Shown: positions 1 through 64,000 of the stretch, one piece after another
Layout: every line of letters starts with the position of its first letter
Numbering within the stretch: position 1 is the first letter of the stretch
Assembly (NCBI GenBank): GCA_016748015.1
Contig: JAAOMT010000590.1
Coordinates: 302,544 to 366,543 of the forward strand
Length of the DNA: 64,000 nt
Origin: Geosiphon pyriformis uo1
Taxonomy: Eukaryota; Fungi; Glomeromycota
Direction: 5' to 3'
Translations under genes and position numbers: made by a program
The notes under the pieces: generated by a model
The model's database searches: none
Seen by the model: only the letters and a program-made list of their open reading frames with translations
Told to the model about the DNA's origin: nothing

Positions 1-615
1 AAAATGCATGAATTAAGATTGGCTGAGGAAGCATCTATTAGAAAGGTAATAGAAAAACAAATAGAGAAGTTTTGTTCTGATAAAAGTGGCATAATTAAAA
101 GTGTTCTAGACTGACCCTTTCATAAGGTGGTGCTAGATCATTTGGTGGTAGATGATAAGCTGGTTGTGGAGCTAATTAAAATTAAATCTAATATGGATAG
201 AATTATGAAGAGTTGAACAAGAAAGTGAATGGTGCCTCCAGCTTTGCCCAATCTCTGGGCCTGCCAGTATATGTCTCTGAATTATGTAAAGAATAACACC
301 TTTTCTGAAGTAATGCATCCTATTGGCTTGAGCAAATTGCTTTTGGTCATTGGTGGTTTACCTGATAGAAAGACTGCAGGCTTATCTGGCATCCCTAATG
401 AACTGTGGAAGCATGGTAGTAATACAGTAGTAGGTTGCCTGTTGAGGCTGCTGAATGTGTGCTTGAATGTAGATAGTGTACTTGTTCTATAGAAGAGGGC
501 ATGGGTGTTAATTATTCCAAAACCCTATAACTGGAATGGAGTTCTTACAAACACTCACCCTATTGCATTAATTGAAATCTCAAGAAAGATACTTTCTAAG
601 GTTCTATCTGACCAT

Positions 616-1222
616 TGTTACTCATAGAATATAGGAAGTATATTAGCATATAAATTAGCCAATTAGAGGTAGACATAGTAAATGTGGAATTCCAGGATTC
701 TTCTCAGAAAAATTGCAAGATTCCAGGAATTTCAGGATTCTCATATAAGGAATTGCAGGATTCTAGAATTCCAGAATTCCTCTCAAAGGAATTGCAGAAT
801 TCTAGGAATTCCAGGATTTCTGACATAAAGAATTAAGGAATTGAGAAATCTCAAATACGTATATATAGTAGTAGTATTAGAAGTTAGAAAATTAGTCAAT
901 GAGACTCAGAGTTAATTAATTCGCAGAGTCAATTAGACTTATAGAATCAATTAGATTCACAAATCATAATTATTAAAAATACAAAAAAAACAAAAAAACA
1001 AACTCTTTTAGTTTAGACCTCTCAGTTTAGATTTAATCTACACAACATTCCAGTTCCCAATCATCAAATAAATAATTATTCCATATCTCAACCCACTTTC
1101 TACTATCAACACTTCATGTTAATAGTAATTGATACTTAACCACGCTGGAACAATAGCTCTTGATCATGGCTATTGACAAGATACTAACGTACCAAATTGC
1201 CTTGGCTTATTTTCTCTATTTT
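616..1222 (+). repeat. 5' LTR of element A (truncated by N gap)
   Basis: Matches 2402-3000; TG start; GGAATTCC-rich tandem motif; TATATA box at ~860. Confidence 0.9.
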
Positions 1223-2401
1223 NNNNNNNNNNNNNNNNNNNNNNNNNNNNNNNNNNNNNNNNNNNNNNNNNNNNNNNNNNNNNNNNNNNNNNNNNNNNNN
1301 NNNNNNNNNNNNNNNNNNNNNNNNNNNNNNNNNNNNNNNNNNNNNNNNNNNNNNNNNNNNNNNNNNNNNNNNNNNNNNNNNNNNNNNNNNNNNNNNNNNN
1401 NNNNNNNNNNNNNNNNNNNNNNNNNNNNNNNNNNNNNNNNNNNNNNNNNNNNNNNNNNNNNNNNNNNNNNNNNNNNNNNNNNNNNNNNNNNNNNNNNNNN
1501 NNNNNNNNNNNNNNNNNNNNNNNNNNNNNNNNNNNNNNNNNNNNNNNNNNNNNNNNNNNNNNNNNNNNNNNNNNNNNNNNNNNNNNNNNNNNNNNNNNNN
1601 NNNNNNNNNNNNNNNNNNNNNNNNNNNNNNNNNNNNNNNNNNNNNNNNNNNNNNNNNNNNNNNNNNNNNNNNNNNNNNNNNNNNNNNNNNNNNNNNNNNN
1701 NNNNNNNNNNNNNNNNNNNNNNNNNNNNNNNNNNNNNNNNNNNNNNNNNNNNNNNNNNNNNNNNNNNNNNNNNNNNNNNNNNNNNNNNNNNNNNNNNNNN
1801 NNNNNNNNNNNNNNNNNNNNNNNNNNNNNNNNNNNNNNNNNNNNNNNNNNNNNNNNNNNNNNNNNNNNNNNNNNNNNNNNNNNNNNNNNNNNNNNNNNNN
1901 NNNNNNNNNNNNNNNNNNNNNNNNNNNNNNNNNNNNNNNNNNNNNNNNNNNNNNNNNNNNNNNNNNNNNNNNNNNNNNNNNNNNNNNNNNNNNNNNNNNN
2001 NNNNNNNNNNNNNNNNNNNNNNNNNNNNNNNNNNNNNNNNNNNNNNNNNCTAATTAAAACTCTGCTGATGATGACAATGACGATTCAAACTCCACCGACA
2101 ATAACAACAATAATTCAAACTCCGCTTCAAATCTTAAACAATATATTACACTTCTAGATCTTACAATGGAGCAGAAATTAATTCAATTCAGTGATAATAA
2201 TAAGGACATTATGTCTGAACATGCACATAATACAGATGCAAGATTTGAACATGGATATTCTGGACAGACTACTATAGTTAAAAACTCCAGTCATGTATAA
2301 AATTAGATTTACAAATAGCAATAGAAATTACAGCAACAACATTGATACAAAAGAGAGATTTAGTAGATTTCGCAGAAGCTCAATATTAAAGGAGGGAATA
2401 A

Positions 2402-3379
2402 TGTTACTCATAGAATATAGGAAGTATATTAGCATATAAATTAGCCAATTAGAAGTAGACGTAGTAAATGTGGAATTCCAGGATTCCTCTCAGAGAAATT
2501 GCAGGATTCCAGAAATTTCAGAATTCTTGTATGAAAAATTGCAAGATTCCAGAATTCCAGAATTCCTCTCAAAGGAATTGCAGAATTCCAGGAATTCCAG
2601 GATTCTTGACATGAAGAATTGAGGAATCTCAAATATATATATATAGCAGTAGTATCAGAAGTTAGAAAATTAGTCAATGAGACTCAGAGTTAATTGATTC
2701 GCAGAGTTAATTAGACTCATAGAATCAATTAGACTTGCAAATCATAATTATTAAAAATACAAAAAAAACAAAAAAACAAACTCTTTTAGTTTAGACCTCT
2801 CAGTTTAGATTTAATCTACACAACATTCCAGTTCCCAATTATTAAATAAATAATTATTCCATATCTCAACCCACTTTCTACTATCAACACTTCATGTTGA
2901 TAGTAATTGATACTTAACCACACTAGAACAATAGCTCTTAATTATGGCTATTGACAAGATACTAATGTACCAAATTGCCTTGGCTTATTTTCTCTATTTT
3001 CTTTATTTTATTTTCTTTCTTTTTGATTTTGTTATTGTATATTAATTGATTAAAAGATTAAGCACTGAGTTATTGACATCAAGAATAGCCTGGTAAAAAA
3101 CCCAGAAATAAGGATAGAATTTTATATATTATCGGATAGCTTACCAGAAGAGCACAACTGTTAGACTAAATCCAGCCACCATGCTAAGAAAAAAATTGGG
3201 AAAACTCTTGGAAAGATACATCTACTATCAACACTATTGAATCTCTGTTCATTATACAAAGGACTCCATCAAAACTTTCAGATACAACACTTGCAGAACT
3301 TTATCCATGGAAGTAGCTTTTGAGCACCAAGTTATAAGTTTGTTATTTAATTCAACAGCAGAAATAATCATCTGTAACA
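2402..3379 (+). repeat. 3' LTR of element A (978 bp)
   Basis: TGTTAC...GTAACA ends; preceded by purine tract AAAGGAGGGAATAA. Confidence 0.9.
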
Positions 3380-6300
3380 CCATATTTTGTTTGTCTACAG
3401 TAAATTTGACATCCTCCAAGGTGATAATTTTTCAGTACTGAGGAGCACTTCTACACAATCTCCAGTGTTTGCTGTTGAATCTGTTATTGAAGATGCTCTC
3501 AAGAAAAATAGAGAAATTTGGTTGGTTTTACAAGATATGTGAAAAACTTATGATTTTGTTGGTTGGTACCATCTGAAAACTAGCTTGCTATAAATCAAGA
3601 TGTGTAACAGATTTATAAAATTTTTTGGCAGCATACATAAGGATAGAATCAATAGGATTATGACTGATTTTGGTCTGTCTGATGGCTATAGGGTGTATAA
3701 TGGATTGAATCAGAGTGAAGTTTTTTTATCTCTTCTCTAGAGAATATTTTATAATCAACTTTTGTGTAAAATTAAGAGACATGAACATTTGTGTGAATAC
3801 TGGATTGATACTAAGTTTGTTTTAAGGTCAGGAAGAATTGAGAATAGTAGTGAGATGACATCTCATTTTGCAGCTGGTGTGTTTGTTGATAACACAATTT
3901 GGGTCGAGAACTGCCAGACTTTGGCTTAGTATGCTTTGAACATTGTCAGTAAATTTTTTGATATTAATGATATTTCTATCAACAATGATAAAACAGTTGC
4001 TATTCCTATTAATCAAGATGTTAAGGTTGCTTCTTTGAGTATTTGTGGTCAGCCAATTTTGATTGCCAAAAAGGGCAAAGCATATCATTATCTAGGTATT
4101 TTTTTGTCTATTGAGGGGCTGTTCAAGCTGAGTGTTGCCAAAACTTATTCTGATGTTCGTTTCTTTGTTAATGTTGTGCTAAAGAAGACTATTACTGATA
4201 AGCAGTTCTCATATTTAGTGTTGGCTGTCTCACAGTCTATCATTAACTATCAGACTCAGTTCAGTTTTGTTTCATCAAATGTTTATTGCAAGTGGAATGT
4301 CATGATCAAGAAGGGTCTTAAACTTAAAACTTGTCTTCCCCATGACTTTTCTGATGTAGCTTTACATTACTTTTTGTTGTATGGTCTAAAAACCTTTGAG
4401 CAGGTTCAGTCTGAGAGTAAATTGGCTGCTGTGGTATTTTTTTTTAATGCTTTGAACATTCTAGGGCATTTGTTCAACCATAGATTTTTGGATTTGCAGA
4501 TTATAAACTGGGCTTTTATGAATCTTTTACAGTTTCCTGTTAGGTTATATGTTAGTCCTGTAAACAATTTTTTGGCTGGTGTGGTGAAAGTTTTTTTGCA
4601 CAATAAGCTGTTTTTAACAAATAATCTGCCTAATGCCTTTTGTAGTCTTGGTGTTTTTTCTATGTCACTGGTATTAGAAGACACTCTTTACTTCAGTTTG
4701 GTGCATTCTTTGAAGTGTTTTAGTGTTGTGTTTGGTGATAAGCTGCTGGATAAAAAAGGGCATGTGATGAATTAGAAAACTTTTTGGCAGTGGAAAAGGC
4801 TTGATCTGAGGGAACCTGTCCCTTCCTGGTTTAGACAAACATCTCAATTTTTACATGGTGGTAGCACTCTGTTATTGGATATTACAAAAACTGGCCAGCT
4901 TTATGGTTTAAACATTTTGGATTCTCAGAAATTTTCTGTTGTACAGAGTAGCTTGCATGAGATTTGATCTAGTTTATTTGACATTTTTACGAATGGTTTA
5001 TTGAAAAATCTTGGCTCAACTGATGTTGCCAGTGGTGTAGCTGTGTACTTTCCTGTTGTGAATCTTAGTCTTGAAGTTGGAGTTCAGAGTTTGTTGTCCT
5101 CTACTTTGGCCGAGTTGTAGACTGTTGCTTTGGCATTAAAGAGCATACCATCTTCTTGTACACTAGCATTGTATACTGACAGTCAAGCTGCTATTGATGC
5201 TTGTATGTCTGAGATGTCTTCTGCTGTGCCTGACTTCCATGCTCCATGTTGGGTAAAAAAGTGTCACATTTTTAATTTGATCTATAAGAAAAATATTAAT
5301 GTAAAATGGATAAAGGTTAGAGATTATTCTGGAATTTGTGGCAATAAAAAGGCTAATGCTACAGCTGGTGATATTATGTGCTCTCAGTTTTTTTTGTCAG
5401 TAGGAGTGCAGGAATATTTCTTGGTAGCTGAGAATAAGGTTGTGTCTGACAATGCCTAGCACTTTGTTTGAAATTTGTACAGATCTGTTTGTTGTGCTCA
5501 TTGAAAAGCTGGACCTGGTTGCAATGTTATTCCAAATATATTGATTGGAAGTGTTGACTGGGGAGCCACCTCAAGGATATAGTACCCTGACTTGCATATG
5601 TTTGCTGGGTCTATTAGTCAGAAGTCTTCTGTTTTATGTTCATATTTGATAAAAGCTATACACCGATGACTTTCAGTAGCAGTTAGGAAAAAATTGTATA
5701 ATAAAAGTTATTCTGGTGTGCTGTGTTTGCTGTGTGGAGAAATGGAGCTGTCTGATCATGCTTTTTTGTGCACTTTAAATGTTGGTGTTTGAGAGAAAAT
5801 TTTGGCTGAGACTTCTGCTTTATGGGTCTCTTTAGTAAATGTTAGTGCTTTGTTTTTTTCTTTTGCAGTTTTGCAGTTCTTTGGTCTTTGCTCTTTAGAT
5901 ATTGGTCTATACTCAGTTGTATATAAGGAGTTTGTTATAGAGGATTGGTGTACAGAAGCTGTTGAGATTTTTAATAATAGGAAAGAGGCTGTGAGTGTTG
6001 TTGTTGATTATGTGAGGCATTTTGTTGAGTTACATTGTTTTAGGATCTGGCTGGTGAGAACTAAACATAGAGTGAACATAAAAAGAGCTGGCTTGGTCGG
6101 AGATGGTGGGTTGGTGTCAGATTTGGTGCATTGTGTGGTGCAGGTGTTGTCGAATAGTATAGTTAGAATGTTTGGTATAGCCAATTCTCTTGCTGTTAGT
6201 TTTGACCATTGTAAGTCTTGTCTTTTCTTTTATAGGCTAGATTGTGATCCATGTGTTATTATAAATGTGTAGTGTTGCCTTGTCTGGCCCAAGTGGTTAG

Positions 6301-6514
6301 TCACATATAGTAAAATGCATGAACTGCATTTAGTTTGAGCCTTTTAGTATGGCTCTATGTACTAAATAATAGTTGGGCTTCACTCATTAAATGCATTTAA
6401 TAAAATAAAATAAAAATTTGTATATTTAAAAATATAATCTTATTTTTATATTTTTTTATATTTTATATAATTTAATCAATTTTTAATATTACTATTTAAC
6501 AACAAAAAAACTTA

Positions 6515-6745
6515 TTTCTTTCCTATATCTAAAAATTTTCCAAAAAGCATATTTTTTAAAAAAAGTTTTTTGTTTTTCTGTTTTATATTTCACAATTTCA
6601 CAAGAAACAAACTCTTTTGTTGTCAAGTTGGCTGCCATCATAAATGGTTTACAGCTAAGAGGACACCAGCCAGGGTTTTAGTTTTGGATTTAGTTAGTGG
6701 GAGCTTGGTTCAGAAGCAGAAAGCTTTTTTTGGCAAAGTACTGTA
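6515..6745 (+). mobile_element. LINE 5' end fragment (5'UTR and start of ORF1)
   Basis: Resembles the 5' end of the LINE at 50480-50720 (AAGCATATTTT motif, T-rich leader; TAKRTPARV...QKQKAFFGKV vs SKKKVFKGV...QKKKVVLKNV). Confidence 0.6.
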
Positions 6746-8945
6746 TAAGTGAGACATGGTTCTTCATTCTATTTTCCGTGTTTTTCTGGATAACCATATT
6801 TTTCTTTATTACAATAGTTATAATAGTAATGGGTGGAGTTTCTTGGGTTTTTGTCTAGTGCATTGCATGCAGTTATGAATGAGAGTTTTTTATTGCAAAC
6901 TAAATATTCTAGCTTTAATCTGTGTTGCTGGTGGTTTCTTTGTGGATTTATCTGATTTCATTCAAGTCTTCTTTCACTTGTCCAAGTTGGTACAGCCAGT
7001 AGTTCTGTTCTTTAGTCATTAGTCCATGAGAGCTGATAAGTTTTGATGGCTGGTAGGGCTGAATTTTTTTTGAATTCAAAGATGGGTTTTTGGTTGATGC
7101 TGGGTTTTTGGAAGTGGTTACATGTAGCTAAAATTTTGGTATAGTGGCCATTATAGCTAATAAGAAGCCCTTGAGTAGTCCAGTATAGTATAATGTTGGC
7201 TTTTGTTAACCAGTCATTCCTTACTAATGTTTGATATTGTGTAGCATCCATTATTAATACTTTTGTAGGTATTATTATGCCATTAATTTCAAAAAGAAAT
7301 GAGTTGATTTCACCATAAGACAGCTTGGTACTTTTATTGGCTGTTATAATTTGGGACATCACAGCATGATCAACTTTGAAACCCAGTTGGTTTACTAGTT
7401 AAAGTGTAATGATGCTTCCAGCAGATCTGTGATATAAGATAAGTTTAATTGAGATGTTGTTTACAATTGCTTTTGTATACATAGCAGGAATTGGGCATTT
7501 TTTGTCCAATGTTGCTTCACTAAACATAGCTTTGTTTTCCTTTAATTCAAAAGAAAAAATGGCTGCAAGGCTGCTATCTTCAGTGGTGACTGCTGGTAGT
7601 ATAGTTTGGCTTAAATTTTGATTTTTGGGCAAATTTTTAATTCTGATTGTGTTTCTATCATTATTGTTTTTAATGTTCAAATTTTTCAGTATATTAAGGT
7701 AAGTTTGCTAATAATTTTGGTAGTTTGGATTCTCTGAACCAATGCATTTTGATTCCACATGAACAGATTTTGAGGCTCAAGATGCTAATTTGGGTTGACT
7801 ATCATGGGCTGTTGCTGATAAGTTCCTTGATTTTGGTACGTTGTTACAGTTTAAGAATTTAGCAAAAAGAATCATAAAAATAATACAAACTATTCAATCA
7901 TAATATAGCACAGTAATAATCTTAGAAAGGTAATGATTAACATAGTAGCAAACACCATCTCGCGATAGTGGCAAGCACCAGTTCACAATAGCAGCCAACA
8001 CCAACTGGTGATAGCAGCAAGCACCAGGTTGAAATATNNNNNNNNNNNNNNNNNNNNNNNNNNNNNNNNNNNNNNNNNNNNNNNNNNNNNNNNNNNNNNN
8101 NNNNNNNNNNNNNNNNNNNNNNNNNNNNNNNNNNNNNNNNNNNNNNNNNNNNNNNNNNNNNNNNNNNNNNNNNNNNNNNNNNNNNNNNNNNNNNNNNNNN
8201 NNNNNNNGGGGTTTGAAAACCGTGAAGAGGAGTCTGAATCAGAATCCGAAAAAGAGACCAGCGAAAAAACAATCACAAGACCAGTCACTGGAACAAGCAG
8301 CCAGTCCAGAAACCAAGAAACTCGTGATCAAGAGAAAGAACCGGATATAAGAGAAGCCACCTTTAGGAACGCTCAAGAAAATATCATCCCACCTCCTCTT
8401 AGATCAATAAACCCACCAGCAGAAAATGGCAACGAAATGACCACACCATACATTGCAAGACTAACAGATTTCTCAGGAGAGGAAGAAGAAACGGACGTGC
8501 ACACATGGCTCAGAGAAGCACAAAAAACCATCCAGGCAAATAACTGAAACAACCAAAGAGCAATTCAAATATTACCTTTCTTCCTGAAAGGCACAGCCAA
8601 CTCGTGGTATCAAAGCCTGGAAACAAAACTCACGAGCTTCGCCGAATTTAAAAATGCACTCCTGGAGTATTTTAGCGACCCAAACGCCGTAATCCAACTA
8701 CAGAACGAATTCAATACTATCAAGCAAAATACCGGTGAAACTGTCACCCAATACTTTGCTCGATTCAATCGAATTCGCCGTCAGATTGAAGCGATTGAAC
8801 AAGGATACTACACTGATCCTCAGGTTTTAAATCAGTTTATTAGAGGATTAAAAAGCAGCATTTTAGGAAGAGNNNNNNNNNNNNNNNNNNNNAAAAAGGA
8901 AATAATAATTAGCAATAATTCATTGCTAAAAAGGAAAAGACAAAA

Positions 8946-11340
8946 GTGGCGACAAAAACCCTTAATCTTACTGTTCTTGAATTCTGCCGTGCTATTTACA
9001 CACAAAATCAAAGTGATCTTGGATTACCAGAAGGGTGTTGTCTAGCAGAATCTGCTCTCACTTATTATATCAACACCAGAATAAATTATCATATAGGAAA
9101 GGAAGAAGAACCACATGACACAAAACTTGGATTGTATAGAGAATTATCACAATACACTACAAAAGAAGTAGCAGTAATAGCCGCAACTATTGTCAAAATC
9201 CATCAAGAAATTGAGCAATATGCCAACGAAAATTTTCCAATATCCACAGGAAACACTAGGGAACGCGCCAACAAAACCAAAGAAAATTTAGAAACTAATC
9301 AGGAAAGTAACCAGCAAAAACTAGGAACACCAGCTCAAACGCCAAAGAAAACTGTCACTCAATCAATAAAGAAACAACGTATTTATTCACCAGAAGATAA
9401 ATCATACCATTTTTCACCAGAAAATAAGATACAAATTCCATTAGGAGCTGCATCATCATCAACATCAACTCCACAAACGCCAAGAACTCCTAGTTATATT
9501 GATAAAATTAAACAACGTAACTGGGGAGACATACCAATTACAGGAGGATATTCATCACTATTCCAAAACCTTCTTTTTCAGCCAAAATTTAGAACGGGGT
9601 TTGAAAACCGTGAAGAGGAGTCTGAATCAGAATCCGAAAAAGAGACCAGCGAAAAAACAATCACAAGACCAGTCACTGGAACAAGCAGCCAGTCCAGAAA
9701 CCAAGAAACTCGTGATCAAGAGAAAGAACCGGATATAAGGGAAGTCACCTTTAGGATTGCTCAAAGAAATATNNNNNNNNNNNNNNNNNNNNNNNNNNNN
9801 NNNNNNNNNNNNNNNNNNNNNNCTCCTGGAGTATTTTAGCGACCCAAACGCCGTAATCCAACTACAGAACGAATTCAATACTATCAAGCAAAATACCGGT
9901 GAAACTGTCACCCAATACTTTGCTCGATTCAATCGAATTCGCCGTCAGATTGAAGCGATTGAACAAGGATACTACACTGATCCTCAGGTTTTAAATCAGT
10001 TTATTAGAGGATTAAAAAGCAGCATTTTAGGAAGAGTACGCCCTGCCCACCCTTATTCCTTACCAGAAGCCATTACGCTCGCCAGAGCCCTTGAATCGGC
10101 TGAGAAAGAAGCTAACCATAGTCAAATGGTTAACATGGTAATGGAGGAAAATAAGACAGAAACATTAAAGAAAAGAGTAATGCGATTAGGGGAGGAACTC
10201 TCTAAGAAAATAGAAAGTTACCTCATCCCGGATCCGAGAAAAAATACATACCAACCACCCCAAAGATGCAGCCAGGAAGTCAGCGACAGTCGAAATAATC
10301 GCCCGTCGCGCCAGGAATTCAGAACAGAAACACGCGCCTGCCATTTTTGCAAACGCGTAGGACATTTGATTAGTCAATGTCGAACGCGAATGATGTAGAA
10401 AGCACGCGAAAATAATTACTACACGCCACCCCAAATGTCCAGAAACCAGTACACGCCAATACCATGCCAATATCCCACTACGTATCAAAATCAAGGAGCT
10501 TACCAGCAACAGCCCATGATAGCCAACCCGAATTGGCATCCCGAGGCCCGAAATCAGCCCATGTGGAACCAGAACGCGTTGGTCCAGAGGAATCCAAACT
10601 GCGCCGGAACCAATCAGCAAACCAATCCAAACTACCAAAATTATCAACAAACTTACCTTAATATACCAGAAAACCTGATCATCGGAAACAATGACGATAG
10701 AAACATAAACAGAACCAAGAATTCCTCCAAATTGAGCCAGACAATACCACCAGCAGTTGCCACCGAAGATAGCAGCCTCGCAGCTATTTTTCCTTTTGAA
10801 TTAGAGGAAAACGAGGCTATGTTCAGTGGAGCAGCATTGGACAAAAAATGCCCAATCACTGCTATGTATATGGAAGCCACTGTAAACAATACCCCAATCA
10901 AACTTATCTTAGACAGTGGATCCGCTGGAAGCATCGTAATGCTTCAACTAGTAAACCAACTGGGTTTCAAAGTTGATCGTGCCGCGACGTCCCAAATCAT
11001 AACAGCCGATGGAAGTACAAAGCTGCCTTATGGCGAAATCGACTCATTCCCTTTCGAAATTAACGGCATAGTAATACTTACAAAAGTATTAGTAATGGAC
11101 GCTACACAATATCAAGCGTTAGTAGGGAATGACTGGCTAACAAAAGCCAACGCCACCCTAGACTGGACCACCCAAAAGCTTCTGATCAATTATAATGGCC
11201 ACCAGGCCAAAATTCCAGCCACCTGTGGCCACTTCCAAAAACCCAGCGCCAACCAAAGACCTACCTTCGAATTTGAGAAAAATCCAGCACTACCAGCCAT
11301 CGAAACCTATCAGCTCTCTTGGGCTGATGACCAAAGAACA
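8946..11340 (+). pseudogene. gag: B1 gag-protease region (N-terminal extension, capsid, CCHC knuckle, aspartic protease)
   Basis: GTG start at 8946. Capsid FLKGTANSWY in the duplicated contig at ~8580. Knuckle CHFCKRVGHLISQC at ~10339-10380. Protease LILDSGSAGS at ~10903 and ALVGNDWL at ~11115. A few premature stops and gaps. Confidence 0.85.
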
Positions 11341-11579
11341 NNNNNNNNNNNNNNNNNNNNGAACAATACCTCGCCCAAATCAACACTTACCTCTGCGAAA
11401 ACTGTCTCATCCCGTGCCAAAGTCAGTGCTGTGAAGAGTGTCAAGACGAAAGGGACTTAGAAAGAAAAATGGAAATTGAGAATCAGCAGTCTCAAAATCA
11501 ATCAATAAATCAACAAGACTCACCTGACGGTCCCGAGTCAGAAAAATTTGTAGCCTATACCGACCTAGAACAGGTGACC

Positions 11580-12012
11580 AACATCCAATACTTCGACAAC
11601 GGGCACTTAGGAATAATACCCGAAAGAGCCCATCCAACCGACGCCGGATTCGATCTACATTATCCGGAAGACCAATCCACAACGTTACTACCCAGGAGCA
11701 TCACCAAAATCGACCTAAAATTAGCGGTTGAAATTTCGCCAGGAATAATGGTTCAAATGGTGTCGCGATCAAGCCTCGCGAAAAAAGGAATAAGTGTTCA
11801 AGGAGGAGTAATTGACTCCGGATACACTGGAAATTTGATGGTTTTGCTATAGAACAATTCAGAAAAGCCTTATACCATTGAATCTAAGGAAAAGATTGCA
11901 CAAGCAATTTTCCTACCATTGGTAAAAATTGGGAAATTTGTGCCAGTGGAAAATCGTGAGGAATTGTCACAAACAATGAGAGGAACTTTTGGTTTCGGAT
12001 CGACAGGAAAAG
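11580..12012 (+). pseudogene. dut: B1 dUTPase domain (trimeric type, all five motifs, one CAG>TAG stop at 11850)
   Basis: DAGFDL, SRSSLA, GGVIDSGYTG, EKIAQAIF, RGTFGFGSTG. Confidence 0.93.
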
Positions 12013-12898
12013 GAATTGAAGCAAATTTTGCTGAAACAATAGAGGAAAAAGGCGAAGTAATTAAAAATGAGCGNNNNNNNNNNNNNNNNNNNNCCGAATG
12101 GAACCAGGTAAGTTCACGAAGAAACCACCAGCGACGCAGACCAAAGCTAGAATGCTCGGTTTGCAAGAAGAAACTCTTGTCTATGACTGCGTGCAGCGCA
12201 CCGGACGAAGACCCAAGAAACCCCACCCACTACTATTGTAACCATTGTAACAAAGAAAAATACGGTTACCCAGAAAGACACGGAAAATGGGACGAGGAAC
12301 CGTGCCTCACTTGTGGAGAACCGTTACCAAAAGGGTGTGACTGGAACGACTTACCAGGCAGAGGAGGAACGTGTGATGCAACTTGCCAATACACGATCCT
12401 CATCTGTGACTGGGTAAGAGGAGGAACGCCGTTCAAAGCAGCATTCAACAGAGCGTTAAAAAGACTACAGCACTACCCACATGACGAGAACGAGTTGTAT
12501 AACACCGCACAAGCCAAAGTAAGAGGAGGAACCGCCGAAGAAATACGACATTGGAAAGAGTCAGCCGAAGTAGCCGACAAAGTCGCCAGCTACAACATGT
12601 TCAACCCAGTGGACGAATTCCAGGACTACTACCAACAACTATGCCCCACTCGACAAGAGCAAGAACAATACCTCGCCCAAATCAACACTTACCTCTGCGA
12701 AAACTGTCTCATCCCGTGCCAAAGTCAGTGCTGTGAAGAGTGTCAAGACGAAAGGGACTTAGAAAGAAAAATGGAAATTGAGAATCAGCAGTCTCAAAAT
12801 CAATCAATAAATCAACAAGACTCACCTGACGGTCCCGAGTCAGAANNNNNNNNNNNNNNNNNNNNAATTAACTTCGATTTCGACGGAGCTCAATCTTG

Positions 12899-12912
12899 AA
12901 AGGAGGGGATAA
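12899..12912 (+). promoter_or_regulatory. Polypurine tract of B1
   Basis: AAAGGAGGGGATAA immediately before the TG of the 3' LTR. Confidence 0.88.
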
Positions 12913-13781
12913 TGTTACAGTTTAAGAATTTAGCAAAAAGAATCATAAAAATAATACAAACTATTCAATCATAATATAGCACAGTAATAATCTTAGAAAG
13001 GTAATGATTAACATAGTAGCAAACACCATCTCGCGATAGTGGCAAGCACCAGTTCACAATAGCAGCCAACACCAACTGGTGATAGCAGCAAGCACCAGGT
13101 TGAAATATCAAAAAGAAAGTATTTTCTCGTAGAACTACAAACATGTATATATACAGTAGTTTTAATATTGGGAAAGAATCAATCAAGTAATAAAAATCAT
13201 AACTTATCAAGCAACAGATCCAATTTTATCCAACAAACTCCACTTATCAAATCATACTTTCAAATTAAATATCCCAAGAAACCTTTAAAAATCAAAAAGA
13301 AATGAAAAAGAATATTTAAAACGGAACTATCACAACCCAAAGTATTAAGAAACTTACTTGTATTATTTATTGAATGAAACTATCATTCATCAACTGAATC
13401 CCTTGGAAGAATAATCCTTGATCAAGATTATTCACGTTGTTACTAATTGATAAAAGCTTTATTGTGAGAATTAGAAAAGCGCTAAAGACCATTAACATTC
13501 TGTGTTTCTAGATTAGAGAAACACATCAGGCAATTGCAAGGATAGCCTCAGAGAAGACCCCAGACAGTAGGTAGATTTCAGTTCAGCCTCTGAGAAGGAG
13601 TACATAAACACACACAACAATCAAGAATTAAAGAATAACTTACATCACAACAGTAAAAAGAAAGCCTTCAGTGTAACAGTGACATTATCACACAAATAGA
13701 ATTGAGGAACTCACGAAAGACTGATTGCAATTAAAGCGGGATATCAGCAATTAAATATAACAAGAAAACCATCCCGTAACA
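12913..13781 (+). repeat. 3' LTR of B1 (869 bp)
   Basis: TGTTAC...GTAACA ends. The first ~195 nt read identical to 7842-8037. 23-bp tandem motif at 13014-13105; TATATA at ~13147. Confidence 0.93.
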
Positions 13782-15608
13782 ACGTGATGGGGTATTGATG
13801 TGATATTGGTGTGTATTAATTCCTGGGCATTTGGGGTGGTGCATAATAATTATTCTTACATGCTTTGTGCATTATTTGAATTTGACATTGACTAATCAAA
13901 TGTCCTATTCATTTGCAAAAATGGCAAATACGTGTTTCTGTTCTAAAGTTCTGGTACAATGAACAATTATTTTGGCTGCCACTTAATCTCTAGTTGTGTC
14001 TTTGAGGTGGTTGGTATGTATTACTTCTTTCTGGGTCTGAAATAAAGTAACTTTCTATTTTCTTAGAGAGTTTTTCTTCTAATTGTGCTACTTTTTTTTC
14101 TAAAGTTTCTGTTTTGTTTTTTTCAATCACTATGTTAACTATTTGACTATGGTTAGCTTTTTTCTCAGCCAATTCAAGAGCTTTGGCAAGCATAATGGCT
14201 TCTGGTAAGAAATTAAGATGGACAGAGTGTACTCTTTCTAAAATGCTGTCTTTTAATTCTCTAAATTTATTTAAAATCTAAGGTTCAGTGTAGTATCCTT
14301 GCTCAATCGCTTCAATCTAATAGCAAATTCAATTGAATCAAGCAATGTATTGGGTAACAGTTTCACCTATATCTTGCTTGATAGTATTGAATTCATTTTG
14401 TAGTTAAATTATGGCATTTGGGTTACTAAAATATTCTAAGAGTGTGTTTTTGAATTCAGCAAAACTTGTGGGTTTTCTTTCCAAGCTTTAATACCACAAG
14501 TCAGCAGTGTCTTTCAGAAAGAAAAGTAACATTTGGATTGCTCTTTAATCATTTTAATTATTTGTTTAGATGGCTTTTTGTGTTTCTCTAAACCATATAT
14601 ACATATCCATTTTTTCTTCCTCTCCTGAGAAATTCATTAGTCATGTGATATACAATATGGCCATTTTATTGTTGTTTTCTATTGGTGGGTTTATTAGTCT
14701 AAAAAGAGGTAAGATGATATTTCCTTGAGCATCCCTAAAGGCAGCTTTTTTTATATCCAGTTTTTCCTTCTGATCACGAGTTTTTTGGTTCCTGAACTGG
14801 TTGCTTGTTTCAGTGACCAGTTTTGTGCTTGTTTTTTCACTGGTTTCTTCTTTGGATTCTAATTCAGACTTCTTTTTATGATTTTCAAACCCTGTTCCAA
14901 ATTTTGGTTGAAAAAGAGGTTTTTGAAATAGTAATGAATATTCTCCTGTAATTAGTATATCTCCTCAATTGTATTGTTTGAGCTTTTCAGTGTAATTAAA
15001 AATTCTCAGCATTTGTGGGATTGATGTGAATGATAATCCAGCTCTTAATAGAAGTTGGATTTTATTATCTGGAAAAAAATGATAAGATCTTTTTTCTGGT
15101 GAATGAAGGTGTTGTTTTTTTACTGATTGCACAATGTTTTTCTTGGGTGTTTGGACAGATGTTCCTAATTTTTGCTGATTTTCTTCATAATTAATTTCTG
15201 AATTGTGGAAGCATTCTGGTGTTTTTTGTGAATATTGGGTAATTTTTATTGGCATATTGCTTAATTTCGTAATGAATTCAAACAATAGTTGTGGCTACTG
15301 CTGTTGTTTTTTTTGTAGTAAATTAAAATAATTCTTTATATAATTAATGTTTTGCATTATGTGGTTCTTCTTACCTTCCTATGTGATAATTTATTTTGGC
15401 ATTAATGTAATAGGTAAGGGTGTTTTTAACTGAACAACACTCTTCTGGTAATCTAAAATTACTTTGATATTGTAAATAAAGGGCATGGTAGAATTCAATA
15501 ACAGTAAGATTAGAAGTTTTTGTCACCATTTTGGTTTTCCTTCTTTAGCAATGAATTATTACTAATTATTATTTTTTTTAATTATTTTTTTTCATAAGAT
15601 TCACCAAA

Positions 15609-16441
15609 TGTTACAGAATGGTTTTTTTGGTTATTTTAATTGCTAATATCTTGTTTTAATTGCAATTAGTCTCTTATAAGTTCCTCAATTCTATTTGTGT
15701 AATAATATTACTATTATACTAAAGGCTTTCTCTTAATGTCATGATATAAGTTATTTCTCAATTTTTGATTGTTGTGTGTGTGTTTATGTACTTCTTTCTA
15801 GAGGCTGAACTGAAATCTACCCACTGTTTGGGGTCTTCTCTGAGACTATCCTTGCAATTGTTTGATGTGTTTCTCTAATTTAAAAACACAGAATATTAAT
15901 AGCCTTTAACACTTTTCCTAATTCTCACAATAAAGCTTTTATTAATTAGTAACAATATAAATAATCTTGATCAGAAATTATTCTTCTAAGAAATTTAGCT
16001 AATGAATGATAGTTTCATTCAATAAATGATACAATTAAGTTTTTTAATACTTTGAGTTGTGATCATTCAGTTTTTAATATTCTTTTTTATTTCTTTTTGA
16101 TTAAAGGTTTTTGTGGATATTTATTTTAAAAGTAAAGATTAGAAGATAATTAAAGTGAAACTGTTGGATGAATTGTTTGATAATTTGTTTTATAATTTCT
16201 TGTTTTTCTCAATATTAAAGTTACTATATATATACATGTTTGTAATTCTATGAGAAAACATATTGTAATATTTTTTTTTAATATTTCAATTTGGTGTTTG
16301 CTGCTATTACCAGTTGGTGTTGGTTATTATTGTGAAATAGTATTTGTTATTATGTTAATCATTACCTTTCTAAGATTATTACTGTGCTATATTATGATTG
16401 GATAATTTATGATTCTTTTGCTAAATTTTTAAACTGTAATA
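15609..16441 (-). repeat. 5' LTR of B-old
   Basis: Reverse complement of the B LTR with many transitions; abuts PBS-like TTTGGTG at 15602-15608. Confidence 0.88.
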
Positions 16442-17775
16442 CTATTAACCAGAAAATACAAGATGCTTTGTTGTATATTAATAGATGTTTTATTTCAATT
16501 GCAAAAAAGATTAAGTTATATTATTACTTGGAAATTTTTATTTCCATCAAGAGTTTTTTTAAGTCTAGTTTGACCAAAACTTATTTAAATATTAGGTTTT
16601 TTGCAAATATGATTTTGAAAAAAATAATCTTGGATAAACAGTTTTGTTATTTGGTTTTTGTTATTTTGTAATTTATTATTAGTTACTGTATACACTTTAG
16701 TTTTGTTTTAATTAATGTTTACTATAAGTGAAATGTTTTAATTAAAAAGAATTTGAAATTAAAAGCTAAATTGTTTAAAGATTTTTCTAATAAAGTTTTG
16801 TACTATCTACTATTATATAATTTAAAATTTTTAAACAATTGCAAGTTAAAGATAAAATGGTTTCAGTTATTATGTTTGTAAATTCTGAAAATATTTTTGG
16901 CTGTCTTTTTAATTATTACTTTTTGAATTTATAGACATTAGATTGGATTTTAAGTAATTTTTTATAGTATTTTGTTAGATTAAGAATTAATTTTATAAAC
17001 AATTTTTATAAAAGTTTTTTTAAATAATGAACTTTTATTAATAAGCAATTTGTCACAGGTTTTTTATAATCTAAACAGATTTTTAATATTTAATATTTTG
17101 GGTAGGACAGTTTACTATAAGATAATAGTTTCTCTAAAGTGTTTTGATATTGTTTTTAATAACAAACTTTTGAACAAATATAGTGTGTTAATAACTTAAA
17201 AAATGTTTTATTATTGAAAAAAACTGGATTTAAAAAGTGTTGTTTTATCTTGATTTATAATAACATTTGGTTTTTTGGATTAATTAAGATCTGTTATTAA
17301 GAATAAAGTGGCTGTTTTAAGTTTAATGTTTTATAATGTCTTGAATTTGAATGGTTTTAAGTTAATCAAAAATCTTTTACATAAAGTTTAAATTAATGTT
17401 TTTAATATTTACACTAATAACTTATTGAAAAATTTAGACTTATTAATAATAATTAAAAAAACAGTTGTTTATTTCTTAAATATAAATATTAGAATTTTTA
17501 GTATGGTATTCTCTATAATAACTAAGTTATAAGCTGTTGTTTTGGCTTTGAAATATATGTTTTTTTTAGCATTATGGTTTTGTATCTAAATAACCAAACA
17601 GCTATTAATATATGCACTTTAGAACTCAGTTTGTTTAAGCCAAACTTTTACAACTAATGTTAAATAAAGAAATATTATGTTATTAATTTAATAAAAAGCA
17701 AAAATTTAAAGATAATTTAATTAAAAATCAAGAATTATTTGAGTATTTTTGGTAATAATTATGTAAATAAGCTGG

Positions 17776-18625
17776 TGTTATTTATAGAATATAGAAATTA
17801 TACATTAGTACATAAAGTAACCAATTAGAATAAGACATAGTAAAAGTAAAATTTTAGGATTTCTTTCAGAGGAATTGCAGGATTCTAGAATTACAGGATT
17901 CTAGTATAAAGAATTGCTCTCAAGAAATTACAGGATTCCAGAAATTTTAGAATTTCTGGTTAGAGAATTGAAAAATTCAAGAAATCTTGTATAATAAAAT
18001 TTATGTATATATAACAATAGTATTAGAAACAAAAAAGAGAATCCTTAGTTTAGAGCTTTTAGCTCCAACTCCATACTCATCTTTTCATATAATAGTGTTT
18101 TATAACTTGAAATAGAAACATTAAATATTAATAAAATATTTGTTACTATTACAATCTATTTTTTTATTATCAATAACTTATGTTAATAACTATCAATATT
18201 TAATTATACTGAACCAATAGTTCTTGATCATGGCTATTGATAGAATATTAACTTCTAAATTGTCTTGGCTTATTTTTTTTTATGTTTTGATTTTATTTCT
18301 TTTTTTATTTTGTTTTGTTGTATACTAATTAATTAAGAATTAAGTGCTAAGTTACTGATGTTAAAAATTGCTTGGTAAAAGACTCCTGTGAGCAGGTAAA
18401 CACTTGAAATTAAGGATTACTTATCAGAGAATTGCTGATTACCAAGCCAAGAAAAGAATTGATGAAATTGTGATTCTAAGAGACTACTAAAACAACTATT
18501 AAATCTCTGTTTATTATACAAAAGACTCCACCAAAACTTTCAGATATTACCAATCATATTAGCTATTGAGCACCAAGTTATGAGTTTGTTATTTGTTTTT
18601 AGACTCCAAATAATCACTTATAACA
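17776..18625 (+). repeat. 5' LTR of D (850 bp)
   Basis: Pairs with 37415-38265; related to the A LTR. Confidence 0.88.
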
Positions 18626-21600
18626 TTTGGTACTCTCTGTAAGATATATAAATTTACAGAAAACTAGCACCAGCAATAACCATTTAAAAGTGACAGAATT
18701 TGAAAGAAAAGGAACAAACTATCTAAAATTCACCAAATTTTTATTTCAACATTACTGTCAATACTTGGAATTAACCAACAACCAACTATCAGCAGAATCA
18801 GTCTTCAATTTTTATGTCAACAAAAGAATTAAATATTTTCTAGAAGAACCAATAAATACAAAATCAGTAAGAAAAAATTTTTATGATAAATTAATTCAAT
18901 ATATTAGCTTATTATTAAACTACAACTTTGTTCTAATCATTATTAAAATCAATAAAAAGATTGAAAATTACACCCAACAAATATTTTCTATTATATACAC
19001 AGAAAAAAACAAAAAAAAACTACAAATACTAGCAAAAACAAAGCAAATACATTTACCTACTTAAAAAAAACAGAAAGTTGATTTACTAGTGAATTTATTA
19101 TATTATTACACATCTAAAAATACCATCAATATAACATTAACAGATATGTCTACAACAAACATAACAATATCACTAAACAGAATTTTATTTCTAAAGTAAA
19201 GAGAAAAAAGCAGAATTATTAGGAACCTACAGTGATTATTTTGAGAGATTTAAATCATAATCCCCAATGCCATCAGAATTTTAATCCCTGCCACCTCAAC
19301 CAAATTTCGAAACTGCTAGTTCTTGGGAAGTAATAAAATCAGAAGAAAAGAAAGACAAAGATCAGGAATTTAATTATCAAAACCCAATTCCAAAAAATTC
19401 AGAAATACAAACTCTAATTGTTTGAACTTAGCAAAACTCAAACAATTCAAACTCCACCCCTATTGTTTACCAAAACTTACTTCCAGTAATCATGATAGAC
19501 CCATCAGTTAACCCAATTGCTAAACAGCAACAACAACAGCAACAACTACCACTTTAGCAATTACTTCAATAACAATCATCACCAATAGTCTATGCACCAA
19601 TTGCAAAAATTGAAAAATTTACCAGCAAAAAGAACAATGCCCAAGCATGATTAAATAACATTGTCAAAGCAATTGCAGCCAATAATTGGGATAACACCAG
19701 AGCTCTTCAGACAATCTCATATTTTTTCCAAGATATAGCCAATTTATGGTACCAAAATCTTGTAAACAAACTTCAAGGTTTTAATGCATTCAAAGTCATA
19801 TTTCTACAATATTTTAGCAATCATAACAGTATTAATTACTTAATTACTAGCTTTACCACCATTGGGCAAAGAGATACTGAAACAGTCACTACTTATTTGA
19901 AATACTTTCACCAAAATCTACATCAAATTCAAACAATTAAAGCTGACTATTTTACAATACCACAAATCTTGAATCAATTTATCTGAGGCTTATGCAGCAG
20001 TTTATTGCAATAAGTATGTTTAATGCACTTAAATACACTTCAAGCCATAGTCAATTACACTAGAGATTTCGAATTAGCTAAACTAGAAGCCAACCATGCT
20101 CAAGCTGTTAATCTAGTAATAAATAGATCATCTAACTTAAATTCGAAACTAAAACAATTTACTGAATTCATTAATCAGAAGTTAAAAAAATATTTAGCTA
20201 ACAACCATCAAGCCATTTATCAGCCACCATAATGGCATACAAATTCAGAAAGTTCTAATCAATTCCAAAATTAATTACATTTATTGTTAGTAACAAATCA
20301 ACCATGGCAATCAAAGAGACATGTATGCTATAATTGTGATAAACAAAACCATGTAAAAATAAATTGCCACACCAGAACTAATAACCTATGATCAGAAAAT
20401 CAGTACCAAAACTCTAATTATCAATTTCAAACCCAGAATTATATTAGTAATCTGTCATTTAAACAATATTAACATTAACTTTATTATTCACAAATAATAC
20501 AACAACTCATATATGCACTTTTAATATATCAAACTCTAGCACCAGTTATTTATCAGCAGCAACCACAAACTATTTATTAGCCACATTCACAAATCATGTA
20601 CTAATTGCCATCAATTTAAACTCAATCCCAAAACTTATCTCAAAACAGAAGCCAAAAACCAAGAATAATTCAAATCTACCAGAATTGGAGATCAGCAATA
20701 GTAATACACCAACTGATTTCCAGTTCAGCAATTCAACTATCTGGATCACAACAACCAAATGCAGAAACTAATTATGCTTAAAACCTGAATGCCCAACACT
20801 ATTTAAGTTTACTTATCAATTCAGAAAACAGCCAAACCAACAACTCAGAAGCCAATTAAATAATACTCACTAACAATATTTTATCTGCTGCCAGCACAGA
20901 GAATGAGTTGTTTGCTACTATTTTTCTTTTTGAATTAGAAAAGTCAATCTTAACTCTATTATTCAGTAGAACCACTTTTGATACAAAACTTATCATCATG
21001 ATATACATAGATGCCAAAGTTGATGGTCAATTTATCAAACTGATCCTCAATAGTGGATTAGCAGACAACATTATTATCTGACAACTCATAAACCAATTAG
21101 GTTACCAAGTTGATTGTATTGCCAGTATTAGGATTATTATAGCTGATAAAATGACCAAAATTCTTATTGGTGAAATTAACAACTTTTTTTTTAAAGTCAA
21201 TGACATTATTACATCTATTAAGGTGTTAATGATAAAAATCACTTAGTACCAAGCATTAGTTGGTAATCACTGGCTATTCAAAACCAATATAATACTTAAT
21301 TAGACCATATAAGAGCTTTAACTTAATTAAAACGGTCAGCATACATAAGTACCAGTAATCTGTGAACACTTTAAAAACTCTATACTGGCATTACTAATAA
21401 AATTTGAGGAAAAAAAAAGAAATCTATTTGGAAAGCCTACCAAGTCTTGTGGGCTAACACTGACTACAATAAATTACCACTAATACTTTCTTGGAACAAC
21501 AAAAAAAAAGAGAAAAAAGAAGACAAGTTACAAAAAAACACCACCACTAGTAATTAAAAAAGATCATACTCAACCAACACCAGACCAAAACCTTCTTATA

Positions 21601-24492
21601 TTCTACTTAAATATAAGAATTACAAAAAAAAGCTTTCTTCCATAAAAGTTTAAGTTATATCTAACAAAGATTACTGGACCAGAACTCATTATTACTGCAA
21701 GTTATATCATAAAAAATGCTATGGCTATCTAAAAAAACAAAATTAGTAGGACAACAAATCATGTCTCACTTGTGAAGAAACACTACTTAATAAGAAAATG
21801 TAAGATAATATTCTTGGATGAGGAAGAATGTGCAACACTTCATGCCAGTACACAATCTTTATAAGTGACTGAGTGAGTCATAGAACATTTATTAATGCAG
21901 TCTAGCATCAAATAATATCTCACTTGGATGGTTACCCACACAATAAAGACAAAATCTGGTAAATAACAAATGCCAAAATGGAAAAGTAAGATTCTGGAAA
22001 TAAAAAATAATCTACTGAAACCAGTTAACATTATCTTTATCCCCAATTCAAATGCATTTTTTGAAATTGAAACAGATCCAGAAAAATTCTATGAACATTA
22101 CCAAAACCTAGCATCTACCAAAAAAGAGCAAGAGCATTTGAAACAATTAAATACAAAATTGTGTAAATATTGCCTAATTTCCAGTGACTTCAAATATTGT
22201 GATGATTGTGACATTATTTATAATTTATCTTCACACATAATTTACATAATCTCAGAAGAAAAAAAATCAATCAGCAAATGTGCTGTAAAATTGGAATCAA
22301 AATTTAATTCCAATCTAAACTTCAATAATAATGATAATAACAATGACTTTAGCTTAATTTAAAATAGCAATAACAACAGTAACAATTTAAACTCTGCTTT
22401 AAACTCAGAACAATATATTACACTTTTTGATCTTTTTAAGAAGCAAAAACTCAAATAGTTTAGCAATAATAATGAAAGTATTATGCCAGAACATGTGCAT
22501 AATACTAATACAGAATTTGATCTAAGATATCCCAGAAAAAATGCTATCAAATTGAAACCATCTTTGTGCATATGCATTGATTTAAAATAATACTAGAAAT
22601 TCTGGTAACAACCATGGTTCAATTAGCATCTAGATCTAGTTTGACAAAGAAGAAAATCAACATTAGAGGAGAAATAATTGATGCAAAATATGTAGAAAAT
22701 ATTATTATAATGCTACAAAATAATTTAGAAAAATCATATATTATTGAAGCAAATGAAAAAATAATATAGGCAATATTCTTACTTCTAGTGAAAATAGCTC
22801 AGTTAATGTCAGTAGAAAAAAAAAATTAAGAATTACAGCAAGAGAAAAAAGTAAATTCAAATCCATAAGTAAAATAAATATACCAGTTAATATAACAGAA
22901 AAAAAAATTATTGACAAAAGAAAAGTTATCTTCACTCATCAATCAATTTTTATTTTACTATATGACTAGTATTTAGTAGTTATAAAAAGGAAAATAAGAG
23001 ATTAATCCCAGATTTTTGAAACAGAAGCTACCATTTGTGAATCAGGAGAGATTGCTATTACCAATCTTTACATACTGGTTAAAAATAACAAACACATCAA
23101 AATTTTCATTCACAACATAACTGAAGACACTATCAAAATACCAAGTGAAACTATCATTAAATATATAAACACTGAAGTTGAAAACTAACCTCCAAGCACT
23201 ATTCCAGATTTTTCACAACTGTGTAAATATGTGAATATTATATCACAAACAATATACAAACAAAAAAAATCTTATTTACTTTAACCAGAACAATTAGAAC
23301 AAATAAACTTGAGAAATTTAGACCTATTTCAACATATGCAACTTAAGATATTACTCTACAATTTTATTGATATTTTTATCAGTGAAAACAAATTTGGCAG
23401 AACTGACATCATCCAACATCAAATCAAAACTGGAAATACAATGTTAATTAAACAAAAAACATACAGAGTACTATCAACAAGCCATGAAATTATCTGACAA
23501 GAAATCAATCAGATGTTAAACAATAAGTTAATTCAATTATTAATAAATCTATGGTTATTATCAATGATACTAGTCTATAAAAAAAATAGAAAAATCCACT
23601 TTTGTGTGGATTACAGAAAACTCAACAGTATTACTTAGAAAGACAACTATTTAACTCCACAAATTCAAGAATTGTTTGATGCTTTTAAAGAAAAAAAATG
23701 GTTTTCCACTTTAGACTTAAACAGTAATTACTGGCAAGTAGCCATGAAACTGGAAGACAAAAAAAAAACTGCTTTTACAATCAAAAAAAGAATTTTGAGT
23801 TTGATATTATGCCATTTGGTTTAACTAATGCACCAGCCATTTTCCAATGATTCATAAAAATTGTTTATACTAGACTGCTATGGAAATTAGTAGTTGTTTA
23901 TTTGAATAACACCAATGTGTTCTTAAAAATATTTAATAATTATTTACATCACAGCAAGTGTTTGAAAAATTATGAAAAGCTGGATTGAAACTAAATACAA
24001 TTAAATGCTTCTTTGGTAAAACAAAACTGAAATTCTTGAAACATATTGTAAGCAAAGATAGTATCAAAACAGATCCAAATAAAATTGAGATTGTTAAAAA
24101 CTTTCCAGTACCAACAAGTCTTATAGAATTAAAAGCATTCTTGGGATTTGCTGGATATTACTACCACTTTATCCAGAATTTCTCCAAACTGGCTTAACTA
24201 TTCTACCAGCTCCAAGCCAAAAATGTGAAATATAAATGGACAGAAACTCAACAAGAAGCTTTTGATATACTAAAAAGAAAGCTCATCTAAGCATTAATAT
24301 TAATCTATTTAGATTACAACAGACCATTTATTATTATTACTAATACATCAGGTCAAGCATTAGGAGCAGTACTATCTCAGAGAAAACCGGATAGATGAAA
24401 ACATCTAGTAGTATATATTAGCCAAAATTTAAGTTCAGCTAAAAAGAACTATGAAATACCAGCATTAAAACATTTAGCTATTTATTGGGCAG

Positions 24493-25477
24493 TGTTACCA
24501 GACGAAATTAGAGATATCATTTAGCATGAAACTATCTTATAATTCCTATCATTAATTAGTATATATTATCATTCAAATTATCATTTATTACATTAAAAAA
24601 AAAAAATGTCCAAAATTATCATTTAATTAATAACCCAAATTGTACACAACACAAATATAACCTAATTGTGATGATCAATCATGCAATACCCTGAACTATG
24701 TAATATTCAAAAGTTTGCCGAAATTTATAGAAATTTGCCGAAATAATTGATAGTTCACTGAAATATCTAATAGTTCGCAGAAATAACTTGTAGTTTGCCA
24801 AAATGTATTTTTAGTTCAGTGAAATTGTAGAAAATAGCAAAGTTCAAGTTCATAGAATAGTGTTACGACAAGTTATATAAAAGAAGAGCTTCTCTCTTCG
24901 AGAAAATATATCTTACTTTAGTTTTATCACTTAGAACCATTCCTACACACACAAAAAGAAATAAATATCAAATAATTTGAAAAACCAAATTTTTTAATTA
25001 TTTGCACTTGGAAAATCCCCAAGAACCCAACTAACATTTTGAAATTGATTAGCTACCAACTTCAGTAAACTGTTAATGACTCCAGGCCTGAATTGAAAAC
25101 GTTTCCCTTGACAGAATTTCATTTCTTTTACATCTTTTTATTTTTTTTCTTTTATTTTCTTACTATAATCATTAGGGTAGTCTACAGACAAGATTTTTGT
25201 AGAAGAGTTGACTTTCACAGCAAAGTAACTATACATTTTAGTGAGCTTTTAGACGAGCAATTCCTGGGAAAGAATTGACATTTACTACAACGTAACTACA
25301 TAAAGTAACTGGCACAGAATTGGCCATTCCACTTATAAGCCCAGCAATTCAAATTATAGGAGATAATTTGAAGATAAATTCAGTTACTGGAGGTTCAACC
25401 ACATCCAGAAAATGTGAATTCACAGCAAACAAGCATCAACAACATTTAAGAAAAGAGACCAAAAACCTCTAGTAACA
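24493..25477 (+). repeat. 5' LTR of C (985 bp)
   Basis: TGTTACCAG...AGTAACA; direct repeat of 34105-35093; AGTTCGCCGAAAT-like array at 24709-24826; TATATAAA at ~24874. Confidence 0.95.
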
Positions 25478-25495
25478 TTTGGTGCTCTCCCACGG
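25478..25495 (+). promoter_or_regulatory. Putative primer-binding site of C
   Basis: TT-TGGTGCTCTCCCACGG directly after the LTR; TGG is complementary to tRNA CCA. The cognate tRNA was not identified. Confidence 0.75.
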
Positions 25496-28400
25496 AAATA
25501 ACACAGCAACAACAAATTCAAAGTGGCGACTGCCTCAGACATCACAACCTTAGAGTACTATCAATCGATTTACACACACTGCAAACAACAATTTGAAATA
25601 CGCGATGGAATCATAGCTTTCAAGAAAACACTTTTTCAATACATCGAAAATCGAATCAACAACTACCTCTTTGGAAACTATAATATTACAACAGTTAAAA
25701 GAGATCTTATTGAGAACATACTATACTATTCCAACACTGAATCAGAAAACATTAGTACTGAAGCTTGCGCTACTTATTTTAAAGAACTTGATTATAATAT
25801 TATTCAATTCTGTGAAGAAAAATATTCTGCAAACACACAATTTGTCTTTGAACTCGAATCTGAAACTGAAACCAGTAGCAACAAAAGACAAAGAGATAAC
25901 TGACCTGTTCACACAACACCCAATACTCCCAAAATATCATTCAAACATTTACAAACACCTGAACAAGGAACCAGTTCAAAACTTCCACTTACTATCACAC
26001 CTTTTTCAGCTTCACTTGCACAAGCACAAACACCTAATTCACCCTTAAATCGATTTGCAAGACCAGAAGATTTTACATTACTCAGAAGTCCCACTAGACA
26101 ACAAGAACCCCTTCAAACTAGTTCCAATCTCCTTGATTTTCTAACTGAAAATCAAAGTGAACACTCTGAGACAGCAGCAAACAAAGAAAACAACTCTGAA
26201 ATAACTGAAAAAGAATCAATAGACAGTGAAAAGGAAGAAGACGAAATGACAACATACATCGCAAAAATCCCTGAATTCAGTGGAGAAGATATTGAGACCA
26301 GTCCCCAAGAATGGCTCAACCAAGTTACTAAAGCTGGAGATGCAAATGGATGGAATGCTGCCAGAATGTTAAGAACAATTCCCTACTTTCTCAAAAGAAC
26401 AGCAGGAGAATGGTTTGAAAACTTGGCCACCCCATTTAATGATTAGAATGCTTTCAAAGCAGCCTTTCTTGAACAGTTCACCGACAATAACACCTCCATC
26501 ACTCTTCGCAATTGTTTTCGAAATATCAAACAAAAACTCTTCAAATCTGTTATGACTTATATTGGGAAATTCAACAAACTTCTCAGACGAATTCGCCAAC
26601 TCGAGACAAATGATTATTATTCTGATGCTCAAATTTTGGATCAATTTATCACTAGTCTAAAAAATAAACTAATTAAAAAGATTTGCTCACATGTGCCAGA
26701 AGATTTAAACTCTGTCATACAGCATGCGAAAAGATACGAAATGGCCATAGAAGAGGCCAACCGCACAAAACTTGTAAATTTGGCAATTGGAGAAACCAGT
26801 TCAGCAGCCAAGGAAAAAATTGACCAACTCACAAAGAAGGTTGAAAACTATTTCACCAATCAACAACAACAGCAACCCCAAAGATATCAACCACCCCAAA
26901 GATGAAATCAAAATAACTTTGCACCACTTTCCAATAACCAGCCTCAGAATTGCCATTACTGTAGAATCTCTGGCCACTGGAAAAGAGATTGCAGAAAGCT
27001 ACAACAAGACCAACAAAATAGAAGTAATCAACATTACCCTTCACCACAGCAATCTTATTATTAACCGCCACCACCAGCTTACTATCCATCAAGACCTCAA
27101 TACCAAAATAACTATCATTAGCCCACTCCACAGCCAATCCCACAGCAATACCAACAACCGTTCACACAACATTATCAAGTATCTGCTTGAAGACTGCTTA
27201 CACAAAATCAATTCACACCACAAAACCGATACCAAGCAAACAACAATAGAATTAGTTCGAACAACCAATTGGTTCCCTGAAATACCACTCAACCAAGACC
27301 CAACTACTACCACACTCAATCCAGTTATTTAACAATGCCGGAAGAACAGGATTTTCACTATACTGCACTCTCGGAAGGTAGAGCTGCAACACAACAACAA
27401 AACCCTTCCTATACTCCCACCACAATTCCACCAGCCAGAATCGCTGAAAACGCTAACCTTTCAGATATATTCCCTTTTGAATTCAAAGCAAATGAGTCAC
27501 CATTTCTGCTTAGCAATGCAGCCACCAATGAACAAAAAGCAATCATGGTCATATACACTGAAGCCAAAGTCAAAGGAAAGACAATTTGCTTGATCCTAGA
27601 CAGTGGATCTGCTGGAAGCATTATCACTTACCAGTTAATGCAACAGTTGAAAAGAAATGTCAACCAACCAGCTCAAACAGTAATTGTCACTGCTGATGGC
27701 ATGAAAAAGACCCCAGTAGGAGAAATTGACAATTTTCTGTTCACTCTTGATGGAATCACTATTCCAGTCAAAGTTCTTGTAATGAACGCACCCCAATACC
27801 AAGCTCTCGTCGGAAATGATTGGCTTCAAAAAGCCAATACTAATCTGAATTGGGAAACACAAGAGTTAATAATCTCCTACCAAGGACAACACGCCTGGGT
27901 ACCTGCCATTTGTAGTACATTCAACAAACACTCTGAAAAAGCCCCGGCTTTTGAATTTGAACCAGAAGAGGAAAAACCCCTCATTGAAACATTCATGGCT
28001 CTTGGATCAACATCCAACTGGGCCGAGGAAACAGAACAAGAACATTTTACCGCACACTTTGAACCTAAAACCTCTGGATAGAATATACCTTACTTAAAAC
28101 CCAAACCAAGAAAACAACGTTCCTATATTCCCCTTAAATGTAAGGACTGCCACAAGAAACTATTGTCAATGGGAGCCTGCATTTTACCTGAAGAAAAATA
28201 TAAAAATCATACTTGTTATTACTACAAGGCTTGCCACAAAGAACAATAGGGCCATCTAATAAAAAGAAGCAGAAAATGGGACAACACCCCTTGTTTGACT
28301 TGTGGAGATATGCTACCAGAAGAATGCAATTGGATTGATGTAGCCATGAGAGGAGGAGTCTGCGATCAGATCTGCCAATATGCTTTATCAATTTCAGAAA

Positions 28401-28869
28401 AAGTAAAAAGAGGAACACTCTTTAATGCAGCATACAACAGTGCTTTCAACAAACTTTATCACTACCCCCATAATGCCGAAATGATTTTTGACCTAGCAAT
28501 GGCATTAATTAATAGAGCTACTAAAGAAGATGTTCGCCAAATGAAGGAAGCAGAATACATTGAATACACCATGGAATTAACTGGATTCGATTACGAAGAT
28601 AAAGTAGAAGTCTACTACCAAATCACAAGTCACACCTATCCAACCCAAGAAGCTCAAATTCAATGATTAGAGCAAATAAACATTAAGCTATGTGAAGAAT
28701 GTATTATGCCTTGTGATGAACAGTGGTGTCCTGAATGCTACGCTCTTAGCATTCCCTTGTCCAGCAAAAATAATAAATACGAAATTGAATTTGGAGAACT
28801 TGAAGTGACAGAAGAAATTGAGACAACACCCATCTATCTCATTGAAAATCAGCCTGCTTTACAACTCAA

Positions 28870-29290
28870 ATATTTTAACAACAATGGACAAGGAATAAAA
28901 CCAGAAAAAGCCCACAAGATCAATGCTGGATATGATCTAAGATATCCAGGAAAAGATACTCTTACTCTCAAACCCAAATCTCTCACAAAAATCAACCTCA
29001 AAATTGTCCTCGAAATCCCACCAGGAGCAATGGTTCAAATTGCTTCTCGATCATCTTTGGCAAGCAAAGGAATCAATGTTAGAGGAGGAATCATCAATGC
29101 TGGATACACAGGAGACATCACAGTCATGTTACAAAATGAAACTGATAAACCTTTCAAAATTGAATATGCTGAAAAAATTGCTCAAGCTATCTATCTACCC
29201 TTAATCAACATTTCGGGTTTACAATTAGTTAATCAAAGAGAACAGTTGGGAAAAAGCGAAAGAGAAACACAAGGTTTTGGTTCAACTGGA
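28870..29290 (+). pseudogene. dut: C dUTPase domain
   Basis: NAGYDL, SRSSLA, GGIINAGYTG, EKIAQAIY, RETQGFGSTG. Confidence 0.92.
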
Positions 29291-29698
29291 CATTTCACAG
29301 TTCCAGTAAACATAGCTCTCAATGAACAGAAAGAATCTCACCAGATTTTACAACTTCCACAACCAATTACCATTTCACCCTTTGGAGAACACCCTGAAAT
29401 TTACATTTGTGAAAAGCCAACAACCACACAACAAATTTTTGAATCAAACGAACAAATCTGCTTGAAACATAAAATTTCGATCCCAAACATTTATATTCCA
29501 GAAGGAACAAAGAAAGTCTGAGTTACTTTTTACAATCCCAACAATTATCCCATAGTTTTATTAAATAACTTAGAAATTGGAATCATTTACAGTAACATCT
29601 TTCAACAAGAATTACCCCAAACAGTCCTTGATTTTTCTGAAATTATTGGACATTTACTACCAAAAATCAATCCAAACCCCAGCTCTGAAAACTACCAT

Positions 29699-30423
29699 TG
29701 TTACGGTTTAAGAATTTAGCAAAAAGAATCATAAAAATAATACAAACTATTCAATCATAATATAGCACAGTAATAATCTTAGAAAGATAATGATTAACAT
29801 AGTAGCAAACACCATCTCGCGATAGTGGCAAGCACCAGTTCACAATAGCAGCCAACACCAACTGGTGATAGCAGCAAGCNNNNNNNNNNNNNNNNNNNNN
29901 NNNNNNNNNNNNNNNNNNNNNNNNNNNNNNNNNNNNNNNNNNNNNNNNNNNNNNNNNNNNNNNNNNNNNNNNNNNNNNNNNNNNNNNNNNNNNNNNNNNN
30001 NNNNNNNNTTATTGAATGAAACTATCATTCATCAACTGAATCCCTTGGAAGAATAATCCTTGATCAAAATTATTCACGTTGTTACTAATTGATAAAAGCT
30101 TTATTGTGAGAATTAGAAAAGCGCTAAAGACCATTAACATTCTGTGTTTCTAGATTAGAGAAACACATTAGGCAATTGCAAGGATAGCCTCAGAGAAGAC
30201 CCCAGACAGTGGGTAGATTTCAGTTCAGCCTCTGAGAAGGAGTACATAAACACACATAACAATCAAGAATTAAAGAATAACTTACATCGCAACAGTAAAA
30301 AGAAAGCCTTCAGTGTAACAGTGACATTATCACACAAATAGAATTGAGGAACTCACGAAAGACTGATTGCAATTAAAGCGGGATATCAGCAATTAAATAT
30401 AACAAGAAAACCATCCCATAACA
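29699..30423 (+). mobile_element. Family-B LTR inserted in C (solo LTR, or a full element collapsed at the N gap 29880-30007)
   Basis: Matches 12913-13781; TSD CCAT at 29695-29698 and 30424-30427. Confidence 0.88.
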
Positions 30424-31909
30424 CCATGTTATCATGGAAAAACTATCTCGAATCAATATGGAACAACTTGAACCACAACAACAGACCCAGCTCAAAGAAC
30501 TAATTGCAGAATTTGCTGATATCTTCACTGAAAACAACAATGACTTAGAAAGAACCGATTTGGTCCAACACCAAATTTATACAGAAGATGCCAAACCAAG
30601 AAGACAACAAGCATATTGAGTTGCTCCAGAAAGCCACCAATTTATCCGAAAAGAAGTACAATAGATGCTTAACAATGGGCTTATCCAATTATCAATGAGT
30701 CCATAGGCCTTACCAGTGGTCTTAGTTAAAAAGAAGAATGGAAAGATATGATTTTGTGTTGATTATTGACAACTTAACAGTGTCACCATTGGGGATGCTT
30801 ACCCTCTTCTGCGAATTGATGACATGTTAGATGCCCTTGGAAAATCTAAATACTTTCAACATTAGACCTAGAAAGTGGATACTGGCAAGTTGCCATGGAT
30901 CCCAAAGACTGCCCCAAAACAGCATTCACAACACAAGGAGGAAACTACGAATTCAATGTAATGCCCTTTGAATTATGCAATACGCCAGCAACATTTCAAA
31001 GACTCATGAATGTTGTATATGCTGGACTCTTTTGGAAATCAGTAGTTGTCTATCTTGATGACACTGATGTTTATTCCCCATCTTTTGGACTTCATTTAAT
31101 TCATCTGTGAAAAGTTTTTCAATGATTACATAGAGTAGGATTAAAACTAAATATTGAAAAATGCCATTTTGGAAAAACAAGTTTGGCCTTTCTTGGTCAC
31201 ATAGTTAGTGAAGAAGGAGTCAAACCAGATCCAGGAAAAATCAGTGCTGTTAAGAACTTCAAAGTTCTATGAAATACTACAGAACTAAGAGGATTTATAG
31301 GATTAGCATCCTACTATCGGAAGTTTATCAAAGGATTCTCGGAAATTGCAAAACCTTTCAACTAGCTCACCACCAAAAACATGGAATACAAATAGACTAC
31401 TGAACACCAAAAAGCTTTTGAAATTCTCAAGAAAAAACTGACAACAGCCCCAATTCTCGCCTACCTGGATTTCAGCAACCAATTTTGACTAGCTACAGAT
31501 GCTTCATATACTGCCTTTGGTGCCATCTTATCACAACTAGATGACAATGGAAATGAGCGAGTAATTGTTTATGCTAGTAAAACATTAAAACCAGTTGAGA
31601 AAAACTACCCTGCCACAGAACTAGAAACAGCAGCTGTAATTTGGGCCCTACACCACTTTAATCTTTATCTCAGGCTTAAAGAATTTGATATTATCACTGA
31701 TAATATTGGACTCAAATGGCTTCAGAACAAAAATACTCAGCTAAATGCAAAACAAATCTAATGGACAGGATTTCTAGCAAATTATCAATACATAGTACAT
31801 CACAAACCAGGAAAACTCCACACCAATGTTGACTGTTTCTTCAGAATGAGACAAAATTAGAAAACAAAAACCAACACTCAACTTAACCAACCAAAAGAGC
31901 CAACAAACA

Positions 31910-33295
31910 ATGAATTCAGAAAACTACAACAATCTCAAACAATATTTGGAAACATTAACAATTCCAACAGATTGGTCTCCAGATAAAAAACATCAACTAC
32001 AACAACAAGCCAAACAATATTTTCTACACAATAACATTATTTATCATCGAAATTTCAAAAACCCAGACAAACCACTCAGACTAATACAAGAACAGGAAAA
32101 AGAGACCATATTATACAACATGCACTTAGATCCTTCATCAGCACACTTCAGAAAAGATAGCACCACTCAAAGAACACTAGAATACTACTTTTGGCCTTAA
32201 ATAAGGAAAGACATTCATGAATATGTCGAATCTTGTGATAGTTGTCAAAGAAGAGGAAGAACACGCCCTACTAAACCATTAAATTCAATCAAAGTTGGAC
32301 AACCCTTTGACCAAGTTGGTATCAATTTAGTCAGACCATTATCTATTACCACTCAAGGAAACCGTTATATTGCAGTAGCTGTAGACTATCTTACTAAATG
32401 GTCCGAAGCCAGAACCATTCAATGAGCAGATGCGAAATCAGTAGCAAATTTTATCTATGAAAACATCATTTGTAGACATGGATGTCCAATTGAACTTTTA
32501 TCTGATCAGGAGACATATTTTGTGAACAACCTAATACAAAAAATTTGCAAACAATTCAATGTCAAAAGACCTCTGTCTTCACCCTATCATCCACAAACAA
32601 ATGGACTTGTGGAACGTTTTAACAGAACATTGTGTGAGTTATTAGCCAAAGTCTCAACCAATTTTGAGCAAGAATGAGATATTTTTATTCCATTAGTGTT
32701 ACTAGCATATAGAACACTAAAACAAGATACCACAAAGCACATACCATTTGATTTAACTTACAGAAGGACAGCAATGCTACCAATTAAGTTTACAGTGGAA
32801 ACATACTCAGCACAACCAATCAATAAAAACAATTTTCAGGAAACACTTTAATGAAGAGCTTACACTCTGCTTAGCATGTTGGAAGAAAAACGACAAATAG
32901 CAGCCACCCATATTGAAAACTCCCAAGCTTGACAAAAAAAACGGCATGATAACAAATTGCCTCCAGTTACCAATAAATTTAAAATCGGAAACAAAGTTTT
33001 CTTACACAAAACTAAAGCTGAAAAACAATGGAGTGAGAAATTTGAAAATAAATGGGATGGACCATTTTTTATTCATGAAGTTTTAAACAATGGATCATAC
33101 AAGCTAAGACTTGATGACAAAATTCTAGCAAAAGTTGCACATGGAGATCGTTTGAAACACTATAATTCCAGAAACAATCTTGAACTATTAATTCCACAAA
33201 TTGGTACACATTCTCTTTTAATCAATTCCGAAGACATTCCCTGAAATTTAGAACCAGTAGTTGTTATTGAACAGCCTCCCAACTTGAACACTTAA
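31910..33295 (+). pseudogene. int: C integrase (HHCC, DDE core, GPY/F module, no chromodomain) in its own ORF
   Basis: ATG at 31910. HLDPSSAH...CDSC; VAVDYLTKW; LLSDQ; SPYHPQTNGLVERFNR; WDGPF. Several TGA/TAA stops derived from Trp/Arg/Gln codons. Confidence 0.92.
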
Positions 33296-33416
33296 TTTAA
33301 ATTTATTATTATAGTTATCTTCTTATAATTTAGAAACAATCTCACAAAAACAAAACAAAAATAACATAAAAACCCATACACCAAAAATAATTTTCTTTTA
33401 TTTTAAATTGCTTATA

Positions 33417-34093
33417 ATGACTATTCCTCAAAACATTCAACAATTATCTCAAAAACTAATGTTAGCTTTAAAAACAATACCCGAATTATCTATTACTGTT
33501 ATTGGAAATTATATTAATTATACCCAAACAGAAGTAGTTACAAATTTAGCCCCAAATTCACGAAAATATCACCTGTATAAAAAGAACACAAAAAGTTATA
33601 CTGGAATTCACCTGCCAGAACTTTTAAAGCTTGCTTTAAGAGAAAATCTAATGCTCACTCTGATTAGTATTCCACCAAATGCTACAATTTAACAAAGACT
33701 TCAACTGTGTTTCAATAAGGAAAACACTGAATATCCTCCAATCTATAGATATTTTCACATTGGAAAAACACTCTACAAACAGAAACTGGAACTTACAACA
33801 GCAAACCTCACAAAAGAAGCTATTCAGAAACAACTCCACAATAAATTCAAGACAACAGCTGGATCAACAAACAGTCGCTACAGGCTCAGAGCTGTTCTTA
33901 GACTTTATAACCTATTCTACACCTGTAAAAACGTACTACAAAACCCAATATTTCAACCTTTGAAGATTCAATACATTGGAAAGCTCACAGAACTGAAATT
34001 TCAACATTTTTCAGACCAAATTTCTTCAATAATTTTGGATTATTATCTGGAAATAACAAACAGTACTTGGACTTTGATGGAGCTCAGTCTTGA
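33417..34093 (+). pseudogene. C ORF3, unknown ~225 aa protein between integrase and PPT
   Basis: One frame is open from ATG 33417 to the PPT with a single TAA (33690). Its C-terminal part resembles D 37245-37330. Confidence 0.65.
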
Positions 34094-34104
34094 GAAAAAA
34101 ATTA

Positions 34105-35093
34105 TGTTACCAGATGAAATTAGAGATATTATTTAGCATGAAACTATCTTATAATTCTTATCATTAATTAGCATATATTATCATTCAAATTATCACTTAT
34201 TACATTAAAAAAAAAAAAAAAATGTCCGAAATTATCATTTAATTAATAACCCAAATTGTACACAACACAAATATAACCTAATTATGATGATCAATCATGC
34301 AATACCCCGAACTATGTAATATTCAAAAGTTTGCCGAAATTTATAGAAATTTGTCAAAATAATTGATAGTTTACTGAAATATCTAATAGTTCACAGAAAT
34401 AACTTGTAGTTCGCCGAAATGTATCTTTAGTTCAGCGAAATTGTAGAAAATAGCAAAGTTCAAGTTCATAGAATAGTGTTACGACAAGTTGTATAAAAGA
34501 AAAGCTTCTTTTTTTGAAAAAATGTATCTTACTTTAGTTTTATCACTTAGAACTATTCCTACACACACAAAAAGAAATAAATATCAAATAATTCGAAAAA
34601 CCAAATTTTTTAATTATTTGTACTTAGAAAATCTCTAAGAACCCAACTAACATTTTGAAATTGATTAGCTACCAACTTCAGTAAACTGTTAATGACTCCA
34701 GGCCTGAATTGAAAACGTTTCCCTTGACAGAATTTCATTTCTTTTACATTTTTTTATTTTTTTTTTTTTATTTTCTTACTATAATCATTAGGGTAGCCTA
34801 CAGACAAGATTTCTGTAGAAGAGTTGACTTTTACCGCAAAGTAACTATACATTTTAGTAAGCTTCCAGACAAGCAATTTCTGGGAAAGAGTTGACGTTTA
34901 CTACAACATAACTACATAAAGTAACTGGCACGAAATTGGCCATTTCACTTATAAGCCCAGCAATTTAAATTATAGGAGATAATTTGAAGATAAATTCAGT
35001 TACTGGAGGTTCAACCACATTCAGAAAATGTAAATTCACAGCAAACAAGCATCGACAACATTTAAAAAAAGAGACCAAAAACCTCCAGTAACA
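34105..35093 (+). repeat. 3' LTR of C (989 bp)
   Basis: Direct repeat of 24493-25477; preceded by a decayed PPT at 34092-34104. Confidence 0.95.
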
Positions 35094-35335
35094 GCAGTTA
35101 TAAAATGGAAAAAATATTTAAGCCAAAAATTTGATGTATATACTGATCACAAAAGATTGACATCAATTCAGAAACAAAAATTTGGAAACAACTACCATGC
35201 CAAAAGAAAATTAGAATTTTTATTATTCAAATATATTGTATATTATAAAAAAGAAAAAGAAAATAGAAATTTTGATGGTTTGTTGTGAATGAAACAAATC
35301 TAAAAACATTTCAAAACCAAAAATATAACAAAAAA

Positions 35336-36713
35336 ATGGATACACAAAAATATCAACAACTTTAACACTATATTAATACCCAGTAGTTTAAGAAGAAATT
35401 ATCTCAAAAAGAATGAAACAACATAAAAACAATCAAAATATTTTATTACTTACCAAAATATTATATTAGAAAAACAGAAAAGATTCAAATCAACCACTCA
35501 GAGTAATCACAGAACCAGAGAAAGAAACAATACTATACAACATGCACTCAGATCCAACAACAGAACATTTTTATAAAGAAGCAACCATAGAAAAAACCAG
35601 AAAATAATATTATTGGTTATTAATGTATCCAGACATTATTTAATATGTTTAAAATTGTGATGCTTGTCAGAGAAGAGAAGGAATAAAACTCAGTAAATCA
35701 CTAAGACCAATTAAAATAAGACAACTATTTAATAGAATTGAAATTGACTTAGTTGAACCATCAATAATAACCAGCAAAGACAATTGTTATATAGCAGTAG
35801 CAATAGACTATTTCACAAAATAGTCAGAGGTGAAGGTAATTCAAAAAACAAATACAGAATCTATAGCCAAATTTGTTCATCAAGACTTGATTTGTTAACA
35901 TGGATGTTTAAAAAAATTATTATCAGACCAAAAAACTCACTTTGTAAACAGAACATTAATGGAATTAATCCAAAGATTTAGAATCAAAAAACTATTATCA
36001 TTATTATATTATCCACAAACAAACAGTTTAGTTGAAAGATTCAACAGAATATTGTGTGAAGCAATTGCCAAAATCAGTCAAAAAAACCAAGAAGAATAAG
36101 ATTTGTTTATATTATCAGTATTATTTGCTTATTAGACAATGAAACAAGATACTATACAAACAACATCATCTGAATTTGTTTATAGTAAAACAGCAATATT
36201 ACCAATGAAAATAAAAATCAATATATATTCAACTGAATCAATAACAGAAGCCAACTTCCAAAAAACATTGTTAAAAAGAACATACAAATAATAGAAACAT
36301 TGGAAAACAAAAGACAAAAAGCAGCTGATAACATTCAAAAATCACAAAAAAAACAAAAAAAATAACATAATAATCAATTACCAAATAAACCAGTTGAATT
36401 CAGAATTGGAGACAAAATACTCTTATATTGTACCAAAGCAGAAAAACAATAGAATGGAAAATTTGACCCCAAATGGAACAAACCATTTCACATAGAAGAA
36501 ATTTTAGGAAATAGAGCTTACAAACTAAGATGAGATAATAAAATCTTAGTAAAAGCAGCATATAGAAATTGACTGAAACCATATTCTAATACAGTATTAT
36601 CATCTACTAATAATATTTTACAATTGGGAGTACAACAAATATTAGTCCAACCAGATGAGATTTCATGAGATTTAGAACCAATTATAGTCATCAATACAAA
36701 CACATCAAATTGA
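35336..36713 (+). pseudogene. int: D integrase, degenerate, own ATG
   Basis: MDTQKYQQL start; HSDPTTEH...CDAC; YYPQTNSLVERFNR; C-terminal DLEPIIVI. Confidence 0.85.
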
Positions 36714-37414
36714 TCAAACAAAATAGTATTTAAAAACATAGTAAACACAACCAAAAGCAACAATAAAAAATAAAGATTACCAATAATATCTACTCACTTA
36801 TACAACAACTATTCCAATTAATTCAACAAACAAATATAGAAATCACAATTAATCAACAAATTATTTAGTACAAAGATAATAAAAAAAAACCCCAATACAA
36901 AACACATGAAAAACTGGAAAACACTATAAACAAGATAATAGCAAAAGTAAAATTGTCAATGGAAATACCAGAAACAGTTATACTATATTAAAAATTGACA
37001 AAAAAAACTTGGAAGTAGTAAATACAACAATTTTCAAGAAACTTTTGTTATTATTACTTGAGGCAAAACCTGAATATTCAGAACTTATACACAAATAAAA
37101 CAAAATGGGTATTTAACACAATAATACTATAACAACTTAAACAATTTGTGAGGAAGAATAATCTGTTTACATAAACATGAGCCATTTATTAACTATATGC
37201 CAGATTTTAAGATCAATTAGCAATACTACTTAATAAAGTAATAGATAGAGTTACTATTAACTAATTAGAAAAAATAACCAATGCCCAATTTGAAGAATTA
37301 CAGATCCAAATAACTCACATAATTCTTGAAAAAAAAGTTCAAAAGTTAATTAAAGAAGAAAAGTTAGGAGAGATAGGAGATTTCAATAGAGCTCAATATT
37401 AAAGAAAGAGATAA

Positions 37415-38265
37415 TATTACTTATAAAATATAGGAATTATACATTAGTACATAAAGTAGCCAATTAGAATAAGACATAGTAAAAGTGGAATTCTAAAATT
37501 CTTCTTAAAAAAATTGCAGGATTCCAAAATTACAGAATTCTAATATGAAAAATTGCAAAATTCCAGAATTCTAGGATTTCTGGCTAGAAAATTAAAAAAT
37601 TTAAGGAATTTTATATAACAAAATTTATGTATATATAACAGTAGTATTAGAAGCAGAAAAAAGAATTCTTAGTTTAAAATCTTTAGTTTTAATTCTATAC
37701 CCATCTTTTTATATGATAGTGTTCTATAACTTGAAATGAGAACATTAAATATCAATAAAATACTTATTACTATTACAATCTATCTTTTTATTATCAACAA
37801 TTTATGTTGATAATTATCAATACTTAATTATACTAGACCAATAGCTTTTAATTATGATTATTAATAAGATATTAATTTTTAAATTGTCTTGGCTTATTTT
37901 TTTTTATGTTTTGCTTTTATTTTATTTTTTATTTTGTTTTGTTGTATACTAATTGATTAAGGATTAAGTGCTAAGTTACTAATGTCAAGAATTGCTTGGT
38001 AAAAGATTCCTGTAAGCAAATAGACACTTAAAATTAAGAATTACTTACCAAAAGATTGTTAGCCACCAAGCTGAAAAAAAAATTGATAAAATTGCAATTT
38101 TGAAGACTACTAAAACAACTATTAAATCTCTGTTTATTATATAAAGAACTCTAACAAAACCTTCAAACAACCAAAATCTTTAGATATTACCAACTATATC
38201 AGCTATTGAGCACTAAGTTATAAGTTTGTTATTTGTTTTCAAACTCCAAATAATTATCTGTAATA
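37415..38265 (+). repeat. 3' LTR of D (851 bp)
   Basis: Pairs with 17776-18625; termini decayed to TATTAC...GTAATA; PPT remnant at 37401-37414. Confidence 0.87.
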
Positions 38266-39394
38266 TTGGTTAAAGCAGTTACTTATTTTTTTCTGTTCTT
38301 TTTTTATTGAAATTTTGGAATAATACTTAGTAATAAATAGTTTTACTATGTCTAATAATATATGTTATTTTGTTTAAAATATTTATATGACAATTGCTAA
38401 TATGTATTAAGAAGTAGACTTTAATGCCAAGATTATTATTAGCTTTTTTATTTGTAAAATTAATTAAATACAGATAGTATTGGTTTGACATTCTGATTTT
38501 TATATGTTTGTTAATTTTATTAGCAAAACTATGACCAATTTTAAAACTTATATAATAAAAGCTATTTATAAAAGACTCTTAGTTGTTGTTTATAAAAGAC
38601 TGTATAATAAGTTATACTTGAATGTTTTGTGTTTATTCTGTGAAAAAGTGGAATTCTCAGATTATTTGTTTATATATTCAAAAAATATGAACCAACAGAA
38701 AGAATTTATTATAAGTTATGTTAAGTTTTAGTTATTATTGATTGGTAAAAAAATGTTCATATTATTTTTTGTATTATAGTCTTTTTTCTTTTTAATATTG
38801 AATTGTATATGGTGTTTTGCAAAAAATTTATTCTAAGAAATTAACTTAAGAATTTTTTGGCAATATATAATAATAATAAAAAGACAATTTTTATATTAGT
38901 AAGTTTTTTCTGTCAATTGGTTGATTACTATTGTTAAGAGATATAGTCTATTAGAATTAAGCTTAAATTAGAAGTAAAAAAAGCTAAATTAGTAAATAAT
39001 AATAATATAATGTTTAAGATAACTAATATATTGTGTTTAGATAAAATAATTTGTATGCTTAATATTATTAAATTAATAACAATAAGTCTTAATAGATATT
39101 TACTTTGTGTATTTTTTTTTAATATTGATAGTAGTTTAATTGTATATATAGATATGTAGTGTTACTTAAATTGGCTCAAATAATTAGTTACATATAGTAA
39201 ATATATAAGTTGTATTTAGTTAAAGTTACTTAATCTAATTTTGTATATAAGATAACAACTAAACTATACTTGTAAAATAATAATTAAAACAGCAAAAAAA
39301 TTTTGTCAAAGATTTTATTAGATTGTATTTTGTTGTTTATAACAAATTTAATGTTTTTTATGAAAATAATTTTTTGGTATTAAAAAACATTTCA

Positions 39395-42300
39395 ATTTTT
39401 TTTATTTTTTTATTTTTTTTATTTTATGAGTGAAATCCAAACATTATCTAGAACTATACATTAAAAAAATAATCTAAACTAAGTGTAAATTATGTATTTT
39501 CTATACATGACCAGCCACTTAGACTGATTAGGACAATACTATTTAACTATATAAACTGAAACAGAATTACCAATACCTGAAAAAAATGAACAAAGTCTAT
39601 AAAAGCCAAAATAAACACCAAATACTTCAGTGATACCAAGCAACCTGACCATACCAGCTGATAATCCTAAAGTCAAACCAGAAACTGAAACAAAAGCTGA
39701 CCCATTTATCAGGATCAGGCCATTTTTTTCCATGTAAGTACAATGTTTAGCATAAACCAACCAGACATTATTCCTAAAAGCAAGACAGAAAGAATGCACA
39801 AATTCAACAATCTTTAAATTAACAATCTTGGGATCATGAAAAATAGAGATAGCTTTACAAAGCTAACCATCAAAAACAAAATCCTTAAATGGAGTCATAG
39901 AAACAGAGACATTAGAAACACAAAATGATAACAGCTGTAATATACATAACAAAGAATAAAAAAAGCCAGAAAGAGTTTTCCAAAAAACCACAAAGGTATC
40001 CAATATTTGAAGATAAGTAGAACAATCAATGTTACAAGAGAAAACATAATCTAATATCTCCACAACACTACAATACAAACACAATACATTAAGGTAATAG
40101 CAGTTATAAAGACATTTTTGAATAGCAATAGGCAGCCAATAATACAAAGCTTTTATAAAATAAATACATGCAGAAGCTGTAAACTTGCTAATAAAACTAG
40201 TAGCCATATGCAAATCAGGGTGTCACACCAATGAAAAGCTAAGCCAATCAATATCAAAATGCAGATTAACATTTAAAAACATAGAACCAGAACCAACTTC
40301 CTAATGGGCATAACAAACAGAACAAAAAACATCACAAACAAAATGTCTAAAGTTGCTGGAAACCATATAACCATCAGCTACTAAAAAGCATTCAATCAAA
40401 TAGGGAGAAAAGTACCAATTAAAGAAAGAAGTGGCATTAGCAAGTGCATCAGCATGCTTATTTTTCAAAACACCAGAGTGGTTTTTCACTTTGAGCCAGA
40501 AAATCCTTAAATTCTTACTGCAAACAACATTAACAATATGTCAATATTCAACCTAATACTGATTGTAAAAGTCCAGAGACACCAAACCCAGTTCCAATTT
40601 ACAAGCATCCAAAGCAGATTGACTATCAGAAAACAAGTAAACAGAACTAAAAAGAGGAACACACTCCAGAGCCAATGCAATAGCTTGTATCTCCACCAAG
40701 GTGAATAACATCAAACCCAAAACACCTACACCTAAACCCAAATCAATGTTTTCAAAAAAAACCACAGTACCAGTTTTCATGTTAACCATATTTAGGTTCT
40801 TCAGAAATCCATCCATATATACCAAAAAACTGCCAGAAACAACCCAAGAAAGCCGATCACAAACAGAACCAAAGTTGCAAGACTTAAAAATACTTAGAAA
40901 ACCAATATCATTCAAAACAATAAGATGTGTAGAAGAAAATATCACATCATCGAGAAATGCAGTAGAAAGCTTAAATTACTTAAGAGTAAGACTATGAAGA
41001 TCCAATCTCTTCTACCACTTGAAAGTGTACCAATTATAAACAGCACCACAATAATTATAAAGTTGATTCATAAAGACAATGCCATATCTTCAGAGAAATA
41101 AGAGACACTTGAAAAATTTTGATTTACCAAGAACAACAAACATGAACACCCCATCACAAAAATAAAAAGAACTGTTAAAAGAGCCACCCAAAGACAAATT
41201 GCACTCTAAAAGAATGTGAACTATGCCCACCAGAAAGTTATTAAAAGAACTAACTTGAATACAAACAGAAAAACTTAAAAAATAAACAGGATGCCAACAT
41301 AAACCTTGCAAGTCATGAGATTTGTGAGCAAACAAATAACCCAAAATCTCATCAGAATTCACAAAGCTAATAAGGGAAGCCACTTTACTCTCAGACTGAA
41401 GTTGGACAAAAAATTTTAAACCATAAAATAAAGAGTGATAGATTATATCACAAGAAAAATTGATAGGAAGACTCAACTTGGACTTCAAGTCTTTATAAAT
41501 TAAAGCATTTTACTTGTTACATACACCAACCAGAATAAAACTAAACTGCATTCTATAGCTAACAATAGAATAAAAAACAGCCAACACCAAATATAAGAAC
41601 TGCTTATCTAAAACAGTCTTCTTTAAAACCAGATTGACAAAAAAGTGAATGTCTAAATATGCCTTAGCCAAACTAAGCTTTAAGAGACCATCTATTGAAA
41701 AAAAGATACCCAAATATTGATGAAATTCACCCTTTTTGGTGATAGAAATGGGCAATTCACTGATAGACAAAGAAGATATATCAACTCTACAATTAATAAA
41801 AATAGCCACTGTTTTGTTGTTGTTAATAGAGATGTTATTAATTTAAAAAAATTTACTAGCAACATTGAGAATATGTTAAGTAGCAATCTGACTACTACCA
41901 ATCCAAATTGTATTATCAATGAAGGCACTAGCAGTGAAAAAAAAAAAAAGTTTAGCCTGACACTTAATGCGACCACTTCCAGAAATAAAATAAGAACTTA
42001 ATCTGTATCCATATACACTTTTCTGTCTCTTGATCTTATGCAAAAGAGGATTATAAAATATATGCCACAAGAGAAGAGAAAAGACCTCACCCTGGTCTAA
42101 ACTATCATGAACATAATAACTACTGGTTAAACCAAAATCAGTCATAATTCTGTTGATATAACTCTTATGAATACTACCAAAAAATTGAATAAATTTGCTA
42201 CACATTTTGATTTTAACCAAACTCTTCTCAAGATGTTCCCAATCAACCAAATCATATACCTTCCACATATTCTGTAAAATCAGTCAAAGCTCCCAGTTCT

Positions 42301-45300
42301 TCTCCAAAACATCCTTAATTACTAAACCAATTACAAAAATGAGAAACTGGATTGTTGTACTTTTTAAAACCAAAAGATTATTATCATGAAGAATGTCAAA
42401 AGTGCTGCAAGCCAATAAAATCCTATTAGAGAAAATCTTGAATATGATCTTGTGAGCAGTTTCAATTAAAGCAATAGGCTAGGTGTTTGTCAAAACCCCT
42501 TCTTACTCATACAGTTTGGGAATTATTGAGACCCAAGTCTCCTTCCAAAGACTGAGCACTAATTTACCAGAAAGACAAGAATTCAAGAACACCAAAAGCA
42601 TATCCAGAATTAATCTGTTACAATGTTTTCAAAGCTTATTTAAGATACCCAAGAAACTAGCAGCTTTGCCATTAGGCAGATTAAAAATCACACCAAAAAG
42701 TTCATCAAACTTAACTGAACATATTACACCAGAAAAAGCTTCATCAAAAATGTATTCTAAAAATTAATATTAATGAGACCATATATTAAGAATATTAGCA
42801 ATCACATTATGTTTCCTAGTTCAATCTTCTATAATTACATCTACCTTAGATTTAACTGTATCTGACTCCATAATTAGTTCATCATCAACAATCAGATGAT
42901 CCAGCACCACCTTATGGAAGGGATGCTTTAGAACATTTCTAATAATATAATTCTTATTTGTTACAAAGCTCTCTATTCTTTTATCTATAGCAGACCTGAT
43001 GTTTACTTTATTAGCTCTTAGAGATTCAGCAAGCTTGGATACACAATAAAACTTTCTAATACCATAAAGAGCAGAATATATATGATTAAAGCTCACATTA
43101 GTGTCTATGAGATCTTGAATAATTGAAGATTTAACATTATCCAAAGAGTCTCATCACTTTATAAGAAAGATAAAACTGACAACACTTTTCTCACAAAAAG
43201 CCTTGACAATTTTTGAAACCAAAAGCTTTAACTTATGAAACCTTGAAGAATTCTTAATAAAGACACTATCAAAACCTTTGAACCATTTCTTTTTAAATAT
43301 TTCATTAGCCAAAAGAGTCATTATTTTACGAACAATATTCTACATTCTATCCAGATCTGAGAATTTCATAGCAGCAGCAAACTCAACAAAAAACATTGTA
43401 GTATTGGTCAATATGGCTTCTTTAAAATTGTTCTATTTATTCTAATCAGTACTCTTGAAATCAAACTTTCAACAATCCTTGTTTGCTTGTTTGCAAATAG
43501 AGTTTAATTGCATATCCAATAGTCCATTCAAACTCATGGACACAGAAACAGCTCAGTAATTTGTGTTAAAATGCTCATTGACTTCTGAAACATCACAATG
43601 TATTATTGCATTGACCAGATTTGAAGAAACAAACATGCAATTAATCATCTTCAAAATGTTTCTTAAGTTTTTTCAAGTAGGCTTTTTTACAGCTAAGCTA
43701 CTTACCAAAGAATTGACCAGCCCTAGATCAAGGCATTTTTGAAAACTTGCACATCTACAAGAACTATTCTCATTGAAATTACTATTAAGAATAATAAAAA
43801 AAGATTTATTAATAGCTTTTGCAATAAAAGAGTTGATATTACCAGTCTGAGAAAACCAAACTACTGAGAAAACACCAGCATAGAACCCCAAAATTGAGAC
43901 AGAATGTTTATTCTTAAAGAGTAATCTGACAAAAAAAAGCTGACTAGGCACTTCAGAAACTTTACACACATAACAAACCAGAGAAATGTTTATAATAATA
44001 GCAACACCAGAATCCAAGTAACCAGAGTTCACACCAGAAGTAAAGATACAAATACCATCAAACTTTTTAGCAAATTATGAACAGACTTTATCCTTCAACT
44101 TAGTTTTAGTAATAATCAAAATCAAATTGCCCATATTTTTGTACCAATGAACAATATCTTTCTGCTTTGCAGAATTGTTCATACCTTGAACATTACACAT
44201 AGCAATTTTCCAAACTAAACTGTTTATTAAGATGAAGAAAGAACCAACAAACCCAAACCAGAACACAAATAATTCAATCTTTCCAGAACTAAATTAACTG
44301 ACATCTTCATAACCACTATTTTTGATTCTAAGCCTCCCATCTTAGTGGTCAGAACCTTAGAACTGCTAAAATTAAAATCAGTGACCACATTAAAACTGAC
44401 AGAAAAAGAGAGGGCAAATAATACCAACACATTATCTACAATCATATTCAAATCCAAATTAGAAACTAAAAGAACAAGGACAACCAAAAGGGGAACATGA
44501 GGAGTTGTAGTCAAAAACACCAATTCCACAAAGTTCAATTTTTTTACAAGAATAAAAAACTGATCAGTTAAAAGCTCCAAAAAGTGTTTCAAGACCATCA
44601 AATGATCAACCAAGCCAGAATTAATAAGAGAAGCAAAGTCCAAAGAGAGAGATATCACATTCAGAGGAAAACCAACACCAGACAAAACTGACGGGACCAC
44701 ACATAATGGAGAGTCACCAGCAATTTGAACCCAAGTTTTTACCTTTAAATGAAACAGAGCATGCAATAGGAGTCTGTTTCTTCTTATATATGTTGGCCAA
44801 ATGAATCCAATCTTAAAGAGTCACTACATATTTACCACAACCACCAGAATTTCTACCTACTAAACAATCATCAGAAACATGACCAAATTGTTTATATAGA
44901 GCACAATAGGCCAAAGAAATTCCAACCCAATATAAATTTACACCTTTGAAAACAGGAACAAAACCAATAACAGCTAATTTAGATGCCTCATTAGCAAAAC
45001 ACACTATCACACATCTATTACACACATATGAACTGGGATTATAACCAATGAAACAAGTTTTTCCACCATATGATTCCAATAAATCAAAAAGATTATAAGT
45101 CATAGTTTCAATTGGAAGAGTATAAAGCAAAGTCTGATGTAAATCTCTTGACATTCATGATAGTTTATTTTTAATTGTCTTTATAACATAAATAGAATTT
45201 TTTTTTATGAAAACAGACCACTTAGCTATGACCAAATTAACTATTTCAGATGACTTAAACTTCATTAAAGTCTTTTGCCATAAACCAATTAATTGCATTC

Positions 45301-46370
45301 TGATTGAAATAACCTTACCAAATTTAGAAAAGACTAATTTTACAGCTGATTTGAGAAGATCAACTGGGATTTTCTTGACAATCACTTTTTAATCTGATTG
45401 GCTGTTTACTTTTCTAAGATTATTATTGACCAAAATCTTCTTACTGATTGCCATTTCTTTAGCCTTTCTCAAATTTACTTCAGATGTAAATAATAATTTA
45501 ATGATTCCTAAAAATTTTAAAGAAGTAAAAGCCTCCCCAAAACCATCAATTTGATAGAAAACTTTTTTGACTGCAATTAATTTATTACTAGTAGTCTTCC
45601 CAAATATTGCCAACAGATTTATATCCAGTACAAAAAATTTAGCAGAATTAAAATTTCTAATTTTTTTATTCTGCAATTTAGCTAATAGAAAAGATTGAGA
45701 CCAAAAAACTTAGATGCAAACAACACCATTTTAGCATTATTGTCACTTAAATTCTTGAAAAAAAGCATTTTTGGCAGTTTACTTAAAACAAACATTCTAG
45801 TATGTATCCTTCTCAAAGTTGTGTCATTCACTATTTTATTAGTTTCAGAAATGTTTGAATTTATGTAACTTGTTTCTTCAGCTATTATGTTGTTTATGTT
45901 CTCGACATCAGATATTTCACTAATATTAACTTTCTTGCTTTCCACTTTACTATCCCAAGACACTTTGCATTCATTACAAGCAGCTTGTAAAATGTTAATA
46001 GGTACAGATTCAGCTAATAAGTTTATCACACTACTGGCAATATTGGGTTTTTTTGATTTTTTGTATAAGAGACTATAAGAGTAGACATTTTCTATATATG
46101 CTTTCTTTTTAGTGCTGGACTGGGTCCCCAACTTAGCCAAAACAGAACCAAAACCACTAGCAAAAGAGTCTACTGAATTTATAGCAACAAAAAAAGTCAC
46201 ATTAAAAGAAATGACTACGAAAACTAAGAAAAAAGAAGGAAAAAAAATGTATTTCTATTAACAACTCTTAGTTTTTGTTGTGGCTAGAGGATCAACAAAA
46301 GAAAAAATTTAAAATTAGATAATTATTATTATTTTTTTTATAGTAAAAAATGCTCTAAAAAAAATTATAA
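39395..46370 (-). mobile_element. LINE copy L4, full-length decayed (ORF1 ~46200-44227; ORF2 ~44228-39539)
   Basis: ORF1 RRM-like segments and knuckle CALYKQFGHVSDDC. APE WKIAMCNVQG...SNFN. RT SAFIDNTIW. RNase H YMDGFL...FSDSQSALD. CLYCSVVEILDY. 3'UTR at 39425-39538; poly-A reads as T-rich 39395-39425. The 5' boundary is approximate. Confidence 0.9.
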
Positions 46371-46478
46371 ATAATAATTAATATTATAAAACATATAAAA
46401 ACCTTATAATTTAATTAATTGGTTTTATTTAAAGTATATTTTATTAAAAAATTAAGATATATAACAAAAATTAATTAA

Positions 46479-48760
46479 TATACTCTTTGTCTTCTTAATT
46501 TTATGACCACGATCAAAGCAAAGAGTAAAAAAGCTGCACCTGATATCTGTTCTAAAATATCTAATAAAATTTCAACCAGAAGAGCTCTCTCTGTTGTAGA
46601 AGCAACTAGGCAAAACGTTTTAGAAGTCTTTCTCTTATCTAGTAATCATGATAAGCTGCCTTTGGTAGTCATTGAAGCAACCTCCTCATCTTTGGCTGGT
46701 TTTTCACCAGTCAAAGTTCCTTCAAAGAGACACATTTGGATTAGTCTCAGTGTTGCCTCCACCCCGACTAAAAACCCAAAAGTTTTTAATAATAGACCAG
46801 TAAATAAGCTGGTTTTCTTTTTTATAGATTCAACACCTAGTGCTTCTAATATTACCTCTTCAAAAAAAATGGGCAAAAAGACCAAAAATCTAGAAAAGTG
46901 GGGACAGTCACTTGCCTTTGCTATTGTTACACCAAACTCCTTTGTAGTTCCCAATGAGATCTTAGATAAGATCTCTATAGTATTATCTGGCACGTTATCC
47001 AAGATGGGCCAAGATCAACCACTGGCTGTATTGCCAAATATGGTGTCTTCTAACAGATCATTACCAGTTTTAGAAGCAAAGCAATCTTCTTTTGTTGGGT
47101 TACCTGTTTTTGGGAACTGAACTGATCAAATGGAAACTGAATTATCTTCTTCTCTAGTTTCTGGTGCTACTTCTGGTGGTGTTTGGGAAACTATTATTAG
47201 TTGTCAAAAGTTTGCTGGGTGGGTGGCCTCCACTCTAGTGCCTGGTGCTACTTTTAAGACCAAATTGGCTTATGTTAAGACTGTTTTTCAGTTAGTACAT
47301 GGTTTTTTGGATGCAAAGTTGGTATCAAAAGACAATGTAAAGCTGTTTTGTGTGGAGTTTGCTTTTCAAGTGTCTTTGGAAGCTGCATTCTTGGTTGAGC
47401 TTACAAGCTCTGTACATTTGGCCACCCTCAAAATTGCCAAGTCTTTGGTAATTTCTGAGTCTGGTTCCCTTTCTGCTGCTATTGTGCTGCGTGATGTGCC
47501 CTTGGGTGTGTCTGCTGCTAATATTAAGACAGCTTTCAATGTGTTTGATAGTGTTACTTGTGTTGTGCTGAAGCCTGCTGGCATTTGGCAGTACGTAGTG
47601 GTTTATTTTGAAAAGTTGAACTCTGTTGTGTTTGCTTTGAATCATTGGTCAGTTTTGGTGGACAAGGATAGTATTAGAATCCTTCTTTTGGTGAATCAAA
47701 ATGAGACTATTTTGTCTTGTAATAAGTTTAAGGCCAAGTTGGTCAATTTTTCTTCTGGCTGTACTGCCTTTGAGATTAGTGATATGATTTCCCAGATTGG
47801 TGGCCAGACATGTTTTATTTCTTGTTCACCTGATTCTGGTTGTTATTCTCAGTTTGCTCTGGTTATGTTTGGTTCCCAAGTTGATTTGGATTTTGCAGTT
47901 GTCAAAACTGATACCCTAAGAAAATGCCATATTTGGTGGGAAACTCCTGGTTGTTGGCGATGTTTCAAGTATCAAGAAGTGGGCCATTTGGCTGTTGACT
48001 GCAAGGTTTCTCTGCCTCCCCCTCCTAAGGCTTCCAAGGTGTTTAATATACATTTTGTGAGTGGTATTTCTTATGCAAAAGCTTCTGCTTCCCTGAATTC
48101 TTTTGAGTTTCCTCCCCTGGCAGCTTCTACTTCCCCTTTTATGGTTATTGGTAATTCTTTGGTGTCTTTCTGGTTGGCTTCTTTGAAATCTGATTTGGTT
48201 AAGTTTTTTGTTTTGGTTGAGCCTATTGTTAAACCAGTTGGTTTCTTGGTCAAATTGTTTGAACAGTTTATTAATGGGGACTTGGTTTCAAGCAGTAAAC
48301 TTGGCCTTAAGGTCAATGAGGTTATGGTGCATATGAGTTTTTTTAGTAAGATTGTTGGTAAGTTGGGAAGAAAAGTGGTTTCTCTAAAAAAGGAATGCTG
48401 CATAGAGGATATTGATATATTTGGGGATTCAAAGCACCCAATTGGTTTGGATGATGAGGTGTTTTCTAATTTGATGTTCTTTTGAGAACATGAGCCTATT
48501 GATGTTAAAGATAATGCCTTGAAAACAGCTGAATGGCTGGTTGAATTGGTTTCTTGTAGTGCAACTTTGTTTCTTGTTGTCCAAAAGATGTCATCTTTGG
48601 ATAAGTTTTCTTCTGGTGTTTCAATATAGTATAGTCTGAACTGGCTTGAATAGCTAATTACATATAAAAAATGCATGAATCACATTTAATTTAAGACTCT
48701 ATGTCGTCTTATTGTATTAGATAGTGGTTGGGTCTTGTTCATTAAACTTTAATAAAAAAT
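46479..48760 (+). mobile_element. Non-autonomous ORF1-only non-LTR element (HAL1-like), copy 1
   Basis: A single 709-codon frame homologous to LINE ORF1 is followed directly by the LINE-type 3'UTR and A tail; no ORF2; no gap. Confidence 0.82.
46503..48629 (+). pseudogene. ORF1-like protein (S/T/K-rich N-terminus, RRM-like domains, CCHC knuckle); two TGG>TGA stops (47118, 48483)
   Basis: IVLRDVPLG...GIWQY...WSVLVDKDSIRI...IGGQTCFI...CFKYQEVGHLAVDC aligns by eye with L3/L4 ORF1. Copy 2 has TGG at the position of the first stop. Confidence 0.82.
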
Positions 48761-50479
48761 ATATATATATAACAAATTTATTTAATTTTTTAATAATATT
48801 TATAATAATAAAATCAATTATATAATAGCAGATTTTAATTTTATAAATACAAATTAAAAGTAAAATTGTATTTCTTAAATATTTTAAATATAATTGATTA
48901 TTTGTTTAATTATCAGTTTTTAAATTTGTAAATAATAAATAAAATATTAAAAAATCTATTATAGTTTCTTATTAGATTAAAAGTTAATAAATAATTTTTT
49001 AATAAGAATAATAAAAAATTTTTGAATTATAATATTATATAATTGTATTTTTAATTAAAAAACTTTTTATTATTGAAAAAAATTAAAGTTACAAAGTTTT
49101 ATGCTTTATTAATTTAAAATTTAATTGTTTTTAAATAAATAACCTATATATAATTGAATTTAATATTATTTATAGCTTTAATTGTTAAAGTTTCTATAAT
49201 TTAAGTTGTTTTTTATGATTAAAAAATGTTTAATTAAAATTAATTTAGATATTATAAATATTTTTACAAATAATTTTTTTAAAAATTTGAATTTACTTAA
49301 GATTATAAATAATATTTAATCTTTTTTAATGATTTAAAAATAAGTGTTTAAATTTTTGGTTTAATATTATTAATACTAACTAAATTATAAATAATTACTT
49401 AAGTATATATTAATATTTAATATAATTGTAATTTATTTTAATAATTAAATTGTTTTTAATATACATGCTTTTAAGCTTATTTTAAGAATACCAAATTATT
49501 ATAATTATTATTAAATAAAAAAAACAGATTATTAATTATATTTATATTAAAAAAATTTTTGTAATTTAATCTAAAATAAAAAATTATTTTAATAATAAAC
49601 AATAATATTGTTAATATTTTAGTTAATATAATAACTTATTTTTATTTTATTTTATTTTAATTTAATTTAAAATAAGTTTTTATTGGTAAATAATTTTGTT
49701 ATTTTTAAAAATACTTAATATTTTAATAAATTTAATATTAAAATAACTTTTAATTTTATAGTTAAAAACATTAATTAAATTTATATTTTTTTGGTATAAT
49801 ATTTTAATTTTCATATGTTTTTCGAATTTATTAACAAGCTTTTAGCCAATTTATATACTTATTTAATAAAAACAAATTATTAATAATTATTTATAATAGT
49901 CAAAAAATGTCTTTATAATAAATGCTATTTAAAAGTTTTAAGATTATATTGTAAAAAAGTAAAGTTTTTGAATCATGTTTTTACATGTAAATTGGATATT
50001 AAAAATTATATAAAATTGTTAATAAAACTAAATAATCATTAAAAATTATTATTAAATGCTTTATTTTTTATTTTGTGTATTTAATAATAATTTATATATA
50101 GTTTTTTGCAAAAAATTTGGTTTGTAAAAATTGTTTTAATTTTTAAAATTATTAAAATTGCTTTTTTAAAATTAGAAATTTTTATATAATAATTAATAAT
50201 ACAGTTAACTTTTTTTATAGTCTTTTTAGTAATAGTTATTATTTTTTTGCAATTATATTTTTTAAAAACCAAAATTATTTATATATAATATTATTTTTAT
50301 ATAGTTACTTTACTATATATTTCTTTTTATAATTTCTATTTCTGCAAATATAATAGTAAAATATAGGTAAATTTTATTTTTTATAGTTATACTATAATTA
50401 TATAACATTAAATATATTGTGTTTTAAATATTATTTTGTCTTAAATATTATTATATAAAATATCTAAAAAAAAAACTTC

Positions 50480-53400
50480 TTTCTTTCTTATCTCCAAAAA
50501 TGCTCAAAGAGCATATTTTCTGAAAAAGAAGTTTTTTATTTTTTTTTTGTTAGTTTATATCAATATTTCTTTACTTAATAACCAATTTTTCGTGAATTTA
50601 AAGACTATTACAAATAGTTTCATGTCTAAAAAAAAAGTTTTTAAAGGTGTCTTTTATGGTCCTACTGATGGTTTTTTTTTCCAAAAGAAAAAAGTTGTTC
50701 TTAAAAATGTCAAACACTTTAGTGATGAAAAGAATATCTCTTTGAGTAAATTTGGGCCTGGTGATAGTGTGTATTCTAATATGAATAGTCTGTTTGGTGA
50801 TAATAAAGATGTTAGCATAACTGATGTAAATGGTGGGTCTTTTCTGGACTTGGCTGTTACCACTTCTAAGGTAAAACATGTCAATACTGGTGCTGTTTTT
50901 GGCTCTCCACTCAGTTCTCCCAATTTTACTATGAATAACAATAAAATTGTTTTTTCTCCTCACTTGCCCATTTCTCTGGACAAAAGATGGATTAATTTAA
51001 AGATCATCAAAACTCCAGTGGAAGTGTTAATTAAGAAGTTGTTTGCTTTGGATATTAATTTTTCAGCAATGGAAAGCAAATTTGCCACAGCAAAAATCCA
51101 ATTTATCAGAAAATTATTTTTATCAATCAATGGTTTTGGGAGGGGGCTACTACTTCCTCAAAATTTGAAGGGATCATCAGATCTTTCTTTATTTCAAAGA
51201 TCAGCATAAAAAAAGCTGCTTTATTGGCCAAAAAGAATAAGATTATTACAAATGTTAATATTAAGAAATAAAGAATGTGTTCAAATTAGGCTGTGGTCAT
51301 TAAAAAAATTTTCATGAACATGCCAAAAGAAATGATCATTGCTATAGTGTCTGAATTTGGTAAAATTAAATTAATCAAAATTTAGTTAATTAGAATATGG
51401 CAGAAGGCTGTGGTGGAATTTGCTGAATTGGGTTAGGCTAAACAATTGGCTGCTAAATGGTCTTTCTTGATTGAGAAAAATTTAATATGTGTGGCTATAG
51501 CTATGAGAGATTATAACACCTGAGCATCAAAGAATCAGTTTAGAACTCTATTATTTACTTTGCTTATGAGAACAACTGCTTATAATTTGAGCACTCTTTT
51601 GGAAGGAATTGGTAGAAAAACTTGTATTATCAATCAATCATTAGATACTGGCAATAGAATTTGCTGTGCTGTAATTGGCTTTGAATCTGAAAAAAATTTA
51701 AAATCTGCATATTGCATTGAATTATTATTTGGAAGTGTTAAACTTTTTTGGGCAAGAATAGATTTGATTCAATGTGAAAGATATAGAAAATTTGGTTATT
51801 CTGTATTGGAGTACAATGTACCAATTACATTCACTTTTATGCTTTCAAAGACTATTAAAAAGATTGTTTTAGGAGAATGTTATTTTTAGCTGGCTAAATT
51901 ATATGTGAAAAAGAGTGTTCTTATTTTCCATTTTGCTGCTTTTGGTGGTAAGTCTTGGGTACAGATAGTGTTACTTGCTTTTTCTTCTGGTGGTTTTCAT
52001 GTCAGTTTCAGTTCTAAGTCTGGTTTTTTTTCTTCTGGTGTTTTAAGTAATAAGAGAAATTTATTGGTTGTTTAAAGTGGCTTTTTAATTAATAACTATT
52101 TGGCTTTACTGAAATGCTTCTTGAAATTGCTGGCTAATCAAGTATTAAGCATTGTGTGCAGATTGAATGGTGTAGAGCTGGTGCTTCTGGTGTCTGTTTC
52201 CTAAGTTATGCTTCTAGTTACTCCTATTTCTATGTTGTCAATGTTAGATGCTAACATGATTCTAGACATTCTATGGTCTTTTTTTTTTTTTTTTTTTTTT
52301 TCTAGTGTTAAAAAACAAGTTTGTAAATTTAAGTTTGAGTAGTTTAAAGGTTTTTACTTCCAAGTTTGGTGGTTTGGAATCTATAATGGTGGCTCTTGAA
52401 GTTTCTATTGGCTCAATTTTGGGGAAGTTAAATCTGTTGTATATAAATTTAGATTTTTTAGTGTATTATTTACATCAATAAGTAAGCTTATTTGAAGGGT
52501 AGCTACATACAATATTAAAAGTATGTTAAATTTAACTAAACAGGAAGACATTGTTTATTAGCATAAGAATTCGAATAACATAATTTCTATTGTTATTGAA
52601 ACAAAATTGAAGTTTAATATTAGGTCTTGAATCATGAATAAATTTGATAAAGTCCAAGTTTTTACTACTGGTTTAGATGCTGGTTTTTGTGGTGCTAGAG
52701 TTGCTATAATTATGGACAATTTTCAGACTTGACATGTGTTAAAAGTGAATAAGATTCTTGGTTGTTTGATTTCTGTACATTTTTTGTTTAAAAACAAGTT
52801 TTTAGTTACAATTTTGGACTTTTATGCTAAAGCATCTATTGGTATGTGTTTTGGTTGAGCTGCAAATATCAACTCTATGATTTCTAAGTTAGTCAATTCT
52901 AGCTTTTTTGTGATTTTGGGTGGTAATTTTAATGAGAATAGATCTAAAAAGAGTCCAAGTTTCAAGTTCTGTTTGGGTTTAAGCCTGGTTAATACTTTCA
53001 ATATATATTTGCTGGCCAAAGCTTCTACTTAAAATAATTTAAGGAGTGTTGAAAAAATAATTGATTTTATTTTTGTGAATAGAAATTTGGCATCCACATT
53101 TACATTACATAAAGTTGATAATATGTCAGAATTTTTTAATATAGATTATAAGACAGTTTTGCTCTCAGTTAGTTTAAATAGACTTCTGGATGTTCATCTT
53201 AATAGCACTTATAAGCAGGCCAATCAGAACCAGTAGAAGTTTAAGTTAGAAAATGCAGACAAGGCCCAGTAGTTGTATTTTAAGGAACATTCTTCTATTG
53301 AACTATTAATAAGATTAAATGTGTTTGAGATTGCAAAAAACAAAAGTAACTTGAATATGATGTAGAAAGTATTGGAGAAATCTATGGTGTAAGCTGCTAA

Positions 53401-56400
53401 TGAGATGTTTTCTAAAGTATAATATAGTAAGTATAATTGTTCATAGAACAAACAATCTTCAAAATTTTTTAAATTAAAGCAGCTTGTTGCTAAAATTGTG
53501 AAATGTTAGAATTTTGGAAATTTTTTAAATTTTGATTGTCTTGTCAAAACTTGAATAACTATTGATAAAATTGAAGCATCTAAGATTAATAGCATAGTAC
53601 TAAATAGTATAAATTTAATGGATTTGGTCAAACATTTATTAGTGGTAAGAAAGAGATATCAGAAGTCTAAATACTATGAATCGAAAACTGTTAAAAATAT
53701 GGCTATTAGAAAGACAATTAACTGTCATATAGAAAACTTCTGTTCTGATAAGGAATGAATGATAAAAAGTGTTTTGGAATGTCTATTTTGCAAAGTTGTT
53801 TTGAATTATTTGGTGGTAGATGATGAGTTGATGGTTGAGTCTGCTAAGATAAAACTTAAGGTGGATGAGATTATAGAAGAATGGATGAGAAAATAGTTGG
53901 TGCTTCTAAAGGTGTTTGAACTTTGGTCTTATCAATATATGCCTCTGGATTATGTAGATAATGATGTCTTTTCAAATGTTATGAAGAAGATTGATTTGAG
54001 GGAGTTGTCTTCAGTTATTAGTAATTTGCCAAATAATAAAACTGCTGGATTGTCAGAGATTCCTAATGAGCTTTGAAAATATTGTGAAGATAAGATGTTG
54101 GTACATCTTTTGGGGTTGTTAAATTTGTGTTTAACTTTGAATGTAGTTTTGTTCTCTAAAAAAAACATAGGTTTTAATGATCTCTAAGTCTTATAAGTGG
54201 AATGGAGTATTAACAAATACCAGGCCTATTATATTAATTAAGACAGTTTATAAAATTTTATCTAAAATTCTCTTTGATCAAATATTGTTGGTTTGTAGCA
54301 AATTTGATGTTCTTTATAGTAATAATTTTTTAGTGTTAAAAGGCACTTTAACTCAGTCTCCTATTTTTGTCATTAAATTAATTGTTGAGGATGTATTGGA
54401 AAAGAACAGAGAGCTATAGTTGATATTACAGGATATGTACAAAGCTTATAATTCTGTGAACTGGGATTACTTGAAGGCTAATTTGCATTGCATCAAAATG
54501 TGCAGTCAGTTTATCAGGTTTTTTGGCACCATTTATGAGGATCAGTTCAATAGAGTGATGACAGATTTTGGACTTTCAAATAGTTATAAGATTTATGATG
54601 GTCTGAATTAAGATAAGGTATTCTTCCCACTTCTTTGGAAAATTTTCTACAACCCACTTTTGTGCAAAGTAAAGAGATATGAGCACTTGTGTGAATACAG
54701 AATTGACACTAAATTTGTGGCTAAGTCTGATCAAATTGAGGCTATTGGAGGAAAAACTTCCTTTTTTGCTGCTGGTGTCTTTGTTGATAATACAATTTGG
54801 GTCAAAAGTTATTAGGCTTCTGCACAGTACATTTTGAATATTGTTAATAAGTTTTTTATTATCAATAATATTTTGATTAATAATAACAAAATGGTGGCTA
54901 TTTTTATTAATCAAGATGTCAAATCTGCCTTGCTTTTAATTAATGGTTTGCCAATTTTAATTGCTAAAAAAGATGAATTACACTATTACTTAGGCATTTT
55001 TCTGTTTATTGAGGGTCTTTTTAAGTTCAATTTGGCTCAGACTTATATGGATGTTAGGTTTTTTTTTAATGTGGTACTTAGAAAGGCAATTACAGACAAA
55101 CAATTTTCTTACTTAGTTTCAGCTGTTTTATAGCTCATAGTTAGTTATTGGACTTAGTTTAATTTTGTCTCTTTAAGTGTGTATTGCAAATAGGATGTTA
55201 TAATCAAAAAGAGTTTTAAGTTAAAAGCTGGTCTGTTATACAATTTTTCCAATAAGGTTTTGCATTATTCTTCTTTATATGGTCTGAAACCTTTTGAACA
55301 AGTACAATCTGAGGAGAAATTGGCTTTACTGGTTTCTTTTTCCAATGTCTGTGGTATTTTTGGGCAGTTGTTTGAGCATAAATTTTTGAATTTACAAGTT
55401 TTGAAGTGGTCCCTTTTGAATTCTTTGCAATTTTCTGTTAGGTTGCATATTAGCTCAGTAAATAATTTTTTGGCTGGTATAGTAAAAATTCTTTTGGAAA
55501 ATGAGTTGTCTTTGACAAAAAATTTGCTTAGTGCTTTTTGAGAGTTTGGCAGATTTTCTAATGTCTGGTATTTTGGGAAAATCCTTATATTATGACTCAG
55601 TTTTTTCTTTGAAACAGTTTAGAGTTGCATTTGGTAACAGATTTTTGGACAAAAAAAAGAAGGTAATAGACTAAAAAACAATTTGGGAGTGGAAAAAGTT
55701 GGATCTAAGAGACTCTGTTTTTTATTGATTTGTATTGACTTTTGAATTTATGTGCAATAATGTTCTTTTGAAGATCAAATCTGCTATTAACTTTAGATTT
55801 TCTGTGTTGAATGTTTTGAATTCTGAGAAGTTCTTTGTTGTGCATGATAGTTTGTTAGAAATTTGGTCAGATTGTATAGAGGTTTATACAGATAAGTCCT
55901 TGAAAGATACTGGTTCCGCTAATATAGCAAGTAGAACAGTGGCTTATTTTTTGGCTGCAGACATGAGTATTGAAGTTAAAGTGTCTGGACTTCTGTCTTC
56001 TATTTTGGCTAAGTTGCAAGCTGTTGCTTTGGCTTTGAAGTGTGTTCTGTCATCTTGTGCTGTGGTTTTTTATTTAGATAGCCAATCTGTAATTAATGCT
56101 TATGTATTTGAGATTTTATCTGTTGTGCTTGACTTCTGTAATCAATGTTGGATTGAAAAATTGCATATAGTCAATCTAATTAGAAATAAAAACATTTTGG
56201 TTAATTGGATGAAAGTTAAAGATTATTCAAGAATTTTGGGCAATATTAGGACTAATATGTTGACTGGTAAGACCACTTTTTCTTTTTTTTCTCTGCCAGT
56301 TGGGATTTAAGAATAGTTTTTGGTTGCTAAAAGTAGTGCTGTTTCTGGTAATGCTTATTACTTTGTCCATGATTTATACCAGTCAATTTGTTGTATTCAT

Positions 56401-57306
56401 TGAGAAACTGGTCCTGGTTATAATATAATTCTGAGTACTATAATTAAAGAAATTGACTAAACTGTTATTGTGAAGATTTGACAATTTAATTTGCACATGC
56501 TATTGGAATTTACTAGTAGAAAGTTGGCTAATTTGCACACCTATTTGATGAAAGCAGTACATAAATGGCTGCTGATAGTGATTAGAAAGAGATTGTATAA
56601 CAAAACTTATTCTGGGGTGCTGTGCTTGCTATGTGGTAAGATGAAGTTGTTTGATTATGTTTTTACTTGTTCTGGTAATATTTGTCTCTGTAAGAACATC
56701 TTGGCAAAGACTGCTATAAGATGAACATCTTTGATGAGTCTTTTTTGCTTATTTATTTCAGCTGTTTTGCATTCACTTTTAATGTGTTTTTTGGATGTAG
56801 GTCTTTATGCTGCAATTTGCAAAAGTTTTGTGTTGAGTAATTGGTTCACTGAAGCTGTTCTGGTTTTTGAAGGAAAGAAAAAAGCTGCTTTGGCTTTTAT
56901 TGAATACATTAAGTTTGTGGTAGAATTATATTACACCAAGGTGTAGATTATAAAGTTCAAACATAAAGTAGATATAGAAAAGGCTGGTCTGGTCAGTGAT
57001 AATGGTTTGGTTGTGAGTTTGTCTTGTTATATGGTGTCTTTGTTGTTAAATGGAGTGGTTTACATGCTTAGTATTATAGAATCTTTTACTGTTAGTTTTG
57101 GTAGACATAAGATGTGTTGTTTTTTTTTCAAATTTAGATAGTAATGTATTTGTAAACATAAGTATATAGTGTTGTCTTGTCTGGCCCAAGTGGTTAGCTA
57201 TATGTAGTAAGTACATAAGTTGTATTTAGATTATTTCACTTAGTTTGGTTTTATGTACTAAATAGCAGTTGGGTTTTACTTATTAATCTTATAATAATAA
57301 AAATAA
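50480..57306 (+). mobile_element. LINE copy L3, full-length decayed (ORF1 50622-52481; ORF2 52478-57169)
   Basis: ORF1 RRM-like segments and decayed knuckle. APE ETKL, GGNFN, IDFIFV. RT TNTRPIILI and AGVFVDNTIW. RNase H VYTDKSL...YLDSQSVIN. CLLCGKMKLFDY. Shared 3'UTR and A-rich tail. Confidence 0.92.
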
Positions 57307-57559
57307 GATATCTTTAATTATAAAAAACATTTTAAATATTATTTTAAAATATTAATTCTATTTTATATTTAAGTATTATAATAATAAAACTTATATTAAT
57401 CTATTATTGTTTGCTTTATTTATAAATTTATTATTTTATTAATATAATTCTAAAAATTATAACATATTAATTGTTGTAAATAATATATTTTACTTAATCT
57501 TAATTACAAATATTAAATAATTGCTTAAAAACTTAATAAGTATTACTATAATAATTGTT

Positions 57560-57965
57560 ATAATTATTCAAAGTAAAATAAAATATTATTGTTATATTGA
57601 TTTTTAAAACTATTTAAAAGTAAGTAAATTTGATTATTATTGTCATTTTAATTTTTATAATTATCTAAAAATAAATGAATTTAATTAATATGTTTGTATT
57701 AATTGTTGTAACTATTTAAAAATAAGTAAAATAAATACTATTATTATATTAATTACTAAGACTATTTAAAAATAGATAAATTCAATTATTATTACTGGAT
57801 TAATTATTGAAGCTATTAAGAAATAAATAAACTGAATTATTATTATTGTGTTAATTGTCAAAGCTGTTTAAAAGTAAGTAAATCTGATTATTATTATTAT
57901 TATATTTATTATTAAGAGTGTTCAAAGATAAGTAAATTTAAATATTATTGTTATATTAATTGCTA
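57560..57965. repeat. Degenerate tandem repeat, 51-bp period, 7-8 units
   Basis: A TAAAAGTAAGTAAAT-like anchor recurs at 57615, 57666, 57717, 57767, 57818, 57869 and 57923. Confidence 0.75.
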
Positions 57966-60123
57966 TATTACTAATTTATGAATAAAATTCATTGAAATTA
58001 TAAACAATATAATAATTAATAAATTTGTAAAACATATTAGTAAGTGTTTTTAAAATAAAAAAATAAATTGTTAATTATTTTTATTAGCTATAGTATTTGT
58101 ATGATTAATATAAATGTTTTTGTATTTGGAAAACTTGACAATATAATACTGTCCTATCTTCTATATAATTATACAAGTATATAAAAAATTAAATTAACAG
58201 TCTTTATTATTGATCATTAGTTATAGATAAAAGTAAGCAAAAGACAAAAAGTGTAAAATATATTATCAAAAATTAGGTTTTTTTTACTAAAAATTTGTTA
58301 TTTTCTGTACTTAAAATTTTACAGTTTATATAATTTTATTTACAAAAATAATATTGAAAAAAGTTTCTTATTATTAATAAAGTATTATAAAACTTATTAT
58401 TATTAATTTATTAAGCTGTAATATATTTTAAAAGAGTAATAATTCAAAATAAATTAACAATAAAAAATAATAAAATTAATTTTTTATTAAAAATACAATT
58501 ACATGAATTCAAATATACTGTAAATAATAATAAAAATCTAATGTGATTTTAATTATAAAATATTGAATATATTAAATTAAAATCTTTATTTTTATAATTT
58601 GAAATGTTTTTTATAATTTAAAGCACTTTATATATTTAATTAAATATAAAATATTTTAAATAATATTTAAACCAAAATAATGTTTAAAACATAACAGATA
58701 CATTAATATATTACAAAAACAAAATATATTAAAAAATGTATAAACCAAAAACTATTGTTTTATTTTCATAAATATGCCAAAAAATGTAAATTAAAAATAA
58801 GCAGCAATTTCTTTAAAGATTAAAAAAGTTTTTTGTTAGTATAAATTAGAATATTTTTATTACTTAACAAATAGATTAATCAAAATATTTAATTTAAAAG
58901 TTAATTATTCTACTATAACAAAAATACTTGTAAAATTAAACTGATAAATTGAAAAGAATATATTTAACAACTTTGGTTAATTGACAAAAAACAAAAAAGA
59001 AATATTTGTAAAGATAAATAATATATTAAAAGAATAAATATTTAAAACATTAGCTACTAACTGCTTTTTATTGAAAATTTTTTATAAATAAAAGCACTTA
59101 AGTTTGCCCAAAAGTTTTTAGAAAAAAATAATTTTAAAACATCAAATAATTAGTTAAGAAAGTTTAAAAAATGGTATAATTTACATCATATTAAAATATA
59201 TGGCAAAACAAACAATATTCTTTTAAAAATTTTACCAAAAAAATAAAAACAACTATACAAAATTATCAGCAAATATGACTTAAACAATATTTATAATATT
59301 AAAAAAATAATATTATTTTTTAGAATACTACTAAATACAACTTTGATAAAAAGACTTATTATTAATATCAAGTATAATAAAAGTCGAATTATTATATTTT
59401 TTGTTTATAATACAACAAACAGCATTAAGTTATAGTCTTTAGTTATTGGTAAAGCTACAAAGTTAAAAATTTTTCGTAATATTAATAAGATATACTTTTA
59501 ATTACTTATTGTTACAATACAAAAACATAAATGTAAACAGATATTTTTAGTGAATAACTTAATTTATTAAATAAAAAAATGCATTATAAGAATAAAAAAA
59601 ATTTGTTATTATTTAATAATACAGGTTTTTATAATAAAAAATCTTTTATATTATCTAATATTATGATTAAATATTTACTATTTAACACAATATTTTATTT
59701 GTAACTATTAAATATAAAAATTATTGTATCTTTTAAAAATATAAATACTGAAAATTGTTTTTTTTATTTTATTAATTAATATAATAATAAAATTTTAATA
59801 TTAACAATAATATTAAAAAATATAATTATTTTTTAATTAATATATAATTAATAGTAATAATAATTACAATTTAAAACTGTTAGCATTATACAAAAATTTT
59901 AGATAATAAGTAAATATTAGTTTATCTATTAAATATTGAACAAAAATTTTTACAAAAAATACAAATTCTTATTAAAAATATTAATATTAACAAACTATTA
60001 ACAATAAATTTCATTAATATTAACAAGTTTAAATTATTGTTTACTTATATCTTAGAGAATAAAATTATAGATTTTATTAACAACAAATATAATAAAAATT
60101 CTAATACAGATAAAAAAAAATAA

Positions 60124-61309
60124 ATACTTTTTGTCTCCTTAATTTTATGACTATGACCAAAACAAAAAGTAAAAAAGCTGCACCTAATATCTGTTCTAAG
60201 ATATCTAATAAAATTTCAACCAAAAAAGCATTCTTTGTTGTAAAAGCAACTAGGCAGAACGTTTTAGAAGCCTTCTTTTTACCCAGTAATCGTAATAAGC
60301 TGTTTTTGGTAACCACTGAAGCAACTTTCTTATTTTTGGCTGGTTTCTCACCAGTCAAAGTTCCCTCAAAGAGACACACTTGGGTTAGTCCTAGTGTTGT
60401 CTTCACTCCTACTAAGAGCCCAAAAGTGTTTAATAATAGACCAGTTAACAAGTTGGTTTTTTCTTTTATGGCTTCTACATCTGGTACTGCTAGCACCTTC
60501 TCTTCAAAAAAAATGGTCAAAAAGACCAAAAGTTCAGAAAAGTGAAAACAATTGCTTACCTCTACTATTGTTACATCAAACCCCTTTGTGGTTCCTAATG
60601 AGATCTTAAATGAGATCTCCATAGCATCATCCAACATGTCATCCAAGATAGACCAAGATCAACCACTGGCTGTGTTGCCAAATGTGGGTTATCTGTTCTT
60701 GAAAACTGGGCTGATCAAATGGAAACTGAATTATTTTCTCTTTTAGTTTCTGGTGCTACTTTTGGTGGTGCTTGGGAAACTATTACTAGTCATTAAAAGT
60801 TTGCTGGGTGAGTGGCCTCTGTTTTAGTACTTAGTGCTATTTTTAAGATCAAATTGGCTTATATTAAGACTGTTTTTCAATTAGTACATGGTTTCTTGGG
60901 TGCAAAGTTAGTATTAAAAGACAATATGAAGCTGTTTTGTGTGGAGTTTGCTTCTCATGTGTCTTTAGAAACTGTATTTTTGGTTAAGCTTACAAGCTCT
61001 GTACATTTGGCCACTCTCAAAATTGCCAAATTTTTGGTTGTTTCTGAGTCTGGTTCTCTTTCTGCTGTTGTTGTGCTGTGTAATATGCTTTTGGATATGT
61101 CTACTGCTAACATTAAGACAGCTCTTAGTGTTTTTGGTGTGATTACTCATGTTATGCTAAAGTCTACTGGTATTTGGCAGTATATTGTGGTCCATTTTAA
61201 GAATTTGGTTGCTGCTGTGTCTGCTTTCAATTACTGGTCAGTTTTGGTGGGCAAGGATAGTATTTGAATTCTTCTTATTGTGAATCAACAAGAAACAATT
61301 GTGTCTCGT
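60124..61309 (+). mobile_element. ORF1-only family element, copy 2, 5' part; interrupted by B2
   Basis: Colinear with 46479-47720, with a ~55-nt deletion near 60685; same ATACT.TTTGTCT.CTTAATTTT-ATG leader. Confidence 0.85.
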
Positions 61310-64000
61310 TGTTACGGGATGGTTTTCTTGTTATATTTAATTGCTGATATCCCGCTTTAATTGCAATCAGTCTTTCGTGAGTTCCTCAATTCTATTTGTG
61401 TGATAAGGTCACTTGTTACACTGAAGGCTTTCTTTTTACTGTTGCGATGTAAGTTATTCTTTAATTCTTGATTGTTGTGTGTGTTTATGTACTCCTTCTC
61501 AGAGGCTGAACTGAAATCTACCCACTGTCTGGGGTCTTCTCTGAGGCTATCCTTGCAATTGCNNNNNNNNNNNNNNNNNNNNTTGGTCTTCCGGATAACG
61601 TAGATCGAATCCGGCGTTGGTTGGATGGGCTCTTTCGGGTATTATTCCTAAGTGCCCGTTGTCGAAGTATCGGATGTCAGTCACCTGTTCTAGGTCGGTA
61701 TAGGCTACAAATTTTTCTGACTCGGGACCGTCAGGTGAGTCTTGTTGATTTATTGATTGATTTTGAGACTGCTGATTCTCAATTTCCATTTTTCTTTCTA
61801 AGTCCCTTTCGTCTTGACACTCTTCACAGCACTGACTTTGACACGGGATGAGACAGTTTTCGCAGAGGTAAGTGTTGATTTGGGCGAGGTATTGTTCTTG
61901 CTCTTGTCGAGTGGGGCATAGTTGTTGGTAGTAGTCCTGGAATTCGTCCACTGGGTCGAACATGTTGTAGCTGGCGACTTCGTCGGCTACTTCGGCTGAC
62001 TCTTTCCAACGTCGTATTTCTTCGGCGGTTCCTCCTCTTACTTTGGCTTGTGCGGTGTTGTACAACTCGTCCTCGTCATGTGGGTAGTGCTGTAGTCTTT
62101 TTAACGCTCTGTTGAACGCTGCTTCGAACGGCGTTCCTCCTCTTACCCAGTCACAGATGAGGATCGTGTATTGGCAAGTTGCGTCACACGTTCCTCCTCT
62201 GCCTGGTAAGTCGTTCCAGTCGCACCCTCTTGGTAACGGTTCTCCACAAGTGAGGCACGGTTCCTCGTCCCATTTTCCGTGTCTTTCTGGGTAACCGTAT
62301 TTTTTCTTTGTTACAACGGTTACAATAGTAGTGGGTGGGGTTTCTTGGGTCTTCGTCCGGTGCGCTGCACGCAGTCATAGACGAGAGTTTCTTCTTGCAA
62401 ACCGAGCATTCTAGCTTTGGTCTGCGTCGCTGGTGGTTTCTTCGTGAACTTACCTGGTTCCATTCGGATCTTTCTTCGCTGGTCCACGTTGGTACGGCTG
62501 GTAGTCCTGTTCTTTGGTCATCAGCCCAAGAGAGCTGATAGGTTTCGATGGCTGGTAGTGCTGGATTTTCCTCAAATTCGAAGGTAGGTCTTTGGTTGGC
62601 GCTGGGTTTTTGGAAGTGGCCACAGGTGGCTGGAATTTTGGCCTGGTGGCCATTATAATTGATCAGAAGCTCTTGGGTGGTCCAGTCTAGGGTGGCGTTG
62701 GCTTTTGTTAGCCAGTCATTCCCTACTAACGCTTGATATTGTGTAGCGTCCATTACTAATACTTTTGTAGGTATTACTATGCCGTTAATTTCGAAAGGGA
62801 ATGAGTCGATTTCGCCATAAGGCAGCTTTGTACTTCTATCGGCTGTTATGATTTGGGACGTCGCGGCACGATCAACTTTGAAACCCAGTTGGTTTACTAG
62901 TTGAAGCGTTACGATGCTTCCAGCGGATCCGCTGTCTAAGATAAGTTTGATTGGGGTATTGTTTACAGTGGCTTCCGTATACATAGCAGTGATTGGGCGT
63001 TTTTTGTCCAATGCTGCTCCACTGAACATAGCCTCGTTTTCCTCTAATTCAAAAGAAAAAATAGCTGCGAGGCTGCTATCTTCGGTGGCAACTGCTGGTG
63101 GNNNNNNNNNNNNNNNNNNNNATTTGGAGGAATTCTTGGTTCTGTTTATGTTTCTACCGTCATTGTTTCCGATGATCAGGTTTTCCGGTATATTAAGGTA
63201 AGTTTGTTGATAATTTTGGTAGTTTGGATTGGTTTGCTGATTGGTTCCGGCGCGGTTTGGATTCCTCTGGACCAACGCGTTCTGGTTCCACATGGGCTGA
63301 TTTCGGGCCTCGGGACGCCAATTCGGGTTGGCTATCATGGGCTGTTGCTGGTAAGCTCCTTGATTTTGATACGTGGTGGGATATTGGCGTGGTATTGGTG
63401 TGTACTGGTTTCTGGGCATTTGGGATGGCGTGTAGTAATTATTTTCGCATGCTTCCTGCATCATTTGCATTCGACATTGACTAATCAAATGTCCTATGCA
63501 TTTGCAAAAATGGCAGGCGCATGTTTCTGTTCTGAATTTCTGGCACGACGAGCGATTATTTCGACTGTCACTGACTTCCTGGCTGCATCTTTGGGGTGGT
63601 TGGTATGTATTTTTTCTCAGATCCAGAATGAGGTAACTTTCTATTTTCTTAGAGAGTTCCTCCCCTAATCGCGTTACTCTTTTCTCTAATGTTTCTGTCT
63701 TATTTTCCTCCATTACCATGTTAACCATTTGACTATGGTTAGCTTCTTTCTCAGCCAATTCAAGGGCTCTGGCGAGCGTAACGGCTTCTGGTAAGGAATT
63801 AGGGTGGGCAGGGCGTACTCTTCCTAAAATGCTGCTTTTTAATCCTCTAATAAACTGATTTAAAACCTGAGGATCAGTGTAGTATCCTTGTTCAATCGCT
63901 TCAATCTGACGGCGAATTCGATTGAATCGAGCAAGGTATTGGGTGACAGTTTCACCGGTATTTTGCTTGATAGTATTGAATTCGTTCTGTAGTTGGATTA
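61310..64000 (-). mobile_element. Young family-B LTR element (B2): end of 3' LTR (61310-61562), gap, dUTPase start, Cys-rich domain, protease, gag; runs off the window
   Basis: TGTTACGGGATGG is the reverse complement of the B LTR end. The 524-aa ORF at 62184-63758 carries CHFCKCIGHLISQC and LILDSGSAGS in one frame. NAGFDL at ~61600-61620. Confidence 0.92.

What the first reader, a model, noticed from the sequence alone, without database searches (positions are those of the whole stretch)
24493..35093. Candidate undescribed complex LTR retroelement lineage with three ORFs and extra domains
Element C is the most complete example, D repeats the layout, and B repeats the 5' half. The order is LTR, PBS, [GTG extension, CA, NC, PR, multi-CxxC, dUTPase, RT, RH] stop, [ATG integrase] stop, [ORF3], conserved motif, PPT, LTR. 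It has 4-bp TSDs and no chromodomain. Each part is read from the sequence. That the combination is new is my inference; I could not run a search.
Basis: partly seen in the sequence, partly recalled or inferred. Interest (0 to 1): 0.85.

Follow-up and report, generated by a model that had tools for sequence, protein, structure and literature searches.

The report
Retrotransposon with a free-standing integrase gene
This decayed jumping gene belongs to a group of Gypsy-type retrotransposons of mycorrhizal-type fungi whose integrase is not the tail of the usual polyprotein but a separate gene followed by a small third gene of no known family, so the integrase is likely made by ribosomes that restart after a stop codon and would have to reach the particle by a route of its own.

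Summary
The element is real: 24493-35093, LTRs 94% alike, GCAG target duplication, primer site and purine tract, one Gag-PR-Cys-dUTPase-RT-RH frame, a stop, an ATG integrase, then a 239-codon ORF3; no chromodomain. This copy is dead (31 premature stops, one frameshift, a solo LTR inside). The stop after RNase H is not decay. Of 29 relatives at 50% identity or more, 26 end there. In 11 of 11 metagenome loci with this integrase type a stop precedes its own ATG, in three different frames. Named relatives are Rhizophagus, Funneliformis and Geosiphon proteins. ORF3 matches a helical, non-membrane family found behind integrase in other loci (profile match 95%) and fused to it in one protein. The dUTPase position is already published; the Cys-rich block and GTG extension are shared only among this window's families so far. 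Likeliest mechanism, untested: termination-reinitiation. Correction: element B is not a half element but the host that C split. Ten literature searches found no description, but no named clade was in my trees. Earlier notes of this scan report a split integrase and a third ORF in other genomes.

The parts
24493..25477 (+). 5' LTR of element C
   Evidence: 94.3% to the 3' LTR; TG..CA ends, GCAG before it
25480..25497 (+). Primer-binding site (starts TGG, 2 bases after the LTR); tRNA not identified
   Evidence: sequence; same LTR-end/TTTGGT junction in B, X, L007, L024
25523..26245 (+). N-terminal Gag extension, likely opened by GTG in AAAGTGG context
   Evidence: GTG at the like place in B and Y, ATG-GTG in X; 25% identity over 187 aa to Y, E 4e-7; start itself inferred
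26246..26900 (+). Capsid domain
   Evidence: Pfam Retrotrans_gag E 8.5e-7, Ty3_capsid E 2.6e-5
26951..26992 (+). CCHC zinc knuckle (nucleocapsid)
   Evidence: C-x2-C-x4-H-x4-C read in the translation
27560..27829 (+). Aspartic protease
   Evidence: Pfam Asp_protease_2 E 3.7e-8
28139..28738 (+). Cys-rich block with about six Cys pairs, predicted zinc-binding
   Evidence: 41% identical to the intact copy in element Y; also in B and X; no family match
28901..29290 (+). dUTPase
   Evidence: Pfam dUTPase E 2.5e-21
29699..30423 (+). Later insertion: solo LTR of family Y, with N gap 29880-30008
   Evidence: 98.6-98.9% to Y's LTR; CCAT duplication
30428..31860 (+). Reverse transcriptase and RNase H, ending in TAG 31858-31860
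   Evidence: Pfam RVT_1, RT_RNaseH; no variant at 8% or more at the stop
31861..31909 (+). 49-nt A-rich spacer without ATG
31910..33295 (+). Integrase as its own ORF (461 codons): HHCC, DDE core, SH3-like end, no chromodomain
   Evidence: Pfam; 98 of 120 relatives begin in the same column
33417..34136 (+). ORF3 (239 codons), helical, no membrane segment; reads through the purine tract into the 3' LTR
34080..34101 (+). GAGCTCA motif and polypurine tract
   Evidence: same motif before the 3' LTR in B, Y and L007
34105..35093 (+). 3' LTR of element C
   Evidence: GCAG after it
17776..24492 (+). Host element B, 5' part (LTR, primer site, Gag, PR, Cys block, dUTPase, RT, start of RNase H)
35094..38265 (+). 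Host element B, 3' part (RNase H end, TAA ending 35303, integrase ATG 35336, motif, purine tract, LTR)

Best explanation
C is a dead copy of a Ty3/Gypsy-type LTR retrotransposon group whose Gag-protease-RT-RNase H frame stops right after RNase H and whose integrase has its own ATG, and the integrase is likely translated from the same genomic RNA by ribosomes that terminate and restart. Shown: the layout, its presence across relatives, and that ORF3 belongs to a family found behind integrase. Inferred: restart would give little integrase per Gag, which a single Gag-Pol frame cannot otherwise arrange; free integrase would then enter the particle by binding the genomic RNA or the polyprotein; ORF3, small, helical and mostly basic, likely acts as a nucleic-acid-binding helper of integrase or of the RNA. 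dUTPase would keep uracil out of the cDNA (known role, PMC2864245 passages).
For: Stop is not decay: in run X1 contigs 11 of 161 places show another letter at 8% or more, none in the TAG or the ATG. Of 29 relatives at 50% identity or more, 26 end within 35 aa of RNase H, 2 have a long non-integrase tail, 1 is a gene model with integrase. 11 of 11 loci with integrase 40% or more like P0126 have a stop before it, against 5 of 42 loci with more distant integrases. 98 of 120 stand-alone integrases start in C's ATG column. Of 14 junctions three overlap (ATGA twice, TAATG once) and two more lie within 14 nt; frames are 0, +1 and -1; 12 spacers without an extra ORF hold 1 ATG against 4.9 in shuffles. 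In 7 of 14 the integrase frame is closed after the RNase H stop. UAAUG restart works in a fungus at 2.5-4.4% (PMC2699510 abstract) and in retrotransposon SART1 (PMC10275272 passages). RT-RH plus integrase tree: 9 such rows form one side, SH-aLRT 99. ORF3.
Against: No RNA or protein data were seen. C's own gap is 49 nt, and 9 of 14 gaps exceed 30 nt; two loci (L013, L027) carry a small ORF between RNase H and integrase, which simple restart explains less well. No TGGGA element within 120 nt upstream of the stop in 0 of 14. Restart after a roughly 1870-codon ORF is unusual. The RT-RH tree alone did not recover the group as one side in IQ-TREE (3 changes), and integrase alone gave support 76. C's own decayed ORF3 scores only 2.5 bits on the non-Geosiphon profile, and B's ORF3 region is no better than shuffles.
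Confidence: 0.6

Rival explanations
1. The layout is real but integrase (and ORF3) come from a separate subgenomic RNA, spliced or started at an internal promoter, or from internal ribosome entry on the A-rich spacer.
For: Long gaps and intervening ORFs in L013 and L027; spacers are 39-80% A; ORF3s of rotifer elements are typically said to use spliced messages (PMC5408684 passages); ORF3 here would need a second restart.
Against: A YAG acceptor lies within 40 nt of the ATG in only 4 of 14 junctions; overlapping stop-start in three junctions has no use under this model.
Confidence: 0.25
2. Integrase is still made as part of a polyprotein, by frameshift, readthrough or a short intron across the junction, as three Rhizophagus clarus gene models imply.
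For: P0056, P0059, P0060 join RNase H to integrase; P0067 is an uninterrupted RH-integrase-ORF3 fusion in the same group; in 7 of 14 junctions, C included, a shift or readthrough is possible on paper.
Against: Three different frames; integrase frame closed in 7 of 14; no canonical slippery heptamer in any overlap. The GT donor that such a join needs is present in 2 of 13 junctions read, and the join removes the last conserved RNase H motif; L007, nearest to those models, shows TAATG in raw DNA.
Confidence: 0.1
3. The stop and ATG are decay or chance in a dead copy of an ordinary gag-pol element.
For: C has 31 premature stops and its LTRs differ almost only by transitions (51 of 52).
Against:: same stop position in intact relatives, such as the 1577-aa Rhizophagus irregularis protein P0253 that ends at the RNase H motif.
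Confidence: 0.03

Closest known systems
Canonical Ty3/Gypsy (Metaviridae) LTR retrotransposons, e.g. yeast Ty3
   Same: TG..CA LTRs, 4-bp duplication, primer site, purine tract, order PR-RT-RH-IN; Ty3 is the best PDB hit for both RT-RH (E 4.6e-98) and integrase (E 1.7e-30), using intact relatives.
   Different: Pol is described as holding integrase (PMC12440569, PMC3248453); here integrase is a separate ATG ORF, Gag and Pol are one frame, and an ORF3 follows.
dUTPase-bearing fungal Gypsy elements (PosPlaTy3-5 of Postia, Tmt1 of Tuber, Phanerochaete elements) and bdelloid families
   Same: dUTPase in pol, between PR and RT in PosPlaTy3-5 (PMC2864245 passages; PMC5408684 passages).
   Different: No split integrase in the passages read; those elements were not in my trees; C adds a Cys-rich block before dUTPase.
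Stop-start bicistronic systems: SART1 non-LTR retrotransposon, hypovirus CHV1, caliciviruses
   Same: UAAUG or AUGA overlap between a long ORF and the next (PMC10275272 passages, PMC2699510 abstract); seen in L002, L007, L009.
   Different: Different element classes; most junctions here have spacers; no TGGGA element; function untested.
Accessory ORFs of LTR elements: bdelloid ORF3s, CERV of C. elegans Cer1
   Same: Small extra gene besides gag and pol; CERV is needed for export of genomic RNA (PMC10309623 abstract).
   Different: No sequence or fold link shown; this ORF3 has no membrane segment and no Pfam or PDB match.
Odin retrotransposons and lokiretroviruses
   Same: LTR elements with a changed RH-IN region.
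   Different: They have a tether plus a second RNase H, and Odin's integrase is inside Pol (PMC9040795 passages); C has one RNase H.

Membership tests
Ty3/Gypsy (Metaviridae) | TG..CA LTRs, 4-6 bp target duplication, primer site, purine tract | tested here: met
Ty3/Gypsy (Metaviridae) | Domain order PR-RT-RH-IN with a Ty3-like capsid | tested here: met
   Pfam
Ty3/Gypsy (Metaviridae) | RT and integrase closest to Ty3/Gypsy | tested here: met
   Ty3 is top PDB hit for relatives P0027 and P0126
Ty3/Gypsy (Metaviridae) | Integrase encoded inside the Pol polyprotein | tested here: not met
   hence filed as a variant, not as a canonical member
Named Ty3/Gypsy clades (GyDB, REXdb, Repbase; Ylt1-like) | RT falls inside a described clade | not testable with these tools
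   no clade-labelled reference sequences could be fetched; trees hold unnamed or species-named rows only
Chromoviruses | Chromodomain at the integrase C-terminus | tested here: not met
   no chromo family at E 0.1 in C's integrase; none listed for the 120 integrase relatives
dUTPase-bearing fungal Gypsy (PosPlaTy3-5, Tmt1) | dUTPase between PR and RT | tested here: met
dUTPase-bearing fungal Gypsy (PosPlaTy3-5, Tmt1) | Common RT clade with those elements | not tested
Odin / lokiretrovirus | Tether plus second RNase H | tested here: not met
   one RNase H, frame ends right after it; definition from PMC9040795 passages
Troyka | CG..CG ends and 3-bp duplication | tested here: not met
   TG..CA and 4 bp; definition from PMC12440569 abstract
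Env-bearing Gypsy (errantivirus-like) | ORF3 is a membrane fusion protein | tested here: not met
   0 of 80 ORF3-family rows and none of 3 Geosiphon-type copies reach 19-residue hydropathy 1.6
Gmr1-like clade (definition recalled) | Integrase upstream of RT | tested here: not met
   integrase lies downstream of RNase H
Termination-reinitiation systems (SART1, CHV1) | Downstream ORF output depends on upstream termination nearby | not testable with these tools
   only the junction geometry was measured

The most novel reading that the evidence does not exclude
A large clade of LTR retrotransposons spread through arbuscular-mycorrhizal fungi has taken integrase out of Pol, makes it by translational restart, packages it in trans, and carries a dedicated helical ORF3 of a fold not matched in the PDB that works as integrase's targeting or loading partner: a third way to build a retroelement particle, with intact copies in Rhizophagus to test it on.
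Probability: 0.3. Interest if true: 0.85.

Novelty: new variant of a known kind. Interest (0 to 1): 0.65.

Why it matters
In LTR retrotransposons and retroviruses integrase normally rides into the particle as the tail of Pol (established knowledge). A whole group that encodes it apart must dose and package it differently, which makes integrase recruitment and restart after a very long ORF directly testable. It also matters for annotation: LTR elements cover 41.2% of the Geosiphon pyriformis genome (PMC11952901 passage), the 120 best ORF3 hits are filed as Geosiphon hypothetical proteins, and gene callers bridge the stop in Rhizophagus clarus models.

Tried and rejected
Host genome not held, so no copy count, no tRNA match for the primer site and no DNA-level selection test. 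No RNA holder listed. Careful RT-RH tree and two of three AU tests did not finish; the finished one rejected C with a Lolium protein and four unnamed loci, p 0.023. IMG/VR scan gave 9 unnamed loci, not used in trees. ORF3 function: no Pfam family (the DUF1016_N hit at E 0.051 did not recur in 40 family members), no PDB sequence hit, Atlas first hit 0.90 with no family, Geosiphon model poor (pLDDT 42.7), L024 model pLDDT 71.9 but best Z 4.8 and no Foldseek hit at E 0.001. Four-sequence profile match was weak (probability 13%). Integrase-ORF3 co-folding returned no verdict. Cys block: Atlas 0.81 at best, no BLAST hit among stored relatives; no whole-database sequence search was run with it. A C-terminal EP-hydrophobic integrase motif is in only 39 of 120 relatives, so dropped as a packaging signal. 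My recollection that Odin elements split integrase was not borne out. LTR divergence was not used for dating because 51 of 52 changes are transitions. The Geosiphon genome paper is not held; PMC6416283 had none of my terms.
Full report
1. The observation. Element C spans 24493-35093. Its LTRs are 94.3% identical, end TG..CA and carry GCAG on both flanks; a primer site follows the 5' LTR and a GAGCTCA motif and purine tract precede the 3' LTR. Pfam on X-read translations gives Gag, protease, dUTPase (E 2.5e-21), RT, RNase H and integrase, with no chromodomain. Apart from one frameshift near 30860 and a solo LTR inserted at 29699-30423, Gag to RNase H is one frame of about 1870 codons. It ends at TAG 31860. 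Integrase starts at ATG 31910 in another frame and ORF3 at 33417. The copy has 31 premature stops, and 51 of 52 LTR differences are transitions. C sits inside the RNase H of a second, older element (about 17776-38265) whose remainder resumes at 35094 with a stop ending at 35303 and an integrase ATG at 35336. No other RT or integrase of this kind is in the window.

2. The stop after RNase H is a lineage trait. In contigs of run X1, which may be the window's own source, 484 records lay on 31780-31940; 11 places show another letter at 8% or more, none in the stop or the ATG, and no indel is listed, though depth is near its lowest at the stop and 13 records diverge just there. Among the 120 best relatives of 675 aa or more, 40 end within 35 aa of RNase H, 26 have a long tail without integrase and 54 include integrase; among the 29 at 50% identity or more the counts are 26, 2 and 1. 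The 120 best integrase hits in the 261-832 aa window are 390-453 aa long. That window excludes fusions, but 116 start with Met and 98 start in the column of C's ATG. In raw DNA, 11 of 80 metagenome loci hold an integrase 40% or more like P0126, and all 11 have a stop before it; of 42 loci with more distant integrases 37 run RNase H into integrase and 5 have a stop, which I did not examine. Named cluster members are Rhizophagus irregularis, R. clarus and Funneliformis geosporum, plus one integrase filed under a bacterial metagenome bin; most relatives have no host. The 120 best ORF3 hits are named Geosiphon pyriformis, so the window is likely from that fungus or close kin.

3. One group. FastTree on RT-RH (182 rows) puts all 51 stop-after-RH rows, 21 of 27 long-tail rows and 3 R. 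clarus gene models on one branch (0.868). A quick IQ-TREE on 56 of these rows did not (3 changes) and the careful run did not finish. RT-RH joined to integrase (37 of 88 rows holding both) gives C, six split loci, one R. clarus model and P0067 as one side at SH-aLRT 99; integrase alone gives 76. P0067 is an uninterrupted RH-integrase-ORF3 fusion; whether ancestral or re-fused is not resolved. No clade-labelled reference was available, so placement among named clades is untested.

4. How integrase is likely made. Fourteen junctions (C, B, the 11 loci, and L009 whose integrase start was read by eye) have gaps of -4, -4, -1, 5, 14, 32, 49, 62, 63, 74, 110, 163, 365 and 524 nt; the last two hold a small extra ORF. 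Frames are 0 (1), +1 (2) and -1 (11). The 12 simple spacers hold 1 ATG against 4.9 in shuffles, a YAG lies within 40 nt of the ATG in 4 of 14, and TGGGA within 120 nt upstream of the stop in 0 of 14. The integrase frame is closed after the RNase H stop in 7 of 14; in the other 7, C included, a shift or readthrough is possible on paper, without a slippery heptamer. This fits termination-reinitiation best: UAAUG and AUGA overlaps mark it in viruses and in SART1 (PMC10275272, passages), and it runs at 2.5-4.4% in a fungal virus (PMC2699510, abstract and headings). A subgenomic RNA remains the main rival. Low integrase dose and packaging in trans are inferences.

5. ORF3. C's ORF3 has 198 hits; the best 120 are 59-90% identical, many of them full 239-aa or 221-aa proteins. 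The tail of P0067 matches ORFs behind integrase in L007, L024 and L012 (E 2.8e-12, 2.7e-10, 0.034), that is 3 of the 4 split loci with a whole integrase and more than 500 nt after it; L022 has none. A mixed profile found 166 clusters at 50% identity; 115 of the 146 newly listed are not BLAST-similar to the Geosiphon protein. An 80-row alignment without Geosiphon rows matches the Geosiphon profile at 95.5%, E 1.3e-8, over 126 columns; those rows were picked by the mixed profile, so the score is somewhat favoured. A non-Geosiphon profile gives three Geosiphon copies 14-18 bits against 7.0 for the best of 500 shuffles, but C's decayed copy only 2.5. The family has no membrane segment, is net basic in 61 of 80 rows and models as all-helical. 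It is not an envelope protein. Its fusion to integrase in P0067 suggests a helper of integration; CERV of Cer1 (PMC10309623, abstract) shows an RNA-export role is another option.

6. The extras. dUTPase between protease and RT is published (PMC2864245, passages) and is listed in 4 of 120 long relatives. The Cys-rich block is 41% identical between C and element Y and present in B and X; Rhizophagus relatives have a shorter Cys cluster there with no BLAST match to it. The extension upstream of capsid opens at a GTG in C, B and Y and at ATG-GTG in X, and is 25% identical between C and Y; Rhizophagus relatives have ATG-started extensions with no BLAST match to it. GTG initiation is inferred. The GAGCTCA motif before the purine tract recurs in B, Y and L007.

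7. Against what is known. It works like a Ty3/Gypsy element (Ty3 is the top PDB hit) but fails the feature 'integrase inside Pol', so I file it as a variant. It is not a chromovirus, Odin (PMC9040795, passages), Troyka (PMC12440569, first fifth and one passage) or env-bearing element. Ten searches listed no paper on a Gypsy group with a separate integrase; passages of PMC11952901, bioRxiv 2021.03.30.436303, PMC3248453, PMC10508981 and PMC5408684 do not describe one. Subscription papers, Repbase entries, the AM-fungus TE library and all supplements were not seen and may hold these elements. Earlier notes of this scan report the split integrase and a third ORF in other genomes; I read them after and do not count them as support. 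One reports 22 of 27 junctions within 18 nt, against 5 of 14 here.

8. Verdict. Real, not an artefact; new variant of a known kind. Layout about 0.95, restart mechanism about 0.6, ORF3 role open. Interest 0.65.

Noticed in passing
window 6750-16445: Related element X (minus strand, LTR 16445-15609) is split by element Y (7842-13781, ACGT duplication). Both show Gag, protease and Cys block, Y also dUTPase, but no RT, RNase H or integrase was found. Y has many N gaps and duplicated pieces, so a deletion derivative and a misassembly cannot be told apart.
   Followed up: partly
window 61309-64000 (minus): Second Y copy, 96-98% identical, also going from dUTPase start to LTR across an N gap.
   Followed up: partly
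window 24493-35093 and 17776-38265: LTR pairs differ almost only by transitions (C 51 of 52, B 116 of 119), suggesting methylation-driven or RIP-like mutation in this genome.
   Followed up: no
window 3381-6468, 41189-46250 (minus), 54014-57368: Three related decayed repeats (65-68% alike) that by eye show endonuclease and non-LTR RT motifs (recalled); Pfam found nothing at E 0.001 in 42000-44820.
   Followed up: partly
window 46413-47720 and 60063-61309: Repeat pair 81-84% alike with long open frames (46479-48485); no Pfam family.
   Followed up: partly
window 57423-57985: AT-rich tandem array of about 51-nt units.
   Followed up: no
proteins P0046-P0118 group, L024:3496-4441: A sub-branch keeps a tail of up to about 400 aa after RNase H, with no integrase and no Pfam family in two tested, before the stop and the separate integrase.
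   Followed up: partly
L013:1608-2075, L027:2548-2751: Small extra ORF between RNase H and integrase; in L013 its stop abuts the integrase ATG.
   Followed up: partly
P0053: A member of the group carries a NUDIX domain (PF00293) upstream of protease instead of dUTPase.
   Followed up: no
L007:7458-8258: An additional 266-aa coiled-coil-like ORF between integrase and ORF3.
   Followed up: no

Follow-up and report, generated by a model that had tools for sequence, protein, structure and literature searches.

Ty3/gypsy LTR retrotransposons of the fungus Geosiphon pyriformis carry, in frame ahead of the AUG of the capsid, a conserved and methionine-poor coding stretch of 241–293 codons which, as judged from sequence comparison, is a real feature of these elements. 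We propose, with a probability of about 0.7, that this extension is translated from a weak GUG start codon and that leaky scanning to the capsid AUG would give two forms of Gag-Pol. A GUG-initiated long and an AUG-initiated short isoform had been suggested by a first-pass annotation of the same DNA, and this interpretation is supported by the majority of valine at the start site, the deficit of ATG and a leader with no majority-state ATG.

The window, by which we mean the whole 64,000-nucleotide stretch that was analysed, is a nest of decayed LTR retrotransposons. From sequence, its elements are Ty3/gypsy elements (Metaviridae) by LTR structure and by the order of capsid and pol domains: paired LTRs with TG...CA ends, a target-site duplication and a primer-binding site (PBS) after the 5' LTR are found together with a Ty3-type capsid and the order protease, RT, RNase H, integrase. 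The copies and parts on which the analysis draws are as follows.

8208–8872, + strand: piece of family B with the end of the extension and the capsid ATG (8437), from the sequence
8910–9772, + strand: family B copy B1, with stops at 8910 and 8916, GTG at 8946 and an extension open to an assembly gap
13782–16445, − strand: B-old, a decayed family B copy with LTR, PBS and an ATG at the start site (15529)
17778–19620, + strand: family D copy with 5' LTR, PBS, GTG at 18690, decayed extension and capsid start
24493–25477, + strand: 5' LTR of element C, TG...CA, 94.3% identical to 34105–35093
25480–25495, + strand: PBS of C (TGG...), 2 nt past the LTR, assigned by position only
26246–33244, + strand: decayed gag-pol of C, with capsid, protease and dUTPase, then RT, RNase H, integrase and SH3
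34105–35093, + strand: 3' LTR of C, the pair of 24493–25477

Element C is flanked by a GCAG target-site duplication (24489–24492 and 35094–35097), and a single register runs in it from the extension (25523) through capsid, protease and dUTPase to 29521, its gag-pol being split by a family B solo LTR (29699–30423). Pfam matches in gag-pol include Retrotrans_gag and Asp_protease, with Ty3_capsid under the cut-off in C and both Integrase_H2C2 and SH3_Tf2-1 under the cut-off; the YLDD of RT and the RNase H motifs were recognised by eye, and Ty3 Gag was matched at E=0.0017 with a family B gene model as the query. No tRNA genes were found within the 64-kb window. Element C appears to be inserted in a D element, whose LTRs (17778–18627 and 37417–38267) are 81.7% alike, and the D copy in the window is heavily decayed, with stops and frameshifts beyond codon 124. 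B1 and the piece with ATG 8437 lie out of order with assembly gaps between them, and the length of 293 codons comes from their overlap; the family B pieces at 7841–13781 and 61304–64000 are 96–100% alike, interrupted by N gaps and not in their proper order, as in a young family that the assembly leaves unresolved. C2 is a sister family of C, about 57% identical to it.

Some other features of the window lie outside this argument. A dUTPase, which is unusual for Ty3/gypsy elements, is found between protease and RT in C (28667–29521, +) and B (11853–12899, +), and also in a D-type gene model (P0192). Downstream of the integrase SH3 region of C, as far as its 3' LTR (33315–34104, +), there are two long frames without a Pfam match, one of them with a Met (MTIPQNIQQL...), which are possibly an extra 3' ORF. 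Another repeat, which we take to be possibly LINE-like, is present as related copies (81–84% alike) with long open frames at 46413–48485 (+) and 60063–61309; Pfam gave no match for its part at 47121–48482.

Other copies were studied as 318 Geosiphon gene-model proteins and as contigs of one sample. The models give residues rather than codons, come from a single species and are not independent copies; as they lack DNA, valine at the start site is established across copies and the GTG codon only in the copies of the window. LTR sequence is reported to make up 41.2% of the G. pyriformis genome (PMC11952901). Among the matches listed, all 194 named ones besides the window's own were from Geosiphon, with no relatives outside it, and the representatives checked for organism, a subset of the 201 profile matches (51 of them unlisted), were Geosiphon in ten cases out of ten. 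A pattern scan of metagenomes returned 186 pattern matches, of which none was confirmed.

The start region of C is divided as follows.

25520–25528, + strand: candidate non-AUG start, AAA-GTG-GCG (A at −3, G at +4), from the sequence and the tallies of gene models
25523–25849, + strand: N-terminal four-helix domain of the extension, with helices predicted at residues 7–24, 31–50, 55–69 and 79–101
25850–26245, + strand: Ser/Thr/Pro/Glu-rich linker, with a TGA at 25901 in this copy
26246–26248, + strand: capsid ATG (GAA-ATG-A), the first in-frame Met, with Met in the majority in B, C/C2 and D

That the extension encodes protein is seen in its reading frames, in the similarity between families and in the pattern of substitutions. 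In B1 it holds no stop in frame, against 11 and 22 in the other frames. The extension of C is broken by the TGA at 25901, which the first-pass annotation had not recorded; the same place holds a sense residue in all 112 aligned models, and 127 models run from the start-site Val to the capsid Met. No stop of its own before gag sets the stretch off as a separate 5' ORF, B1 being open to the gap. Family profiles align from residues 1–3 (probability 94.8 for B and D, 76.9 for B and C2, 54 for B and C, 100 for C and C2), with C2–D (8) and C–D (0.8) as weak pairs, and the protein similarity between families begins at the Val of the start site. It is specific to the gag frame for C and B1 (z 9.9 versus at most 0.8) and for B1 and D (12.4 versus at most 3.6), and has no frame preference for C and D. 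Between B1 and B-old, changes other than those of decay fall at third positions in 27 of 49 cases in the linker (P=0.0014) and 25 of 49 in the capsid (P=0.008), with no excess in the LTR (14/42) or in the helical domain (11/32, P=0.52); the helical domain has no indels in 315 nt, and the LTR has 13.

A four-helix domain is predicted for the first 105 codons or so, AlphaFold2 with an 11-row alignment giving four helices over residues 7–101 with a pLDDT of 83.7 and a pTM of 0.77, and the linker that follows is 130–190 residues long. Searches with the domain returned no Foldseek matches at E<=0.001 in PDB or BFVD, a best VIA-align Z of 6.9, which is within background, no usable match in the ESM Atlas and, for a C-type query, none among solved structures; matrix proteins were absent from the listed rows of the fold searches, and an empty search of this kind still leaves room for membership of a family. 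Pfam matches to PAZ_2 (E 0.0015, in three of 11 rows) and ribosomal L24 (E 0.013) were treated as noise. Neither a signal peptide nor a hydrophobic segment was found, the highest Kyte–Doolittle mean over 19 residues being 0.43 in C, 0.86 in B1 and 0.48 in a D model.

At the head of this protein stands GTG. The first-pass annotation had placed AAA-GTG-GCG at 25523 in C and 8946 in B1, AAA-GTG-ACA at 18690 in D and an ATG at the corresponding site of B-old (15529, minus strand), all of which were borne out, and the check it had proposed, of the codon in other copies, gives Val 201 against Met 14 in the 227 of 318 models that cover the site, over four families. Val stands there in 35 of 38 models of B, 122 of 136 of C/C2 and 44 of 53 of D, and Met in one, five and eight respectively; the remaining 12 residues are mostly predicted exon joins. 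Decay is strong in all copies and runs C>T and G>A, being highest at CpG (30% and 43% at 25493–25494 in the read table), so that ACG and GTG codons turn into ATG, which misleads gene finders. The copies with Met appear to be products of this decay, because Met is about as rare as the change of the next codon from Ala to Thr, which has the same G>A cause (none in B, eight in C/C2, nine in D). Of the two origins that had been considered for the ATG of B-old, decay or the ancestral state, decay fits and accounts for it, since 22 of the 51 G sites of B1 (43%) read A in B-old. Some D copies may nevertheless form a subfamily with a true ATG, given the Met in eight of 53 models.

The surroundings of the codon are also kept. 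The residue before the 201 Val is Lys in 189 models, Thr in seven, Asn and Ser in two each and Arg in one, and, as Lys, Thr and Asn codons all begin with A, the A at −3 is retained in all but three; Ala as the second codon likewise means that the G at +4 is retained. No strong hairpin is predicted after the GTG (−6.4 kcal/mol in C and −7.0 in B1 over 78 nt). A variant table of reads on the contigs of one sample, listed in full, has no variant at 4% or more at 25415, 25499 or 25523; another such table has none, among the 40 rows listed (234 further ones being unlisted), at 25901 and 26444, both of them evident stops of decay. Such tables may under-report variants at stop codons, and the blanks, including the favourable one at 25523, carry little weight.

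The extension ends at a methionine that is itself conserved. Met is found at the capsid start in 34 of 43 models of B, 100 of 111 of C/C2 (over two adjacent columns) and 18 of 22 of D, the other residues being mainly Ile, as expected from decay of ATG to ATA, and it is kept in three diverged contexts (MTTYI, MTTPYI and MAYAPI). Residue 141 of a B model matches residue 89 of Ty3 Gag, which by gapless extrapolation puts the Met at about Ty3 residue 26, so the product of the AUG would be an ordinary capsid-first Gag.

Between the two codons ATG is scarce. There is no in-frame Met before the ATGs at 26246 (C) and 8437 (B), and the further ATGs that had been counted by eye, one within 723 nt of C (at 25605, not in the gag frame, opening a frame of three codons) and three in B (9115, 9220 and 8426, all out of frame), are those present. 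The comparison of observed with expected numbers gives one against 8.7 over 723 nt of C and two against 10.1 over 825 nt of B1 (dinucleotide shuffles, P=0.0005 each), and ATG is the most depleted of the 64 triplets in the leader plus extension of C and in the extension of B1; none of seven gag-pol stretches from the capsid ATG on is depleted (P 0.14–0.91). The out-of-frame deficit holds against a codon shuffle (P=0.004 in C, 0.003 in B1), and disappears against a shuffle that preserves protein and codon usage (C one versus 1.9, P=0.31; B1 two versus 3.0, P=0.24). Among the models, whose copies are not independent, Met makes up four of 19,529 residues in the extension and 206 of 13,282 after the capsid Met in C/C2, 16 of 3,776 and 24 of 1,492 in B, and 12 of 5,216 and 44 of 2,979 in D. 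Two columns of the B extension are rich in Met (18 of 41 and 13 of 43 models), both with Thr in B1, which would fit decay of ACG to ATG together with a bias of gene finders to start there.

The depletion appears to begin near the expected 5' end of the RNA, which may be placed on the LTR of C as follows.

24874–24965, + strand: TATA-like box (about 24874–24883) and AATAAA (24960–24965), giving the inferred U3/R/U5 borders
24885–25522, + strand: inferred leader of C of about 640 nt (R, U5, PBS), with two ATGs (25076 and 25412)

Transcription would start just past the TATA-like box. In this region the density of ATG falls from 15 to 3 per kb, the LTR of C having six in the 392 nt before the box and two in the 638 nt after it, and both of the latter are minority states (25076 is G in 913,598 of 939,395 depth units, and 25413 is C in 476,344 of 528,394). 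The leader of C thus appears to be without a majority-state ATG after the box, which answers the proposed check for an upstream ATG brought in by splicing, as there is none for splicing to supply. No GT-AG joint at the start region was seen in the contigs of one sample, which are not recorded as RNA and so have no bearing on splicing. The LTR of B retains two ATGs after its TATA-like box (13302 and 13374, one of them common to three copies), which reach a stop after five and seven codons with no GT before it; they would need leaky scanning, reinitiation or an intron in the leader.

The first-pass annotation had also described an in-frame TAA shortly upstream in both families, and here the families part. 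The stops of B, at 8910 and 8916, stand: both are present in B1 as well as in B-old, and none of the models reads through, so the B start lies at most 10 codons from the GTG unless splicing intervenes. The TAA of C (25499, eight codons before the GTG) is probably not a family feature. All 31 models that continue in frame through this place have Gln there; 21 of the 31 are contiguous with the peptide of the PBS, and two of the 31 are C-type. As decay runs C>T, the TAA is probably derived and does not fix the start position; the read table, with no change at 25499, speaks against this. The C frame is probably open for at least 36 further codons upstream, with the near-cognates ACG (a state of 25412), ATT (25418) and AAG (25448), and holds no majority ATG whichever state 25499 has. 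The upstream frame differs relative to the LTR end among C, D and B-old; B1 is set apart from B-old, upstream of the start, by a non-triplet indel.

The leaders contain further shared elements. A motif AGCAAYAAY, which may be an RNA element, is found a short way upstream of GTG in C, D and B (25500–25522, 18668–18689 and 8908–8945) in different frames. The long U5 holds open frames of some 50–60 codons without ATG (25314–25475, +, in C; about 13520–13700, +, in B), out of frame with gag and often used by gene models; that of C begins at a codon whose counterpart in the 3' LTR is ACG and extends to the edge of the LTR, and these frames are possibly a non-AUG upstream ORF. Stretches like introns (GT, a pyrimidine run, a CTAAT-like sequence and AG) are seen at 25090–25165 (+) and about 13340–13450 (+), the latter of which, in B, would remove ATG 13374.

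The case for leaky scanning rests on a near-cognate codon in the best context at the very point where homology starts, on an ATG deficit that spans the RNA between the inferred cap and the capsid ATG, and on the conserved Met there. Most ribosomes would pass the GUG and continue scanning to the capsid AUG, about 1.3 kb from the inferred cap, with a minority initiating at the GUG. The shorter product would correspond to a Ty3-like polyprotein of the usual kind, beginning with capsid, and the long form would add the folded four-helix domain on a flexible linker, in few copies in or on the particle; our guess is that this domain is a matrix-like targeting or docking module with a minor role. Leaky scanning from two starts is established for MLV, Sendai virus and rice tungro bacilliform virus (PMC3542737).

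Other readings keep a long Gag and place its start elsewhere. Initiation could take place at one or several other near-cognates upstream, such as the ACG state of 25412 in C, with GTG as an ordinary Val codon; the 31 models with Gln at the TAA of C, with the 21 that continue into the PBS peptide, and a D-type model (P0228) that reads through the PBS in frame speak for it, and several near-cognates are used by MLV and by Neurospora cpc-1 (PMC5778647, PMC5487733). We think it unlikely, as the stops of B, 10 and 12 codons before the GTG, leave only ATT and AAG between, the upstream frames are not common to the families, whose similarity starts at Val, and GTG alone among the in-frame candidates listed for C has both A at −3 and G at +4. 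An exon in the LTR, spliced to an acceptor immediately upstream of Val, could instead supply an AUG and give long Gag a normal start. Nearly all gene models do join an upstream exon there, the LTRs hold many GT and AG sites, and in both C and D an AG precedes the GTG by 16 nt; yet the joins disagree (31 read-through; 24, 10 and 57 others), some need introns of at most about 35 nt, and the commonest start of the models (MELAI, 20 of 122) sits on ACA and ACG in the two LTRs of C and so fits decay of ACG to ATG. As the post-TATA ATGs of the B LTR stop in five and seven codons without a GT, and avoidance of ATG over the 720–880 nt after the start would be left unexplained, splicing seems to us an improbable source of the start.

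The GUG might also be the sole start of long Gag, with protease cutting close to the capsid Met, or the AUG form might come from internal entry or a shorter RNA. The retroviral Gag layout MA-p12-CA is one of matrix, linker and capsid, and the folded domain, Pro/Ser-rich linker and capsid of the Geosiphon elements resemble it; moreover, 1.3 kb is a long way to scan, and gag and pol share one frame. Such a scheme predicts neither the end of the ATG deficit at the capsid ATG nor the retention of Met across three diverged contexts, and about 895 AUG-free nt are scanned in rice tungro bacilliform virus (PMC3542737), so that it too is quite unlikely. That the whole pattern is an artefact of decay, with an ancestral ATG mutated to GTG or a stretch that is only non-coding leader, is very improbable. 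Met is indeed present in B-old and in 14 of 227 models, and the copies are riddled with transitions, but G>A and C>T decay yields ATG from GTG and not the reverse, while the stop-free frame of B1 and the conservation of the protein across families point to coding; the tallies of Val and Met and the direction of decay largely refute this reading.

The closest known parallel is the glyco-Gag of MLV, in which a non-AUG start in frame upstream of gag, on unspliced RNA, and an AUG-poor extension likewise give long and short forms (PMC5778647, PMC3542737). Ribosome profiling of MLV also shows a GUG start, with a density on the extension of 6.7% of that on gag (PMC5778647), and in glyco-Gag (gPr80gag) matrix is preceded by 88 extra residues that include a signal peptide (PMC3042739). 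At the level of sequence the Geosiphon elements share with it the in-frame near-cognate upstream of the gag AUG and the AUG-poor extension. Their extension is not glyco-Gag, as it has neither signal peptide nor membrane anchor; unlike that of MLV it is 241–293 residues long, has a predicted helical domain and no hydrophobic segment, stands directly before capsid and belongs to a fungal Ty3/gypsy element without env. PEG10, a Gag-like protein started at an upstream CUG and at AUG, is a domesticated mammalian gene with an extension of 34 residues (PMC2800197), in contrast to the whole domain and linker found here in mobile families. Rice tungro bacilliform virus has a non-AUG first start and about 895 AUG-free nt before a strong AUG, although its upstream ORFs are separate proteins (PMC3542737) and the Geosiphon upstream part is fused in frame. 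Neurospora cpc-1 is a fungal case of a long, conserved, AUG-less in-frame extension with near-cognate starts (PMC5487733); it is a host transcription factor of the Dikarya with several starts and shares no sequence with the Geosiphon extension. The plant Ty3/gypsy elements Athila, Ogre and Tat also carry extra, fast-evolving coding sequence before gag, defined there as separate ORFs, and the term non-AUG is absent from that account (PMC6317226). In the open literature, which leaves most subscription papers outside its scope, we found no report of a mobile Ty3/gypsy element of fungi with a non-AUG Gag.

Non-AUG extensions of Gag are known from gammaretroviruses and PEG10, and, if the present reading is true, this strategy is older or has been more often reinvented than assumed. 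More tentatively, and with the balance somewhat against it, a fungal Ty3/gypsy lineage may have evolved the glyco-Gag trick independently as a means of rationing, through a GUG start, a new four-helix domain of matrix-like or counter-defence function to part of its Gag-Pol, and non-AUG leaky scanning may be common in fungal LTR elements and overlooked, hidden because gene finders invent upstream exons. For Geosiphon itself, a few hundred gene models would carry invented first exons, initiation at GUG in Glomeromycotina becomes open to a simple reporter test, and a domain without known relative would take part in the particle biology of these elements.

Follow-up and report, generated by a model that had tools for sequence, protein, structure and literature searches.

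Nested elements C and D and their junctions

The window, a 64,000-nt stretch from Geosiphon pyriformis uo1 (contig JAAOMT010000590.1, positions 302,544 to 366,543), contains two nested, dead LTR retrotransposons of the Ty3/gypsy type, C and D. C is inserted within the RNase H of D and is flanked on both sides by GCAG, and a solo LTR of a third family lies inside C. The domain order in C is gag, protease, dUTPase, RT, RNase H, integrase and a fourth ORF. The features are listed by window position.

17776..18625, plus strand: 5' LTR of D (TG...CA), followed by a TGG-type PBS; 81.7% identity to the 3' LTR
23288..24492, plus strand: RT and first part of RNase H of D, decayed and broken by the insertion of C; tblastn with the C RT-RNase H, 44-69% identity in pieces
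24493..25477, plus strand: 5' LTR of C with the PBS next to it; 4-bp TSD GCAG flanking C; 94.3% identity to 34105-35093
26447..29698, plus strand: gag capsid, aspartyl protease and dUTPase of C in one frame with decay stops; Pfam Retrotrans_gag, Ty3_capsid, Asp_protease_2 and dUTPase
29699..30423, plus strand: solo LTR of the other family, between dUTPase and RT of C, with CCAT flanks and an N gap inside; 98% matches to 7841-8022 and 13367-13781
30424..31860, plus strand: RT-RNase H of C, ending with TAG at 31858-31860; Pfam RVT_1 and RT_RNaseH, translation
31861..31909, plus strand: spacer of C, 49 nt, A/C-rich, ATG-free, unstructured (predicted folding energy 0)
31910..33295, plus strand: separate integrase ORF of C (YPYY, H2C2, DDE core, SH3/GPY-F region); Pfam Integrase_H2C2, rve and SH3_Tf2-1
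33417..34136, plus strand: fourth ORF of C, one internal stop; 33% identity, E 8e-22, to the L002 ORF; family HMM E 4.3e-5
34105..35093, plus strand: 3' LTR of C; 94.3% identity to the 5' LTR
35094..35303, plus strand: rest of the D RNase H, ending with TAA at 35301-35303; translation resumes the RNase H broken at 24492
35304..35335, plus strand: spacer of D, 32 nt, A-rich, ATG-free, from the sequence
35336..36662, plus strand: separate integrase gene of D, decayed (stops, frameshifts); tblastn with the C integrase, 42-47% identity
about 37415..38267, plus strand: 3' LTR of D; 81.7% identity to the 5' LTR

The flanks of D, CTGG and TTGG, differ by one mismatch. The marks of a Ty3/gypsy element that were found are direct LTRs with TG...CA ends, a TSD, a PBS, a gag capsid, the order PR-RT-RNase H-IN, and an integrase with H2C2, D-D-E and GPY/F. 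The first catalytic Asp of the C integrase has become Asn through decay. Among the matches listed, the named relatives nearest to C and D are all Glomeromycota: Rhizophagus irregularis, R. clarus, Cetraspora pellucida and Dentiscutata erythropus.

In C, RNase H ends in RMRQN-TAG and, after the 49-nt spacer, the integrase starts in frame +1 at the ATG at 31910 (MNSENYNNL). In D, MKQI-TAA is followed by the 32-nt spacer and an ATG at 35336 in frame +2 (MDTQKYQQL). Translation thus placed the stops, spacers and start codons of both elements where the first-pass annotation had put them. Neither spacer contains an ATG, and both integrase ATGs have an A at -3. Decay has left C with seven internal stops in the RT-RNase H frame and seven in the integrase frame; the latter carries no frameshift, and its alignment to intact relatives starts at Met1. 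In both elements, the integrase frame is open for 20 codons 5' of the ATG, back over the pol stop. Taken alone, the window's two decayed copies are compatible with decay or a frameshift.

Contigs of related copies came from run X1, which may be the sample of the window itself. Fourteen diverge from C at 31859 yet encode a stop at the same codon, and 11 rejoin C before 31901, just before the ATG, with no indel listed. The stop codon of C is absent from the 40 best-supported differences in this run, which yielded 170 further differences.

Elsewhere in the window, positions 7841-13781 and 61304-64000 hold the third family, with gag, protease and dUTPase and no match to RT or integrase; this family is probably non-autonomous. 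The assembly of these regions is uncertain, as they contain N gaps and exact duplications. At 57571-57966, AT-rich repeats of about 51 nt form a tandem array.

The split among relatives

The best 80 of 464 matching loci from soil metagenome sequence were used to examine the junction in relatives. A locus was scored when the end of RNase H lay upstream of an integrase on the same contig, which was the case for 53 of the 80 (27 unscored). All 53 were split and none was fused. Removing two loci without a called Met and seven near-duplicates left 44 non-redundant junctions. The integrase is intact in 38 of these 44 loci, and the split is kept beside long open pol frames. The first-pass annotation had argued that the split is not random decay, and the relatives bear this out: despite the many stops and frameshifts in both C and D, these loci and the shared stop codon of the run X1 contigs make it next to inconceivable that the stops and frame offsets are only the decay of two dead copies. 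Since the integrase lies outside Pol in 53/53 loci, we file the elements as a Ty3/gypsy-type variant and not as a canonical member.

Protein searches gave the same picture. In a length-limited search, the best 120 of 1065 matches to the C integrase were all integrase-only proteins of 390-453 aa; 117 of these 120 begin with Met, and 99 start at the same profile position. Likewise, among the RT-RNase H matches with a complete RNase H end (length-limited search), 96/113 stop no more than 25 residues past it. An integrase with its own start, made apart from Pol, had been proposed in the first-pass annotation, and both the 53 split loci and the 117 Met-initiated proteins agree with it. We are practically certain that the split between RT-RNase H and integrase is a real feature of the lineage.

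Six close proteins were found among the best 120 of 597 matches in a search for longer proteins. Three of them (P0121, P0122 and P0124, Cetraspora and Rhizophagus gene models) join RT to integrase at three different places with loss of the RNase H end, which points to gene-prediction artefacts that hide the split in protein databases. P0125, which retains the RNase H end and lacks the first 43 positions of the integrase profile, is ambiguous, and P0128 is without a complete RT-RNase H. The sixth, P0123, is a genuine fusion in which the linker is short and the conserved position lacks a Met. This single-member cluster nests within the split clade (support 100) and may be a re-fusion; the split is therefore not obligatory. 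Viral contigs contributed four distant loci, of which L081 (37% identity) is fused and the other three are fragments. P0512 from Lichtheimia ornata is a Met-initiated stand-alone integrase near the split clade; judging from this protein, the split may extend into Mucorales.

In the textbook account, LTR retroelements get their integrase into particles by co-packaging within Gag-Pol. A widespread lineage whose intact members do without a Gag-Pol integrase means that another route exists. Such elements offer natural material for testing the trans recruitment of integrase and, in fungi, reinitiation downstream of a long ORF. The split also explains many stand-alone "integrase core domain" annotations in Rhizophagus, as well as gene models spliced over the junction, and annotation tools that expect one pol frame will miscall split elements as broken or as DNA transposons.

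The pol of LTR retroelements is described as one polyprotein that includes integrase in the available sections of PMC3248453 and PMC5911963. The Ty3/gypsy (Metaviridae) groups with a YPYY motif (such as DGLT-A and Gypsy-1_RO, as presented in the accessible part of PMC2836005) share LTRs, TSD, PBS, gag, domain order, H2C2/DDE and YPYY with the elements described here. They differ in that here the integrase lies outside the pol frame with its own ATG and is followed by a fourth ORF; C also carries a dUTPase. No published description of the split layout was found in a literature search at the level of titles and abstracts, and the accessible portions of PMC6839031, PMC2774666 and bioRxiv 10.64898/2026.05.21.726589 contain nothing on it.

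Inheritance of integrase with RT and the likeness to Ginger1

RT and integrase were compared with quick trees built from 64 of 129 available pairs, among them 35 in-group elements with both domains. The integrase tree reproduces 13 of the 15 well-supported splits of the RT tree, and the RT tree 13 of 17 from the integrase tree; no well-supported RT and integrase splits conflict among the 35 elements. Patristic distances for the two domains correlate at 0.55 (0/2000 permutations). Congruence of the RT and integrase trees, a check suggested by the first-pass annotation, was thus observed. The integrase is a separately initiated gene that is inherited with RT.

The in-group formed one branch (support 93) in the first trees. 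Once two long outgroups were left out, the free search missed this branch and constrained trees scored higher (AU p 0.87 for RT, 0.68 for integrase), so that one clade is allowed, not proven. The neighbors in the trees are mostly unnamed fused Ty3/gypsy-like proteins. A placement of C as sister to the overlap loci L028 and L064 (97 in one tree) was not recovered in a second tree.

The first-pass annotation had also raised the idea of a captured or exchangeable Ginger-like gene. As far as the accessible text of PMC2836005 describes Ginger1, it has terminal inverted repeats of 40-270 bp and no RT, and it resembles the present elements in its stand-alone integrase-type ORF, YPYY, H2C2, DDE, GPY/F, 4-bp duplication and TGTNR termini; the same text reports YPYY for Ginger1 and for some Gypsy groups. 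C and D, in contrast to Ginger1 with its inverted repeats, have direct LTRs, gag and RT. In the integrases of this lineage, the YPYY motif is conserved as Y12, P19, Y/F37 and Y/F45, and H69, H76, C106, C109, D136, D196, E232 and G379-P380 are invariant in 36 relatives.

No inverted repeats flank the integrase of C or D among the 25 longest of 37 inverted pairs in the window, and the targets, GCAG for C and CTGG/TTGG for D, are unlike the CCGG/CCGT of Ginger1. No Pfam family of an OTU or Ulp1 C-terminal domain was detected in the best 120 integrase matches. A profile search without a length limit did retrieve stand-alone integrases with Ulp1 or UCH tails, which is the Ginger1 layout. These group in a clade of their own (99) that lies apart from the split clade (94); they are Ginger1-like by layout, the tree holding no named Ginger1.

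Capture of a Ginger1-type transposase gene, or its exchange, would account for the YPYY motif and the 4-bp target duplications, and Ginger1-like proteins, the split clade and some fused elements do lie on one side of a 99-supported branch. We nevertheless consider it highly improbable, given the agreement of the two trees, the separate clade of Ulp1/UCH integrases and the lack of a protease tail and of a CCGG/CCGT target. The idea is thus not supported for elements that also have LTRs, a PBS and RT; their integrase is Ginger-like only in its YPYY motif. In a more speculative view, which we consider improbable, Ginger1 DNA transposons could have arisen by way of an integrase that had already left pol and gained a start codon.

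Expression of the integrase and the fourth ORF

The distance from the pol stop to the integrase ATG ranges from -20 to 1600 nt among the 44 junctions. Thirteen overlap or abut (five as AUGA, two as UAAUG), 26 have spacers of 24-98 nt and five are longer. All three frames of integrase relative to pol occur (11/15/18), and overlap and spacer states interchange at least four times on the RT tree. An A is present at -3 of 33/44 integrase ATGs compared with 95/255 internal ATGs (Fisher p 4.5e-6), and the second residue of integrase is D, E or N in 44/44. The 26 short spacers contain two ATGs, both in L054, versus 16.2 in dinucleotide shuffles (0/500 as low), leaving 25 ATG-free. Within RNase H, ATGs occur at an ordinary density of roughly one per 30 nt up to some 60 nt from the stop. 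GTA is equally depleted in the short spacers (2 vs 23), so the ATG deficit is not unique and the argument from it is weakened. Five of the 44 spacers exceed 200 nt and contain several ATGs, which do not always form an orderly chain. Two loci carry one or two additional ORFs of 127-427 aa in the interval from RNase H to integrase (L061:5345-7011 and L063:521-1237), and stop-start overlaps link these ORFs into a chain.

Four candidate junction signals were rejected. TURBS motif 1 (UGGGA) occurred in 2/39 loci, with 1 and 2 in the controls. The region of the stop had no structure in common among loci (mean z -0.4 to +0.5), a slippery heptamer was missing from all 10 minus-one-type overlaps, and no splice acceptor was conserved among 39 junctions.

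Termination-reinitiation is the mechanism that we favor. The pol frame would end just past RNase H, where ribosomes would terminate, and on the same RNA these ribosomes would restart at the nearest AUG to make integrase. The junction would set the level of integrase independently of RT; a hairpin that precedes the AUG in some families could be a protein-binding control or recruitment site; and free integrase, which would be packaged separately as the first-pass annotation proposed, would get to the cDNA through contacts with RT, Gag or RNA, not within Gag-Pol. This mechanism is favored because the overlaps, the ATG-free spacers starting at the stop, the interchange of states and the chained ORFs all fit it. 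Against it stand the lack of a UGGGA motif or shared stop structure and the five long spacers. Also, in families with a -1 frameshift or readthrough into pol, reinitiation would act on an already rare event. Judged from the sequences, a split plus termination-reinitiation for integrase appears slightly more probable than otherwise; whether reinitiation is the best mechanism is close to an even call, and families may differ.

Termination-reinitiation is known from victoriviruses, hypoviruses, influenza B, caliciviruses, SART1 and LINE-1 ORF2, with a 63-nt inter-ORF spacer in LINE-1, and victoriviruses, hypoviruses and SART1 are likewise without UGGGA or have a different motif (PMC5972666, available sections). 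AUGA/UAAUG overlaps, short inter-ORF spacers and fungal hosts are points of likeness with the systems covered there. The differences are that here reinitiation would part RT-RNase H from integrase in an LTR element without UGGGA, and that the junctions mostly span -20 to about 100 nt within one lineage.

The strongest rival, which we regard as rather unlikely, is an internal promoter, placed so that a short subgenomic mRNA for integrase would begin within the spacer or immediately 5' of it. A short 5' leader would be just as compatible with the ATG-free spacers and the good start context, the spacers show an 11.6-fold enrichment of AACGG, and 12/39 loci have a TATAWA no more than 110 nt from the integrase ATG. 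This TATAWA excess is weak (8.1 expected; 35/500 shuffles as high), a promoter gives no reason for the AUGA/UAAUG overlaps, and, with 7-69 nt separating the integrase ATG from the preceding ATG in overlap loci, the start would be confined there to a short stretch of RNase H coding sequence. Upstream of the fourth ORF, TATAWA is present in 19/28 cases versus 7.1 expected, so the lineage may use internal promoters, and the spacers before this ORF are not depleted of ATGs (32 vs 31.6). By these motif counts, the fourth ORF looks promoter-driven and integrase not clearly so.

A hairpin before the integrase AUG brings in a second rival, internal initiation, in which a spacer RNA element would draw ribosomes directly to the integrase start on the full-length transcript, with no need for upstream termination. 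A covariance model built from five spacers had 15 matches in 376 kb, all ending at an integrase ATG and 10 of them outside the seed (L050, L066, L071, L079, L060, L068, L073, L024, L076, L032, L034, L040, L026, L051 and L077). The hairpin consists of two helices with an 11-nt purine-rich bulge and compensatory changes, and it ends 3-13 nt before the AUG. In 13 distinct rows, 99% of cells are paired and 8/12 pairs change on both sides, in an alignment that is model-fitted and of related sequences. Eight loci scanned gave no Rfam match to the hairpin.

Its covariation and position favor internal initiation, as does its presence in L032 and L071, where the RNase H stop lies far off. However, the hairpin was found in only 15/80 loci and the covariance search did not find it in the window, neither in C nor in D. 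It is also short and weakly stable (-7 to -13 kcal/mol, z about -0.5), the overlap junctions have no room for it, and seven hairpin loci still have a long upstream ORF whose end lies 62-75 nt 5' of the integrase ATG. Internal initiation is thus judged unlikely, a little more so than the promoter.

A spliced RNA that brings the integrase AUG to the front, like retroviral env, is very unlikely. In 30/39 junctions, the interval from the preceding ATG to the integrase ATG offers a YAG; the other nine have none, and the YAG positions are scattered. The three annotated gene models that join RT to integrase over the junction would suit splicing, but their joins at three different places with loss of the RNase H end make artefacts likely. 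Reinitiation, splicing and a subgenomic RNA were the routes offered by the first-pass annotation; reinitiation fits best, with its overlaps and ATG-free spacers, splicing fits poorly in view of the nine junctions without a YAG, and a subgenomic RNA is the rather unlikely promoter case above.

Programmed frameshifting or readthrough that still gives a Pol-integrase polyprotein has hardly any chance of being correct: the integrase frame is open back into pol in C, D and 15/44 relatives (frameshift-open), the pol stop is the sole separator in four more (readthrough-open) and the lineage uses recoding signals elsewhere, but 25/44 junctions cannot be joined by one such event, all three frames occur, Met1 and its start context are conserved, and the lack of a slippery heptamer at the integrase junction is telling because recoding signals are seen at gag-pol of the same elements.

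The fourth ORF encodes one small protein family in 29/38 loci with a downstream ORF of at least 95 aa, and the C ORF at 33417-34136 is a member. The protein has 120-240 aa and is helical (for example, L079:5146-5586), and its model is all-helical with a pLDDT of 95. Searches with the fourth ORF gave nothing in Pfam below E 0.01, in PDB sequences below E 0.15 or in the Atlas; the model had no Foldseek match at E 0.001 in the PDB and viral libraries, and the best Z was 5.2 in a wide search. This lack of matches shows neither a new fold nor a function.

To our knowledge, caulimoviruses have no integrase. They are like the present lineage in being reverse-transcribing with several tightly spaced long ORFs, as described with their TAV-dependent polycistronic translation in the available part of PMC5972666, and in that the last ORF looks driven by its own promoter. 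Unlike TAV, the fourth ORF has no Pfam, sequence or fold match to a known protein, and a TAV-like role for its product is a guess. By analogy, a polycistronic LTR lineage resembling a plant pararetrovirus could combine serial reinitiation, a hairpin-gated AUG and a fourth protein acting as transactivator or integrase adaptor, a scheme that we consider improbable. If it were true, the fourth protein would be expressed from its own promoter and would either transactivate or serve as an adaptor delivering free integrase to the particle.

Several other features were observed in single families. An in-frame TGA-CTA lies between two long frames before the RT frame of L047, L048, L049, L062 and L065 and before the protease of L054. 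We take TGA followed by CTA to match a known readthrough context, and these families may reach RT by UGA readthrough. A TTTAAAC heptamer, presumably a typical -1 frameshift site, is located at the gag-pol overlap of L001, L016, L017 and L019. P0354, P0345, L037 and L042 have a long in-frame extension after RNase H; that of P0354 appears by eye to carry a P-loop-like motif and is possibly a nucleotide kinase. In L030, a 314-aa ORF (L030:1945-2886) follows integrase in place of the usual fourth protein, and it contains what looks by eye like a NUDIX box.
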